From Lepidodermella squamata (lineage: Eukaryota; Animalia; Gastrotricha), in NCBI GenBank assembly GCA_047495785.1, contig JBLDXI010000025.1:1798001-1862000 (forward strand): a stretch of DNA of 64,000 nt, written 5' to 3'. This document shows positions 1 to 64,000 of the stretch, piece by piece. Both the position numbers and the translations under genes were made by a program. How positions within the stretch are numbered: position 1 is the stretch's first letter; the number at the start of each line of letters is the position of its first letter. The notes below the pieces were generated by a model that was not told where the DNA came from, made no database searches, and saw only the letters and a program-made list of their open reading frames with translations.

Positions 1-41
1 TTTGGGCGTTTTCCACTCACACCATACCGTACTCTTCCACA
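1..41 (+). repeat. 3' end of an upstream LTR copy (truncated by the window edge)
   Basis: Identical to 4330-4370; ends in ...CTTCCACA. Confidence 0.95.
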
Positions 42-72
42 GGTTATGGGCCCAGCGCGCTTCCACTGCGCC
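42..72 (+). other. Copia-type PBS extended to a 31-nt complement of the 5' half of initiator tRNA-Met
   Basis: GGTTATGGGCCCAGCGCGCTTCCACTGCGCC is the reverse complement of tRNA-iMet from about nt 40 back to nt 9. It differs at one position from the insect sequence I recall. The first 14 nt are the Drosophila copia PBS. Confidence 0.92.
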
Positions 73-311
73 TAGAGCGCCAATTGATAACTGTTGTTAG
101 CAGCGCCTAGAGCGCCAAAACCTTATTATTTAATCTCTTGACTGGCAAAGGAGAAGTAGCTAATTCGTCTCCTTTGCCAGGTTAGTTGTTTATTGCTTTT
201 ATAATAAAATGAGCTAATTCGTCTCCTTTGCCAGGTCTTGTGTCTCATCACCGAACTTAGGTCGCTTCTCTTTGGGCGTTTTCCACTCACACCATACCGT
301 ACTCTTCCACA
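65..311 (+). repeat. Partial LTR copy (3' 247 bp of the LTR)
   Basis: Matches 4124-4370 at a constant offset of 4059. Confidence 0.96.
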
Positions 312-329
312 GGTAGCAGAGCGTAGTTT
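312..329 (+). other. Second PBS, complementary to the 3' acceptor end of intact tRNA-iMet
   Basis: GGTAGCAGAGCGTAGTTT directly after the LTR-terminal CA; metazoan tRNA-iMet ends ...CUCUGCUACCA. Confidence 0.88.
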
Positions 330-3300
330 GGCTCCGATGCAGTCTGCGACAATTGCGACAATCGTGGTCACTTGGCTCCTGCCTGCCGTCAACCGCGAAA
401 GCCGAAATCGGAGCGAAACCGCCGTCGACCTGAACATTTCGCTGGTATGACCGAAGGCGCCGCTTTCGTCGCCGGCGAATCTTTCGACTACGTCTGCGAT
501 AACTTGGCTCTCGTTGCTGGCTCGCCCACGAAGAACGACGTCTGGATTGCCGACTCGGGATGCAGTGACATGATGTCCCCCGACCTTGGTTCAATGCGCA
601 ACGTTGTTCTGCTCAGCCGTCCTTTCCGCATCAAGCTTGCTGACGGCAAAATCGTGTTGGCAAAGCAAAAGGGCGACGTCGATGTCCTGTTCAAATTCCA
701 AGATCGCTCCGAAAAAGCAACAATCTACGATGTTTTACACGTACCCGACCTCGTTGCTAATTTGTTTAGTATTCGCAGGATGACAGCACTCGGTCTCGGG
801 GCAATCTACCTTGGTGACGATGTCGAGTTCTTCGACCCAAGCACTAAGTCGACAGTCGCTACTGGCAAGTCGCACGGCTCGATGTACCTGATGAACATGG
901 CCACGGTGCCTCAAGGTTCGGCCTTCGTCGCCGCACCCGCCGAGCTGTGGCATCTCCGCGCTGCACATGTCAACTACGACGCTGTCTCGAAGTTGCCCAA
1001 GATCACCCAAGGATGCACCGTCACTGGTTCTGCACGCCCTTTTTGCGAGCCTTGTGCGCTCGGCAAGGGTCACCGTCTGCCTCACCCTGAAGTGAAACAC
1101 GAACGTGCCGACAAGCCGCTCGACCTCGTTCACTCCGATTTGGCCGGCCCAATCGAGGTGCCAACCATCAATGGTGCCAGATACGCCATGACTTTCGTCG
1201 ATGACAGCACTCGCATGACGCATGTTTACTTTTTGAAAACCAAAGATGAGGCTTTTAACGCTTTGAAAAGCTATGTCGAATTGGTAGAAAATCAGCACCG
1301 TCGAAGACTGGCTACGCTGAGAACGGATGGCGGTGGCGAGTACATTTCGGACGAGATGGCAAACTGGTTACGCGAACGTGGCATTCTCCATGAAATGACG
1401 GCCGCCTACAGTCCCCAGCAAAATGGTGTGGCCGAACGCATGTTCCGTACGCTTTTCGAAGGTTGCCGTACGATTCTGATCCATGCTGATGCTCCCGGCT
1501 GGCTTTGGGGCGAAGCACTCGCTTACGTCTGTTACTGTCGAAATCGTATGCCTAGTCGCTCTATTCGCCCTGGCAAAACTCCATTCGAATTGTGGTTTGG
1601 TCGTCGACCGGACATCTCGATGCTACGTGTTTTCGGCTGTCGCGCTTTCGGTCTCATTCCCGAGAAGGATCGTCACAAGCTCGACCCGAAGTCGAAACTC
1701 TACCGCTTCGTCGGCATCTCCGACTGTCGAAAGGCCTACAAACTTCTCGACCCGTCGTCCAACAGGATCTTCTACCGGTACGACGTCACTTTCAACGAAG
1801 CTTCGTGCAGCTTTCCGCCCGAGCCTCGCCCTGCCGGTGTCAATGGTGATGTGCCGATTCCCGCCGCACCCGCCCCGGCCATTCTTCAACGACCTGTTCG
1901 AACCGTGAAAGTCCCCGAACACCTCAAGGACTACGTCTGCGAAACGCTGCTGGACAAAGTGGGTAAACCCCCGCTTGTCCCCGTTCCTACCGTCGTTCCT
2001 ACCGTCGTTCCTACCGTCGTTCCTAGTAGTGCAGGTAAACCCCTGCCTACTGCCGACACTACGCTCGTTTCAACTTCGCCTGATCAATCTTGCTCGAACA
2101 ACGTGGGTAAACCCCCAGTTGCCGAAAATGGTGGGAGCCGTTTGGCCGATCCGGTCGCCCCTGACCCGCCCGCTCCAGCCATTCAAACTGTTGCGAAGAA
2201 AATTCCGAGGGACATCAAGAACGTCATCAACAACGCAATGACCTCGTCCCGAACCCGTTTTGGTAAGGTCGATCTAGCAATGGTCTACGCTCTGGCTACT
2301 GCCGTTCTCTCCGATTCGTCTGACGAACCAGCCACCTATCGTGAAGCCATGGAGTCTGAAGACGCTACGGGCTGGTCCGAAGCCTGCAAGATTGAGTTCA
2401 CGGCACACTCCAGCAACAAGTCGTGGATCATTGCCTCCTTGCCAGAACACGTCAAAGCAATCAATTCCGGTTGGGTCTTCAAGCGGAAGATTGGCGCCAA
2501 TGGTGAGCTCGATCGCCTAAAAGCTCGTATCGTCGCCAAAGGCTGCTCTCAACGACCCGGCGAGTATGGTGACACCTACGCGCCCGTTGTCTCGGCTACC
2601 AGTCTTCGTGCCGTCATTGCCTACGCCGCTGCAAATGGTTACTATCTGCACCAAATGGACGTCGTGGCTGCCTTTCTACATGGTGTTCTTCGCGAAACCG
2701 TGTACATGAAGCCCCCGCCTGGTATGACCGTTCCGCCCGGTAAGGTTTTGTTGCTCAAAAAGTCGATTTATGGGCTCAAGCAAAGCGGCCGCTGTTGGTA
2801 TGATACCCTTACCTCTTTTCTCAAATCAATTGGTTTCAAACAAAGCGAAGCTGATCCTTGTGTCTTTTCGAAGGATGGTTTGATTGTACTCATCTACGTC
2901 GATGACATGCTTCTAGCTGGTCGCTCACTCGAAGAAATCGCGTCCCTCAAGCGCCAACTGTCGTCGAAGTTCCAGATGAAGGATTGTGGCGAAGCCAAGT
3001 TCTTGCTCGGTCTGCACATCGAAATCTCTGGCAAATCAATCAAGGTTCACCAGAAGAGCTACATCGACAAGTTGGTCAAGCGTTTTCGCGTCGAAAAAGC
3101 CGCACCCGTTTCTACGCCAATCGATTCGAATACGGTTATCTGCGCTGATAACGGCTCCAAGCGGCTGGATGACAATCTGCTCTACCAGCAAATCATCGGA
3201 AGTCTGCTCTATGCTTCAATCCGCTCTCGTCCCGACATCGCATTCGCGGTGGGAGTTCTTGCCCGCTATTCGTCTGTCCCGACGGTCGCTCACTTGACGG

Positions 3301-3836
3301 CTGCAAGGCGAATCCTCGTCTACCTTCGCGATACGTCGACGCATGGTCTTCTCTACCAACGCCACCACGTAGGTAAACCCCTGCTGGTTGGCTACACCGA
3401 CGCCGACAAAAGTGGCTGCCCCGACACGCGGAAGTCGACTGGTGGCTATGTCTTTCTTTTCAACGCTTCACCGATCAGTTGGCTCTCGAAGCTTCAGTCC
3501 TGTGTGGCTTTGTCCACTTTCGAGTCCGAGTACGTGGCTCTGTCGGAGTGCTGTCGCGAAGCCATCTGGCTCCAACTGTTCTTCAAGTCGATCAACGTGC
3601 AAGTCAAGCCTACTACCTTGTACTGTGACAACCAAGCCGCCATCGCCCACCTCGACGCGCCAGCTATCAAGGCGTCCAAGCACATCGAGGTGCGCTACCA
3701 CTACACCCGCGACAAGGTGTTGGACGGCTCAGTCAACGTGCTGTGGTGCTCCACCGACGCGAACCTCGCTGACCAATTCACCAAGCTGTTGGCCAAAGAA
3801 AAATTCACATGCCTCGCTTCAAAAATCATTCAGTGA
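327..3836 (+). CDS. pol: 5'-truncated gag-pol: CCHC zinc knuckle, aspartic protease, GAG-pre-integrase, DDE integrase, RT (RVT_2 type), RNase H
   Basis: The frame opens after TAG at 324-326 with FGSDAV-CDNCDNRGHLAPAC (CX2CX4HX4C). It continues through WIADSGCS (protease), WHLRAAH..CEPC, VHSDLAGP / RTDGGGEY / NGVAER (integrase), LKARIVAKG, KSIYGLKQSGRCW, YVDDML (RT), and GYTDAD / STFESEYVA / YCDNQAA / NLADQFTK (RNase H). No internal stops. Confidence 0.96.
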   Translation, partial: FGSDAVCDNCDNRGHLAPACRQPRKPKSERNRRRPEHFAGMTEGAAFVAGESFDYVCDNLALVAGSPTKNDVWIADSGCSDMMSPDLGSMRNVVLLSRPFRIKLADGKIVLAKQKGDVDVLFKFQDRSEKATIYDVLHVPDLVANLFSIRRMTALGLGAIYLGDDVEFFDPSTKSTVATGKSHGSMYLMNMATVPQGSAFVAAPAELWHLRAAHVNYDAVSKLPKITQGCTVTGSARPFCEPCALGKGHRLPHPEVKHERADKPLDLVHSDLAGPIEVPTINGARYAMTFVDDSTRMTHVYFLKTKDEAFNALKSYVELVENQHRRRLATLRTDGGGEYISDEMANWLRERGILHEMTAAYSPQQNGVAERMFRTLFEGCRTILIHADAPGWLWGEALAYVCYCRNRMPSRSIRPGKTPFELWFGRRPDISMLRVFGCRAFGLIPEKDRHKLDPKSKLYRFVGISDCRKAYKLLDPSSNRIFYRYDVTFNEASCSFPPEPRPAGVNGDVPIPAAPAPAILQRPVRTVKVPEHLKDYVCETLLDKVGKPPLVPVPTVVPTVVPTVVPSSAGKPLPTADTTLVSTSPDQSCSNNVGKPPVAENGGSRLADPVAPDPPAPAIQTVAKKIPRDIKNVINNAMTSSRTRFGKVDLAMVYALATAVLSDSSDEPATYREAMESEDATGWSEACKIEFTAHSSNKSWIIASLPEHVKAINSGWVFKRKIGANGELDRLKARIVAKGCSQRPGEYGDTYAPVVSATSLRAVIAYAAANGYYLHQMDVVAAFLHGVLRETVYMKPPPGMTVPPGKVLLLKKSIYGLKQSGRCWYDTLTSFLKSIGFKQSEADPCVFSKDGLIVLIYVDDMLLAGRSLEEIASLKRQLSSKFQMKDCGEAKFLLGLHIEISGKSIKVHQKSYIDKLVKRFRVEKAAPVSTPIDSNTVICADNGSKRLDDNLLYQQIIGSLLYASIRSRPDIAFAVGVLARYSSVPTVAHLTAARRILVYLRDTSTHGLLYQRHHVGKPLLVGYTDADKSGCPDTRKSTGGYVFLFNASPISWLSKLQSCVALSTFESEYVALSECCREAIWLQLFFKSINVQVKPTTLYCDNQAAIAHLDAPAIKASKHIEVRYHYTRDKVLDGSVNVLWCSTDANLADQFTKLLAKEKFTCLASKIIQ
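1982..2024 (+). repeat. 12-bp in-frame tandem repeat (about 3.5 copies, PTVV) in the integrase-RT linker
   Basis: Repeated CGTTCCTACCGT. Confidence 0.85.
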
Positions 3837-3944
3837 TTCACTTGTGATTATACTCATGATCCGTGTTCTTATTCGCTTTTAGTTCTGTGATCATTTCTTC
3901 TCAATTATCCGTGATTCATCTATCGTAAAATTCAGTGTTCACCG

Positions 3945-3956
3945 AATTGGTGGGAG
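3945..3956 (+). other. Polypurine tract
   Basis: AATTGGTGGGAG immediately before the TGTTGGA start of the LTR. Confidence 0.7.
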
Positions 3957-4370
3957 TGTTGGATATTACTATCATTCATTATTATTATTATTATTATTAT
4001 TTCCGCCAGGCCTTTTGCACGTTATTATTATTATATTATTTAAGTGCAAGGCCGATCGCGTGTCGTTCGTGTAGTGCTAAGGTCGCACGCTTCGTAGTTG
4101 CTGCGCCTTGCCTCCTAATAGTGACTGCGCCTAGAGCGCCAATTGATAACTGTTGTTAGCAGCGCCTAGAGCGCCAAAACCTTATTATTTAATCTCTTGA
4201 CTGGCAAAGGAGAAGTAGCTAATTCGTCTCCTTTGCCAGGTTAGTTGTTTATTGCTTTTATAATAAAATGAGCTAATTCGTCTCCTTTGCCAGGTCTTGT
4301 GTCTCATCACCGAACTTAGGTCGCTTCTCTTTGGGCGTTTTCCACTCACACCATACCGTACTCTTCCACA
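3957..4370 (+). repeat. 3' LTR, 414 bp
   Basis: TGTTGGA...TTCCACA. Contains (TTA)n and two internal direct repeats (GCGCCTAGAGCGCCAA x2; AGCTAATTCGTCTCCTTTGCCAGGT x2). Confidence 0.93.
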
Positions 4371-4641
4371 ATTATGAGCCACTCGGAATTAACTGCTTCA
4401 AGAATGGAGATGGAATGAAAAGAGCGTCAATAAAACCAACCAGTCGCGGTATAAATTTACGATGAAGTTGGAGTAAAGCAAATTTAATTGTTGTAGATCA
4501 ATAGATGAAGTTGACCTAAAAAGCGCCAAAGAGCTGCCGGCAACTGGCTTACGCATGACCACTGTCGCCCTGTGGCCTTTGCCAGGTGACGGGGAGTCCT
4601 TGCACAGTGTTTTTTTGGGTACCCCACTATCCTCCTTGACG

Positions 4642-4704
4642 ACAGACGGAACGGAACACGGCCCACGACTACGGTAGTCGTGGGCCGTGTTCCGTTCCGT
4701 CTGT
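4642..4704. repeat. Perfect palindrome, 31-bp arms with a 1-nt centre
   Basis: ACAGACGGAACGGAACACGGCCCACGACTAC-G-GTAGTCGTGGGCCGTGTTCCGTTCCGTCTGT. Confidence 0.95.
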
Positions 4705-6049
4705 TCCGTTCCGCTCAAATGCGTTGTTCAACGCATTTGAGCGATTCAAACACAATGCATGAGTTAATTCTCTCAAATAATGGGTAAATAATGGGATGCA
4801 AGCCAATGGAGAATTGTTTGCTTTAAACACGGGGACAGCCGTCAGCCGTCCCCAGGAAAAGCCGTCCCCGGGACACCGAATTGCCCAGCGTAAATCCCAG
4901 CAGCACATATACCCACGTTGAAAATTCGGAAAACGCGCCCTTTTAGCGGAAAAATTTCAACGAAATATTTAAAAATAAATATGGTGAAAAATACATAGCG
5001 TATGCAATTCATATCTACTTTACAATCGTAACTAAGTTACGGCATATTTTATCTCGACTTTAATAAACTAACTATTGGGAAGATTTTTGACAGTTCAAGG
5101 AAGTAAACTGTGACGCGGAAGTGACTGAATGCACTCTGAATTATGCGTTCTTTAATACCAGAACCAACGCTCTATAATTATTATTAAGTATAACTGAAAT
5201 AAAAAAGACAACAATGAAAACTTATAGAAAACTGCAGCGCCCTTCTTTTAATAGCATTAGAAATAATTAGAACGGAAGAGTAATTAGGCACGAGAGAATT
5301 TTAATTTTGAGAAAATGAATTAATTGGTACAAATGAGTTTTAGGCACAAGATAGTAATTCTAAGTGAATGAAAATGAGAGATGCAGGATCTCTATGCTCT
5401 CCAGCATTTGTGATACATTAGCGAAATGCATGTTGAATCTCGATTGCTGTGCTGAAAGGTTTATGGCTTTCTAACAATTGACATCTGATTAAATACATTT
5501 GACAAATATGGAATTACTGGAGACTCAATTGTTGAAAAAAATGGCTTTTCATGCTCGTACCTATCACCTATTAGTTTATTTTTTTACAGGAAAAGCGAAT
5601 TCAAACAACCAAAATATATCGCGGAACACTGAAATATAAAAGTTTTTGGGAGTAAATCCTAAATTTGTGGTGAAATTGGAAAAAAACGTAAAATCCTCGG
5701 CAACTTTATTCGCAAATTCGGGCGCAAAACACTTCGATTCGGCTGAATTTCGGTCGAAAATTACCGAAATTCGGTCGCCACTCAAATTCGACTTCGATTA
5801 TTCGCGATCGGGTCGCGACTTAGATGGATCGAGTAGCAAGACTAGAAATAGGGCTTTGAGATACATTTTGGTCTACTCTATTCATTTCCATTCATTCACG
5901 CATTAAAGATGAGCGATAAATAGATTGCATTATGTATATGACTCACCGCAATAAAATATTAAGACTGCTGTGATTGACAAGAGATCTGGCAGCGGCAAGT
6001 CTCCCCGATTCGCTGATTGTTACTTATTAAGCTGGAATTTTAGCCGTTT

Positions 6050-8025
6050 ATGCATTTGCATCTCCACATTTTAGCAATTTTACTGTGGGTCGAGGCGACC
6101 TTTGAAAGAGGCCGACCAGCCCAGCGAGCTACAACAACAGCGAATTTCGACGATGATTTATTCGGACCACCGACCCCGCAATACATTCTGGGAAATGAGA
6201 AAACAAAACACCCTGTAGCCTCTCGGTTAAGTGGTAAATTAACGACTACAGCTAATTTTGACGAGGAGCCAACAACAACAAGGATACCAACAACTAAATC
6301 CAAGCAGAAATCAACCACGTCGAAGCGAACGACCAGGGTGACTAAAACAACTCGTTCGACTACGACAACGATAAAAACTACCGAGACAACTACAGAGCAG
6401 GAAATCGAGGAGCAAATTACTGTTGAAGACGAGTATGAACCCGGCAGTGAGTCTTATTCTGATGAAGATTCTTTGACGTCGTTGATGGCTCGATTGACCG
6501 AACAAGGCTACGACGCGAAATTTAGACCGTGGTACCACGGTAAAATCGGCCGAATTTTTGAAAAATTCCGAAAATTTCTGTTTTTATTAGGAAAACCTTT
6601 GGAAATTCGGTGTTCATTATTTTTCTCCAGTATAAGCTCAATATCGGAGAAAATGATGGATTTTACGACTGATTTCTATTTTCGCCAATCGTGGTTCGAC
6701 TACCGCCTCGCTTGGGACACAACGGAGAAGGATGTTCCGATAATTATACCGGGGGAGGACGTTGATTTTCTATGGAAACCTACCAGCTTCTTCCCGAACG
6801 CTAAATTCGGCGAAATTCATTATGTAACGCGGCGAAATGCTGACCTTCACATTTTGCCGAACGGCCACGTGACTGAAGGTTGCCGACTGACTTTAACTGC
6901 GACTTGTCCGATGGTAAATTTCACTGAAATTTTGCGATTTTTTTAAATTTTCGTTTGATTAAGGATTTTCGAAAATTCCCAATGGATGAGCAAGAGTGTT
7001 CGTTATTAATTGAACCTTTTTCACTGCCCGTCAATGACGCAATCTATCGATGGGACACCACTCCGAGATACTCGCGTAAGAAGGAGTACCATCGCGGTGG
7101 TTTCGACGAAGAGGAAGCTCACGTCGCCCTAGTAAACTCGGAGGGTGCGCACATGATAGTCGAACGGCAGGCGCATCTCACGAAATTGACGCACTTCTCA
7201 ATTCGCGGTATTCACATGTTTGAAGAATACGCAATTCGGCATGATGATGGGCTGAATTACACGCGGCTGCGAATCAGCATCGAATTCCGCCGCAATCTTG
7301 GCTACTACCTTATTCAGCTGTATTTGCCCGCCAATCTTCTGGTTATGATATCTTTCCTCTCGTTTTGGCTGCCGCGAGACTCAAGTTTGTCTATTTTAAA
7401 TTCATAAATTTGAAAAATTTAGCAAATTATGATAAAATTCAGGATTTGATTTTCAAATTTTGAAATAGATTTTAAAATATTTAAAATATTTAATTTAATT
7501 TTTAATTTTGTAGGTCCTTCGCGTGTTACTTTGGGTGCCACGATCACCCTGACGATGACAATAGCCCTCGCGTTCCAGGAACAAGCCGGTTTGCCAAAAG
7601 TTTCCTACATCAAAGCCGTCGATCTCTACTTTCTATTCTGCTTCGGCCTCGTTTTTCTCAGCCTCGTCGAATTCGCCGTAGTTACGTGGTTTCTTAAACG
7701 CTCTTTCACTCAGAGGTTGAAACAACCCCATCCGCCCTCATCGCTTGGTGATTCAAAATTTGTCAGCCCGCCTCTGTCGCCAACGTCAGGATTAAGGCGA
7801 AGGCCTATTAGCAAGTACAATAGAAAGAAGGAAAATCGAGCTGCTGTCAGTCAGTTTACAGACTGCCGCTACCAGATGAGCGGAAGTGATGAACAAATTA
7901 AGGCGGCTGGTGTGATCAACAACAAGGCGGCTTTTATCGATTGCGTATCACGCTTTTTATTTCCGCTTGTTTACCTAGTATTCAATATTGTTTATTGGTG
8001 GTATTACACTCGACCTGGTCACTGA
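6050..8025 (+). CDS. Cys-loop ligand-gated ion channel subunit, anion-channel (GABA/Gly/GluCl-like) branch; exons 6050-6539, 6591-6913, 6964-7384, 7514-8025
   Basis: Signal peptide; GYDAKFRP; FRQSWFDYRLAW; LWKPTSFFPNAK; Cys-loop CPMDFRKFPMDEQEC (CX13C) across intron 2; M1 GYYLIQLYLPA..SFLSFWL; M2 SPSRVTLGATITLTMT; LPKVSYIKAVDLY; M4 IDCVSRFLFP..FNIVYW. Introns are GT-AG, and AATAAA follows the stop. Confidence 0.95.
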
Positions 8026-8591
8026 AATAAAATTGGAAATAAGTATAACGATTTTTCAAAAATTGAACTTTGAAGAGGTCAAAACATCGCGGCCATGTGC
8101 TATTTTCTTAAATTTACAGGCACAGATGTCTGATCTTTGAGCTCGCGCGTGCTGAGGGTGACACCAAATGACACACTGAAAGAATGATTTTCTGCCTAAT
8201 TCCACATTCTTGAAATTTTTAACTACATGCAGCAGTAATTTTACACACTAGAGTTCGAGTTTTAAACAACATTTTTTTTATGAAAACCCAAATAATTAAT
8301 TGTTGATCCATTTAAATTTTCTTCACCATGATGAGCATGAGGTCGAATGCATCTTTGGACCGGCAAAAATTGCTTTCAGAATCTTCAATGACAGAAGAAA
8401 GACCGTCAACCTCTGGCCACAACTTGGAAGTTCCAAGGCACATGTTTACAATGCAGGTTGGGAAAATTAATAAATAAATTGCTAAACATATTTTCGAAAT
8501 ATTAATTATTGATTTTTTGAAAATTTATTGCTTTTGGATTTCAATTTAGATATCGAACGACGGTTCGATTTCAGGACTCGGCTCCCGATCA

Positions 8592-10965
8592 ATGCCATGG
8601 CCTCGAAACTGCCTCAGATTAGTGCTTTACACGCTCGTTTTCATGGTCCTCGCTGGCCTTTTCGGTCTTTTCGTCGTCAATCAGCGCCAAATCCCGATTC
8701 ATTTCGAACTTCTCGACGATAGATCGATGAACGACGCGCGCTCCACTGGTTTCGAAGGTGTCATGGTTGACTTGAGACGCGGAAAGCCGAAATTCCCCGA
8801 ACCAACCTTGGGAGAATTGTTGGCAAAAGAACGAATTCCTAACGTTGTCCATTACGTCTGGTGCGAATCTGGCTACTTCGAGTTCAAGGTATAATTTTAT
8901 CCCAGTCGCGAAATTTCCACTAAAATAACTGTTTTCTAATTTTAGCATTACGTCAGCGTTCAAAGTGTCATCAAGTTCATGCAACCCGATCTGGTCATTT
9001 TCCACCTGACAAACGAGCCCGAAATCGACGGGTTAGGCTACAACGACTGGTGGGACAGGCTGAAACGCGAAACTCAAAACTTGATTGTTCACCACATCGA
9101 AAGTTCATCAAACTGCACCGGAAACGCAACTGCAGCTCACGAAATATTCGAAAACCACGTTCTACAACAAGGCGGCGTTTTCGTGAATTCAAACGGGGTC
9201 GTTCTATCGTCACCTATCGATCTGAAACTCAAGCAGACATCTGCATTCGATTTTCCTGAAAAGGCGACTATTCTCCAAGATTTGCCAGCTTTAATGCTCC
9301 TAAGGCCGAAATCTGATGGCAAATTCGATGCGCCGCACCAATGCAAGTCTTCGCGAGATTTCGAGCCCGAGTCACCTTGTTTGGTCATCCAAGACTCGCA
9401 GTCGTCGCCTTTCTACCCTCGTGATATTTGGGAAGTCAAGACGCCGTTTGGCAAGCTGGTCCGAGCTCTCGCCTACGACACTGAGGACATTTTGGCACCC
9501 GTTCCGCAGCCTGGTCATTTGATTCCGCTGATTTGCCACTATCTTTGGCTTGGTGGTGGAACGATGGATCTGCTGCTTTATCTCAGCATCTTGTCTTGCC
9601 TCAACGTCCTCAAGTGAGTTTTGTTTTAGTTCGGTCAAGTTTTAGCCCAGACAGTTGTGGTTTGGTAAATCGAGTTGTTCACATGTATCTGATTAAATTG
9701 TCTTCTGATGCATCCATTCCCCAGCATGTTTAGACAATTTCCCCAAGAGCAATGGAATTGACCTAAATTCAAAATTAAGTGTCACAGTCCATTTCCTGAT
9801 TGAATTTTTCTAGGGGGTTGTCGGGTGTCTGAGATTCGTTTCGTGTGTCTAATTTAGAACTCATCAACCTGAAGCTTTGTGGTACAAAACCCCCCATACA
9901 AAATCAATTATTACATAGAGCAAGTAAAACATTTGCTCTTCAAAAGGGCATAGTAGTCTGGGACACTCAAGAAATGCGCGGATGTAGATCATTTACGAAA
10001 TGAGATACTCGCTTGTGGCAAAGGAAACCCAAAGTGGTACATATAACTTTTAATATATGCTCAAAAGCTAGGGATGTTAGCAAAGTGAAAAAGGGGAAGT
10101 AATATTTTATGTATATCAAAACAAGAAATAAGATTAATGCAACTTAACATCACCGTTTCTCTACAGGGCTGATGCTGTTTTGGTGCACGGTGAACTGGAG
10201 CCGCGAGGTTCCCTCTGGACTGAGTTGAAAGCGATGGGGGATCCCCGCTTGACCTACGTCTACCGGCCTCAACAGATCACGATGTTCGGCACACCCGTCA
10301 AAAAGCTAGCTGCCATGTCTGACGTTCTGCGGACTGACATTCTGCTCAAATACGGAGGCATCTACACAGGTTTGTCATTTTAATCGCCCCTGTCCGGAAT
10401 TATGTCATTTTACCAATAGACTGGGACGCAATTTGGGTGAAGCCTTTAGATCCCGAAATTCGATCGTATGACGCAGTTGTAGCTCCTGACTGGCCGAGCA
10501 AGCTCAAACCTTTCCCAGCAACATTGAATCTCGGCGTCATGTTGGCAAAGCCTGGCTCCGCTTATGTCAAACACCTGCAGGAAAGCATGGCTGACTACGC
10601 CGACGGCGTCGGACCCCTGGAGTGGTGCTTCATCTGCTTGCGCGCATACAAGGTTTTAGGGTCGATATTTTGTGAATTTTTTAAACATGTCATTCTTTTT
10701 GCAGGTGTTGGAGCGCTACCCTCATACTGCACGTCTTGAGCCTCATCTCCAGGTAATGGACTACCTTGGTCGTTACCACCCCATCTGGCAGCAAGGCGCC
10801 GGTGACGATCAGTTCGATGGGAAGTTCGACTGGCGAACTGAGACCTACGCCGTACACTGGACCTTCCCGACCCCGAAAGAACTTCGCTCAAAGGCAGGCC
10901 TGCAAAGGGCAAACTCAACTGCAGCCGATATAGCACGATACATCTTGAAAACATCCGGACTGTAA
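8592..10965 (+). CDS. Type II membrane GT32-like (alpha-1,4-glycosyltransferase-like) protein with two tandem domains; exons 8592-8888, 8946-9613, 10167-10369, 10420-10652, 10705-10965
   Basis: N-terminal TM anchor; IPNVVHYVW and IPLICHYLW starts; SDVLRTDILLKYGGIYT-DWD (DxD formed across an intron); LNLGVMLAKPGS; YAVHW. Confidence 0.88.
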
Positions 10966-12015
10966 AACTCGTCATCGAACTTGTTGACTTTAACATCTGA
11001 TTTGAATTATTGGTGTGAAATTTGTTTTACGAGGAATAAAATCTAGTGGGATTTTGAGTGGCGCACTGTTTAGCGCGGGTGGCCGTAGTTACTCATCGAT
11101 TACAGTCCTCTGAAATAGCCATGCCTCCCCCTCATAATGGTAGTTATAGCTTTTCTGGTCGCTTAGCTTTTCAATTGATTGTGGCTTGGTCAAAAGCTTG
11201 CGCTCGCGACAATTGTTAATTAATTACAAGGTAGTGATAATGCTTTTAGGTCAGATTAAACACGACATCACACTATGACGCAAATACTCAAGGGATCATG
11301 CATCATATTTCGACCCAAATAGTATTGTCAAGGTGTCTATTTGCTGACGTAAGTATCTTTTTAGCGCAGTCATCACCGATCGATCATGCGTAATGGTAAT
11401 ACGCAAGGGTCAGCGCCATCTTTGCTTTTCGTGCCTATTTAAATAGAGTAACGCAACCCACAGAATCACAGCCACACTTCTAGATTTAATGAAACGCACT
11501 TCTCTCCACTCTCATTTTAAGAATGAGCTAATAATAGTAATAACATTTAAAGTTTTCCTCTCATCGACAATAGCGCCTATACCGCTTCCGGTTTTGAAGA
11601 GGGCGAAGGCAGCCGAAAAATCATCATCACCCACCCCCACGGTTGTAGATTCTGCTTTTTCCATAACATTTAATTTTCAATCGAGTTAACAACCATACGC
11701 CATTCATCGTTTTCAAATGAAACTATTCCTTCAACTGAAAGTCAGATAATTTTGATCTCAAAAATCCGTTTCGACGGGCATAGATATTTCTTAGTATTTT
11801 TATTAGTCTTATCCATTACCTTATTCTTAATGTTAGTTTGTTTTTTCCGGTGATTTTCCTTACTATATTTCTATGCGCTGTGTTGATCAACCTTTTTTCG
11901 AGGTGTTCGAGGTGTAAATCACCCAAACGGAGGCGTCCAAATATATGTTTTATTAATTAGCCCTTAGTACAATAAGCATCGAAATTATTTATAGTTATCA
12001 AAATTACAGGCAAAG

Positions 12016-12516
12016 ATGAGGCCAGAACTCATCGCCGTCACTTCTTTGGCTTTTATTTTCGCTTTGGTTCCCTCGAAGGGATGCGCTGATGACAATCCAA
12101 CTGCTGAATATCCAACATCCAGCGAATATGCAAAGGAGCGGGCTAATAAATGGGCGAATCTCAAGCATCATTGCATCCGACAAGCTGCTCTCAGCCCTTC
12201 AAGCCAGAGAGCGATGGAAAATCCTTCCATTGCTCGGCTCTCACGTAGCCTTCGGTCGTTTTACTCAGCCAATGAGTTGGAGAAGCAATCTCTGGCGTTG
12301 TGCGAAACGTGCTATGGAGAGGTTTGAGCTATTTTAAAAGTAGTCGGCCGAACTTTTCGCCCAATTCTCTCACAGGATGTCGCAATGAGATGTATCTGCA
12401 GAGCTGCGATGGCAGATCCAGTTTGCAGGTTGGCAATGGGAATGACCGACTGTCCACTCATCACCGCTTTCGATTTTCCCATTCTTCATCATATGAGTAT
12501 GAAACAGATTAGATGA
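12016..12516 (+). CDS. Secreted Cys-rich peptide, paralog A; exons 12016-12321, 12376-12516
   Basis: Signal peptide; KWANLKHHC..RLSRSLRSFYSANELEKQSLALCETCYGE|DVAMRCICRAAMADPVCRLAMGMTDCP; homologous to B-D with the same phase-0 intron position. Confidence 0.9.
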
Positions 12517-13324
12517 TGAAAATTGCAACCTTTCACCAAATAATTTATCATTATAGCGATATTAGCTGAACATATTCCTTCTATGGTTTTGCGGGGTGCT
12601 GGTAGAGCAAGACTGGGTCGATAGACGCCGGACCAAGTGCGATACGGCATAATAGTTTAATTGCTGAATAAAATAAAGATATAGAGCTGAAAAATTGCTC
12701 AAATTAGCCAGCACTATCCAGCATTGATAGAAATTGGTTTGCTGATTGTTTAGCATGCATAACGGACAATTCACTCCAGGCAATTCACTTCTTTCGTGTC
12801 GTCGAAGAAATCACGCATCAGGAAAAGTCCTACAATACACTGAGTGTAGCATGCGAATGCTTTATGGAGTTCTAATATGAAACCTAATGATACAGCTGGA
12901 TTACGGTACAAAATATAATGGTGAGATGTGTGAGAGCCAAGCTGTACATGACACTAATGTAATCAGAATTTCGCTCTTCAGCGCTCTTCCACGAGTGAAC
13001 GATTTCTTATCCCCAACCACTTCATCGCCTAACACCTTATTAAATAGGTCCATTTCCACCTGAAAGGGCTAGACCGTACCGCCTGGACCTTTCACATTTG
13101 AACGGGATCTTTTGACCTGTCAAATTTCATCAAGGTCTTACTCATATTTTCGATTAATCATATAGATATTATAAACGCATGCACCTCATGAACCTTTGAC
13201 TGATGATACCGAGTCGAGTAGCGCCGATGTAGGAAGTAACCAAAAATACGTTCTCTTTTAATGAGCTATTCATAAAAATAAAGAGCACCCCATTTCACAA
13301 CAAGACAATGAGACTAGAATGGGA

Positions 13325-13827
13325 TCAGCGGCGGCCGAATTTAAAGTTACGGATGTAACGGCGTGTCAGCACGGGGAAAACGTCAGCAATGGCCTCGGGA
13401 CAGGAAGCTGTTGCAAAGGCGACTCTGCAAGCAATATCAACTGAAGCAGAACGGCACACACATGAAAAGGCGTCATCCTGAAATTCAAACTTGGTAATAC
13501 AATCCGATATCACTGGATGCTAATGGGACATACGTTTGAGTAACAAGCATTGCAAACTTGAGCCATTTTGTGGTTGAGATCATTTGCCGAGTAATGGGCT
13601 CTAAGGCTACGAGACAGTCGCTTGAGCTCCGCGGTTTGGGAATCGCTCTCCTTCCATGAATTGCTGTTCAGTTTAGAGATGTTCGCTTGCTTGATGCAGT
13701 AAGCTTTCAGATTTTGCCATTTGGTTTCAGCTCCAACAATTTCAAAGAAAGACCCATGCAGGTCCACTTCTGACTTTGAGCCGCTGATCGATAGGCTCAC
13801 CAAGCTGAACAATGTAAATAGAAACAT
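13325..13827 (-). CDS. Secreted Cys-rich peptide, paralog B; exons 13827-13534, 13477-13325
   Basis: KWQNLKAYC..RLSRSLRAHYSANDLNHKMAQVCNACYSN|DDAFSCVCRSASVDIACRVAFATASCP..RRYIRNFKFGRR*. Confidence 0.9.
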
Positions 13828-16206
13828 TCCTACAAAGAAATAAATATCTTAGACCGGAAGAAACTCTAGGTAGATTTAATTTTTTGATACAAGAAAACAT
13901 GGCTTGAGCATAAAGGATCAACTAAAGTTCAAATCGTCTTGACGCAGCAGTTGAGTCGAACGGCTGCTTCGATTAAAGCTAATGGGATTTTGCAATGATA
14001 GAATAAAATGACTATATAACACCTGGCGTTTTATTTAAACTAACAGCCGTGGATTAAATCACGCTTCATATAAGACTGAGATAGGAAAAACAAGGGCCTA
14101 AAGTTGTGTCATGACAGGTTGTCAAGTAGGTTATTGATCAACGGCTTCGCGAACAATTTCTGACATTCGCAGAATCGAAAACGAGCCAGCTGTGAATGAA
14201 GGGTGCGTTACGGCTTCTGAGAAAAACGTTAATTAATTGATGCCCAAGTTTTCCAGCCAGATATTGAACTTTTTCACCAGACGAAATCGAAGAAGGCGTA
14301 ATTAGCAAAATTGTCGTAGATGTGCGAATTTGCGATTTGATTTTTACCATACGCAATAAACTTTTGAAAATATGAAAATATGAAACGAAGATTTTGCTGT
14401 TTTCGTTCAATTACTTATCTCAGAAGATGGGGATTGCTCTCTGAAGTAATTATAGGGAGTGCACGGACCACGGACTGTCCAGGAGAAATTTGAAGTGAGA
14501 GAGTAATCGCGTATAAGCACACTTTTGAGTGACCCTTCACGCAAAATTGCCGTCAAGTGAAGAAATAGAAGCTAAGAGACGTCTAATAATCGCCCATCTC
14601 TATTACTAGCCCACTTTAACATTCTACTTGGGGGTTATAAATTCAGTGTCGGGTTGCTACTGGAACAAAACATCGGATAGTCGGAGATAACAACAAATGA
14701 ACAATAAATGGAAAAGAACGATACGCTTGAATCTCCTCGGTCAAATAGCCATAAAATGAGAGGCAACAATTAAGTAGTTTAAAACCGTTTAAAAAAGCGG
14801 GTGTATTGGCCGTAGCATGAACATGATTTTTAACGGATCTAATTAAATTATTCGGCATTTAAGCAAGATAAGCAAGCACTGACACATCAATGCTCGTTGC
14901 TCTGCTACTCTTAGAAAGTTGTGGTTGTTTGATACCTTAACGCGGGGTAGCTTTGGACAACTTCGGCTTTGAAGGTGAATAGATTCGCGACGCCGAACTA
15001 TAACATACTATTATAACATACTAACTATAACACATGACTTGACCCAAGACATTTCCCGTCCTTCAAGATTTCACTTCACGGAAAAAGTGTCACTGAGAAC
15101 TGAAAGCTCAACCGACAATTTCATAATACGCAAATTGCTGTCCGTGCATTTACCCGCTAATTGCCTGCCAATATTCAAGAGTGTTATAAAACGTATAACT
15201 AAAAAAATTGACGACATTTGCGGAAAATAGTTTGCTGCAGGAATATTAATTATTCAACCTTATATACAAGTACTTTGCTGTGCGGAAACTATGTTTGTTC
15301 ACAAAACTGTCCCAACTTCGCATAGAGTCACGCTTACAACTGTAGCTGTGACTTGTGGCTGAACTATAATTCAATTATTACTGTCCACACCGGTAGGCGG
15401 TGTTTAATTGAGCTGGCAGATACTGGAATATCATAACCTTCTAAATCAAGGCTGCGTTTTTATCTTCGAAAACATTGCTTTCTCCGAATTACCTCTCGCG
15501 TTACGGTACTCGTTTTAATCTTATTAGAGTGTTTGGATTTGAACACAAAGCGAGAGAGCAAATTGAATGTAGCTTATAGGCAAATTGTATCACTAATTTG
15601 AACTTCATGCGCCGAGCCTTCGAATATTTTATTGTTACCTCAAGCGCAACGCAGGGGGTGCTCGCGACAATTAATCAATTTGAACATGAAGCTGATTGCA
15701 GCTGGCGTTCTGTCATAATTTGATTTTGGCCATGAGCGACGGAAGATTAAGCGAATTACGCGCAGAGATATGATGATGCATATCTCGTCTCCAATCTCAG
15801 CTATAAGTTTGCACTAATGCTGGGGACGTAACATCAAAGCTGCTCAAATTCTATGCTTGGTGTGTTAATAATGGTGCAGTTTTAATTGAGCTGATTCTTA
15901 TATATTCTCGGATGATGCAAAGTCGCAGCCCCAGTTTGGGACATCATTTTGTGTATGAACGGTTGACAACAAATTCCTCAAGCACGCTGCAAAATTTGAA
16001 AGTCCTGAGAAAGTCCACAAAACAGTCAAGACGGCGTTCTTATAGGGCTCGAATGAATGCGCGCTCGAGAAGGCTGTAATAATTTTGAATTGGTGCGCAT
16101 CGAGCTAAAGCAATAGCTAAAATGACTAAAGCAATAAAGCAATACCTATGCACTAATTTTAGCAAATCTGAGACCTGCCAAGCGATTTCGGCCCATTTAG
16201 TCATTT

Positions 16207-16251
16207 GAAAAGAAAAGAAAAGAAAAGAAAAGAAAAGAAAAGAAAAGAAAA
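16207..16251. repeat. (GAAAA)n pentanucleotide microsatellite
   Basis: About 9 direct copies. Confidence 0.9.
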
Positions 16252-17419
16252 CTGACGCATCAACGTTGTTGCACAACACCTCATTTTCGAATGACTGAAG
16301 ACAGAGATAGGACCGAAATCGCTTGGTGGGTCTCATCTGTAGCGAGAATCTGACATCCGCCAGTCTCAAACGGTATCTGAAACTTATCAGATGATTGGCT
16401 ACTCCGCATTCAATTATTACAGCAGGGGTCCAAAGTTAGAGAAATCATGTGCCCAATGTTATAATTAACAGTTCTAATACCACGTGATCGGCTTATGGTA
16501 GCTGAAAATGAAGCATGCTGGAAACAAGCAAGCGTTTGATATACCTAAAGACGCCGAATCAAGCCATTGACTTTACAGGAAATATAGGAAATTTCATTGG
16601 AAGTTGTGTCAGACTGTCATTCATATCAGTGACAAAGTGTAAATTTGCGTAGGCAGTCTGTTCTGCAGCAAGACAATTGTCATGCCCGCGGGTAGAAAGT
16701 GGCGGGGGTTCAGTTAGTAGTTGTGGATATTAGTAGATATTAGTCTATTTGCCTTATATAATGTTATAGCTTTTAAATAAGACAGATACTTATACAGTGA
16801 AGACGATTTGTCGTCTTCTATGGGGCGGACGAAAATGTAGGCGGAAAATCCGAATAGACGGATAATCCGGGTCGATTTTTATGGAATTTGATGCCGCGGG
16901 AAAAATGAAGTTTTTCAATATCTCAACTTTTGCATATCCAGATTTCCCGCCAGACGGAAAATATATGGATGACAAATTGGGGTTTTACTGCAGTCTGGTA
17001 GCCCGGTATTTCCCCCCCAAGTTGAAGCTATAGGGATTATTTCATGCGTTTCGCTGAGCGAAATTGTTCACCGGATGAATTCGAAAATCTTAGATAAAAT
17101 TCACCAATTGGTATAAAATTAACATGGTTTTCTCAAATGCGCTGAGCAGATTGGCGACTCCGAGTATTATACCCCAGCCTTAACATGACAAGTTTACTAT
17201 ATGAGGAGAGCGAGGATATAGGGGACACATGTGCTGAGGTGCTCCATTCATCCTCATTACTGCCTTGCTAAGGGGCGGGAATAGGTATCAAACAGAATGA
17301 ATCATTATTATTTCACAGATGTCAACTGCTAATTTTTATTAAACGTATAATATTTAAGATTTCGATGAACATGTAATATCAGACTCATTAATACCATATC
17401 CCGCGCAATTATGAGGGAT

Positions 17420-17882
17420 TTATAATAATTTTTTGTCCAGCATCGGAAAATAGCTGTTGGCTAATTCTGGACAGTCTGTGGCCGTCATAGCAATCCGGCA
17501 AGTTGCGTCGAGTAAATTTGAACGACATAGGGATAGCTTCGCAATTTTGTCCGTGCCCTGCATGGAAACGTTAGGTTATAGCAAATGTTCTGTTGTGCGC
17601 AAGCATCGGACTTACCTTGTAGCATGACTTGCAGAGTTCCAGCGAGCGTTTACCAAGGGAATGCGCTTCGTAGTTCGCTCGTAAGCTCCTCATGAAGCGG
17701 TAATGCAAAATGCGATTTGCTGTCGTCTCAGAATCGCTGGAGTGATCGGTCCGCAATGATATAGATATTGCAGCTCGCTTGACACAATATGACTTGAGGT
17801 CGTTCCATTTCTCTCTCATCTCCTCCCCTCTCGAGAGAAAAACCATAGCTAGGATGAGAAAGATGACTCTGATAAGGAGCAT
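17420..17882 (-). CDS. Secreted Cys-rich peptide, paralog C; exons 17882-17616, 17557-17420
   Basis: KWNDLKSYC..RFMRSLRANYEAHSLGKRSLELCKSCYK|GTDKIAKLSLCRSNLLDATCRIAMTATDCPELANSYFPML. Confidence 0.9.
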
Positions 17883-18384
17883 GCTCGGACTTTCGCAGTA
17901 AAGGTTGCGGGTAATAAAAAATAAGATGCTGGAATACTGTTGCGGTTCACATTTTCGAAAGGCGCTCCTTAAATAGGATCCCTTGTTATTCGGAATCCCG
18001 TCGTATTCTAAACTCTATAGCCCAAATTGAAAATTGGATAGCGCAAGGAATTCATCCACTCGTCAGGATACGCTACAACCGGTGACTTATTAGCACTTTT
18101 TGTCATGACATCTTGTCAGACGGCTTTGACAACATGTTAAAATTCCACAGAAATAGGATAGCTCAGTGCAAAAATCGTGTGCTATTTACTTTACAGATTG
18201 TGCGGTTTGCATTGCTTGAGGAATGTAACTTTATTCTTATAATGAAACGTATCATCATCATTGAGGCATTTTTTAATTCCGATTTAACTCCGATGCTTTC
18301 TTGAACGCTTTGGACGCGCGTCTAGTTGCGTAATATGGGCGTCCGTAGTAGCGTAATCGCGCCATGACGTTTCGATTTTTTTCA

Positions 18385-18680
18385 CTAGCCATAGTTTAAA
18401 TAAAGTTCGGGCGCGTATACGGCCACCACAGCACTTTGGATCCTGAGGCCCCTAAAAGTAATCGCAAGTGCTTCCAATCCGAAGTTACTACTGAAGACAT
18501 AAGTGCGCTCGGATACTTTATTACTTGCCGTGCCTGAACCCAGTAACTTCTGCTTATCACTCGCCTGTACTCCCGCTCGAGAGTGCGAGCCACGCAAAAC
18601 TAAGCAATAGAAACTGCAGGCGTCTGAGTGCTCGCGGGCGTCCGAAGTACCACTGATAGCGCAAAGCATCGTTTCATTCA
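18385..18680 (-). pseudogene. Probable decayed non-LTR retrotransposon APE endonuclease fragment
   Basis: CAISGT (compare consensus IAISET) and LEALAITFRGLRIQSAVVAVYAP (compare E.L.I...I.V..VYAP). Confidence 0.45.
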
Positions 18681-20800
18681 ACTGTTCCGAAGGTGTAGAG
18701 TCGCCGTCCGAGTCGTTATTGGTGGAGGTCTCATGAAGCCTCATGAAAGATGAACTTATGTCCGTTTCATGAAGTGAACATTGAATTGCATTGTATCACT
18801 TAACCAAGAGGAAATAAAAAAGATGTTCGGCAAAGACGGCAAAGCTCTTTAAAATATAACCTCCATCAGATATTCAGGAAATATTGGATGAAGAAGAATT
18901 AAAAGCGGGCGCAGCTAAAGCTGACAGCTGACAGCCGTTTTGGGGCAATTTTAATAATGTGTAATCGAAAACAAATTTGGCTAGCAACCAAAGTCCCAGC
19001 CTGCATAATCATTACTAGCGCCAGCTAGTACGTAGGACGTCTGCGACACTTGGAACTCGACGTCCTTCTACAAGAAAATTGACTTAATCTCACTTTTATA
19101 TATTTTAGAAGTTTATTGGTTCGATTATATCCCAAATTTGACATCAGACTGATTTGTGGAGTCATGCAATTAATTAAGATGATTGAAAAGCGAAGATGGA
19201 AATAACATCATGGACACATTATAATATTGTCAGGACGAGTATGAGACTCTAAGTCTCAAGAGTATTTTTTATTAGTGGAAGCCTTTAAACTGTAAACTCA
19301 AGTTGGGCGGATTTGCAGACCACCAACTCGGTGGGCCGACAGCCTGAAAAGGAGCTTTCTGACAATCTACTTATTTCAAACTTCAAACCCACGTCAGGTT
19401 AGTAAAAATGTTAATGAATCCATAAAACGTGGTAGACCCTGTGAGTCTGACTCCTGCTCGAACATTGGTCAATGAGCTGATCTTTAAATGACTGAAATTG
19501 CAGGAAACAAGCGGCAGGAATGACAAATGTTAGGTAATTCAATAGAAAATTGAATTCTTAGACCACGGCAGCCTGTTCGCAGGCTGTTCACCACCGCATT
19601 GTTGGATCCCAAGATTGATCGCTTGCGGTCAGCCGTCCGTTTAACCCGCAAAGTTAGGCTTTCTTATAACACCATAGCTTAGATGTTAAATACAATTTTT
19701 CAACTTGATAATTTCGTTCGTTATCCATACAAGCCCACAAGCGCTTCTCCAAAACGCGAATATTTATTTATGATCATTTGTTGATTTTACTCATACATTA
19801 CTCGATGAGTTCTGTTTTGAACCATTTCGCTTCACGTTGTAAGCTGAGCAAATTACAACAAAAGCAATTACAATTCTGATTCGCCAGCAAGTCGTAACTA
19901 TAACTCCGGCTAGAGTGCAACCTGGATTGTCGTTGGATTTCCATTTGTCTTCAAGTCCGAACCAATGAACAATGAGCAAAGTACTGAGGCAAAGGGGGCT
20001 ACGATGCATCCCTCCCTTCCCCCACCCTTTTCCCCGAACTAGAGAGTAAGAAAACCGAAATAACCACGTGGCACATGGGGACTCCGTTAAAGACGGGGCC
20101 CCAACCGCGTAGAAGATGGAAATTTTACCCAAAGGGGGATACAGGCAAAGGTTCCCCTTACATCGCTCAAGTTTCGGCAGGGGCCAGGAAAAAACATAAG
20201 GGTGTTTAGGTGTGCCTGTGATTAGGCTTCGAGTCCCCGGGGCTCGAAGCAGAAACAACCCCCTCCGCCGCTTCCCGCCCCCGTCCCTCCACGCCATCTT
20301 CGACACTGGGCCCCAGTTTTCCCCATAATCCTCCTAGCTAGAGCGTATATGCTGATAATGGATACGCACTCCTTAACAATCGAAAGTCGAAAAGCCGCAC
20401 GATTTGCGAACTCTTGGTTACGGCTAAAATTGACCAATCAGAATTCAACAAGAAAATTTGCTGAACTTGAACGTGAGGCGCAACGGTTCGAAACAGAATG
20501 CCTATATAAGTTATATAAGTTGAATAAACAAAATGTTCAACAAAACCTCAACGTATAATGACTATGAGCATTATAGTCTGGATATGCAGTGTCAAAGTCC
20601 AACTACTTGTTGCTGGGTCTGTCGTGGTAGTGGGGCTGGTGGGGTTGGTGGGTGAGATTTTTTTTCATACTAAATTAATCAATCGAAAGAATCGCGTGCT
20701 GGCTAGTGCTATAGACGCTATCATATCGACCATCAAAGCAACAAGTAGTTGGACTTTGACTCCGCATAGCTGGCCTAAGATGAGAGTACATTTTCAACAA

Positions 20801-21277
20801 TCAAATTGCTGCATTTAAATGAAGTACAAGATCAGGACAGTCAGACATAATAAGAGCAACTCTGCAAGGGCCCTCCAGAGTTTCAGATTTGCATAGACAT
20901 AAATTGGCTAACGCAGAAGTTTCTTCAGGCTATGGGAAAAAAACTGATAAACGATGAACTCCAGGATTATCAGAGCTTACATTGTAGCATTTTTCACAAA
21001 GATCCCGGCTCATCTTATAAAGAGCATTCGCTTCGAAATGAGCACGTAGGCTTTTCGAAAACCTGGAGTAGACGAAGCTGTGTAGTAGGGTTGCTACGTT
21101 AGCTTCACTTGTTCGTGACTTGTGGCTCGATCCAGGCTTGGGATGCTTGAGACAATATTGCTTCATAATCCCCCAGTGCGCTGTAGAGATGCGGCTGAAC
21201 AGCGTAGCCTCTATCCTGAACTCTGAGGTAAAGATTATAAATAATAATAACAAAGCCACGACTTTCAGCTTCTCCAT
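20801..21277 (-). CDS. Secreted Cys-rich peptide, paralog D; exons 21277-20981, 20929-20801
   Basis: MEKLKVVALLLL signal; HWGIMKQYC..RFSKSLRAHFEANALYKMSRDLCEKCYN|PEETSALANLCLCKSETLEGPCRVALIMSDCP. Confidence 0.9.
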
Positions 21278-22343
21278 TATAGAACAAAGACGATGAACAT
21301 GTGTCTGCACAAAACGATCTAGATTGTATGCAGTTTTTGCGTGGAGCGATTCAGCCAGCAATTTCCTGGTAAATTGAGGGCGATGTTGTCGTCGGATAAG
21401 ATGTAAAGATGTGACATTTATTTATTTTCGTGAAATATCGACGTTTTCATTTACTTGTTCATTATGCTTGGGTCCGCTTCAGTATCGGACAGACTTGCAG
21501 TGATATAACTGGATACCTAGGTACGTAGGTTCAGGGTCGATTATAATCAATTCGCATTGACGTTTAAAAAACCTGTCACGAACATTTCGTTAATTGGTGC
21601 TAACCTTTCTTCCTACTCCGCCATATGTCATAACCACTTAGGCTAACATCAGTCCATTTATTGCTTTTGGCATAATGTCACCCTTCCTATTCATACCTTC
21701 ACTGGAATGAAGGTATGATAGTGAGGGCCTATCAATAGCTGTGGAATGCCCAATTTCCTTGCATACAGCTAATTTGGAAATCCCCAGGTAATAAGGTTAT
21801 AATGTCGGCTCACGTATGCTTATCTTAATAAATGAGAGAAAAGCGATATTTTGTTAATTGGTGCCAACATTTCGGCTTTGTCTCGGCCGTGTCATCTCCA
21901 CTTAAGCTGACATGCATTCCTGTACAACTCTATTCCTATATGAAGTTCTGACGTTGTTATCCTCAGTGATAAAATGAGATCAATGAGACTATGATATTGC
22001 CTTGATGTTATTGAGTGACAAGGCCAGAAAGCAGCTGTTTGGTGCTTACCTGTCATATGTTCACCTTTATTCGTGAGGATATGACCAACTTATAGTCTTA
22101 TGATAGAGAAGTGGGCAAAATTAGCTCACCAATTGACAATTGTCGCTTCTACTTGATCTTTTTGTACATCGGACTACCTTGGGAGTATAATTGAAACTCG
22201 AATAAATTTGTCGATAATCGAGACAAATATTTGTATGGACAAGATGATATATTTCGCTGAAATCACAATTTTGCCCGTGATATTAGCCTTGCCCTCATAT
22301 TTTATTCCATAATTTAAGTCTTTACATCGTCCATGTTAAAAGT

Positions 22344-23478
22344 TCAAAATCCGAAATCGATGACATCGCTTGAGTTAAATGGCTTGATCGCGACAACAAA
22401 GGCCGGCTTGCGATTTTCGATTTGAAACGGCATACTAGCGACGAAATCGAACGTGATTTGAATCGGGAATGTGAAGCCGTACTGGTTTGTGATCTCGGAA
22501 TTTCCAACTCGGGCGCTAAGTGACGGGAAGGACCCTGGCGAATTGATAGAAAATGGGATCCATTGCCAAGGTTTAGGCGCCAACCAAGACGGCAAGTGAT
22601 AGCCGATGTACTGACCCTTTTCAACTTTAATTTGACTGAAAATGAGTGAATTGCGAATTGTTTAGTTTGTATAACAAATTGTTTACTCTTGGGTGAAGTC
22701 GTACTCTTGCCAGCCGGCTAGGCCTTTTGACTTCATGCCGAACTGCTTAACGTAAGTGAGGCTCATCTTGCCAAGGTCCATGAAAATTTCACCCGTTTTC
22801 GAGTTGATTGAAAGCGTTTCCATGCCTTTGATGTCCCAGACATCGACGTAAACGAATTTATTAACACTTGGTGAAATGTCGATGGCATAAATTTTCGAAA
22901 TTGTTCCACTGCACGGTACCTTAAGACAGGTTCAAAATTTAAATTTGAAATTTGAAAAAAATTTAAATAAAAAAATAAATTAAATTTTGAAATTAAATTA
23001 ATTTAAATTTAAATTTAAAAATTCTGAGACATCGTAAATTTTCTATTTTTAAGATGGAATAGGTCACGCATGAGTGAACCGATTTCAATCTTCAAGTTAT
23101 TTACTTTATGGCTTAGGAAAATATGTAAAAAGGAAGATCCATAAGGAAATTCCGATGGATCTAGGTCAAGATCGGTGCATCGCCCAACTGTGCATGTATC
23201 GCAGGCGAATTTTCTCGGTTCCAGATTACGCGGGGCTTCAGTCGTTGTAGTTGTCGTAGTCGTAGTTGTCGAAGTCGTAGTAGTATTTGCGGGCTTCGTT
23301 CTGGGCGGTCGTCGAGGTGGCGTCGCAAAGGTGAACACATCATCTTCACATATCACTGCTTCGAGAAAGATCAACTGAACCTTTGAAAACCAGCTCTATT
23401 AGCTATTGATAAATTAATAATAGGTCCAAAATGACATACTGCAGCAGTTGCTAATAAAACTGTAATTTTTCGAGCCAT
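22344..23478 (-). CDS. Secreted protein: signal, Thr-rich stalk, unnamed beta-rich domain; exons 23478-23440, about 23380-23105, 22919-22687, 22635-22344
   Basis: Spliced ORF collinear with the neighbouring gene: CDTCTVGRC, VPCSG, VYVDVW, AGWQEY, GQYIGYHLP, RKPAF. Intron positions are shared. Confidence 0.85.
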
Positions 23479-23897
23479 TTAAATTTAATTTCTATAATTT
23501 ATTGATAACATAGAACTGATGAGGCGTCAAGAATGTGAGTAGCGTCGTTTGTTCATTGCAGTTATTATATCGTATGAATTGAAAAAACTCAATAAGGTAA
23601 ACTTATTTCAGGCGTTTTTTTCACGCACCAGGTACTAACAGAACGGCTGTGTTTTGCTAATGTGCCGCGCGTGTTGGAAAAAAATTGGTAGTAATATCGC
23701 TCGCTAAAGGTTAATGCGACAAGGCGTGAAGACAAATTGTACGTCAGGTGTAACGTATTTTCCCCGACACATCTTGAAGAAAAAACCAAACAACGTTTTG
23801 CCACGCTCGAGTGACGACATCAGGAATATTCAAAAAAATAATTTATTGCGTAAATTCAGCGTAAATTCAATGATAATATTAGCTCGATTTTTTTCGG

Positions 23898-25484
23898 TTA
23901 AAATGGAGCATCAACACTATCGCCACCCGTTCCTTCGATTTGTACCATAAGCGCAGGCCGGCGCATGTCGATTTGGAACAAGTCGGGCGTTTGCATGACG
24001 CTTGAAACATCAGCGGGTAGGCCTGATGTCCTCAAGAGAGCCAATAAAGTTCCATGATCGGCTTTTACCGCTATGGTTGGCATTACGGGTACCAGGGTGC
24101 TGTAGGGTACGACACAGTCGGATTGCATGGTCTGGTATGTTGGCAGATGAATGCCGATATACTGACCGGGATTGACATTAACAACACGCCTTGAAAAAAA
24201 ATGAAAATTTTTAACATTTCATAATTTATCAATTTGAATTTTGAAATTGAAATTTAATTTAAAGTTTAAGTTTAATTTATTCTAATGGATTTCAATTTTT
24301 CAAATTGCTTACGGAATTTTGTATTCCTGCCAACCAGCGGCGCCATTTGTCTGAACCTGAACCAGGTCAACCAGGGTCGGTTTGACATCGGACATGTTCA
24401 CCGAAATGGCACCGGTTTTACGGTCGACGCTCATCGAATTGAGGCCGTCGATGCTCCAAACGCCGACGTAGAACATTTTATTAGCCTTGGGCGTTTTATC
24501 GATAAACTTCACGCTCTTCATCACACCTTGGCATTGAATCTATTTTGAGAATCAAATTTTTAAATTATTATGAAAAAATTTGGTAATGCGAACCTGAAGA
24601 CCAAGGTAGATTTGGAGATAAGACGAAACAAGGGTGTAATTATCAGCCCCGAATCTCGAATCAGCACATCGGCCAACGAGGCAGGTATCGCAGACCTGCG
24701 TTGCATCGGGTGCAGCCGCCGGGCTTTGAATGCCAGCGATGGGTTGGCAAAACGACGTGCACTCGGCGTTGGTCGAAAATCGGTTGTTATTGCCACCTGC
24801 GCCGGTCCACGTGAAAAGTTGGCAGGCATTGATTCTCTTGTTGTACCAATACCGGGTCATCATTCCTGGGCCATTTCCAGCGTCGGAATCAAGGTAGCAT
24901 GAAGGCGGAAGGTTGCCAATGGTTGTTGTGGTTGCTAAAATAATACAACAAATATTTAAAAAAATTTAATTTTAAATTATTCAATTTTTTCAATTTCAGG
25001 ATTTTTAAATTTTTTCTTACGTGTTGCCTGGGTTGTTGCACCGCTTCGAACGCAGTTGTTGACGCAGTCATTCATCGAGGTGAATCTGTTGTCATTTCCC
25101 TGGCATCCACCCCAGCCGAATTGTTCGCAATTGGCCGAGTAGATGTTGTAGTAAAAGCGCGGAATCAACGCGCGACACGGTCCGGTGTCTTTTGGCAGGA
25201 AGCAATAATCAGGCGCTTTGAAGTCGAGATTTCGAGCCGCCACAACCGGTGCCGCTGTCGTTGTTGTTGTTTTCGAGGTAGACCGAGTTCGCCGGCTAGT
25301 TGTAGTCGGATCGGGTGTAGTGTCGTCCAGTGAAGCTGGCAAATCGCTGATATCGAGTAAAGATTGACCATGCACGGCATAAAAAGCCACCTTAAAACCG
25401 GAAATAAAATTTAAATTTAAAATCCGGTAAAATTAGCGAAATTACCGCAGCAACGAAAATTGACGCCAAAACTGTAGATCCCAT
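23898..25484 (-). CDS. Secreted protein with two Kunitz domains plus the same unnamed domain; exons 25484-25446, 25390-25021, 24934-24594, 24539-24313, 24189-23898
   Basis: Kunitz 1 CFLPKDTGPCRALIPRFYY..CEQFGWGGCQGNDNRF..CVNNC. Kunitz 2 CYLDSDAGNGPGMMTRYWY..CQLFTWTGAGGNNNRF..CTSFC. Then CDTCLVGRC..IQCQG..AGWQEY..GQYIGIHLP. Confidence 0.9.
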
Positions 25485-26661
25485 TTCAAATTCTATTTTA
25501 AAATCTGAAAAAAAATTAAAAAATTGTAGCGCCCATAAATGAAACAGGAAATGAAGCCGAAATTTGGTTTCACGAATTTATACTAATTTGGAAATAATTA
25601 TAAATAATGCCTAGCCTTTTAAGATTAATTCAAGGTTAAGGAAAAATCACTAATTAGTAATTAGTTTGATTGAGTGGGTTAATAAAGTCTGTAAATTAGC
25701 TATAACTTTTGGTAAATAAATAACAAGGATGTTTGTTTAAATACCAGTTGAACCTTCGTGCCAGCCGTGGTTATACGTAGGTTATAGAAATACCCATACA
25801 TAAAACAGCACCGATGAATAATTGGCTGTTATATATTATTACTTAACGTACATGTGTTCTGCAACTCAAGACAAGAGTTTTACCTGACGAACAGCATGAC
25901 ATTTCATTTTTTCGCTCTTCAAATGCAACGAAAACTACACGCCAAGCTGTGTTTTATATACAATAGCGCGTGATGTATATAACTGTGATGCTGTAACACT
26001 TTGATTCAGGTCGTGGCGTCAATATGTATGTGTTTGTGTGGCTGCGTTGGCGTTAAGCATGGCGATGATGATGATGGTGATAACAATCAAGTGGGGATAT
26101 TTTATTGAAAGAGATATAGAAATGAGTTACCGCCCAGCAATCATGAACACCAAATTTAGACGCCTTGTTAGACACCTTGTGATGAAATCGTCACACCCCT
26201 CGCTAATAATAAAGATGAAAAATCCGGAATAAAAATTGGTAAAAACGATTTTCAGGAATCCTGTTCCTGGAAAATCAGTCAAATAGATAGGTGGATAGAG
26301 GAACGTAGCTCCTAGCCCAACAGTCGTTGAATTTAAATATTCCTTACGCTTCAGACCCCACTTTCACATGACGTTTTTGTTGGTAGCTCAAAGTTAGGAT
26401 TAGTAATGTTAGAAGGCTACTTCACTTTGACCTAGTTTTTAAGGATCTAAGAAAGAGTGGCATATTGGGTTAACTAACGCACATCGTGTGATCATTTGAG
26501 CGTTTCAGAAAAAAATCAAATTTCGTGGCACGAAAAATTTGAGTTCAAGTTTTAAAAGGTAATGTCCGACATTGTTACTTGCTTCCTATCCGCCGAAAAA
26601 ATGAGGAGTCGGAATTATCTGTCAGATCAATCCTGAAACATTGCTACCTTCAATCATTTGA

Positions 26662-27161
26662 AGCTTTACATTCATTCTACTTCGGTTTTACAGGATCGGA
26701 GCGCGCGTGCCCAGCATAACACATAAAAAATAGCTAGCTTTTGAGGTGGTGGCTTCTTCTCGTTGCTTCGTCATTTCGTCATTCCTATAAAACCTAATAA
26801 ACTTGAAAAAAATGAGGAAAAAGTTGAAGATCTGAGGGTTGAGACCCATGAGTAGATACCGCAATGCAATAGGGATCTTTCTGTAGGAGATGATTTGAAC
26901 TAGGTTATGTTTAGTATCACTAAAATGTTCAAAGTTGCCGAACCGGCATAACTCCTGTCACTGAGCACTATTGCGTAGTGGTATCACCTCATGGGTCTCA
27001 ACCCTGAGATCGATCTTGGCTTCAACTCCAACTTTTTCCTAATTTTTTTTTAAGTTCATTACGTTTTTTGGGAATGACGAACCAAAAAAGCTAGCTATTC
27101 TTATGTTATGCTAGGCACGCGCGCTCCGATCCGGCAAAACCGATGTAGAATGATATAAAGT
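26662..27161. mobile_element. MITE/foldback-like element with long imperfect inverted arms
   Basis: Left arm about 26662-26851 and right arm about 26987-27161, e.g. GGATCGGAGCGCGCGTGCC / GGCACGCGCGCTCCGATCC and AGGGTTGAGACCCATGAG / CTCATGGGTCTCAACCCT. Confidence 0.75.
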
Positions 27162-27958
27162 TATACGCGTGAATGAAAAAAAACCGGAAAAACCCCGATT
27201 GAAACTGGTTCGGTATTCATGGGTGCCGTAAATAACGAAGCTCAGCTTTGCATCGATTTTGGCCTGACGAGCAATCAATTTTCAGGAAATTCTTTCGAAT
27301 AACAGACATTGCCTATTAATTCGGTATTTTTCTCGGTTGGACCGCTTTTCCCGGAATTTTAATTTTATCCCATAGTTAATTGCCATTCTCAAATGATCGG
27401 AAGCTTCCCATGGCAATGAGATAAGGTTTCAGACTTTCTGATACCCTTTAAAGGATTTATTGTATTTCCCTTGATTTCGCATCTAACAAGACAGACGGCT
27501 CGGCAGTCAGGGATGTTTCTGGTATCTAAATTTTTTTCCCATCTCAAAAAGGCACCGTTGTGATTTTCAAATAAAATGTTTATTGAGATATACTTCAATT
27601 TCTCCCTTTTTTAATACGCCGTATAATAAGATGATAGATAACACCAAACTGCAATCAGCGCGGAATGTTGAAAAAGAAACAACCGTGAGATAAATCTCGC
27701 ACTTTTCCATGCAATCCAGGTACATATAAGTATATCAGAAGCAGATTCTCTTTGAGCCGGTCTTGGTGCCTATACGAGTGAAACTTTGAAAGTGCATACT
27801 TCATGTGCTTAATTTTTGGCATTGATAGATTGAAGAGAAAAAATGAAAATTATACAAAAAAGCCAGATCTGAAATATTTCTCAAAAATTCAAACAAATAA
27901 TAAGTACAAGACAGCAATTCGAAAATTGATCACAATAATGGGGAAAAAATGTTTTTTT

Positions 27959-30900
27959 TTATTCCGATGATTTGACAAAAAATGGCTCCAGTGCGGTGAT
28001 CAAATCGTCCATGAGACCGCTCATAAGGGATGAAACAACTTCCTCGCGAACCGCCGCTTCGTCCTGCGAGAAATCGGTCCAAGCATCGCTAGGCTCGGCG
28101 TACAATTCAGCGAGTAGGACTTCATCGACGGCGTCTCGCCGCCGGCCGACTGTGTTGAAGTGAACGCGGTGCGGGATGCCGGATGAACTCGTGCCAGGCG
28201 CTGTGAGGCCGACAAAGGGTGCGATTTGTGCGAAAACGGCGTTGTAGGCTTGTTCAACGGTGGTTGGGACGATCTTGCCGGGTGCGAAAATATCGCCGAA
28301 TAAATATTTGGCTGTGTCGAAAATGAGACGGCTGAATTGAGATCTGGAAATTTGAAGAAATCGTTAGAAATATGGAATCGGCTTTCAAAAACAACAATCG
28401 TAAAATATTGAAATATTACAAAAATGGCAAAATATGAAAATTCCGCTTTCGAGCCTAAAATTCGAAAATATCATACCTAATCATTTTCTTAATTAAAAAA
28501 TTTCACGAATATTTTTTGTTAAACTAATCGTCAGATAGACAGTGGACGAAAATTATTCAGATGGAGTCTTCAACTTTATCGGATGTTATTCCAATGGTCG
28601 CCTCTATCAATTGCCTCTATCCTTGAAATCAATGAATGTTCAAACGATGAAGAACGCTCTTTTCGAAGATCTCGACGCTTTCGAGACAAGCCACAAAGTC
28701 GCTCGATTCGTTGGCATTGAAAAGAACATATTACCTTCAAATTAAACCGGAAGGGCTTCAAACTCGCCCAAGGCCCAAGACACTCCTGCGCTATCTAGGC
28801 CGAATTCTGAAGTTCTGAAAGTCGTTAATCACGCGACAAGGGCTGACCAACGTAATGCTGGCTACGTGATTACTGGGACGAGGTGCTGATGAATCAACTG
28901 CCGGAGGTGCCCAAATCAATTAGTTTAGCCGCCGCGAAATTGTGCGCCGCCTGTTTGCCAAACGACTGACGATGCTGGCAGCCGAGCAGCAGAAAGCTAC
29001 GTCGAGCTCTTTACGGCCGAGTCTTAATAACGATTTTTGACTTGGAGACCCACTAAAAAGGCAAAAGGGAGATAGTGTCCTTCAGCCGGATAGAGATCAT
29101 GGGTTAATTGTTACCACCATCTCCAATGACCCATGTCCTAATTAACTACGTGGATATTCCTCTTCGAGTTGAGCTCGACAAAGCGTTTGAACTGTCTCGT
29201 GAAGGACTGAAAAGTACGCATGAACTGTGGTAACTGGGTTTCCCGTTACAAAGTGGGTAACGGGCACTGCAGGTCGGATAGGTCGAGGACCCCGGGCGAA
29301 ACAGCTTGGCGCTCAAGAGATAATGGCGGGCAGCCCGAAAATCCACAGTGGAGACTCTTTGGTCCGATGATTCAGGATGGAAACTCCGGATCCTACTTCT
29401 GGTTCCCTGAAGTCATAACTAGCTGCAGCACCGGGTAAAAACCAAAAAGCAGACTAGCGAATAACTATAACAAAATCGATTCCGCAAACATATGGGCCAA
29501 TCTATTCTTTCTGACGAAATATAGCCGAATCAATTTAAGTGGACTTGAATATTATTCTGAAATCGGTCAAAACGTGCCAAAAATAATGCAGGATGCTGAG
29601 TGCAGCATAAACCGAAATTTCCACTAGAGTAATGTTATTTCCATTTACAAATTCCAAATTCATTTCTAAATATCAGATTTTAATTTCAATTTACGTTTTA
29701 ATTTTTAATTAATTTAATCAATTAATCACTGAATAAACTTACTCAGCAGCGGTGATCTCCAGTGATTGATTCGCATTCGCCTTTTCAATGAAAATTTCAT
29801 CCGCAATTTCCGCCTCGTCCACATCTCGGCCATCGGCGCGCCATTGCCACAGAAAATCAACACACTGATGCACTACCCGCGGCACCATTTGCCGATGGCT
29901 GGCCAAAAACGGCACAACCGGCTCGAGGCTAGCCTTGCTACTAGTACCAGCCCCAGCCATCGACCGCAAGCGGCTCGCAACTTCAGCCACCTTATCAAAA
30001 GCCTTATTATCGTCATCATCATCATCGTCAACCGGCTCCAACTCGGGGAAATCGATTTCAGAATCGGGCGGTAACGGTATTCTAACAGGGGATGGTTCGT
30101 TTGATTTCGGCGATTTTTTCGGCGAAATTTTGTAGGTATTAACCGCGGAATCCAACGCTTCTTTCACTAAATCGGGGAAAAATTCATCGGACAAATTTTC
30201 TGCCAATTTTTCCTTATTTTTCGACAGCAATTTCGGCGTTGCGTCCGGGCTCTCGATTTTGTCATGCGTCGGCGTTACGCTACTTGTCGACGATACCGTG
30301 TAGGTCGCGTCGAGTTGCGGCGGCGGGAAATTCGGTGTTTTAACCGGTAATTCTGGTTGTTTTTTGTCATCAGGAAACGCAAGAGTAGCGCCCAGGTCGA
30401 GAAAAGCACCGCCCTCAGAGCCAGGCTCGGAAATTTCACTTTCATCCTGTTCCTCCTCGGCCTCAGCAACACTTTCACTCAACTCTTCGGCTAATTCAAA
30501 GTCCTTAGCCGATGAAACTGTATGACGACGAGATGAAGACTGGTCGTTAGAAAACGATTCCGAGTATTCTAGATCGGGCTCTTCAATAATTTCGGGTTTA
30601 TTTTCCGGTTCCGGTTCAGTGATTTCCGATTTTCTGCCTTCGATTTGGTCATGGATCGATTCGTCAACCGATTTTCGACTTCTATTCGACCTTTGACTCT
30701 CAGACCGAATCGACTGCTCTTCTTCGATTTCGATCGATTTTCGGCTCTCATCGACCGATTTTCGGCTTCGATTCGATTTTTGGCTTTCGGATCGAACTGA
30801 TGGCTCTTCCTCGATTTCAATCGATTTCCGGCTCTGAATCGATTCATCGACTGATTTACGGCTCCGATTCGATTTTTGACTTTCCGATCGAACTGACGGC

Positions 30901-33900
30901 TCGTCCTCGATTTCGATAGATTTCCGACTTTCAGGTAGACTTTTGCCGGATTTTCGACTCTCCGATCGAATCGACGGCTCATCTTCGGTTTCAACCGATT
31001 TTCGGCTTTTTGATTGATTTTCGCTAGATTCGGAAGATTCTTCCTCCTCTTCCTGTTCCTCGTCTTGGATCGACTCGGAAATCGATTTTTGAATCGATTC
31101 CGAAATTTCAGTCTCCGTCTCGATTTTTTCGTCCCGATTGGACCTTTCCGACAGCCGTGAAGTTGGCCTAACAGGCGGTTCCTCTTCCTCCTTAACAGGC
31201 GACTGAATTTTCTCATGAACCGGCTCAACAACCGGAATTTTGACCTCAGACACGAAAAAATCGTCATCTTCATCCGGATCGTAGACAAATTTCTTCGCGT
31301 CACGATCTTCAGATTTCGCCGACGGCAAATCGTCAGTTTGAATCGATTCATCAGCCTCAGTCGCGGCCTCTGAGAGCCGCGGGGCTGGTTGTTCTTCAAT
31401 AGAAACTGATTTTTTCGACGATTTTTTCGAAATTTCAGATTCAACATCTTCCGAAATTTCCGAGGCAGTTTTCAGCGCTGAGATCGGCTGTTCGATTTCC
31501 ACTGATTTTTGAGATTCGACCGAAGGCGATGATTTTCTACCACTCGCAGGTCGAACTTGGCTTTCGAAAGACTCACGCGAGCTAGATTTCTCAAAACTAG
31601 GCTGTTTCGGCGGCATTTTTTCGGATTTTTTCTCCGTAAAATCGCTTTTATACGACGCAACCTCCTCCTCCGGAATTTCTTCGGAAACCTCAGTTCTTTG
31701 ACTCATTTTCGACTCGGTTCTTAGCGAAATTTCCGACGCAACTTGAAGCGCCTCAATTTCGTGCTCCAACTGCTTGATTTCCGCGTCCTTTTGCGTCAAT
31801 TTCGCGGCGAGATGCGCTTCTTTCGCCTTGACTTTCTCAGCCTCGCGGCGCCGTTTGATTTCATCTCGCGACATTTTCAACTCGCGCACCATTTGCCGCT
31901 TCTGTTCGAGTTCCTCCTGCATTTTCGCCAGTTTTCGAGCGGCTTCCACGTCTTTACTCGCGGTTTGGCTCGGCACCGAAGCCGTGACTGAGGAAGTTTT
32001 CTCCGATGGCACCGATCGGGCTGAACTGACGGCAGATTTCGACCGCTCGGGTTCGAAATCGTCGTCTTCGTAGTCTTCAACAGGCTGTTCGGTTGCGACT
32101 TCTTCATCGACCTAAAACAGAAAAACAAATATTTGTAAATCCAAAATATCGTCAATTCAAAAAAATTCAGATTTAATTAACCAATCAAATTTAATTTGAA
32201 TTGAAGTGTTCAATGTTTAACCAGATTTAGCAAAATGAATTTTTGCTTAAAAAATGGCAACAAATTAAAATTCTATCGACTGTTTGCGTTCACGTCCGAC
32301 CTGGGTTTCGCCCAACGACAAGAAAATACGCACATTAACCATGGAAATATTTGCGTTTTAGCTACGTAATAGCCCTTAGTTCAAATATTTTCGATTTTGG
32401 TTCATCGTATCCGAAGCTACCCAACACAATTTCGATTCCTCAAGCCCAAAGTCCAAGCCTGTGACTTTCTTTTACAATTTGACGCGGTCGACCTTAGAAG
32501 ATTTCGCCAAGCTTCACGAGGCTGGAGGTCTGGAAGCAACAGACTTCAGGATCAGTAAGCTCAAGACGTCTACAACTGATCGTGACCAGGATGGCCATAT
32601 GATAAAAATGACGAAAAGGTATGTTTCATAATTGGATCTTACTTCAGGCTATTGTTCAGGCTAATCCTGGCCCGACACTTCCGTTTGATCAGATAACGCC
32701 CATCACTTTTTCAGACGGTTCGATTATCCATTTCGCGCATTTCAATGTCAACGGAATAATATCGAAATATACTCGGCTCTCTAAATATGCTAAGGTTATG
32801 CGACCGGACGTTATCATGATTTCAGAGACGAAGATCCCTGATCCCTGAAGATCCCTGTGTTCCAGCAAAAGTTGAAACCTCGTTCCGAGGCTATCGGTGT
32901 GTTTGGAAGGGTCGTAAGCACGCGAAAAAATCGAATGATCTATCTAGGAGGTGGAGTGGCGATTTTGGTTCACATGGATCTGGAAATTGTCGACAGCAAA
33001 TCAATTGAATCAATTATTAGTGTTCGGACGCAGTACAACTGTCCGATGTACTACCGATGTTACCTTATTAGGTTCAATCAAATTAAATGGTCGCTGTTGT
33101 TGAAAGCTCGGGTGGACATTCTAATCACCCCAAGGCCTCCGAAATGTGCGAAGCTTCAAGCACAGTAACTCACTGAAGGCCAATATTGATAAGTATCTGG
33201 GAGCGAGTGAGTCTCTGCTATTGAGGAATAACAATTCTTCAATTGATTTTTTTGTCAGATTTGTTTGCTGCCCAAATCACCACTCTTGAGAATCTCTTGA
33301 GAATTCTTGAGAGTAGAAATACTGCGCTTAAAGAAGAAGATTATCCTGGGTGTTAACGACATTATCTCAGTTGACTTAATGGTGAATGACGATGGAGGAG
33401 AGGAGTTCATCCACTATCAGCCGGCATCCAAGTCGACATCGTTTCAGCTGGCACAGAATGAGCAAATGGCAATAGGAATTGGTGAAAAAAGATCTGATTC
33501 ACGACGTCCTATTCATCGACTCCACTTATAAAGATTAATTTATGTTAATCTTTTGTAGACAAAGATCGAAAGTCGATTGAAGCGATAAAACGGGTCTATT
33601 TTTCCAAACAGCGCCCGGAGACCATAATGCTCTGCTGGTAGTTTGACTCGTTTTTTTGACTCAACCTTCGGGTGGGTTAATTCGGCGTGAAATTCATGCC
33701 GATAATTACCGTATTTCTTCGAATAGTATCCTACCTCTAATAATAACAGCCCCAAAAATTAACTTAAATATAGGGTCCAAAGGTTAATAATAGCCCGCCG
33801 CGAATAATAGCCACGCGGCGGAAAAACAGGTTGAAGCCTGGAAAATAAAGTGTCCTTATCGGCAATAGCTATTTCTCTGGAATGCATGAGGAAGACGACG

Positions 33901-36900
33901 AGAATGTCGACTACAGCACTTCAGATTATCGTTATTACGGTACCGATTTGCTCTTGAAATTTCCATTCCGACGATTAGCCCTGCCGGGATTTTGAGCTTT
34001 AAAGGTTACGTCGTATGCGATAGCCTGCCTAAAGAACACGGACATCGTGGTCCATTCCCAGACCGAGCCGACAAAGACTATTAAAATAACAACAAACTAC
34101 GTAGGCTTAAGCCCATCTTGAGCCTTTGTTTCACTAGTTACTAGACTTCTGGAAAGCCATAAATTCCTATTTTAGAATTATATTAAAAAAAAGTGTATTT
34201 AGCAGTAGAAAAAGGTTAAATGTGAAAAAGGTAGATGTGGAAAAAAATTAATAATTTAAATGACAGCTCAAATATATTTCAAAAAATAAGAAAAATAAAC
34301 ATTTGGTTCGGCTCAAGACAAGATCCAAAAAATATCGGATTCTTAACATCATTTCAAAAAGCAATTACCTCTTCACTGACCACGGTAGCTGCAGGGGTCG
34401 TACTGTGAGCTGTAGTAACAGCCTCAGCAATCGACTCCTCGCGCACTGATGGCGTCTTTTTCCTCTGCTTCATCTGCTCGAGCGCCAAAATTTCACCCAG
34501 CCCGGCGATGGACGAACTCGGGATAGGCGGGGCAGTTGTTGACCCGGGCGTAGTCGCTTCGTTATGAATAGAGTGCGCAATAGACTCAGGCAGGGACATT
34601 ACGTCATCCTCCGTCAAAGCAGCCTGCGAAACAGGCCGCTGTCGTTGCAGAGTTGGAACTGCCAATTGCAGCTTTTTCTCGCCTTCCCGAGGCGCTGTGT
34701 GAGGTGCAATAGTTTGGGGTTTAGGGTCAGCTTCGGGTTTAACAGCGGTACGGGGTCGGTTTGATGACGACGGGATGGCCAATTGCTTGGCGAGTTTCTC
34801 TTCGATTTTACGTACTTCATGCTCCTTAGCGTCGAGTTGCGCCTTCCGCATCAGCATTTGCTGGGCGATCGCCTCTCGCTCTTCCAGCATTTGCTCGCGG
34901 CCGGTGAGGAGCCTGGGAAAAATTAAGAAAATTTGTAAAAAAATATTCCCATTTTTTTAGCAACGGCCTGGAAAATATGACTTAGCTCCCGAGCTCACAG
35001 GACAGAAAAAGGGTTGTTTTGATCATAGTTTAGAGTCGAAATTGTAAGAATAGCTCAGAGAAAATTAAAACTCAAATTCAGCCACAAAAAGGATAAAAAA
35101 ATTCATATTTTCCTTAATTAAATTTGATGACGATTCCTCGAAAAAAACTGTGAACAAAAATATCTTTCCCAAGATAGTTCGACGAATTTCTGAAAAACTT
35201 TCAAATTTGATATATTTCTTTTTTACAAATAAGTTTTGTGAATTATTTTCCTTTTACGGTTGTTTCCCTTGATTATCCATATTTTTGGCCGATTTATTTG
35301 CATCGTTAAAATAAAATTTTATCAAAAATTGAAGGTCATAACTTTTTCAATATTCCCAAAAATGATTCTGTCCTGTGAGGCCCAAGTTATTAAAGCCGTG
35401 AAAGCAAAATTCGGGCTAATTGTGAAGGCATTAATCAAGAATAAAAACTCCAAGGTTAAGAAGGTAAAAAACCGCAAACACCAGCAAAAAATTCGAATAT
35501 CACCAAAGATACCTTTGCTGTTTGATTGTTTTCTTCGATTCAAAATTTTTGAACGATAACTAAGGCGAAAAAATCGCTAGAAACTTACTGCTCGATAACA
35601 TTTTTCGAGACCTGCTCCGCGCCAGGCGCACTGCCGCCAAGCTGCTCGATCTGCAGCTGCATCAACTGAAGCGTTAAATCGTGATTTCCATCGCCGAAAC
35701 TCATCGCAGTATCAGACAGGCCCATCGACTCATCGCCGCCGAATTCAACCGAACCTTCCAGAGCAGCCGGTAAACTTCGCCTCAATTGATCAGCCAGCGA
35801 TTTCTGCTCACTAGCCAAACGAGTCGAAGACGCCTTCAAACTCTCCAAATGCTTTTTCTCCTTACCATAGGCGGCTAGAACCTTAGCGCGCAATTTCGTC
35901 AAACGTTCAACTTCAGCCTTGGATTCAGGTTTATTCTGAGCTGTGACAATTTCAATTTGCTTCCCAATCAGTTTCAACTCGGCATTTGCGCGTTTTTTCG
36001 CCTCACGTTCGCGAATAGTTAGCTCGGCGATATCAGCGCGAAAACGGAGCGAACTTTGCCGCGCTTGTTGCGCAATCAACTCGCATAGCATTCGGTGGTC
36101 TTCACTCCGTTTAATTAACGAGGAATCGCTAGGTTTCGGAGTTTTACGACCCTCGTCCTCTTCGATTTCCTCAGTGACTGAGAGTGATTCAGAAATTGAT
36201 GACGGCTCATTTTCCGACTCTTCAACCGATTTAGCCGTTGAGACTGATTTCGCGGTTTTCAACTCAGATTCTTCAACTGTTAGGGTTGATGTGGTTTGGT
36301 GGGATTTTTCGATCCTAGAGCTCGGCCTGACCTCACTATGCATTTCCTCCTCGGTTTCAGCTCGACTTTTCGCCAGTGGAGGCGGTCGAGGGGGTGAAAA
36401 CGTTTGCCGTCTATGGTAGCGATGGTGCTGCTGTTCAGGTTGAGGTGGAGGAGGGGGCATGTCTGGGTTGTAATGATGGCGCTGTCTTTCTTCGAGGCCG
36501 ATCAAGCTATGACGTTGCATATCAGCTAGTTGGCGGGTTAAATCTGAAACGGCGATACTGGTTCGAAGGTGGGCTTCTAGCAGCCGTTCGCTGTCTTCGG
36601 CTAGGCGGCGCCCGGTAGCGGCCTCGAGGGCCTGGAATCGGCGTTCGATATCTTGGCGCATTTCAAGGGCAGTCACGCCACTTGGCGATTGTTCCACGGT
36701 TTGAATTTGGCGAATTATCTAAAAAAAACAGTTAAATTAGGCGATTGTTATCAATAACAAAAAATTAGCAGATCAATACAATTAATTTTTTCATAATTAT
36801 TCGTAAAAATGTCAACTCGAGGAAAATGCCCAATAAGTGTCCCATGAGTAACGCAAGCAAAGAAAATACACGGAAAAGGGTTCAGAAATTCTAAAATGAG

Positions 36901-39900
36901 AGACGAAGTTACATCTCATGGCCAGAAAAATTCAAAAAATCACGAGATTTGTAATCGAGTATGTCATTTGTTATTGGGACTATAAAAGTCCGGAGAAATT
37001 TGGTCCACCTGGGTAAAATACCGACCCAGTTACCATCGGGGTTTCCCGGGTTTTCTCCGGTAAATTTTCCATTTCTTCGTTTAAATCTCAGATAAAAATG
37101 GAATATTTTAAAAAGGTAGGTTTTAAAAATTAGTGGAATTTCCTACGAAAATTTGCCAAATCAGAAAGTAGTTGCGCACTTCTGGGACACGACGTATAAG
37201 CATTCAAATCGTATATTTCACTGGCTTCATCAAGGATAATGAGTTTCAGGAATTTAGGCTGGATAATTTGAAATGCGAAAATTGTTAAAGCTAATTGCGA
37301 ATTTTCTTATCAGCGTAACAGCCTCGCATTACGAAATTTAATTCATGTGAACTTGAAAATTAGGCGAATTCCTTTCTTCGCTCAAGCGATGACAAAGTTT
37401 AGCAAAATTTGTGGTAAAAACAGGCGATTTCCGCAAAAAAACGAGCATTAGACTCAATAAATCTGAGATTTTAATAGGCAGCTTAAAACTGACTTCGAAA
37501 TTCAACAAATTTAGAAAATTATAGAACAGCCGTTTAATCCTTCAATTTCACAATTCGTTGATTTGATTTTCCCCTCAAATTACCTGAGTTTCGACAACAG
37601 GCGCCGGTTGCGGAACAGGTGGTGGTGGTGTTTGGACTTTTTCCGCCGCCTTCTTCGCAGCACTTTTCGGCCTGCTCGGCGTACTCGGCCTAGGCTGAAC
37701 CGCTTGTTGCATCGTAACGCGAACGTGACTCTCAACCGCATTCATCAAACTCACAAGCCCAGCCACATCCGTATTCTGCTCGGCATTCGTCCTCTGCCGA
37801 TCTAAATCATCCAACTGCCGGTGATACGTGTCCAAAGACGCTAGCAAATCCAGCTCAGCATGCAACTGCGCGTCCAAAACTTCAGCAGGGACTCGATTTT
37901 TCTCGTCTTCCTCAGCATTTCGCAGAATTTCCGCCACGCGGCTATTCGTAGCCCGAGTCGGGCCGGGTAACGGCGGGGAGCCGCGGTAAAACGACGGCTC
38001 ATCTGTCGACATAACGTCCTCAACATACGACTTATTCGGACTGGTCGCAGTTTGAATGCACGCCTCGACCAAATCAGGCCGAGACGGCTCTTGATCCGCG
38101 ATTTGAACGCCGATATCTGACGTGAAACGCGGCGGAGATGCGTGGAAAGTCGTTTGCAGCTCGGCATCGGCGTATTGAGGCCGTAAATTTGCGTGGTTCT
38201 CGCGCGCTGGGGTTGTCCCAATGCCGAAACTCCGCCTTAAAACCGACGCAACATTCCACGGATCATGCTTAACCGGCAGAGTTGCAGTGCTGATCATGCT
38301 ACTTTGCCGCGAAAATGAGGGCAAATTAGCGACAGGTGCTGTTGATAACGGAGAGGTCGCCACAGATTCGTGATTTTTCGAATGCTGAGGCGATTCCGGG
38401 GTCAATGTTCGGTCTAAATTCGACCCACTCCGCCGCTCGGGTGACCGAAAAATCGGTGACGTCGAAGAATCACGAACTTGAGGCGCGGCTAAATGATAAT
38501 CGGAATATCCGCTCAACTCGTGTAAAATCGACGGCGATTCTCGTTTAGCCGTCGACATCGCGTCGAATTTCGCGACAGAAACCGGCGTTTTTAACGCGGT
38601 TGGGTCGATAGGGCCGCTTTGAGTGCCGGTTTTATTCGAGATAAATCGCTCAACCCGCTCAACTTCTGCCCTCAGTTTTACCTGAAGACTCAGTGCTGAC
38701 TCTAAAATCGCGCAAACTCGTTTAGTTCGAGCCGCGTCTGGAACTAGAGCATTTGCAACAGTTGCCACAGTTGATTGCGGCTCAATCATCGGCTTTTCTG
38801 TAACTTGTTTCGGCGAAATTTGGCTGAATGAAAGTTCACTTTTCGTCGAAACATGATCGTCCATTGATGCAATATCATCAATATGGATCGATGTCGGCAT
38901 GCGGAGTGAAATTCTAGGCGGTGGCGGTTGGAAGGCCTCGGGGACCAGTTCACGCACTGGAATTCTCGCGACAGCATGTTGATGCTCAAAAAGAGCTTGT
39001 AATCGAGCCTGCTTTTCCCTTTCAGCCCGAGCTTGTTCAGCTTTCTTTTGTTGCTCGGCGGAATGGCGGGCTAAACGCTGCTGTTTGATGTAAGCTTGAA
39101 TTGCATCTCGATCAGTAACCGGTCGTGATTTCTTCACGCAGGGCACGTCCTAAGAATGAAATTCATCAGTCAATGAAAAAAGAGTTGGATGGATCAATTC
39201 AAACCTTAGCCTTAGCCTCCACCGGCTGCTTTGCGGCTTGTCGCACTGGAACCGATTTCGACCTAGCAGGTTTTGAAGGAGCAGGATCTTCTTCTTTAGC
39301 TGCAAGTGCAGCTTTCAAATCTTGCATTATCGACTTAGCACCAGGAGGCAGATTGGACTCGTCGATTGTCAAGCTATCTGGGACTGTATCTTCGTTTGTC
39401 AGCTCAATCGACTTCTCCATACTGTTTTCAGCCTCGGTCTGACCTTTTTCAACCTTAGCTGGCTCTTGTTTACTCGGGGCAGGTTGAGGCTTCCTAGTTT
39501 CTGGCCTTCGTTTTTGCTTGTCTTTATCGCCAACTTCAGGCGATTTTCGCTTGGTTGGAGGGTGTGGCGGAGGGCCGATAACTTGCCATGCCACTTCGAG
39601 GCCGCGCTTATAAGCTCGGATGTCCTCTTCATTTTTGAGCCGTTTCGCTGACGGAGCCTTCGCCGGTTTAGCACCTTCGTTTTCCCCAGGAATAGGGGCA
39701 GTCATGGCCAACGCAGCTACTCCAATTTTCTTACTGCCATCTTTCACCGGCATTGTAGATGCCCTCGTAAGATTAGGAGCTTCTGCTTTAGACTTAGATA
39801 CTGCAAGCGATTTAACCTCTGAAGGAAAATTAAGCTTAACTTGAAAATTTGAAAATTAAATTGCAAACCTTTTCTAGGTTTCTGCTTCAATAAATCCAGG

Positions 39901-40485
39901 CGTATCTTGCCTGGCAAGAGGGGTGTAGCTGGTACATTTTCTTCTTCATCTGACCCAGGAGCCCTCCGAGCAACTTTTCTCGAGCGCACGGGTGACAAAC
40001 TTTCACCGTCAGCAGGAAATAAGACGTTGCCGTCATTGCCCATAGGAAGAATTGGATCTGCCGGCTGGTGTAGACGTCGCATCGCAAGGTTGGCTTGATT
40101 TTGAATAATATCAGCTGGCATGGAATCATTTTTATGAAAATAACACTGGTAAAGACGTGTAACTCACATGCGCTCGCTATTCTAAAATGAGGATCATGTT
40201 CGGCATTTAGGCGGTTTCCCACAGAGCTTGAAGTTTGCTGATGCCTTATAATTTCCCGAAGATTTGCCAGCTTTTGCTCAGACAAGCGAAGGGAAGCCCT
40301 GAAACAAAAATTAAACGAGCCAATGAAAGCCTACGAACCATTTGGCGAAAATTACCGATCGGAAGAAGCAAAGCGCTCATCTGAGGCTTTAGAACGAGAA
40401 CCGTCAGCTACACAATAAAGTTCATCATAACTCATATCATTTATAATTCAGTGAACTTACCTTTGAAAGACACTTTACGGTACAT
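27959..40485 (-). CDS. CEP350: Centrosomal protein CEP350 homologue; exons 40485-40461, 40407-40356, 40298-40168, 40114-39869, 39818-39205, 39149-37584, 36718-35589, 34912-34369, 32111-29743, 28343-27959
   Basis: Phase-consistent GT-AG model. Blocks matching CEP350 as I recall it occur in the right order: DRDAIQAYIKQQR..EKQARLQALF; PAEVLDAQLHAELDLLASLD..RQLDDLDR; LTGREQML..KAQLDAKEHEVRKIE; CVDFLWQWR; RRRDAVDEVLLAEL..WTDFSQDEAAVREEV. Confidence 0.85.
30655..31010 (-). repeat. In-frame tandem repeat in the large CEP350 exon (about 4 units of SRKSIEIEEEPSVRSESQKSNRSRKSVDE)
   Basis: Visible in both DNA and protein. Confidence 0.85.
32621..33010 (+). mobile_element. Decayed LINE (APE-type) fragment in a CEP350 intron
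   Basis: ..VQANPGP..IHFAHFNVNGIISK..RPDVIMISETK, then a stop and frame change, then YLGGGVAILVH; these are APE endonuclease N-terminal motifs. Confidence 0.8.
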
Positions 40486-42070
40486 AACCAGAATTTAAAA
40501 TCTATTAGAGGAAACTCGCCGGCAAGCAGGGCGGCGAATTGCTAACTATTTGCATAGGCTAAATAACGCTAAAATTCTACGGAGTAAATAAAAAAGTAAG
40601 AACTTAAGCCGCCTTCCTTAAAAGAAAGCAACTAAAAACCCACTCGTAAAGCTTCATGAGATTAGACAATGAATAAATGACGAAATGCCTCATGAAGGGT
40701 CCATCCTCCAAAAAGTAAGATAGCGAGACGAAGGCTAAACAAGAAACAAGATGCACATTACGGCAGTAAATAGCTACACAGGCTGCTGGGGAGGGATTAA
40801 GAAAACAAGACGCGCAACATGACCTGATGCCCGCTGGGGCGGCATCTCTTCATCGATCGACTTAACATGGATTGCGCGGCAAAACGCGTTGCTGGCTCAG
40901 AATCAAAAATACAAACCATGCAAATTTAATTAAATAATTATTTTCAAAATTAATGACATATGGCTGAAAATATGCGTCAACATTTTTGAGCGGTAACATT
41001 TTCAAATCTGCGGAAACCAAATCAAATGCGTAGCCTCGGTGGGAGTTGTGCGGATTTTTCGGGTCTTTGGAGATTTGTGCCTGTCGCTACCTCGTCTGAG
41101 GGCATCCAACGGAAGCTTTCAAAGATGACAACGAGAATCGCTATTGGTGGAGTGATAACAGTCAAGTTCCTTTGATTCTTCGCTGCTAATCCCACCGCTC
41201 ATCTTAAATTCTGCTTAAATTCTTACTGCTCATCCCACTTCACTCCTAACTCCTAGCTATATAATTATTATCTTTGCCACGGGTTCGGTAATTTAAGATG
41301 TCGCCTCTTTCCTCAAAAGTTTTCTAGTTTTACCCGTTTGAGAAATCTTATCGGATTGCGCAGTGTAGAGGCACCATTCGAGTCCAAGTTCTGTGGTAAA
41401 CTTTCAAGTCGCATTCGCCAAACATCAATCTGTTTAAATCGCCAAGTTGTTTTATTATTCGTACATTAAATCTTCATCAGGAAAAGGAACCATTCAAGAT
41501 CGGAGATCGTAATAATCTCTTGAATAGTTTAATTTATTAGCTTGAAGTCGAAAATGGCTAAAGTCGACATTAAATCCATCGGAAAATGCGATCAACCTAG
41601 AGAAAAGTTTCCATTAAGTCGAGGTAGACGGTTGACAGATGTTACCATGTGTGCTATTAATAGTGAGCTGAATATAAATGACGCTATGTTTTACGTTTTA
41701 CGCATGACTATGAAAGAATTAAAGCAGTTGACACTCTAAATTTAGAATTTGTTTTCAACTTGACACTCCGCGATGAAATAATGCATTGTGATTTGGATTC
41801 AGGCTTTATATTGTTACACTTTTCAATTATTATCTCTTATCAAGTATCGCTCAAATCACACTTATTTTCGTGATAGAAACTTCAAATTATAAGCAATATC
41901 GATCCTTTTAATGGAGTAGTAGTAATTTATTAGTTTGAATGTTGTGCCCATTCAATGATACATTCAATTGATATGATTTTATGGAATAGCAGTTTTACGT
42001 TATCTGTGATCAGGTTATTATATAAGGCTCCGATTATGTTTATCTCGTTCTATTGGCTACTACTGTTTGC

Positions 42071-42322
42071 TCAGCATTGAAACTGTCCAGTGCAACGGCC
42101 ACGTTTGGTAGCTTTTGGGGTGCATTTGCAGTTCGGAATCCTCCATCCACTGGGAATCCACCAATAGTAATTCGGAGTCATGTCATATCCTTCGCAGTAG
42201 GTATCGCAAGCTCCTTCGCTGTTGACCACTGCATATTTAGGACCATTGTCATCTTCGACAGGGGCAGCAACAGCAGCTCCGATAACCAGGGCAACGGCCA
42301 GAATAATTGCGGTAAAATTCAT
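42071..42322 (-). CDS. Single-exon secreted 6-Cys peptide, defensin/CS-alpha-beta-like
   Basis: Signal peptide, acidic APVEDD segment, C-x3-C-x21-C-x-C-x9-C-x5-C, upstream TATTTAA. Confidence 0.75.
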   Translation of the reverse strand: MNFTAIILAVALVIGAAVAAPVEDDNGPKYAVVNSEGACDTYCEGYDMTPNYYWWIPSGWRIPNCKCTPKATKRGRCTGQFQC

Positions 42323-45300
42323 GTTTTATAGAAATATGTCGATTGCTTTGTGAAAATGACCTCTTGGACAATGTGTCGTTTAAATAGAGAGCTGGGTTCG
42401 GCTGGCACCTGCTGATATGGAAGTCAGCATATCTTATTTGCTGCATTTTTTTCTTCATTTTTGCGTGGGAACAAGCTTATGTTTTCTCGCGATTAATCTT
42501 CACAATTAGTAACTGTGTAACTTTGGTTGACAAAAATGGACTGGGCAATTAAGTATAACTAACTATACAGCTAAGTGCACTTAAAAATAGGTTGTCAACG
42601 CGATTGATTCAAGAGTGTGTTGATGTCCTTCATCGCATTTGGCGCTTTTTTGTTTGTGGCGACACAACTTCCTGCTAAAACAACCTGGGAAGTGCGCTTA
42701 ATTTAAATCTATTATTTTTTGTTTACTCGACCAAAGTGCAATTAATTCAAGAGAGCAAGAAGCAACAAATCGATTACATAAACTTTTAGTACAAAATCTG
42801 TCGATTTTCGATAAAATGCGGTAAAAAACTCGTAAATAGTCACATTCACCTCATTGGGTGTTGTTTATTTACGATTTTTCTCTAGTACAGGATATTTACC
42901 AATTATTAACTGTGTTTTATCCCAGTTGATGAAAAGATGAGCCGATGTTTTCGAGTTGAAATTTCATTCAAGAAGTAGTAAATTAGCTAGTATACAAGAA
43001 AAGTCGTCGGCTTTCTATCGCGTAAACAATTTATCGACTGAAAGAGACGCAGGACGGATGCGCGTACAGGTAAACACCCTATCCAAGTGCGCTTTTGACT
43101 CAAGTGAGAGAAAAAAAAATTCTTTGGCCGCCGTTGATAATATTAATAATTTTTATTTATGAAAGTAATCTGCCTCTTTGCCAACGCCGCGGGCAGAAAT
43201 TATTAATAATAAAAATAGCACAGACGCCTTTTTCAAGGTGAGTAATAATCAAATCGATAATGCTGCCCTCTTGTATATATATAGGCAGCTTTTTCAACAC
43301 ACAAACAAACAAACAAACAATAAATTGAGGCGACGTATGACCGTCTACTTTTTCCACCGTCGTCGGGTCATGTTTTGCGATACAAACATCGCCCTTCACC
43401 GGGTTTTCGGTTATGCGAATAAAAAAGACCGCCGCTCGTCGCGCCCCAAAAATAAAAATATTGTTGTTCCTGCGCGAGCGCGCGCTCGCTCGCTCAAAAC
43501 TCGACATTTTCGCTATAATATACGGCGATTATTATTGGCTTTTTGCGCTCGAATCGCCGCGTAATAGCCTTGCACTTTATTTAGGTTTACCTGAATGGGG
43601 ACAGGGCGCGACACATTTTTAAGCAAGGGGCCTTTCACGCTTTGTTGTTGTTGTATACAGCGATCAATTTTTACCTGGCCATTGTCCCTCGCACTTATTC
43701 TTCTTTCGTTTTTACGCGTAGCAAAATGCGATATTATATAAGACTATATTTTCCGCTTGTTTACGATTATCATCATCACTACGCGCCGCGGGCTTTGAGC
43801 TCGAAAAGGGTTGGACTTCTAGCGTTTTAAAATAATATTATTTTCTATTCTTTTTCCACCTCCTAACCGATTGTTTAGCGCTTTGTTTGTCCTGTATAGC
43901 AGCTTAGACTTTCTCTGGTGCGGCGGCATTTATTTATAGCATTGATGACGCGAAATACCTGGGCGTAAAATATTCTTTCATTTAGTATTTATTAAGGTGT
44001 AGAGGACCTAGCGGCGCGCGTATTTCAACAATGCTGATCAAGTCACATACACATATCGCCATTCATTGCTGTGGTTTGTTGTTAGCTAGCCCTGAAATTG
44101 TATCGTTAAAAATTTCATTAACACACGACTGCGCCCGGGTTTTGACTGGTGGTGGCGCGGGTGGTGTCCTGTGCCTATTATCTATTCATGTTATTAAGCC
44201 ACCCTGCTGCTGTCTTTGAAACAAACCCTGGCATCCTGAGCCGTCTCGCGTAAACACATATACGCGTGGCCAGACGAAACTTCTCATCTTTTGGCGTTTA
44301 TACTGCGCTTACTCCAGAGCCAAACTATAACAACAACAAGAAGATGCATTCAAGTAGGTGTGGTTTTGAAGCCACCCTACCTGTACGGGTGATATTCACA
44401 CCGGATATCGTCGACTTGTGACTTTGTGTACTTGCCCGAACACATCAGCTGCCGGCGCGCGTGGCAGTCACCTTCGCGGCAAACAAATAAACTCATCGGC
44501 GCGATCGTTGTGTAGCCACCTTAAAACTGTAATTAATCATCTTCGATTTTTCTTACTCCTCTAGACTTTTTAAGACACAAGCTGATATAGATACTACATA
44601 AATACTAGGCAAATTATTGTTTTTTAATTTCGAGTGGCGATATTTTCGACGCTGTGGAGACGCGGGAAAATGCATGCGTTGTTCGAAACGCTTGTGCTAA
44701 TAATGTCGATGCTGCTTTCTAGGACAGGTATTGTCTGATTTATTTCGTCGCGAAAAAAAGCTCTGAGCAACCGCATTTCGACCCCCTGAACACACCAAAC
44801 TCTCAACTATTAGCTTTGTTTTTTGAGCATGGCTTGTTTTGCTTACATCTTTCTTCTCTACTTATAGCGCACGATTTTATACAAATTATTCCAATTATTC
44901 CTAATTTTTTTACTGCACATTTTTTATTCAGGAAATTTTTGAACATTTTTCGTATTATTTGGATCGCTGAAAATACAGTCTCTTTTAGAACCAAGAGCTT
45001 GGAATATGGGAGTAATAAATTCGAACTGTTCGAGAATTTTAGATAAGAACTTTGAAAATGTAAAAATCAATCGAACGTTTTATTCTCATTTATGAAATTT
45101 TTAGGACAAATTATGGGCTTTTCCGATAGGTTTTCAGGTTTTATCCCTAGCTAAAACTAGTAAGAAAAGTTAATTATTATTGGGAATTCTCAAAAATAAT
45201 TTTTAGAATTATCGGGAATATCGGGAATTACAGAATAATCTTACACAATTTTTGCAAATTTTTCGGCTGTTTGCACGTTTATCTGAGTTGATTTTCTGAA

Positions 45301-45592
45301 CTTAGCGTTTGTTTTTTTTTGTTTTCGTTTGTTTGGCTACTTTCCGAATGCTCGGCTGCTAATCCTCGGTTGATGATTGGTTGATGACTGACTGACTTCT
45401 ATGGTTTTGGTTTTGGTTCGCAACAATTGCACGTTTGGTGATGTTAACGGGTCGTCGATCGCTCGCTCATCCGCACCTACGAACCACGCAATTCTAACCA
45501 AAAATATAATTGATGACTTGATGATGACACGCACGTTTTTAACCCCATCAACCAAAAATATACATAAAAAAATCGAATCGGCCGAATTACAG

Positions 45593-48500
45593 CTTCTATT
45601 GTGTTGTGTGATGAAGAAGCTGGCGCTCATCCGACTTGCCCAAACTGGTTGTCCCTGTCCTTCTTGCAAACGCGCGATTTTTGCCCACCTGGCGGTCCGC
45701 TTGGCTGTGTCCGCGATCCGACAACTTGCGGCGCAGATAAACCCGTCTGCTGCACGCCAGACTGGTTCGTTTATTTTTCAAAAAATCCCCGAATTACGAA
45801 CTTTATTTTTTGAAAATTAAATACAGAAAAAATGTTTTCAAAAATATTTTTCAGTTTTTTCTGATTAATACAATTATTTTTTCTAGGTGTCCAACCTATG
45901 GAATTTGTACCGATGCACAGGGTTTCTGCCGCGATGTTAACGACCATTTAGTGTCGCATGGCCAGCAGTACCCGGTCGATTCGAATGATCCGTGTTCAAT
46001 GTGCACGTGCATCAACGGCCAGCCGGAGAATTGTCAGAGTTTGAAATGTGCCGAACCGCCGCTGTGTTCCGGCCAGAATCAGGTCCGCGGCCGGTGCTGC
46101 GAGTTCGAATGCCCGGTTGACATCTACGGAGATCGTAAGTTCTAATTTCACGAAATAATTCACATGAATTTGGCTCAATTTTTTATTCATTCATAATTTA
46201 TTAGGATTAGGAATTTTCATTGATTTTGATTTTTTTTGCTATTTAGCTATCAAAGGAATTCGCTTAGTTGGTGGAAATTCGCCCCGAGAAGGCCGAGTCG
46301 AATTGCTTCTCAATAACACCTGGGGCACAGTTTGTGATGATAATTTCAACGAGAAAGCCGCTCGGGTCGTTTGTCGTATGTTGGGATACGAGTAAGCCCT
46401 TTGATTTTGCCAATTCTAATTTATTCCTATTTTTTCCCGATTTTTAGTGCTCCATACTACACAGCAATTGTCAGCAAATTCGGCCCTGGTTCAGATTCAA
46501 TCCACTTCCGAGACATCACCTGTTTCGGCAATGAACAATCAATTTGGTGGTGCATGCGAGGCGTTCGATCCTGCACGGTAAGATATCATTAAAACTCCCT
46601 AATTTTTTCTAAGCCCAGGAAAAACCGTAAAATTTATTTTATATTCACCCGGCAACATTTTGAATATAAAAAAGTTCCGCTCGACACCTTACGTTCGCTG
46701 CTTAACACCTGAAGAGGAAGCTACAACTCCGACGCCTGAGGATGATAATCTCGCTGAAGATTTATTAGCGACTGAAGAGCCGTCAAACGCTGAAATTTAC
46801 GAGGCTAAATACAACAATAACCTTGACTCGAATGAGCGAATTTCGAACGATTTAAATGAGCCTAAATCGAATAGCCGCCGAATTACTTCGATTCAATCGC
46901 GGCAGCAACAACGTAGGGCTCAGGTTACGATTCGAGACGATGATGTCGAGCCAGAACCGCCGAAAAGATCGAATCAAGCTGCTCAACTGCCGCCTGCTAG
47001 GCCATGTCAGTTAAAAAAAATTGAGCAAAAAATGTGAACGCGTGCTCCAAGAGTGTTTTTTGCAACGAGTTTTTCCACGTGCACCGGGCTTGCAATGGAA
47101 TAATCGAAAATTTGAAAAAAATTATTGAAGGTTTAGAATTGAACTTTTGGAAAATTGACGTTTTTAATTGAATTTTTCGATTTTTTTCGGAATTTTCTGC
47201 ACTTTTTGGCTTAAATCTGCAAACTCATCGCTTTTTTGTTTTTATTTTTGTGACTTCAACTCGAACTGGTGAATATTCCCCCGTTTTGTGAAATGGCACG
47301 TTTGGCAAATGATGGCATGTTGATGATGAGCAGCACTTCGAGGACGTTGGCGTGTCGTGTCTCGTCACGGGGCAAGTTCCGACGGCGGCGCACGCCGACG
47401 ACGACGGGCCGACACAGCCGACACGCGTCACCGCACGCCCGACGAATGGCGCGCCCAGCACGGCGGCGACGACGCGGTGGACGCGCGCCGACCCGGCCAC
47501 TACGTCTTCGTGTAAATACGCAAGCTTTTTTCAATTTCACGAGTTTTTTAGATATGTACATCAGAGCAAATTTTGTCACATTTTTGCTTATTAGGACCAA
47601 CTATAGAATGGTTGCAAGAGCTGAGACGTTGAAATATTCAAAATAATTCAAGTTTTCCTGCGAAATGGAAAATTTCTTCAAAAGAGAGGGAATTTTGTCC
47701 AGAATTTATGAATATTTTTGCGTATTTCGGCTCATTTTTGGCATCTGAATTGTTTTTGTAATGGAAATGTCAAATTTTCAAATATGTTTAGGCGTGAAAT
47801 CGTCGACTATTCGATTGGTTGGCGGCCGAACTGATTGGATGGGTCGAGTTGAAGTCTTCCATAACCGCCAGTGGGGCTCGGTTTGCGACGATTATTGGGG
47901 CGTTAACAATGCCGAAGTCGTGTGCCGATCGCTTTGTTTCGAGTAAGTTACACTATTTTACTTGAAGAAAACTTGATAGCCGAGTTATAAGTTCATATTT
48001 ATAACGGATTTTTTCTACAATTTTTATCATTTCAAATAGCGCGTAAAATTTAAATTGCAAGCAATTTCGGGGAATATTTCGACATAACCTTTAAACTTGA
48101 AAAAACCAAATTTTACAAATTAAAAAAATTTAATTGAAATTGAAACTGAACAATTTAACAACTTTTGGATTTTGATAATTTTAATCTCGAAATAATTAAT
48201 TTTCTTCGAAATTTTAAAATTTTGTCTGAAATTTCAAAAATTTGAATTTTCTATTAATTTCAGTCCTCACTACGCCGCTGTTTACCAAGACAGTTTAATT
48301 CCGCCCGGAAACGGCACAATTTGGCTCGACGACGTGCGATGCAACGGCGACGAAGCCGTGCTCGAACGGTGCCCGCACGCGCCGTGGGGCTCAAACAACT
48401 GCCAACACGAGGAAGACGTCGCAATCGCATGCCAACCGCTAGAAAATCTCATGTCAACAACAATTTCAATTGACGAAGGCAAATGGCCGGTGGTTCGGTG

Positions 48501-51500
48501 CCGGCAAGACTCAGTCTCCGCCTGCTTCGACCTGTCCGATGTTGGGAATGACGCGAGATTCGTCACACTAACCGCCGAGCCGACAAATTCGAGCTGCCAA
48601 AACGCGGGCCGAGTGAACGCGTTTGCGTTTGAAAGCGCCGATATCGCCGCTAATTCGTTCAACGAATTCATAAATACGACGTTTAAATGCATTCGAGTGG
48701 CTCGAAGCGGCTGTGGTACGATGATGAACAAGAATCAGACGCATTTCATTTACACGAATACGATAACGCGGACGAACACGGCGCCGTCGAGCGGCGGCAC
48801 GTTCCGCTTTGTTATCAAATGCTCGGCGCAGCGGTACTACTCGCCGTTGACTGCGTCGTATAAAACGTACCTGCCGGAGGTTGTCATCGAGAAGAGCTAT
48901 CTGTACCAGGTTTCCATGTGCTTCTGCAACCCGATCGATCGACCCACCGATCCGTGTGTCGCTCAGGATCCGGTTCAGGTCACCCGCGGATCCCTTCTAC
49001 AGGCTTGCATCATTTTAACGTAAGTAACCGGATTTGTTAATTTTGTAAAATTTCAGAAGCTGAATTGGAAAAATTATATTTTTTGCAGAGCAAAATGCGG
49101 CGGCAAATTAAATTGAAAATTGAAAATTAAAATTTACAAAATTTACAAAAATTTGAATAATGGAACAGGAGACTCGAACCGCAAATTGAGCATGAATTTT
49201 TCACTATTTGAAGGCCACTGCCTCACTTTTTGAATTTTCTAAGCGCAGAATTTCGGCATTAGAATTTTAATCTTATTGTGTAGTTCATGGGCGCAAAACA
49301 CCGAATTTTTCAATTTCTATTGGAGCCTTTTCGAGCCGATGGAGAAACGATTGGCGTTCATTATCCGAAACTGATTGTTTTAGTGGATTTAGGTGATTTT
49401 AACGCTCCAAGTCGGTCATAATTGTAGCTGAAGCCCATGTCGATTGAACCAGTCAGATATCAGACTGAAAATACGAGGTATAGAGTAGAGTCCCCTGTTT
49501 GGAGAATGTAGGCTAGTGGGAACTGTTCCCCCACAAACGAAGCCATGGATCGTATAATTTGGGCACACATCGTTGGGCAAGGTTTAAAGGTTCCATCCGA
49601 AAGGTACTAATTCCCGCCTAAAGCCAATACATTGGCGTATGCATTGGCAAGGTACATCGTGGTAGTCAGGATTATTGTTCGCTGGGGGCATCACGGCCGG
49701 TGTAGACGCCGTTGAGGTAGAGCGATTCGCCATTTCGCCATTCGCCATTCAATTGTTGAAAGGGAAGTCATTCAAGTTTATTTCTGCTAAAACTTTTGGA
49801 TTTTTCGGCATTTTTGAGCTCAATTCCGGGCCCCCTTAGTTTCGCGCAGGCTATGACAAAGAACAACATACACATCGACGGGTCATCGGCACCTGAGTCG
49901 TAGATAGCCATTGACTCACCATTATGATCAAGAAGAAGTAATCGAGAAGTTCAATGGTTACATTTTCTTACACAAAACAATCGCTTGTGACCTCGGTAAT
50001 TTTGAAGCAGGCAGTTATCAATTGTGATGGCCCGTCCCTCCTTGCGCACGAGGCCTTACTGATTTCCGAAAACCACAACAGCAATCATTTTCTTATCATC
50101 TCGGAGGAAAAATCGGTCAGGTGTTGAACTGGGTCAAATCGATCGGAGGCAGTGTTTTCGGGATCTTCGACAACAGCGCACGAGCGCATCGTTGAAGAGC
50201 TAAATCAAGGCTCAAAAGAGATATCAAGCTAGAATGCTTAGAGAGACATTGCAGCTTTTGAGGTACTTGAAATCAGGCAGCTCAGGAGCGCAGCTGTTGA
50301 GGAGCAGGTTCCAGCCTAGGGTGCGGCATCAGAGTGGAATCTGGCTTTCGCCTTACACCTAGGACCTAGGGTCGAGTGAACACTTCAGGTAGTGTGTACC
50401 ATTTCTAGCTTTGCTGCTAGAAACGTAATCGTACCTATTGATCTCATAGACGCTTATAAGGTTTTGAAGCTCAAGGTGCCGCCAGACAACAAAGGCGCTC
50501 TCAGCCATTGCGACATGATAAGCGGGAGAGTCGATATGAATCATCAGGAAATCATTGCATTTAAAAAGTATTTCCGCATCAGTCCATTTTCATGATACAA
50601 GATGAGCGAGAGCTTCTAGCTGTAAAATACACGGGATCAGGGTTAACATCATGAGCCAGCAGCTGAATGGCTTTTCCAACAGAGAAATTTTCTTTCACTT
50701 CTTTCACAAATCAACCGACCGATCGCCGATGGGAAATGGATTCTCCGGACGATGGCATTGTGGGTGGTTGTCCTAAGGAGGCACTGGAGGGTTCAACCGA
50801 CAGCCCAATGGATGGGTCTTCTGACGAGACACTTTAGGACGTAGAGGCTGCCTTAAATATAATGGTTACCTTTCCCCAAATTGTGCTGATGTAGTCGCTT
50901 CTCCGCTGAGCGGCGAGTCTCTCCAATGTAGAATTTAGTCGACTTGCGTTGGGGGAAAACGGGATAAGTCACTCCGCGGTATATTCGGTTTGTCGAAGAG
51001 TTTGTTATTATTAACTTGGGTGCATTGATATCGCCAACAGCATTGCAGTCCACAGCGCTGTTCATTTGATTTGAGGCTTGCTGGGTTTTTTTTCAAAACA
51101 GCGTCAATGGCCTCTTTCGTAATGCGTCGGTCATGTCGCATCGTTGAAACGCATGGAAATTCATGACCTGCGTAATCTTTACCTCGCCAGACTGTTTACG
51201 GTTCCAAGGATTTTCGCCGGACAGCCGGTGAATCCCAAATTCTGATTCAGCCGATCGCAGGCTGTTCGCCTCGGGCCTGTAGCCGTGTGTGCATGGTAAT
51301 AGTACCGAGTTGGTGCTGGAACCGCGGCAGACGCGACCAGCGGAAGGCATAGCGAAAAGTATTCAAATGCTTATAAACCAGGCCGTGACGAGATTGAAAC
51401 CGGTCGGCCACCTTTGTATCCAACAATTTGGAGCCATGGTATAAGGAATGGAATTTAGAAGTTAGATGCGCTAGTTGACCTTAGCAAGGAAAAAAATCAC

Positions 51501-53027
51501 GATAGCAATTTAAATTTCTCAAAAAATCTTAACAAGATTGCATAAATACTAAAGTTGAATTTCAAATTTAAATTGAACTTAACCAGCCCGTGATTATATA
51601 TTTTTTACTTTATTTAGGACCAAGGAACCCAACTTGGAAATTGTGGTTCATAACTGTTCAGTTCAAGCCGGTCTGCAGGTGCCCGAGTCGCGAAAGCTGT
51701 ACCTATTCCGCAATAAATGCCGACAGGAAGATTCAGTTGTCTTCTCACCTTGGACGCCGCTCATGTACGCCTTCGAATTCCAAGCCCGGCAATACTTGGA
51801 CATCCAAGATCAGGTTTGAATAAATACAAAAATTTCAAATTGATTGAATTATTTTTCGGAGAAAATATTGTTTTATTTTTTTATGATATATTTTCACGAA
51901 TTTCACAGCGAAATTATACTTGGAATCCTCCTTCGGTATATTAAAAAATGGCTTAATACCTGAAAAATATTCGCCATTCCAACTCACATTGTCAAAGCCG
52001 TTAATCAGAACGACCGTTAAATTGTGTAGAAAATCGCTCCGCCTCACCTCTTCACAGCATTTCTCTCATTTGCTCTGCTTTAATTGTTATAAAAAAAATA
52101 TCGGAAAAATCCATCCTTTAATCTCACATCGTCTCGTCTGCCTTAATTATCGTATTTTATTGTAGTCAAATTTTACCTTTAATAACCTCGTGGGATTTTT
52201 TCAGATGTTTTTGGATAATTTTTCTAATATTTTATTTTTGTGTCAATTTTCAGGTGTATGTCGTGTGTCAAGCGTACGTGTGCCAGGCCGATGATTCATC
52301 AGCCATGTGCGACCGCACGTGCACGTCTATGGAAAAGCCGCCTCAACCGGCGTCACGCGGCGGCGATGACGACGACAACATGCGGCGAATGATTAAGCGA
52401 ACCAAACGAGACACCGTCGTATCAACGCAACACCCAGGCCACCCGGATTTCGTCCAAGTCTACCTTGGGCCTATTCGGTTCAGCGATTTGCCGGCTGTCC
52501 TGCAGAATTTCGACCCGGAAGCGTTTGTACGGCAGAATTTGTCCAAGACCTTGCATTCTCAACGGACGAGGATAGGCAAGTACCATTAGAAAAATCAATA
52601 TTTTCAAGTTTTTGAAAAAAATTTCAAAATCTCTAACAATTTTGAAATCGAAATTTTAAATTTTTCAAATTTTGTTTTAATTTTATATTGTGGATTTTAT
52701 ACAAAATTTTAAAATTTAAAATTTAGAATTTTCAAAACTAAAATTTTAAAATTCTTGAAAAAACGTTTAGATGTGAAGTTTTAATTATTTTTTCCGAATG
52801 AAGAAAAGTCGAATATTCCCGGCGATGGGGGTTTGAACCTAGCTGCTGATACTGGACTCGTAAATTTCAACGAAATTTCGCTAATGGAGGAGCAGAAGCA
52901 GCCGTTGGCTGGTTCGCTGAGTCGCATCGTCGAAAGCATCGAAGGCGCCGTTGCCTCATCGGCCGCCGCTTCAGCCGGTCACTTTTTCGTCGTGTCCCTA
53001 TTACTCGCCGTCGTCTGCTTCCTATAG
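45593..53027 (+). CDS. Cys-rich + VWC + 2 SRCR + ZP-domain protein with furin site and GPI-like tail (DMBT1/uromodulin-like layout); first exon unresolved; exons 45593-45764, 45887-46134, 46247-46391, 46448-46577, [46675-47005 or 47334-47511], 47792-47942, 48264-49019, 51618-51813, 52254-52575, 52804-53027
   Basis: [22 protein letters not shown] (VWC, DGCR2-like); IRLVGG..GRVE..WG[TS]VCDD x2; [31 protein letters not shown]; RRMIKRTKR; terminal [23 protein letters not shown]. Confidence 0.88.
50853..51350 (-). mobile_element. Penelope-like element relic (GIY-YIG endonuclease) in an intron
   Basis: [23 protein letters not shown]; frameshifted upstream part. Confidence 0.65.
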
Positions 53028-53949
53028 CCTGGGCAACTACTACTACGAGAGAATCAACCTTAAAATTAAATTAAAATTCACCGTGCGTGATTTATATCGA
53101 ATAAGATGGATGAAATTCATCTCCTCACTGAATTTTTACCTCACCCGACTGAAAGTCGAAAAAATTTAATTTATGACCGAAAAAACAGTGCCAAACTAAA
53201 GGATGTCAATAATTATCGAAAAAGTCAACCTCAACTCTGCTGTGATATAAAATAATCGTCGAATCGAAAGCGATAATTGGCTAATTGAGTTGTGAACAAA
53301 TTTTCGTCTCTATGTCTCGCCTGTTATATGTTATATTTGTTGAAAATTCGTAAAAATTACTTGTGAAAATTGAACTTTTTTATATTTTCACTGATGCAAA
53401 TTGTTTGTTGCTTGTTTTATTCATTCATTTTTATGATGATCTCATCCGTTATGTTCAAAATTAAATTAATATATATTGAAAATTGACAGTAATAAAGATT
53501 TTATTCTATTTTCATCTATCCGATCTCCCCGTTATAATTGCTGTCCAGGGTCTAAATATTGAGGCAAGGAAAAAAATCAAGGAAAATTGAGCTATTTGTT
53601 GTCGATTTAGTTTCCAATCTTCAAGTTTTATGCGAAGAATTTCTGAGCTTGAATGTTCGTATTGATCATATTTGCTTGTATTTGTGCATGATAACTTATA
53701 ATCAGAATAATTGATAAATATGGCGAAGGACGAGATTTCAAGAATAAAAGGACTGATCTTTTCAATTTTTCTTGATTTTTTAGGACAATTTTTAAGCCCA
53801 CAACATTGCTCAGTCGAAATTGAGGTGTTACGGCAAAACAGCAAACGACTTTTCAGCAGAATTCCTTAGAATTTGTCCATAAAAGGAACGTGAAAATGAA
53901 TTTTTTATCTGCGACAATTGAGCAAACGACAGTTCAGCCAACCACAGGA

Positions 53950-55560
53950 GTTCTTTTTCAATTTGGATTAGGTCATGCTAGACTTCGTCTTTGTATCAAC
54001 TGACTAAAGATCCTTTTCAAACAGGAAGTGCTGATCCTAACAGGATGGAACCTCCTTGTTTTTAATTCGTCGCCGTTCGACTACTATAAACTTCCGGCAA
54101 AAAGTCCGCCACAGATTTTATCAATCTGTTTAATGGAGAACATGTAGTGCGGTACGACTTGTCGCATGTCTCCCTATTCAGACATCAGACATACTAGAAA
54201 ATAACAAAAATTGTCCTGTTCCGATTCAAAAAAATTCAACAACACAGCTTTGATTTTGATGAAAGCCAAAACACTGCGTGGCTATAAATAAGTTAGCCTT
54301 CGCAGACATATTAACCGCCAATAATTACATGTTCAAAGCCGCAACCCAGGACGTCAACTCTGGCTACGCTAGCCTGCACATTAACATATTACATTATATC
54401 CGTTTCTCTGAAATTTAAAGCACGGGTGTCCCGCAGACGTACTTATCTTGATTAAGTTCAACGTTGCCGCAGTTTTTGTGTCTGAGGTTGGCAATTCCAG
54501 ATCAACGAGAGTAAAAATAGCAAAGATAGTTAATGTTGAACTCGAAATTGCTGAACAATTTCAACATTCTGAACAAATTCTACAACATTGGTAACATTTA
54601 GAGACTGAGGGGTAACTGAGGGGTCACGTGATCATACACCAGATGCTACACCTGGGCGATTATCCCAAGAACGATGATAATTAGGACGCGGCTCTCAAAG
54701 AAGAAATTCGTCAGCGTGATTCGGTTTTTTCATGTATGATACTTCGTGCAAATTCGACTTCATATGGACTTATTGACACTGTCCCATAAAACTGGTCCAA
54801 AAGCCACCAAAAGCCTACGAGACGCTGGTTTACTATCCGTTTTCACCAACATTGAACGATTCCCAAGTAGGGCGGAGATAAAAGTATGCCTTTTAGACAC
54901 CCTGCAGTAGTTGTAGTCACCCTACGCTGAAGAATCGGCGATTTAGCGTTAATGGATAGGCAATCGACATTTCAACAACCTCTGAGTCTTTTTCTCAAGA
55001 CTGGATTATGAGTCGAATTAGGTTCAGTCCTTTTATCAATGAGCTGAACATCCCTTTGAAATGGGACGTATGCTGATCCTACAGGATGGAGCCCATTCTT
55101 TTTAATTCGTCGCCGTTCGACTAGTACCGAGTTTCCGGCAATTAGTCCGTTGTAAATTTTCCAGCTTTCCTCGATCTGTCTAATGGAGAACGTTGCTTTC
55201 AGGAAGTAGAGCGGCGCGATAATCTCTTTCCACGCTCTCTGGGGGCGAAGCCGCCCACATTGAGATCCCAGACAGACTAGAAAATGCTAAATAATGTCCT
55301 CCTTCGATGCCCATCGTCACGGTTTCCCCGCTATCCGCGCCCACTTACACGCGCAAAGCCGAAACACAGGACGCCTACTCTGGCTTACACTAGTCAGAAT
55401 ATTCAAAAATAGTAGCCACCCCTAATCACATAAAAATATTATCCGTGTTCTATGAAATTCAAATCACGAATATATAAAGCCACACTTATCTCGATTAATT
55501 TCGCCCATACACGATCCCACGTTCCTGCATGCGCGTCCGAGGCAAGTAACTTTGGCTGAA
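53950..55560. repeat. Diverged direct duplication (about 53950-54500 vs about 54990-55560)
   Basis: Collinear shared blocks: TGCTGATCCT..ACAGGATGGA, TTTTTAATTCGTCGCCGTTCGACTA, TAATGGAGAAC, ACTAGAAAAT, CAGGACG..ACTCTGGCT, ACTTATCT.GATTAA. Confidence 0.85.
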
Positions 55561-55846
55561 CGAGAACAAGCGTGGCAAATAAGCACGGAAACTTATCTCA
55601 ACCTTGAAAAGGCTCACAATTTGCTGACAATTAGCGACAAATGAACACCTCCAAACAACATTTGCGCAAATGTCACGAGCTCTACGGATGTTCGCAAACC
55701 TTGGAGTTGGCCAAAGTCGTTCGAAGCCATTTGACTGTATTCGTTATTTATTCATAAAATAATGATTGTCAAGCCAATAACACTTAAACATTGAAATACA
55801 AGAACCAAAATTTCACAACTGCGATTTGGACTAGCTTGTTTGACGA

Positions 55847-56298
55847 TCAACTGCTGGCAGCGGTATATTCTGTAATGACTATCGGTGAAACTCTGCGAGG
55901 CTTTCTCGATGGCCTATTTCGAAGTTTGTGATAACCTGCCGCGGATCCGTCAACCAATTTACCGTTAAGATAAAACCGGCAGGACGAGCATATCTTCGAA
56001 ACCTGAATGTGTAGCGAAAGGTTTGAACTGTTTAGCTGAAACTCGGAAAGTTAAAGCTTACGTTTTCAACTGTGTTTTGAGCAGCGTTGATGTTTCGTAT
56101 CCGAAGCTGAGGTTGTACAAGTTCCATGAGTATCTTAGAATTCGCTGGCATTTGATCCGCTTTCTCGCTCGAAGAATCGTCAACCGGTTTCACGCATCGC
56201 CGACCGCCGCAAAACGCTAGATCGGCTTTGAAGATTTCAGCCAGTGAAGATCCGGCATAGTACAAAACGACGAGAATCAGCGGTAAGAGACAGTTCAT
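55847..56298 (-). CDS. Orphan secreted 4-Cys protein with basic tail; exons 56298-56062, 56002-55847
   Basis: Signal peptide, CGGRRC, 59-nt GTAAG..TTCAG intron, VSKICSSC..RNRPSRKPRR, TATATAAA about 80 nt upstream. Confidence 0.7.
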
Positions 56299-57566
56299 TC
56301 TTTCAACGAGTGTGACTTTTTTTAAAGTAAACTTTCGCGCAGATTGTGCTCAATTCTATCTATCGAACTCGGTATTTATATATTGCGATTTCAATTTGCA
56401 GTAAATGACACCCGTGCATCCTACAGGCAAACTTCCGCGCGGATAAAACAACGCCAACGTCGCTTAGAGATCTTTGTAATCAGGTCTTATAGTATTTTTA
56501 CTCGCGAAAAATACTCGTGACAAATGAAAAGGAGCTTTCTCGATGTCCGCGCGAAAATTTCTGGCTGTCCGATGCCCAATCACCGACGTATTATAAAGCG
56601 CCAGAATATTATTAAAATGAGATAGAAATGCTATTTTAACACCCTAATCTGCCTTTCTTCCACAAATCTTCTACCACATTAAAATAATTAATTTCCGTGG
56701 GCACATTTACAGTGGTAAAGTGATTGAAATGCACTTTTCACTTGTCGGTTTTCGAACTTTTCCGATGCGCTCAAGCCGACCCGAAGCCAACCGGACATGG
56801 CGAAATATCCTGGGTCGGAAGAGGTGAAATTCTAACTGTGATTCGCACTCGTCGCACCCGAATTTTCACAGACGTGTGCCAAGTGCACGCCCTAATTTAA
56901 CGGTTCCAGAGGTCACCCTTAAAAATAGAAGGCCTCAATTAAGGTAGGAAAAGCAAGCAATAAATGGTGCACAATAAAGCCTCTCGAGATACACAACATA
57001 ACCTTTGTTCGATATTTATTTGATTTGATCACGCACCCTTCTAACCAGCCAAGGTATGTACGTGAAATATCCGGCGATATTTTAGCGCCTATATGTAACT
57101 AGCGAGCTCCTATTACATCTTTCTTCGCTTTCAATTTTTTTTACGGTCAAGCTAAAATTAGGCTAAGTGGACGGCTCATTTTTCAAACAAGTTGGCTAGA
57201 GGAGCACCTGATAAACTAAAAAACATTCGCTCAGAGATCGATATGTCCGAACGCTCTTGCTGGCACGCGCCAGCTGTTTTTTTGGCGAGCTCATGCGGGA
57301 TCGCTTGCGTGCATGTAGCATGAGCTTTGATGCACGTGAACACGACATGCATCTATTTGGCCATATTAATCTTTCACGGACAATCATTCATTCCTTATAT
57401 TCTGCTGCCATAGTTTCCTACTGTGAAAAGGAAAGGCTGCGCAAAGGACTAGGTTCAGCATCTAGTTTTAAGGCTCATCACAAAATAAGGGTTTCCCGAG
57501 TGACTTGCTTTCCTTGGGATCTTAATTTTTCTTACGGAATGGCTGCTCGCACATTTATATGAACGC

Positions 57567-57953
57567 GATTTTTGCTGCTCGTACATATGATATGTAGCTC
57601 GTCGTACGTATATTTCAAAAACATTTCTGATGAACTTTTCAGTTATATGGATTAATCAATTTTCATCGCGAATGTTCCAAATTTTAACCATATGTGCATC
57701 GAGGCGTGACCAATCTTCCCTCAAAGTTTGGCATGCATAGGGTGAATACTCATTGTTAGCCACCCTGAAACCCGAAATTACCTGAAGTCGGTAATGTTAG
57801 GAACCATAACTGATGGGTGGGTAAACATTTGCAGGTGAGTGGAACCCTGTTAGAGGCATTCGCCCTCAAAAATTAACTTTTCAGGATTGAAATTGAGTAA
57901 TTGGCTGAAATTCAAAGTTTTCATTCGAATATATGTACGACTAGCAAAAATCT
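57567..57953. mobile_element. Possible MITE (imperfect terminal inverted repeats)
   Basis: GATTTTTGCTGCTCGTACATAT ... ATATGTACGACTAGCAAAAATC. Confidence 0.45.
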
Positions 57954-59341
57954 CTTATTTTAAGCTGGGCCAATTGACCTCACTAATGCGACGGCGTTAT
58001 CGACGGTCTGTTACAAGCCTTGCAGAGCCGATATCGATTTCAATTATCGATTTTACAAATCAGTAATTTTCCGATATTTAGCAGTCTCATAAAAGCCGGC
58101 ATGGACAATTGCTCTACATACTTGGACGCACCTGGTAACTAAAAAATCATCAAGTGTTCATCAAGCTACGAAAACTTTGAAATCGCGAAACATTGTAGAA
58201 ATTTGCTCTATGAACCTCGATTTTAGCTTTAACCTAATAATTTCCATCTTCGAACTTCGTATTTCAAACTAGAGCATGGGATATTTATAAACAGGGTTAA
58301 AAATAAACTACCTCATTATTGCATTATTACATCGGAACACGAGCTTATAAAATATATTGAAACGCGAGCTTAACCTGTCTCAACTTGATTCAAGATAGCT
58401 ATCGATTAATTCAACCATTTTTTGGTTTTAACTGTTGAGCATTTTTTGAGAATTTTCAAATCTGCGTTTATACTGTTCGCAGCGGCAATCTCCAACCGGC
58501 TTTTCCATATTTTTAAACTCCCGCTCCAATCAAACAACTCAAAAAGTCACTTTCTTATCATCGACATTCCTTTTGTTTTATTATTAAAATATTTACACTA
58601 TACACAGCTACTTGGTATATAATGTAATAGTAGTCGAAAAATAGCCGATCAGTTTTTTACCAAATTTTCTCCGGCTAATTTGACGGTAAATTTTCTGCCA
58701 TTATTTATATATTTTTCATCAGTCAGACAAGAGTATGCTTGATATTATTTACACAGCCTAAAAATAAATTTGTGTCAAGATTATTTTTTTCGCCTAGAAA
58801 TAGCAACGGAAGAAATAATTGATATTATAATATTTGTTTGTTTCAATAATGATAATATTTAATTATGCCATCGATTTTCGTTTCCAGGTAAGACGGGCAG
58901 ATTTTTTGTGTGTCAGTAAATAGAAAAAAGAAGATGATTTTTTGTGACGGCATTTTTTTAGGTATCGAGAGACACTCACACAACACGTATAGGCGCAATT
59001 TCTCATTCATTGATATAATAATAATTTATTTTTTTCTCTCTCAAAGATTAAATCTTTGAAATTTCAAAAGAAACCGCTATCAACTGCTAAGCTTTTTTTA
59101 TTCATGAGAACGGCGCCTGATTTCTGTGCCGCATAGAATGTTGTCACTTTTTTCCACACAACAAAGCGGAGAGCGAAGGAGAAGAAGAAGAGAAGAAAAA
59201 TCAAGATGACAAGGGTGCATCATAGAACCGAAAAGTACAAAAACGACCTCTTTGTACACACCATAAAGATTAAATATGTATAGAAATATCACAACGTAGT
59301 TGTATTTTACCTTCAAATCCTATATGAGAGCGTGATTGAGA

Positions 59342-59359
59342 AGAGAGAGAGAGAGAGAG
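59342..59359. repeat. (AG)n microsatellite, probably in the NPDC1 3' UTR
   Basis: Direct observation of the repeat; UTR placement is inferred. Confidence 0.8.
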
Positions 59360-60031
59360 TGTGGAAATCATAGAATTTGTCAAGTTTATCATTAACAAAC
59401 AGCATCACCTTGTCATCATTCATATCATAAAGATCAAATCAATTTTAGCGAGGAATAATTATATAAATATTGCACAAGACAGGGTTTCATTCCTAAAAAT
59501 TCAACGAGTAGAATGTTGCGTGTTCTTTTATAGCAAAAAATGTCAAAGACCGGGCGGTTGAATTTTAAACCTAGTCTCAAGTTTCAGATTTTTTTTTTTG
59601 TTATTTGACATGAAATGTGATGATGGAAGATTGCAGGAAGTTGGTTCAACGAATCTGAAACGAATTATATCTGGTTTATTTTTATAGTGTCTAAATTTAT
59701 ATTGTTTACGGCGTACAAAAAACATCAACCGGGATTCAAGTCGTGTTAAGAATGGACGATCAGAGCGCGATTTTTTCTTCATAAATAGCGATAAAACAAT
59801 CGGTCTCAGATGTAAAAAAAACAGATCTCTTCTTTTTCATTCCACGTAATAAAAAAAGAAGACCAGATCTCCGCATAATTTTGCAACTCCCCCTGATTAG
59901 ATGATATTTTTTTTTCTTTTGAATGTGTAAAAAAGATGAAATTTCAAGAGATGTTTGGATTAATTGGATCTAAAGTTTCATTTTCACAGGTATTTATCTT
60001 TTCCGGTTGGATGGATGGTGTGGATCATCAT

Positions 60032-63000
60032 CTAATTTTTCGGGGAGCCGCCGGCGCTCGGCTGCGGCAGGCCGTGCACGACGACGGGCGGTGAGACGCG
60101 AGCGGCGCCCGGCGCCGGGCCGCCCTGCGGCTGCGTGCCCTGCTGCTTGATGCGGAACAGCGGGTTGTCGACCTGCATTTCACCGGTCGGCGCCAGGCCA
60201 GGGCACTCGTACACCGTGTAGTCGTTCTCGTCGTTATCATCGCCCGACTCGGCGTCCGAATCACCGAATTCAGCCGGCACATCAGCCCTTCAAAAATTAA
60301 AAAAAAACATATTAAAAATCTGAAAATTTGAAAAATCCATCTTAACAATTCGAAAATTTCAAAATAAATTGAAAAATGAATTTTCTTCTATTTTGATTGA
60401 ATTTTGAAATTTACCACCAAAGAATGGATTGCCATTGCCTGTAAGCTAGTTCTGGGTATAATTGTAGTGCAATGTAAAAATCTGAGCCGAATTTCGGGTT
60501 CATAGAAAATGAGCTAGGCATGATTTGGTTCGGTCAAGTGGAAAGTACAAAAGAAAACGTGAGCAATAACATTTCCAGTTCCATTAGGCTGCTTTTATAT
60601 TATGCGAATATCTTAATTCCTTTATCACGATGACTAGCCTAATGTTTCAGCAGGCCCGGATGAGTCATTAGTATGCAATTTTATTACCGGACCAACTGAC
60701 CCCAGGCACCGCGATAAAAAAAGCGCCGATATGACTAATTCTAGGGTCTAAAGAAGAGAGAACAAATCGTCAACTTACGACTCGGCAGCCATCATTTCCT
60801 TCTTGTGGTGTTCGAAGTGGTAGAGCGTGGCGTTGTTCGCCAGCTTCTTGTCGACGTTCGAACCGCCGCCGAAAATCGCCGACAACTTGCTAGCGGCAGC
60901 CGACGCGGCGCTGCTGTTCAGCGAATCGCGCGACCCGGAACCGCCCACCTGCTTGCCCGACCCATTGCCAGGGCCGCTGTAGTCGAATCGCTGCGCTGAG
61001 CGCGAACGCTTCTGAATCCTGAAAAAAATAAAATAAATTAAATATATTCAATTTCCAAATTTTTCAATTGAAATTTATTTTCAAAATATTTCAAAAAATT
61101 ACTTGGGATCTTGTTGGTACATATTAAGGCAGCAAACAGTTTTGAGAAAATATTTCGCAAAAGCAACGCAGCAAGACTCTGAATCGAAATCCTCCTTATT
61201 CTTCAAGTCACACGGCGTATTTTCGCTGATAGCAGGCAATTTTGCAGCATTTTTGTGTTGAGCCACTTTTAAGCAAGAAAATTCATACTTTTTTCGGTAG
61301 AAAATTCTTGTAACCAGGCGAAATCTCGGCCCGGCCTAGCCACACCTGTTCACGCTCGTCTGGCACGATTATTTTTAATGCAATATTTATTCGCGTTCAG
61401 TCGCCATTTTTCTTTACGCAGCTTATCACGTCGCTCAACAGCTGGCATATATTAATAATTTTGGGCCATAAATATATTTTTTCTCATTTTCTTTTTATCA
61501 ACTGTTTCACGCTTTGTTTGGCATAGTAACCAGGTGAAGCGAAATGGACTGCCTGAAATCCCACTGGCCTGCCTGCTATGGTGATTCACCTATAAATCAC
61601 GAGTTTTTTCCCCTATCGCAGCACTTGAAATGTTCCATAATAGCAGCTGAGATCGATAAAAAAATCTAAATTTTGCGTAGGAAACGCGCGATAATATACA
61701 CGCAATAATCGACGCGTGCGTTTATTATAAAATCAGCCAATCAGCGGCGAGATTGAAGGATTTACCGTTGCTATCACACGACTGACCGTCCTCTAATGGA
61801 TTCGCATCGGAAAGCAGAAAAACAGCTTAAAAATCAAATAAAAAAGATCAGGCCTACTGCGCTTTAGGTGCGGGCAAACAAACAGCAATAAAAAGTCGAG
61901 TGGGCACTCTGCGGCGGCTTAATAAAAGTCTACTCGAGTGCCCTAGGAGTTCGAAACGTTGCGAACATTTTTACGAGGGATGATAGTTTTACGCTGAAAT
62001 AAGGCGTGGTTGGAAAACTTACTTGACAAAGCAGAAAATCGAGAGAATGACGCCAAACGCCGCAGCGACCGCCAGACACGTCAGCAGGCCTAAAAAAAAA
62101 TTAAAAATTAAATTCGAAAATTCGAAAAAAATTATAAAAAATATCTAAATAAATTGGCAAAAAAACCGAAAAATTATGAAAATTTACCAATCATGACGAA
62201 ATCGATATTGCTAGCGGTTTTCGCCTGCATTTGTTGCTGCTGCAGAGCACCGGTCTGCGGGGCTTTAGTGATCAAAATTTGCTGAGTAGTTGTGGTGCTA
62301 GACGACGGCAATTTCGTCGTCATTTTAACGCTATTATCGCGCTGTTTCGAGGCAACGGCGCCGCCTTGTAGCCGGCCTAACAAAGATTGCACGTAGTTGT
62401 CGGCCGCTTCTTCCTCGTCGTCGCTGTCGTCGCCTTCGTCCTCGGTATCAAGGCCGCCTTCAACCTGCTGGTCGTCCTGATCGTCCGCCGCCTCTTCCTC
62501 TTCTTCTAGGCCCTGGCGGCTGTACAAAAATCCTACGCTAGGATCGGCTCGCTGCGCAAAGGTCGGGCCCTGTTCACGCGCCTGGAACTTGGCGAAATCC
62601 GAGAGAAAATCAAGCGCTTGATCCGCCTCCTGTTGCTGTTTAATCTGGAGCAATTGCAACTTCGACGGCCCTACAGCTGCAGCGGGTACCGCCGTAAAAT
62701 CTGGGTCATCGTTAGGAGCTTCCTTATGAACCTGGGGATCTAAAAAATAGCAGCAAATAAATTTCAAATAACTTCACAAAAATAATCCATAATTAATTTG
62801 ACCCTTAATTTTGAGATTAGGGAATATAAATCGGATCTAAAAATGAAACCTTATAAATGATCAATTTAAAGCCAGGATAGGATTTTAGATAAAGTCCTAC
62901 AACAAAAATTGATGAGGTTATCCAAGAGCTCTAACCACGCAAATTCCCGAAAATTTCAGAGCAAGGTGGTGCAGAAAAAACCCAAAGTACCAGGCAAATA

Positions 63001-63718
63001 CAATAATTGCTATTAGGCACGCAAAAAATGCTATAAAAAATAAAATAATAGCAATTTGGCTATGACCGATTAGGAATAATTATGCGGTGAATAAATATAT
63101 CTGAATTTTTGCTAAAAAATTGCAGAATAAAAAATGTAAAATTCCGGTCTATGGATTGATTAATATTATAAAAAGTACTGACACTAATCAGAAGATAATA
63201 TTACGTATATTCTTATGTATATACTTTAGTCGCGCCAAGACGTATATTACATGAAAAAACGCGGTGTTGAAACACCTGCCCAGATGAGGCGAAGGATGAA
63301 AAATTGTGAGTTTCATCATCTTCAACTCAAACATATGACAAGGTCATAAACCCATAAAGAGCGAATGTAACCATTAAGACCTATGACGTCACTGTATAAA
63401 TCAAGAATTAAGCAAAAAAAACCAAACGAACTGCATACATACACCACTTGAGTAGGCGTTAATAATAATTAAGGTGGCGGTATTAACTAATTTCTTTCCG
63501 ACATGCAAGATAAGGCGCGAGTTATATAACCACCCTGCGGTATACCCAAGTATAATATATAACCCGAATGAGGTGGTGTGGGAACAAACCATGTGAAAAC
63601 ACGCGTAAAAAAACGGAGTCGACTTACCGAACACAATGCGCTCTTTGAGCGCTGACGCGCTTTCGGCCGCGAAAATGGCCACCAAACAAGATATAGCCAG
63701 TAGTTTAGGCTCTATCAT
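60032..63718 (-). CDS. NPDC1: Neural proliferation differentiation and control protein 1 (CAB-1) homologue; exons 63718-63628, 62739-62188, 62089-62023, 61018-60779, 60287-60032
   Basis: Signal peptide, single TM, DKKLANNATLYHFEHHKKEMMA, and the signature DYTVYECPGLAPTGEMQVDNPLF. Confidence 0.93.
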
Positions 63719-64000
63719 GCTGTATTTCGTTGTTTTTGTCCAGGAAAAATGTGTCTATACACCCTAGTATATATAATATGAAATGTTCGAGAAAACGTGA
63801 AAAATAAGCGATATGACTAATGCACCATCAAGGCGTGCTGTAGCCACACGTCATATTACTATAGGCTAGGTGATAATATTTCTATCGAAAAAAGTGTTCG
63901 AATAGGTAGGAGGTGAGGCTAATCTCAACTGACACATCAGGTTTCAAAACGACGCCTCGTAAAAAACAAGGAATTTTTAATTAAGCAAAAAAGTCGATGA

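Follow-up and report, generated by a model that had tools for sequence, protein, structure and literature searches.

Defective HIV-1 proviruses can carry 7–54 nt of tRNA-Lys3 at a deletion junction, a structure that has been explained by delayed second-strand transfer (PMC12657518). Plus-strand synthesis on a primer tRNA stops one nucleotide before m1A58, and without m1A58 the enzyme copies more of the tRNA (PMC8599865). In elements that use a cleaved half-tRNA, priming begins from nt 40 (PMC1181622). Drosophila copia, yeast Ty5 and other hemiviruses (PMC1181622, PMC8515867) have a characteristic pol order, an RVT_2-type reverse transcriptase and a primer site, immediately behind the LTR, that is complementary to the tRNA-iMet anticodon stem-loop from C40 onward.

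The element described here lies at the start of a 64,000-nt stretch of the gastrotrich Lepidodermella squamata genome (contig JBLDXI010000025.1, positions 1,798,001 to 1,862,000, forward strand), which we refer to as the window. It shares the above features of pol and primer site with the hemiviruses and is set apart from them by its gastrotrich host and by a copy that holds 17 extra primer nucleotides. Like the HIV-1 proviruses with tRNA-Lys3 inserts, it retains a complete 5′ LTR with its primer site, followed by in-register extra tRNA nucleotides, a downstream jump that deletes the 5′ part and, as the probable cause, read-through of a modified-base stop. It differs from them in four respects: priming is by the 5′ half of tRNA-iMet, with the join at nt 40; the first jump leads backward into the LTR and yields a 247-bp duplication instead of a deletion; the 3′ end of the same tRNA contributes a second tract; and the product is lodged in an animal germ line. 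In 1986, Colicelli and Goff reportedly found primer tRNA sequence between the two LTRs of cloned circular murine retroviral DNA. That was the junction of an unintegrated circle, whereas here the second LTR is partial and was entered by microhomology, and the molecule integrated by its proper ends. Three-LTR or tandem-LTR elements formed by unequal recombination likewise have more than two LTR sequences per element, but they are arranged LTR-internal-LTR-internal-LTR without tRNA filler, while the extra LTR of the present element is partial and has tRNA copies on both sides.

The element is of the Ty1/copia type and was inserted as a single unit, and the window begins within its 5′ LTR. The last 41 bp of this LTR occupy positions 1–41 (+ strand); the full 5′ LTR is 414 bp long, and its first base, G000:C25:1797628, lies 373 bp upstream of the window and immediately follows ATTAT. 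Alignment of the 5′ LTR to the 3′ LTR (414 bp, 3957–4370, + strand) gives identity at 414 of 414 positions, and the LTR termini are TGTTGG...CCACA. The second ATTAT lies at 4371–4375, so that a 5-bp target-site duplication flanks the element on both sides. Read from the sequence, a polypurine tract, GGTGGGAG, is located directly before the 3′ LTR (3949–3956, + strand), and the same bases, GGTGGGAG, precede the 3′ LTR of another family copy, C3. One open frame (325–3836, + strand) contains a gag remnant and, behind it, protease, integrase, reverse transcriptase and RNase H, and its Pfam domains are, in order, Pol_BBD, gag_pre-integrs, rve, SH3_retrovirus and RVT_2 (E 9e-65). The order protease-integrase-reverse transcriptase-RNase H and the RVT_2-type reverse transcriptase assign the element to Ty1/copia (Pseudoviridae), as do the TG...CA LTRs, the polypurine tract and the 5-bp target duplication. 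Since a contig with the empty site is present in a public run (X1, in contig form), the insertion is polymorphic and therefore recent.

Directly behind the 5′ LTR, positions 42–72 agree at 31 of 31 positions with the reverse-complemented nt 40 to 9 of the host tRNA-iMet gene; the reference consisted of 18 gene copies, all identical. The first 14 nt of this tract, GGTTATGGGCCCAG (42–55, + strand), are the native half-tRNA primer binding site and are complementary to tRNA-iMet C40 to C27. The remainder (56–72, + strand) is a putative read-through copy of the primer tRNA from G26 to G9, and the sequence diverges from the tRNA once the 31/31 run ends. Tract 1 extends 17 nt past the 14-nt primer site of the family, in register with the tRNA, to G10/G9, and is free of misincorporation at G26. 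Its join to the element's DNA falls at tRNA-iMet nt 40, where a half-tRNA primer normally ends. For positions 56–64 the tRNA is the sole possible source, and 65–72 (ACTGCGCC) are common to the tRNA copy and to LTR positions 168–175. A pattern search for the primer site plus four read-through nucleotides, preceded by a non-G base, gave a single occurrence in the genome, here. From these alignments, tract 1 appears to be the primer half-tRNA copied beyond its normal stop to about G9/G10. A cleaved 5′ tRNA fragment would have acted as primer, and its indirect record is a DNA copy of nt 40 back to 9/10 directly after U5.

Tract 1 and a second, partial LTR copy meet in the 8-nt overlap ACTGCGCC, and the strand then goes on at LTR position 176. 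This partial copy (65–311, + strand) corresponds to LTR positions 168–414 and is identical to both full LTRs at 247 of 247 positions; all three LTR copies, two full and one partial, are 100% identical to one another.

Comparison with the rest of the assembly (121 Mb in 151 contigs) shows what the family normally looks like. In the family copies C3, C64 and C28 the LTR end is followed by the 14-nt site GGTTATGGGCCCAG and then by TTACTAACC, and 14 nt complementary to C40–C27, the hallmark of hemivirus-type priming, adjoin the 5′ LTR in all four copies of the family. Elsewhere in the genome there are 13 half-tRNA sites, belonging to these three copies and to 10 further elements that have the same 14 nt after the LTR; all 14 sites in the genome contain the identical 14 nt complementary to C40–C27. 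The 13 other sites are mostly 14 nt long (11/13), with one of 15 nt and one of 16 nt. Because 11 of the 13 cease to match the tRNA immediately before G26, a modified G26 may well be the normal plus-strand stop for the half-tRNA class. Both aberrant junctions of the window element are unique in the 121-Mb assembly, in which 19-nt and 15-nt test patterns for tracts 1 and 2, respectively, had zero further matches.

A second tRNA tract begins where the partial LTR ends. Positions 312–329 (+ strand) match the complement of tRNA-iMet C75 to A58 at 18 of 18 positions, and this copy of the tRNA 3′ end spans 17–18 nt, to A59/A58. Its first three bases (312–314, GGT) coincide with those at which the native primer site begins, tRNA A38-C39-C40 and A73-C74-C75 both being ACC. 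The two leading G's fit the CC of the added CCA but could equally be the pair of bases that opens the native primer site. The CCA is not gene-encoded, as the 3′ flank of the tRNA-iMet gene reads AAG, and the terminal A76 is absent from the tract. The tRNA is the sole possible source of the 10 nt at 315–324, and 325–329 (AGTTT) are common to the tRNA copy and gag. The tract 2 pattern GGTAGCAGAGCGTAG is unique in the genome, and the tract contains an in-frame stop codon, TAG. Homology to the family gag resumes at 325, which gives a 5-nt overlap, AGTTT, with tract 2, and the zinc knuckle CDNCDNRGHLAPAC, the second one of gag, is found at 345–386. Relative to the C3 copy, about 750 bp are absent, a loss that takes in the leader together with the copia-type domain and first zinc knuckle of gag; Retrotran_gag_2 is found in C3 and is absent from the window element.

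The original prediction, made from the letters of the window, had described this 5′ structure correctly to the base, and alignments to the LTR, the tRNA and gag place all of its parts where it had put them. It had recognized the first tract as the complement of the tRNA-iMet 5′ half, the 8-nt microhomology jump into the LTR, the roughly 18 nt complementary to the tRNA-iMet 3′ end after 311 and the gag zinc knuckle after tract 2. The LTR start and the partner of ATTAT that it proposed to look for upstream were both found, directly abutting one another. It took the structure to have arisen by reverse transcription and not to be the normal arrangement of the family, a view borne out by the plain 14-nt site of C3, C64 and C28. 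The tRNA alignments likewise agree with a half-tRNA read to about G9/G10 and a second tract that ends at A58, and the landings by microhomology (8 nt and 5 nt) and the integration of the whole as one molecule are supported as well.

An intact 5′ LTR carries an in-register extension of the primer tRNA (31 nt versus 14 nt in the native site), and the tRNA insert joins the element's own sequence via 8-nt (LTR) and 5-nt (gag) overlaps, both of which identify aberrant plus-strand transfer. We consider it probable that the element is one young germ-line insertion of a hemivirus-type (half-tRNA-primed) Ty1/copia, the 5′ part of which records plus-strand DNA synthesis that was derailed in a single particle. 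In such a process, plus-strand strong-stop DNA would have run past G26, probably on an under-modified primer, and halted near m1G9. Its non-complementary tail would have been unable to pair with the primer-site complement and may instead have annealed via ACTGCGCC to a single-stranded minus-strand LTR, giving the 247-bp partial LTR. At the 5′ end of this template the half-tRNA primer would already have been removed, and the nascent GGT end could have annealed to ACC at the 3′ end of a packaged tRNA-iMet and been extended on that tRNA up to the usual m1A58 stop; alternatively, in this third step, the minus strand may have been mis-primed by an intact tRNA ending in CC. Finally, the new tail would have landed by AGTT(T) on minus-strand gag DNA, with loss of most of gag as well as the primer site and leader. 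Alignments to the LTR, to the family's native primer site and to C3 gag gave the overlaps of 8, 3 and 5 nt, respectively. The plus-strand stop positions would fit m1G9, m1A58 and a normal stop before G26; we take G9, G26 and A58 to be modified positions in eukaryotic initiator tRNA. We infer the order of events and the identities of the templates, which the end product alone cannot show, and the sequence does not account for the way in which the minus strand was completed across the aberrant 5′ region. Minus-strand template switching was rejected as the source of the tRNA tracts: on the minus strand they are in tRNA sense and therefore must be primer RNA or tRNA that was copied by the plus strand.

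The main point of disagreement concerns the second tract. The partial LTR could have been copied from a second minus strand that was primed by the intact tRNA-iMet 3′ end, so that one family would use both primer forms, a reading that we regard as possible but the less likely one. The tRNA 3′ end lies flush against the end of U5, as expected of a primer, and tract 2 halts at A58, which is the normal stop for a primer that is copied in plus-strand synthesis (PMC8599865). Dual priming also accounts directly for a second pass that lacks repeated half-tRNA sequence, and an uncleaved tRNA held by nt 27–37 might present its own ACC to GGU in place of A38–C40. In addition, Konstantinova et al. in 2006 are said to have described HIV-1 'HITME' recombinants in which non-cognate tRNAs prime on very short complementarity. 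Against this, annealing would be limited to 3 bp (ACC:GGU) and the primer would have to be without A76. The native family copies have no complementarity to the tRNA-iMet 3′ end beyond GGT and do not conform to pseudovirus-type priming. No 3′-end tRNA-iMet primer site was found in the genome, where a 12-nt pattern had 6 matches as compared with 10 for its control and a 15-nt 3′-end pattern was present at the window junction only. Moreover, one event cannot establish a replication mode. The further proposal of the original prediction, that two priming modes blur the divide between hemiviruses and pseudoviruses, does not follow: because GGT is common to the primer site and the complement of the tRNA 3′ end, a template switch onto a packaged tRNA 3′ end can yield the second tract without alternative priming. 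If intact-tRNA priming did happen, a 3-bp pairing without A76 would be a misprime and not a mode. By either route, this step of the derailed synthesis is an accident and no second priming mode of the family.

An assembly or library artefact, such as a chimeric read or a collapsed or expanded repeat, is very improbable. No junction-bridging contig was present among the X1 matches listed, and the X1 share of the stretch's sampled words, 0.78, is not above the 0.83 expected without the element, as an artefact would allow, although this comparison favours neither side. However, the tRNA tracts abut LTR ends precisely and keep the register of the native primer site, the joints are clean microhomologies, and the LTR termini are perfect with a matching target duplication. 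The anomaly is shorter than 1 kb in a 121-Mb assembly of 151 contigs, presumably a long-read build, in which single reads should cover it. In X1, the word depth of a 65-nt element-specific LTR segment is 3.08-fold that of the flank (211.6 versus 68.7), a ratio that is not a copy number and gives a weak hint of agreement with three LTR copies. The loose contig ends in this run belong to native copies and tRNA genes.

We assign an equally small probability to a DNA rearrangement after integration, by slippage, end joining or conversion with a tRNA gene. Repair also yields microhomology joints, but two separate tRNA-iMet fragments that each begin exactly at the U5 end are a signature of copying by reverse transcriptase, and all three LTR copies are still identical. 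Further, the leading G's of tract 2, if read as tRNA, represent an unencoded CC, although they could also be native primer-site bases; with the same proviso, an origin from a tRNA gene is unlikely. Recombination with a family bearing a 3′-end tRNA-iMet primer site was ruled out, as the genome has no such site, and chance similarity was rejected, given 17 nt past the primer site and 10 tRNA-only nt in register with the tRNA, in patterns that are unique in 121 Mb. That the arrangement is native to the family is refuted in this assembly, where C3, C64 and C28 have the plain 14-nt site, leader and gag and both junctions are unique, and we give it virtually no weight.

The structure is a one-off example of a known error type and shows no new priming system; as a single molecule, it yields hypotheses on tRNA 3′ ends as templates or primers. 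One of these, which we put forward tentatively and hold to be rather improbable, is that an uncleaved tRNA-iMet ending in CC can prime the minus strand at a hemivirus primer site, with nt 27–37 holding the tRNA and the 3′ ACC replacing A38-C39-C40 on GGU. If true, half-tRNA-primed elements would possess a latent full-tRNA route, and cleavage would not be an absolute requirement. The element preserves in DNA an indirect record of primer identity in an animal far from Drosophila: the piece of tRNA-iMet on the minus strand would have been joined at nt 40 and would have reached at least nt 10. On the derailed-synthesis reading, the read-through and mis-transfer pathway of HIV-1 would also operate in Pseudoviridae, and its products would still be able to integrate in the germ line.

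The subject element is a Ty1/copia LTR retrotransposon whose 5' LTR ends inside the window (G000:C25:1798001–1862000). Read from 1.5 kb upstream, positions 1–41 are the last part of a complete 414-bp LTR that is preceded by ATTAT, and the 3' LTR (3957–4370), which lies directly downstream of a purine run (GGTGGGAG), is identical to it over 414/414 positions and is followed by ATTAT. The upstream LTR start and matching target duplication sought in the original prediction were thus both found, flanking a long frame (372–3836) with the Pol_BBD, gag_pre-integrs, rve and RVT_2 domains in copia order. Because both LTRs are complete and identical and ATTAT stands at both outer ends, the whole structure must have integrated as a single molecule via proper ends. 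All three LTR copies of the element also carry a segment of ~51–55 bp with a repeated GCTAATTCGTCTCCTTTGCCAGG (4229–4283 in the 3' LTR). Two perfect palindromes, with arms of ~30 nt (CAGACGGAACGGAACACGG...) and 14 nt, respectively, are located at 4639–4705 and 4714–4743, 270–370 bp 3' of the element.

The LTR end is followed by a first tRNA-iMet tract (42–72), which matches the reverse complement of the host gene at 31/31 positions from C40 to G9; the bases after 72 track the LTR and not the tRNA. Nucleotide 40 is the tRNA end used in hemivirus priming (PMC1181622). At all 17 fetched loci with this 31-mer (L014–L030), ARAGORN called tRNA-Met(CAT), with two genes at one locus; the resulting 18 genes do not differ in sequence (e.g., L017:1493–1564), are 72 nt long and do not encode CCA. 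The 31-mer occurs at at least 33 loci in the assembly, many on contig 7, and gene loci were seen on contigs 7, 10, 16 and 1. For an initiator tRNA, this number of copies is high. A tRNA-Leu(TAG) gene lies ~70 bp from many of these genes, within larger tRNA gene clusters.

In the other family copies, on contigs C3, C64 and C28 (3/3), the LTR end leads into the native 14-nt half-tRNA site GGTTATGGGCCCAG and then into TTACTAACC. With a non-G base in front, this 14-mer has 14 occurrences genome-wide, in several LTR families, compared to 0 for a control; the instances are the subject element, the C3, C64 and C28 copies and ten further loci (L048–L057). Outside the subject element, the tRNA match stops at 14 nt in 11 of 13 sites (15 nt in one, 16 nt in one), so that the normal primer site ends directly before G26. 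In an assembly-wide pattern search, the match continued past such a site, here for 17 further nucleotides, only in the subject element. The element's RNA cannot be their source; they were copied from the primer itself.

The first tract gives way to a partial LTR duplication, in which 65–311 equal LTR positions 168–414 (247/247), with an 8-nt overlap at the joint (ACTGCGCC) that is both tRNA U16–G9 and LTR 168–175. After this second U5 end, 312–329 are the complement of tRNA-iMet C75 to A58 (18/18), lacking the terminal A76. The three features originally predicted, a 31-nt complement of the tRNA-iMet 5' half, a mid-LTR jump through an 8-nt microhomology and ~18 nt complementary to the 3' end, are hence all present. 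Family gag homology resumes at 325. Since GGT (312–314) is shared with the first bases of the native primer site and AGTTT is common to the tRNA and gag, only 10 nt (315–324), in register at both sides, are exclusively tRNA derived; the 15-mer GGTAGCAGAGCGTAG occurs in the genome only here. Compared to the C3 copy, ~750 bp are deleted, comprising the primer site, leader, Retrotran_gag_2 domain and first zinc knuckle. With an in-frame stop codon within the second tract and an earliest in-frame ATG at 447, the copy is unable to make Gag.

In both tracts, the plus strand copied tRNA. Its synthesis usually stops one nucleotide before a modified base; when this stop is lost, the enzyme copies extra tRNA that is unable to pair with the minus strand (PMC8599865). 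The same read-through was invoked for defective HIV-1 proviruses whose deletion junctions hold 7–54 nt of tRNA-Lys3 (PMC12657518). In the subject element, the plus strand would have read the half-tRNA as far as ~G10/G9, annealed over 8 nt to the single-stranded LTR of a minus strand and been extended to the U5 end again. It would then have gained 17–18 nt of the tRNA-iMet 3' end, up to a stop at A58, and landed in gag via 4–5 nt. The gain of the tRNA 3' end may have occurred after the primer of the template had gone, the nascent GGT pairing with A73-C74-C75 of a packaged tRNA and synthesis switching end to end onto this template over 3 nt. Retroviral reverse transcriptases are known to switch templates in this way. 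Alternatively, the template minus strand may have been mis-primed through those 3 nt by an intact tRNA ending in CC. The sequence is compatible with both routes, but the second needs the tRNA to be truncated and to prime from 3 bp of pairing, and we consider the end-to-end switch fairly likely and mis-priming possible but less so.

An assembly artefact is unlikely. The main ground is the combination of features: an assembly error would not set an in-register tRNA fragment at each of two U5 ends and also yield clean microhomology joints, perfect termini and a matching target duplication. Read data came from one public run (X1) in contig form, and among the X1 contigs listed none bridges either junction. 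X1 holds 0.78 of the sampled words, no more than the 0.83 explained without the subject element. A 65-nt LTR segment, found in the assembly solely in the element's three LTR copies, has an X1 word depth of 211.6 versus 68.7 for the flank (ratio 3.08), a hint of three LTR copies, word depth not being equivalent to copy number. Copying of the tracts during minus-strand synthesis is excluded, as both are tRNA-sense in the minus strand.

Each junction is present once in the 121-Mb assembly (151 contigs), which, with the plain half-tRNA sites of the C3, C64 and C28 copies, bears out the view that the arrangement is abnormal rather than native. The three LTR copies of the element are identical. One X1 contig joins the left flank (L039:1095–1127, just upstream of the window) straight to the right flank (4373–4402), with a target of ATGAT versus the duplicated ATTAT of the assembly, one base different. 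This contig is an empty allele, and the insertion is thus polymorphic and recent. Among the other copies, that on C3 has mutually identical LTRs of 363 bp, compared to 414 bp, that lack the 4229–4283-type segment, and a GTTAC target duplication. The C64 copy (L037, G000:C64:489000–498999, reverse strand) carries ~3.6 kb in gag (~992–4610 of the reverse complement), probably a nested element whose joint shows 5 bp of overlap, and ~180 extra bp farther along. The C28 copy is partial and ~93% identical.

The original proposal that one family uses two primer forms is not supported, because, whichever route applies, the half-tRNA site is the only tRNA-iMet primer form seen in the native copies or elsewhere in the genome; a genome-wide pattern search found no 3'-end tRNA-iMet primer site. 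No comparable case was found in the searchable, more recent literature. The same kind of error is already known in retroviruses. Novel features here are priming by a half-tRNA, a landing back inside the LTR with duplication of part of it, a second tract copied from the opposite end of this tRNA species, and fixation in the germ line of an animal.

Follow-up and report, generated by a model that had tools for sequence, protein, structure and literature searches.

Background

To which family, if any, does a cluster of four small genes in the gastrotrich Lepidodermella squamata belong, each of them predicted to encode a secreted, cysteine-rich protein? The genes, here called A to D, lie within positions 12016-21277 of a window of 64,000 nt (contig JBLDXI010000025.1, positions 1,798,001 to 1,862,000). 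The first-pass annotation read their products as a disulfide-rewired variant of the CHH/ITP neuropeptide scaffold, possibly cleaved into two linked chains, and, failing that, as an unnamed and expanded secreted family. Lepidodermella is a culturable species and the first gastrotrich genome dates from 2024; to our knowledge, almost no peptide hormones or secreted effectors have been described in gastrotrichs.

Mature CHH/ITP/MIH peptides comprise 72 to about 80 residues, or slightly more, and their disulfides pair the cysteines 1-5, 2-4 and 3-6. As the reference spacing we used C-x15/16-C-x2-C-x12-C-x3-C-x8-C, derived from the C7/C23/C26/C39/C43/C52 numbering. Six invariant Cys define the signature of the superfamily (PMC7560641), which is known from Ecdysozoa only (PMC7560641, PMC2841656), and nearly all genes of the family carry an ancestral phase-2 intron within the codon that follows the fourth Cys (PMC2841656).

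Results and discussion

Paralogy and gene structure

Open reading frames, translations and BLASTP confirmed four divergent paralogs exactly where the annotation had placed them, in a cluster of about 9 kb with A on the + strand and B, C and D on the - strand:

Gene A, coding exons 12016-12321, 12376-12496 and 12557-12624, + strand (open reading frames and translation, cDNA joints)
Gene A exon 1, 12016..12321, + strand: putative signal peptide, predicted helix 1 bearing Cys1, a further Cys towards the N-terminus, Ser-rich linker, predicted long helix 2 ending CETCY (open reading frame and translation; cDNA joint 12321>12376, GT..AG)
Gene A exon 2, 12376..12496, + strand: CxC, CR-x-A, CP and FP-x-L motif (cDNA joints at both ends)
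Gene A exon 3, 12557..12624, + strand: 22-codon tail, Leu-Gly-Arg-stop, an amidation-type end (cDNA joint 12496>12557 skipping 60 nt, GT..AG)
Gene B exon 1, 13534..13827, - strand: putative signal peptide, predicted helix 1, linker, KR, predicted helix 2 ending CNACY (cDNA contig over 13562-13831, joint 13534>13477)
Gene B exon 2, stop codon included, 13325..13477, - strand: Phe-Gly-Arg-Arg-stop, an amidation-type end (cDNA contigs unspliced past the stop to 13237)
Gene C exon 1, 17616..17882, - strand: first exon of the sole paralog with exactly six Cys (open reading frame and translation; AlphaFold2)
Gene C exon 2, stop codon included, 17420..17557, - strand (open reading frame and translation; AlphaFold2)
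Gene D exon 1, 20981..21277, - strand: GTAAGC donor (open reading frame and translation)
Gene D exon 2, stop codon included, 20801..20929, - strand: acceptor formed by a pyrimidine run and then AG; intron of 51 nt

The similarity is far above chance (exon 1 of A against D, BLASTP E=1e-9). The genes had been described as sharing one two-exon structure, and this stood as far as the first intron is concerned, which in all four genes has the same position and phase (phase 0, 51-58 nt, GT..AG, 1-3 codons past CxxC[YF]). It did not stand for gene A, in which cDNA revealed a second intron (12497-12556) and a third coding exon; protein A thus ends in RLGR.

A fifth, more divergent paralog, E, is found on this contig at a distance of 114 kb (contig positions 1975974-1976470), and its intron agrees in position and phase with those of A-D. 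This gene was picked up independently by the four-member profiles (exon 2, E=7e-4 genome-wide; exon 1, hhalign P=2.5e-4), and identity among the five paralogs is 21-37%. Neither the genome nor about 40 kb of extra flanks contained copies beyond A-E, and the upstream regions of the five genes yielded no 8- to 10-mers common to at least four of them.

Transcription, splicing and constraint

Spliced transcripts were found for two of the genes. The contigs of one whole-animal cDNA run (X1; tissues not distinguished), recognised as cDNA by its SMART-oligo loose end, showed that the GT..AG introns of A and B are removed precisely where predicted. Reads of this run were compared over 5,901 nt, gene D lying outside; on this scope expression was seen for A and B only, and gene C had no cDNA cover.

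Both A and B are under purifying selection. Compared with other isolate material, their mature coding parts differ at nine synonymous and no non-synonymous positions, the only two non-synonymous differences both fall in the signal peptide of A, and introns and flanks carry more differences than the coding parts. Paralogy, cDNA joints and the 9:0 synonymous excess together support that part of the first-pass annotation which saw here an unnamed, expanded family with spliced transcripts, the products of which are presumably secreted.

As a side observation, an Rfam SL1 search of the genome gave a low-complexity tandem repeat as its sole match.

Cysteine pattern, protein ends and predicted structure

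All motifs listed for A-D were recovered: W-x2-[LM]K-x-[YH]C, R-[LF]-x-[RK]-SLR, [YF]xA[NH]xL-x7-CxxCY and C[RK]-x7-CR-x-A-x5-CP. The count of six invariant Cys with an additional one in three copies was likewise correct; the seventh Cys of A, B and D sits in CxC, protein A has an eighth near its N-terminus, and the total is odd (7) in B and D. In the alignment, the six invariant Cys are kept across A-E despite the low identity, in the pattern C-x41-52-C-x2-C-x10-14-C-x8-C-x8-C.

The N-termini of all five proteins are hydrophobic, and signal peptides were judged by eye; after their presumed removal the mature proteins would measure 115-142 aa and are mildly basic (pI 8.2-9.3). Ends of the amidation type are found in A (G-R) and B (G-R-R), on non-homologous tails, and are lacking in C, D and E. 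In the regulated secretory pathway of animals, Gly-Arg and Gly-Arg-Arg ends are trimmed and then turned into a C-terminal amide.

AlphaFold runs on the exon products predicted an all-helical arrangement, with a helix, a disordered Ser-rich loop, a long helix ending in CxxC and then short helices. For C, AlphaFold2 placed helices at residues 2-18 and 32-70 of the exon 1 product around a loop at 19-31 (pLDDT 72), and gave four short helices of low confidence for exon 2 (pLDDT 60); a two-chain prediction of the two halves of C, used as a stand-in for the full length, returned an ipSAE of 0.02 with the partner at pLDDT <50, which bears on the fold in neither direction. These models show a predicted helical propensity of C, and the proteins probably form a small all-helical domain, as pieced together from separately modelled exon halves. 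Foldseek comparison of the exon-1 model with the PDB retrieved generic helical hairpins only (E>2).

Search for relatives

An exhaustive HMMER search of 1.84 billion protein representatives with the five-member exon-1 profile gave no matches, a protein similarity search with exon 1 of D found no relatives, and metagenome contigs contained no related loci. Against PDB sequences, the exon-1 and exon-2 profiles produced chance rows only (E>0.5), with no CHH, MIH or HAND chain among them, and the exon pieces had no usable match in the ESM Atlas, where the highest value, 0.82 for C-type lectin clusters, does not rise above noise. Pfam hmmscan of four exon-1 and four exon-2 products, scored apart, yielded no family match at E<=10, insulin and SapB_1/SapB_2 included. 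Because even the A-E family itself is absent from them, the searched libraries seemingly lack gastrotrich transcriptome proteins, so that the failure to find relatives counts for little as evidence of a genuine lineage restriction.

Comparison with the CHH/ITP superfamily and with two-chain hormones

The proposed rewired CHH/ITP scaffold drew no support from a PF01147 match, Cys spacing, size, intron or host range. It would make A-E highly diverged CHH/ITP/MIH members in which one ancestral disulfide was swapped for a new pair between the N-terminal and C-terminal Cys. General likenesses to the superfamily, with its latrodectins and HAND toxins, do exist: the proteins of both groups are secreted (presumably so for A-E), all-helical in the prediction of the exon products, and endowed with six conserved Cys and three presumed disulfides; some members have Gly-basic amidation-type ends, here A and B; and the genes are small, mostly of two exons, with an intron interrupting the mature part and, in some lineages, tandem duplicates. 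The Cys parallels drawn by the annotation hold in part, as short resemblances. CxxC-Y-[N/K/S/G] closes the long helix at its C-terminal end much as in CHH helix 2, CxxC-x12-C occurs in C and, by way of a non-invariant Cys, in D, and C-x8-C is followed by a hydrophobic helix. The rest of the spacing departs from the pattern that defines the superfamily, for in A-E Cys1 lies 41-52 residues before CxxC and the following intervals are x10-14, x8 and x8.

Other comparisons also stand against kinship. Crust_neurohorm (PF01147) matched neither exon product at E<=10, the halves being scored separately, and a six-frame PF01147 search of the whole genome returned nothing at the cluster and nothing above the cut-off anywhere; no canonical CHH/ITP gene was detected by it. 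Mature A-E are about 1.5-2 times longer than CHH peptides and bear a disordered Ser-rich insert; their intron is in phase 0 between Cys3 and Cys4, upstream of the fourth invariant Cys, whereas the near-universal CHH intron is in phase 2 and follows it (PMC2841656); and the superfamily is ecdysozoan, whereas the gastrotrich host is probably spiralian. Descent from CHH/ITP is unsupported rather than refuted, and we regard it as very improbable. Weak PF01147 rows below the cut-off occur elsewhere in the genome and are unlike CHH exons.

Cleavage at the conserved Arg that opens R-[LF]-x-[RK]-SLR would give a C-terminal piece of about 72-91 aa, nearer to CHH size, although such cleavage is not supported in every member. 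The two-chain product proposed by the annotation, arising at this RxxR-like site, is unlikely as an obligatory form because the motif lies within the predicted long helix and D has no site of this kind. The same evidence bears on an insulin-like architecture, in which cutting at the conserved Arg would release the Ser-rich linker and leave the chain with Cys1 disulfide-linked to the C-terminal chain. The Arg is indeed invariant and in B and E is part of a Lys-Arg pair, the variable linker is disordered in the prediction, Cys1 would join both parts, and the overall order (signal peptide, Cys helix, variable connecting segment with a basic end, Cys-rich helical part) recalls insulin/relaxin-like peptides, which in invertebrates often form multigene clusters. 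Yet the Arg falls inside the predicted long helix of C, dibasic sites are missing there in A, C and D, with neither dibasic nor RxxR sites anywhere in D, and the N-terminal side of the linker has no consistent processing site across the family. Insulin and relaxin combine a B chain of two Cys with an A chain that carries CC-x3-C-x8-C, and have dibasic flanks; A-E have neither the B-chain pair nor the A-chain pattern, their linker is not consistently dibasic-flanked, and the Pfam insulin family is not matched. Such two-chain prohormones appear improbable to us.

Proposed roles: signalling ligands or secreted effectors

The reading we favour, with a probability of roughly 0.45, is that A-E are five paralogs of one lineage-restricted family whose members are secreted helical signalling ligands, stabilised by disulfides and of the hormone or cytokine kind. 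We infer secretion, disulfides, amidation and ligand function from features of the proteins. Each gene would be transcribed, the short phase-0 intron removed, and a pre-protein made whose signal peptide is N-terminal; the mildly basic mature protein of 115-142 aa would then be secreted. Its fold may consist of helix 1 with Cys1, the variable, disordered Ser-rich loop and long helix 2 ending in CxxC, followed in the C-terminal part by two to four short helices on which the other three Cys are spaced at 9-residue intervals; all six invariant Cys would pair into three disulfides that pin the helical domain. In A and B, Gly-Arg and Gly-Arg-Arg would be trimmed to leave a C-terminal amide, and A-E may then act as extracellular ligands, the paralogs having diverged in surface residues.

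It is the amidation-type ends of A and B that make extracellular signalling ligands the likeliest reading, yet only two of the five members have them. The domain and its disulfides are derived from halves, with a weak exon-2 model (pLDDT 60), B and D have an odd Cys count, and the expression of A and B comes from one whole-animal cDNA run. Moreover, secreted families that are arrayed in tandem, diverge fast and are basic and rich in disulfides are no less typical of defence or reproductive proteins than of hormones. The paralogs could accordingly be non-signalling effectors, either membrane-active antimicrobial or defence proteins or proteins associated with glands, cuticle or eggs, in which a stable helical scaffold was duplicated in an arms race or for dosage. 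The tandem cluster of rapidly diverging genes, the mildly basic proteins with amphipathic-looking helices and presumed disulfides, the orphan look shared with many immune and reproductive families, and the want of processing sites in D would all suit such a role. Against it, the Gly-Arg(-Arg) ends of A and B point to the regulated secretory pathway, although antimicrobial peptides may be amidated too, and the within-species differences in A and B indicate strict purifying rather than diversifying selection. Among defence families in Pfam, those of saposin type included, none was matched. SAPLIP and attractin-type pheromones of Aplysia resemble A-E as small secreted helical bundles with three disulfides and frequent lineage-specific expansions, but the Cys patterns of A-E fit neither (that of saposins is C-x2-C ... 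C-x9/10-C ... C-x5-C), and neither half matches SapB_1 or SapB_2. An effector role is possible, though on the whole we doubt it.

Conclusion

Were A-E an offshoot of CHH/ITP, that superfamily would have arisen no later than in the protostome ancestor, and its disulfide framework would prove to be rewirable; on present evidence, the family leaves the known origin of CHH/ITP hormones unchanged. In a phylum of which little is known, the five paralogs offer a concrete candidate for a protein new to signalling or defence.

Gene organization and shared architecture

Four paralogous genes, here called A to D, encode the putatively secreted, cysteine-rich proteins of the cluster; their coding exons are as follows.

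12016-12321, 12376-12496 and 12557-12624, plus strand: gene A (translation; cDNA joints)
13534-13827 and 13325-13477, minus strand: gene B (translation; cDNA joint)
17616-17882 and 17420-17557, minus strand: gene C (translation)
20981-21277 and 20801-20929, minus strand: gene D (translation)

A and B are convergent, and B, C and D lie in tandem. In all four genes exon 1 encodes a hydrophobic, signal-like N-terminus, a helix with the motif W-x2-[LM]K-x-[YH]C, a Ser-rich linker that varies between copies and a long final segment, R-[LF]-x-[RK]-SLR ... [YF]xA[NH]xL-x7-CxxCY, and exon 2 encodes C[RK]-x7-CR-x-A-x5-CP, with FP-x-L in most copies. The motifs listed by the first-pass annotation, together with its six invariant cysteines and a seventh in three copies, were all recovered in the translations and alignment; the extra cysteine lies within CxC in A, B and D, and a further one near the N-terminus of A. 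The first intron of every gene is in phase 0, has GT..AG borders, measures 51-58 nt and follows CxxC[YF] by 1-3 codons. Pairwise identity in the family, including the fifth member described below, is 21-37% (A against D, exon 1 alone, BLASTP E=1e-9), and the mature proteins have 115-142 residues and a pI of 8.2-9.3.

Other features were observed in the same window.

372-3836, plus strand: long ORF coding for a Copia-type retrotransposon polyprotein, in which integrase and reverse-transcriptase motifs occur (GC 52-54%, above the rest of the window)
6050-8025, plus strand: Cys-loop ligand-gated ion channel gene of at least 3 exons (Neur_chan_LBD and Neur_chan_memb), with a long, Thr-rich, low-complexity N-terminal extension
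24977-25390, minus strand: protein that looks secreted, with a single Kunitz/BPTI domain and a Thr-rich region
48334-49023, plus strand: exon encoding the final part of an SRCR domain, then a ZP-N domain

Elsewhere in the assembly, the nematode SL1 RNA model gave sub-threshold matches at G000:C29:3416914-3417795; they were rejected as spurious, this locus being a tandem repeat of low complexity whose period is ~350-430 nt.

Transcription and selection

The public run X1 (2015), in which ~9% of the words from the stretch occur, has a loose end with a SMART cDNA oligo and is therefore cDNA. Its joints 12321>12376 (54 nt skipped, GT..AG) and 13534>13477 (56 nt skipped) coincide exactly with the predicted first intron of A and the predicted intron of B, so that spliced transcripts exist for both genes; the B transcript continues past its stop codon with no further splice. 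The joint 12496>12557 (60 nt skipped, GT..AG) had not been foreseen and gives A a third coding exon and a protein ending in ...RARLGR. The two-exon structure proposed for all four paralogs thus holds as regards the phase-0 first intron but not for A as a whole. Within the 6 kb on which the reads were placed, which takes in A to C, no X1 contigs fell on gene C. In the B-C interval, low-depth cDNA contigs at 14725-14889 join opposite strands and may represent a small transcript or a cDNA artefact.

X2, a genomic run, is ~1% divergent from the window. Taken together, X1 and X2 show 11 differences from the window within coding exons of A and B. The nine that fall in the mature parts are all synonymous, and the two non-synonymous ones (V8A and F13L) both lie in the A signal peptide. 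Assuming that ~3/4 of random changes are non-synonymous, none in nine has a probability of ~1e-5; as differences are also more numerous in introns and flanks, we conclude that A and B are under purifying selection. Between B and C, repeats at 16137-16333 and 16728-16936 show several-fold raised depth and many loose ends in the genomic run, in which a simple repeat at 16199-16258 is skipped.

A fifth paralog and the search for relatives

Profiles built from A-D and run in six frames against the whole 121-Mb assembly returned these genes and one extra locus only, gene E (exon 2 at E=7e-4 genome-wide).

G000:C25:1975974-1976470 (L010:1447-1943 in the stretch around the gene), minus strand: gene E, ~114 kb past the window end on the same contig (six-frame profile match)

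The gene is complete, with a signal-like start, a helix containing the first cysteine, KR followed by LSLRLE, and CDKCF; a 56-nt phase-0 intron in the same position as in A-D precedes LC...CRIS...CP...FPRL. Its exon 1 matches the four-member profile (hhalign P=2.5e-4). E is more divergent than A-D, has eight cysteines (an N-terminal CC plus the invariant six) and bears two sites of the N-glycosylation type in the tail. A local HMM search covering the window plus ~40 kb of additional flanking sequence revealed no further or degenerate copies.

Outside the assembly, no meaningful Pfam match was found for any of the eight exon products of A-D, no match to D exon 1 among 5.8 billion proteins (word-indexed search), and none at E<=1e-3 to the five-member exon-1 profile among 1.84 billion representatives (exhaustive HMMER). 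PDB sequences gave chance rows only, metagenome contigs held no family loci and the ESM Atlas no usable match. The family's own products are missing from the libraries searched, which indicates that gastrotrich proteins are poorly represented there and that related animals may still harbour kin. The more cautious of the first-pass proposals, an expanded secreted family without a name, is supported.

Predicted structure and comparison with CHH/ITP peptides

The exon products of C were modelled separately, exon 1 as its mature part with the five-sequence alignment. For exon 1 the model predicts a helix at 2-18, a loop of low confidence at 19-31 and a long helix at 32-70 that ends in CxxC (mean pLDDT 72); for exon 2 it predicts four short helices, with low confidence (pLDDT 60). 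From these halves of C we picture an all-helical fold with a disordered Ser-rich insert. Foldseek returned only generic hairpins for the exon-1 model. The conserved R-x-x-[RK]-SLR motif, at which cleavage into two chains had been proposed, falls within the predicted long helix, which favours a structural role over a cleavage site; D, moreover, contains no dibasic or RxxR site anywhere, which makes an obligatory two-chain product unlikely. B and D have seven cysteines each, and covalent dimers of them are a matter of speculation.

Peptides of the CHH/ITP superfamily, found across Ecdysozoa, have six invariant cysteines in three bridges and 72 to just over 80 residues (PMC7560641), and in almost all of their genes a phase-2 intron interrupts the codon that follows the fourth cysteine (PMC2841656). 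Kinship with them, proposed as a disulfide-rewired scaffold, finds no support here and appears highly improbable. The superfamily profile PF01147 matched neither exon half of any of A-D, nor the cluster in a genome-wide search; the cysteine spacing, C-x41-52-C-x2-C-x10-14-C-x8-C-x8-C, is unlike that of CHH/ITP, the proteins are 1.5-2 times as large, and the intron is in phase 0 and upstream of the fourth cysteine. The host also lies outside Ecdysozoa, L. squamata being a spiralian, placed as sister to flatworms in PMC11660948; six-frame searches found neither nematode cuticle-collagen N domains nor arthropod R&R chitin-binding domains, which is weak evidence because the controls for these searches could give no signal. 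Against this stand short resemblances, namely CxxC-Tyr-Asn at the end of the long helix, the x12 spacing to the next cysteine in C and D, C-x8-C before a hydrophobic helix, and the Gly-basic ends of A and B; they offer a lead, not evidence.

Possible function

Our preferred reading, to which we give a probability of roughly 0.45, is that the products of A-E are secreted, disulfide-pinned helical ligands of the hormone or cytokine kind. We favour it because A and B both end in Gly-Arg(-Arg) on non-homologous tails (that of A on its own exon), because the mature parts are under strict selection, and because the framework cysteines are invariant while surface and linker vary. In the regulated secretory pathway, Gly-Arg(-Arg) ends are classically trimmed by carboxypeptidases and amidated, as those of A and B would be. 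The main rival, a defence or gland-secretion family, would account equally well for a fast-diverging, basic, tandem family without detectable relatives, and we regard it as the less likely of the two. The genes themselves constitute a solid new family, one with no detectable relatives, in a phylum that has received little study.
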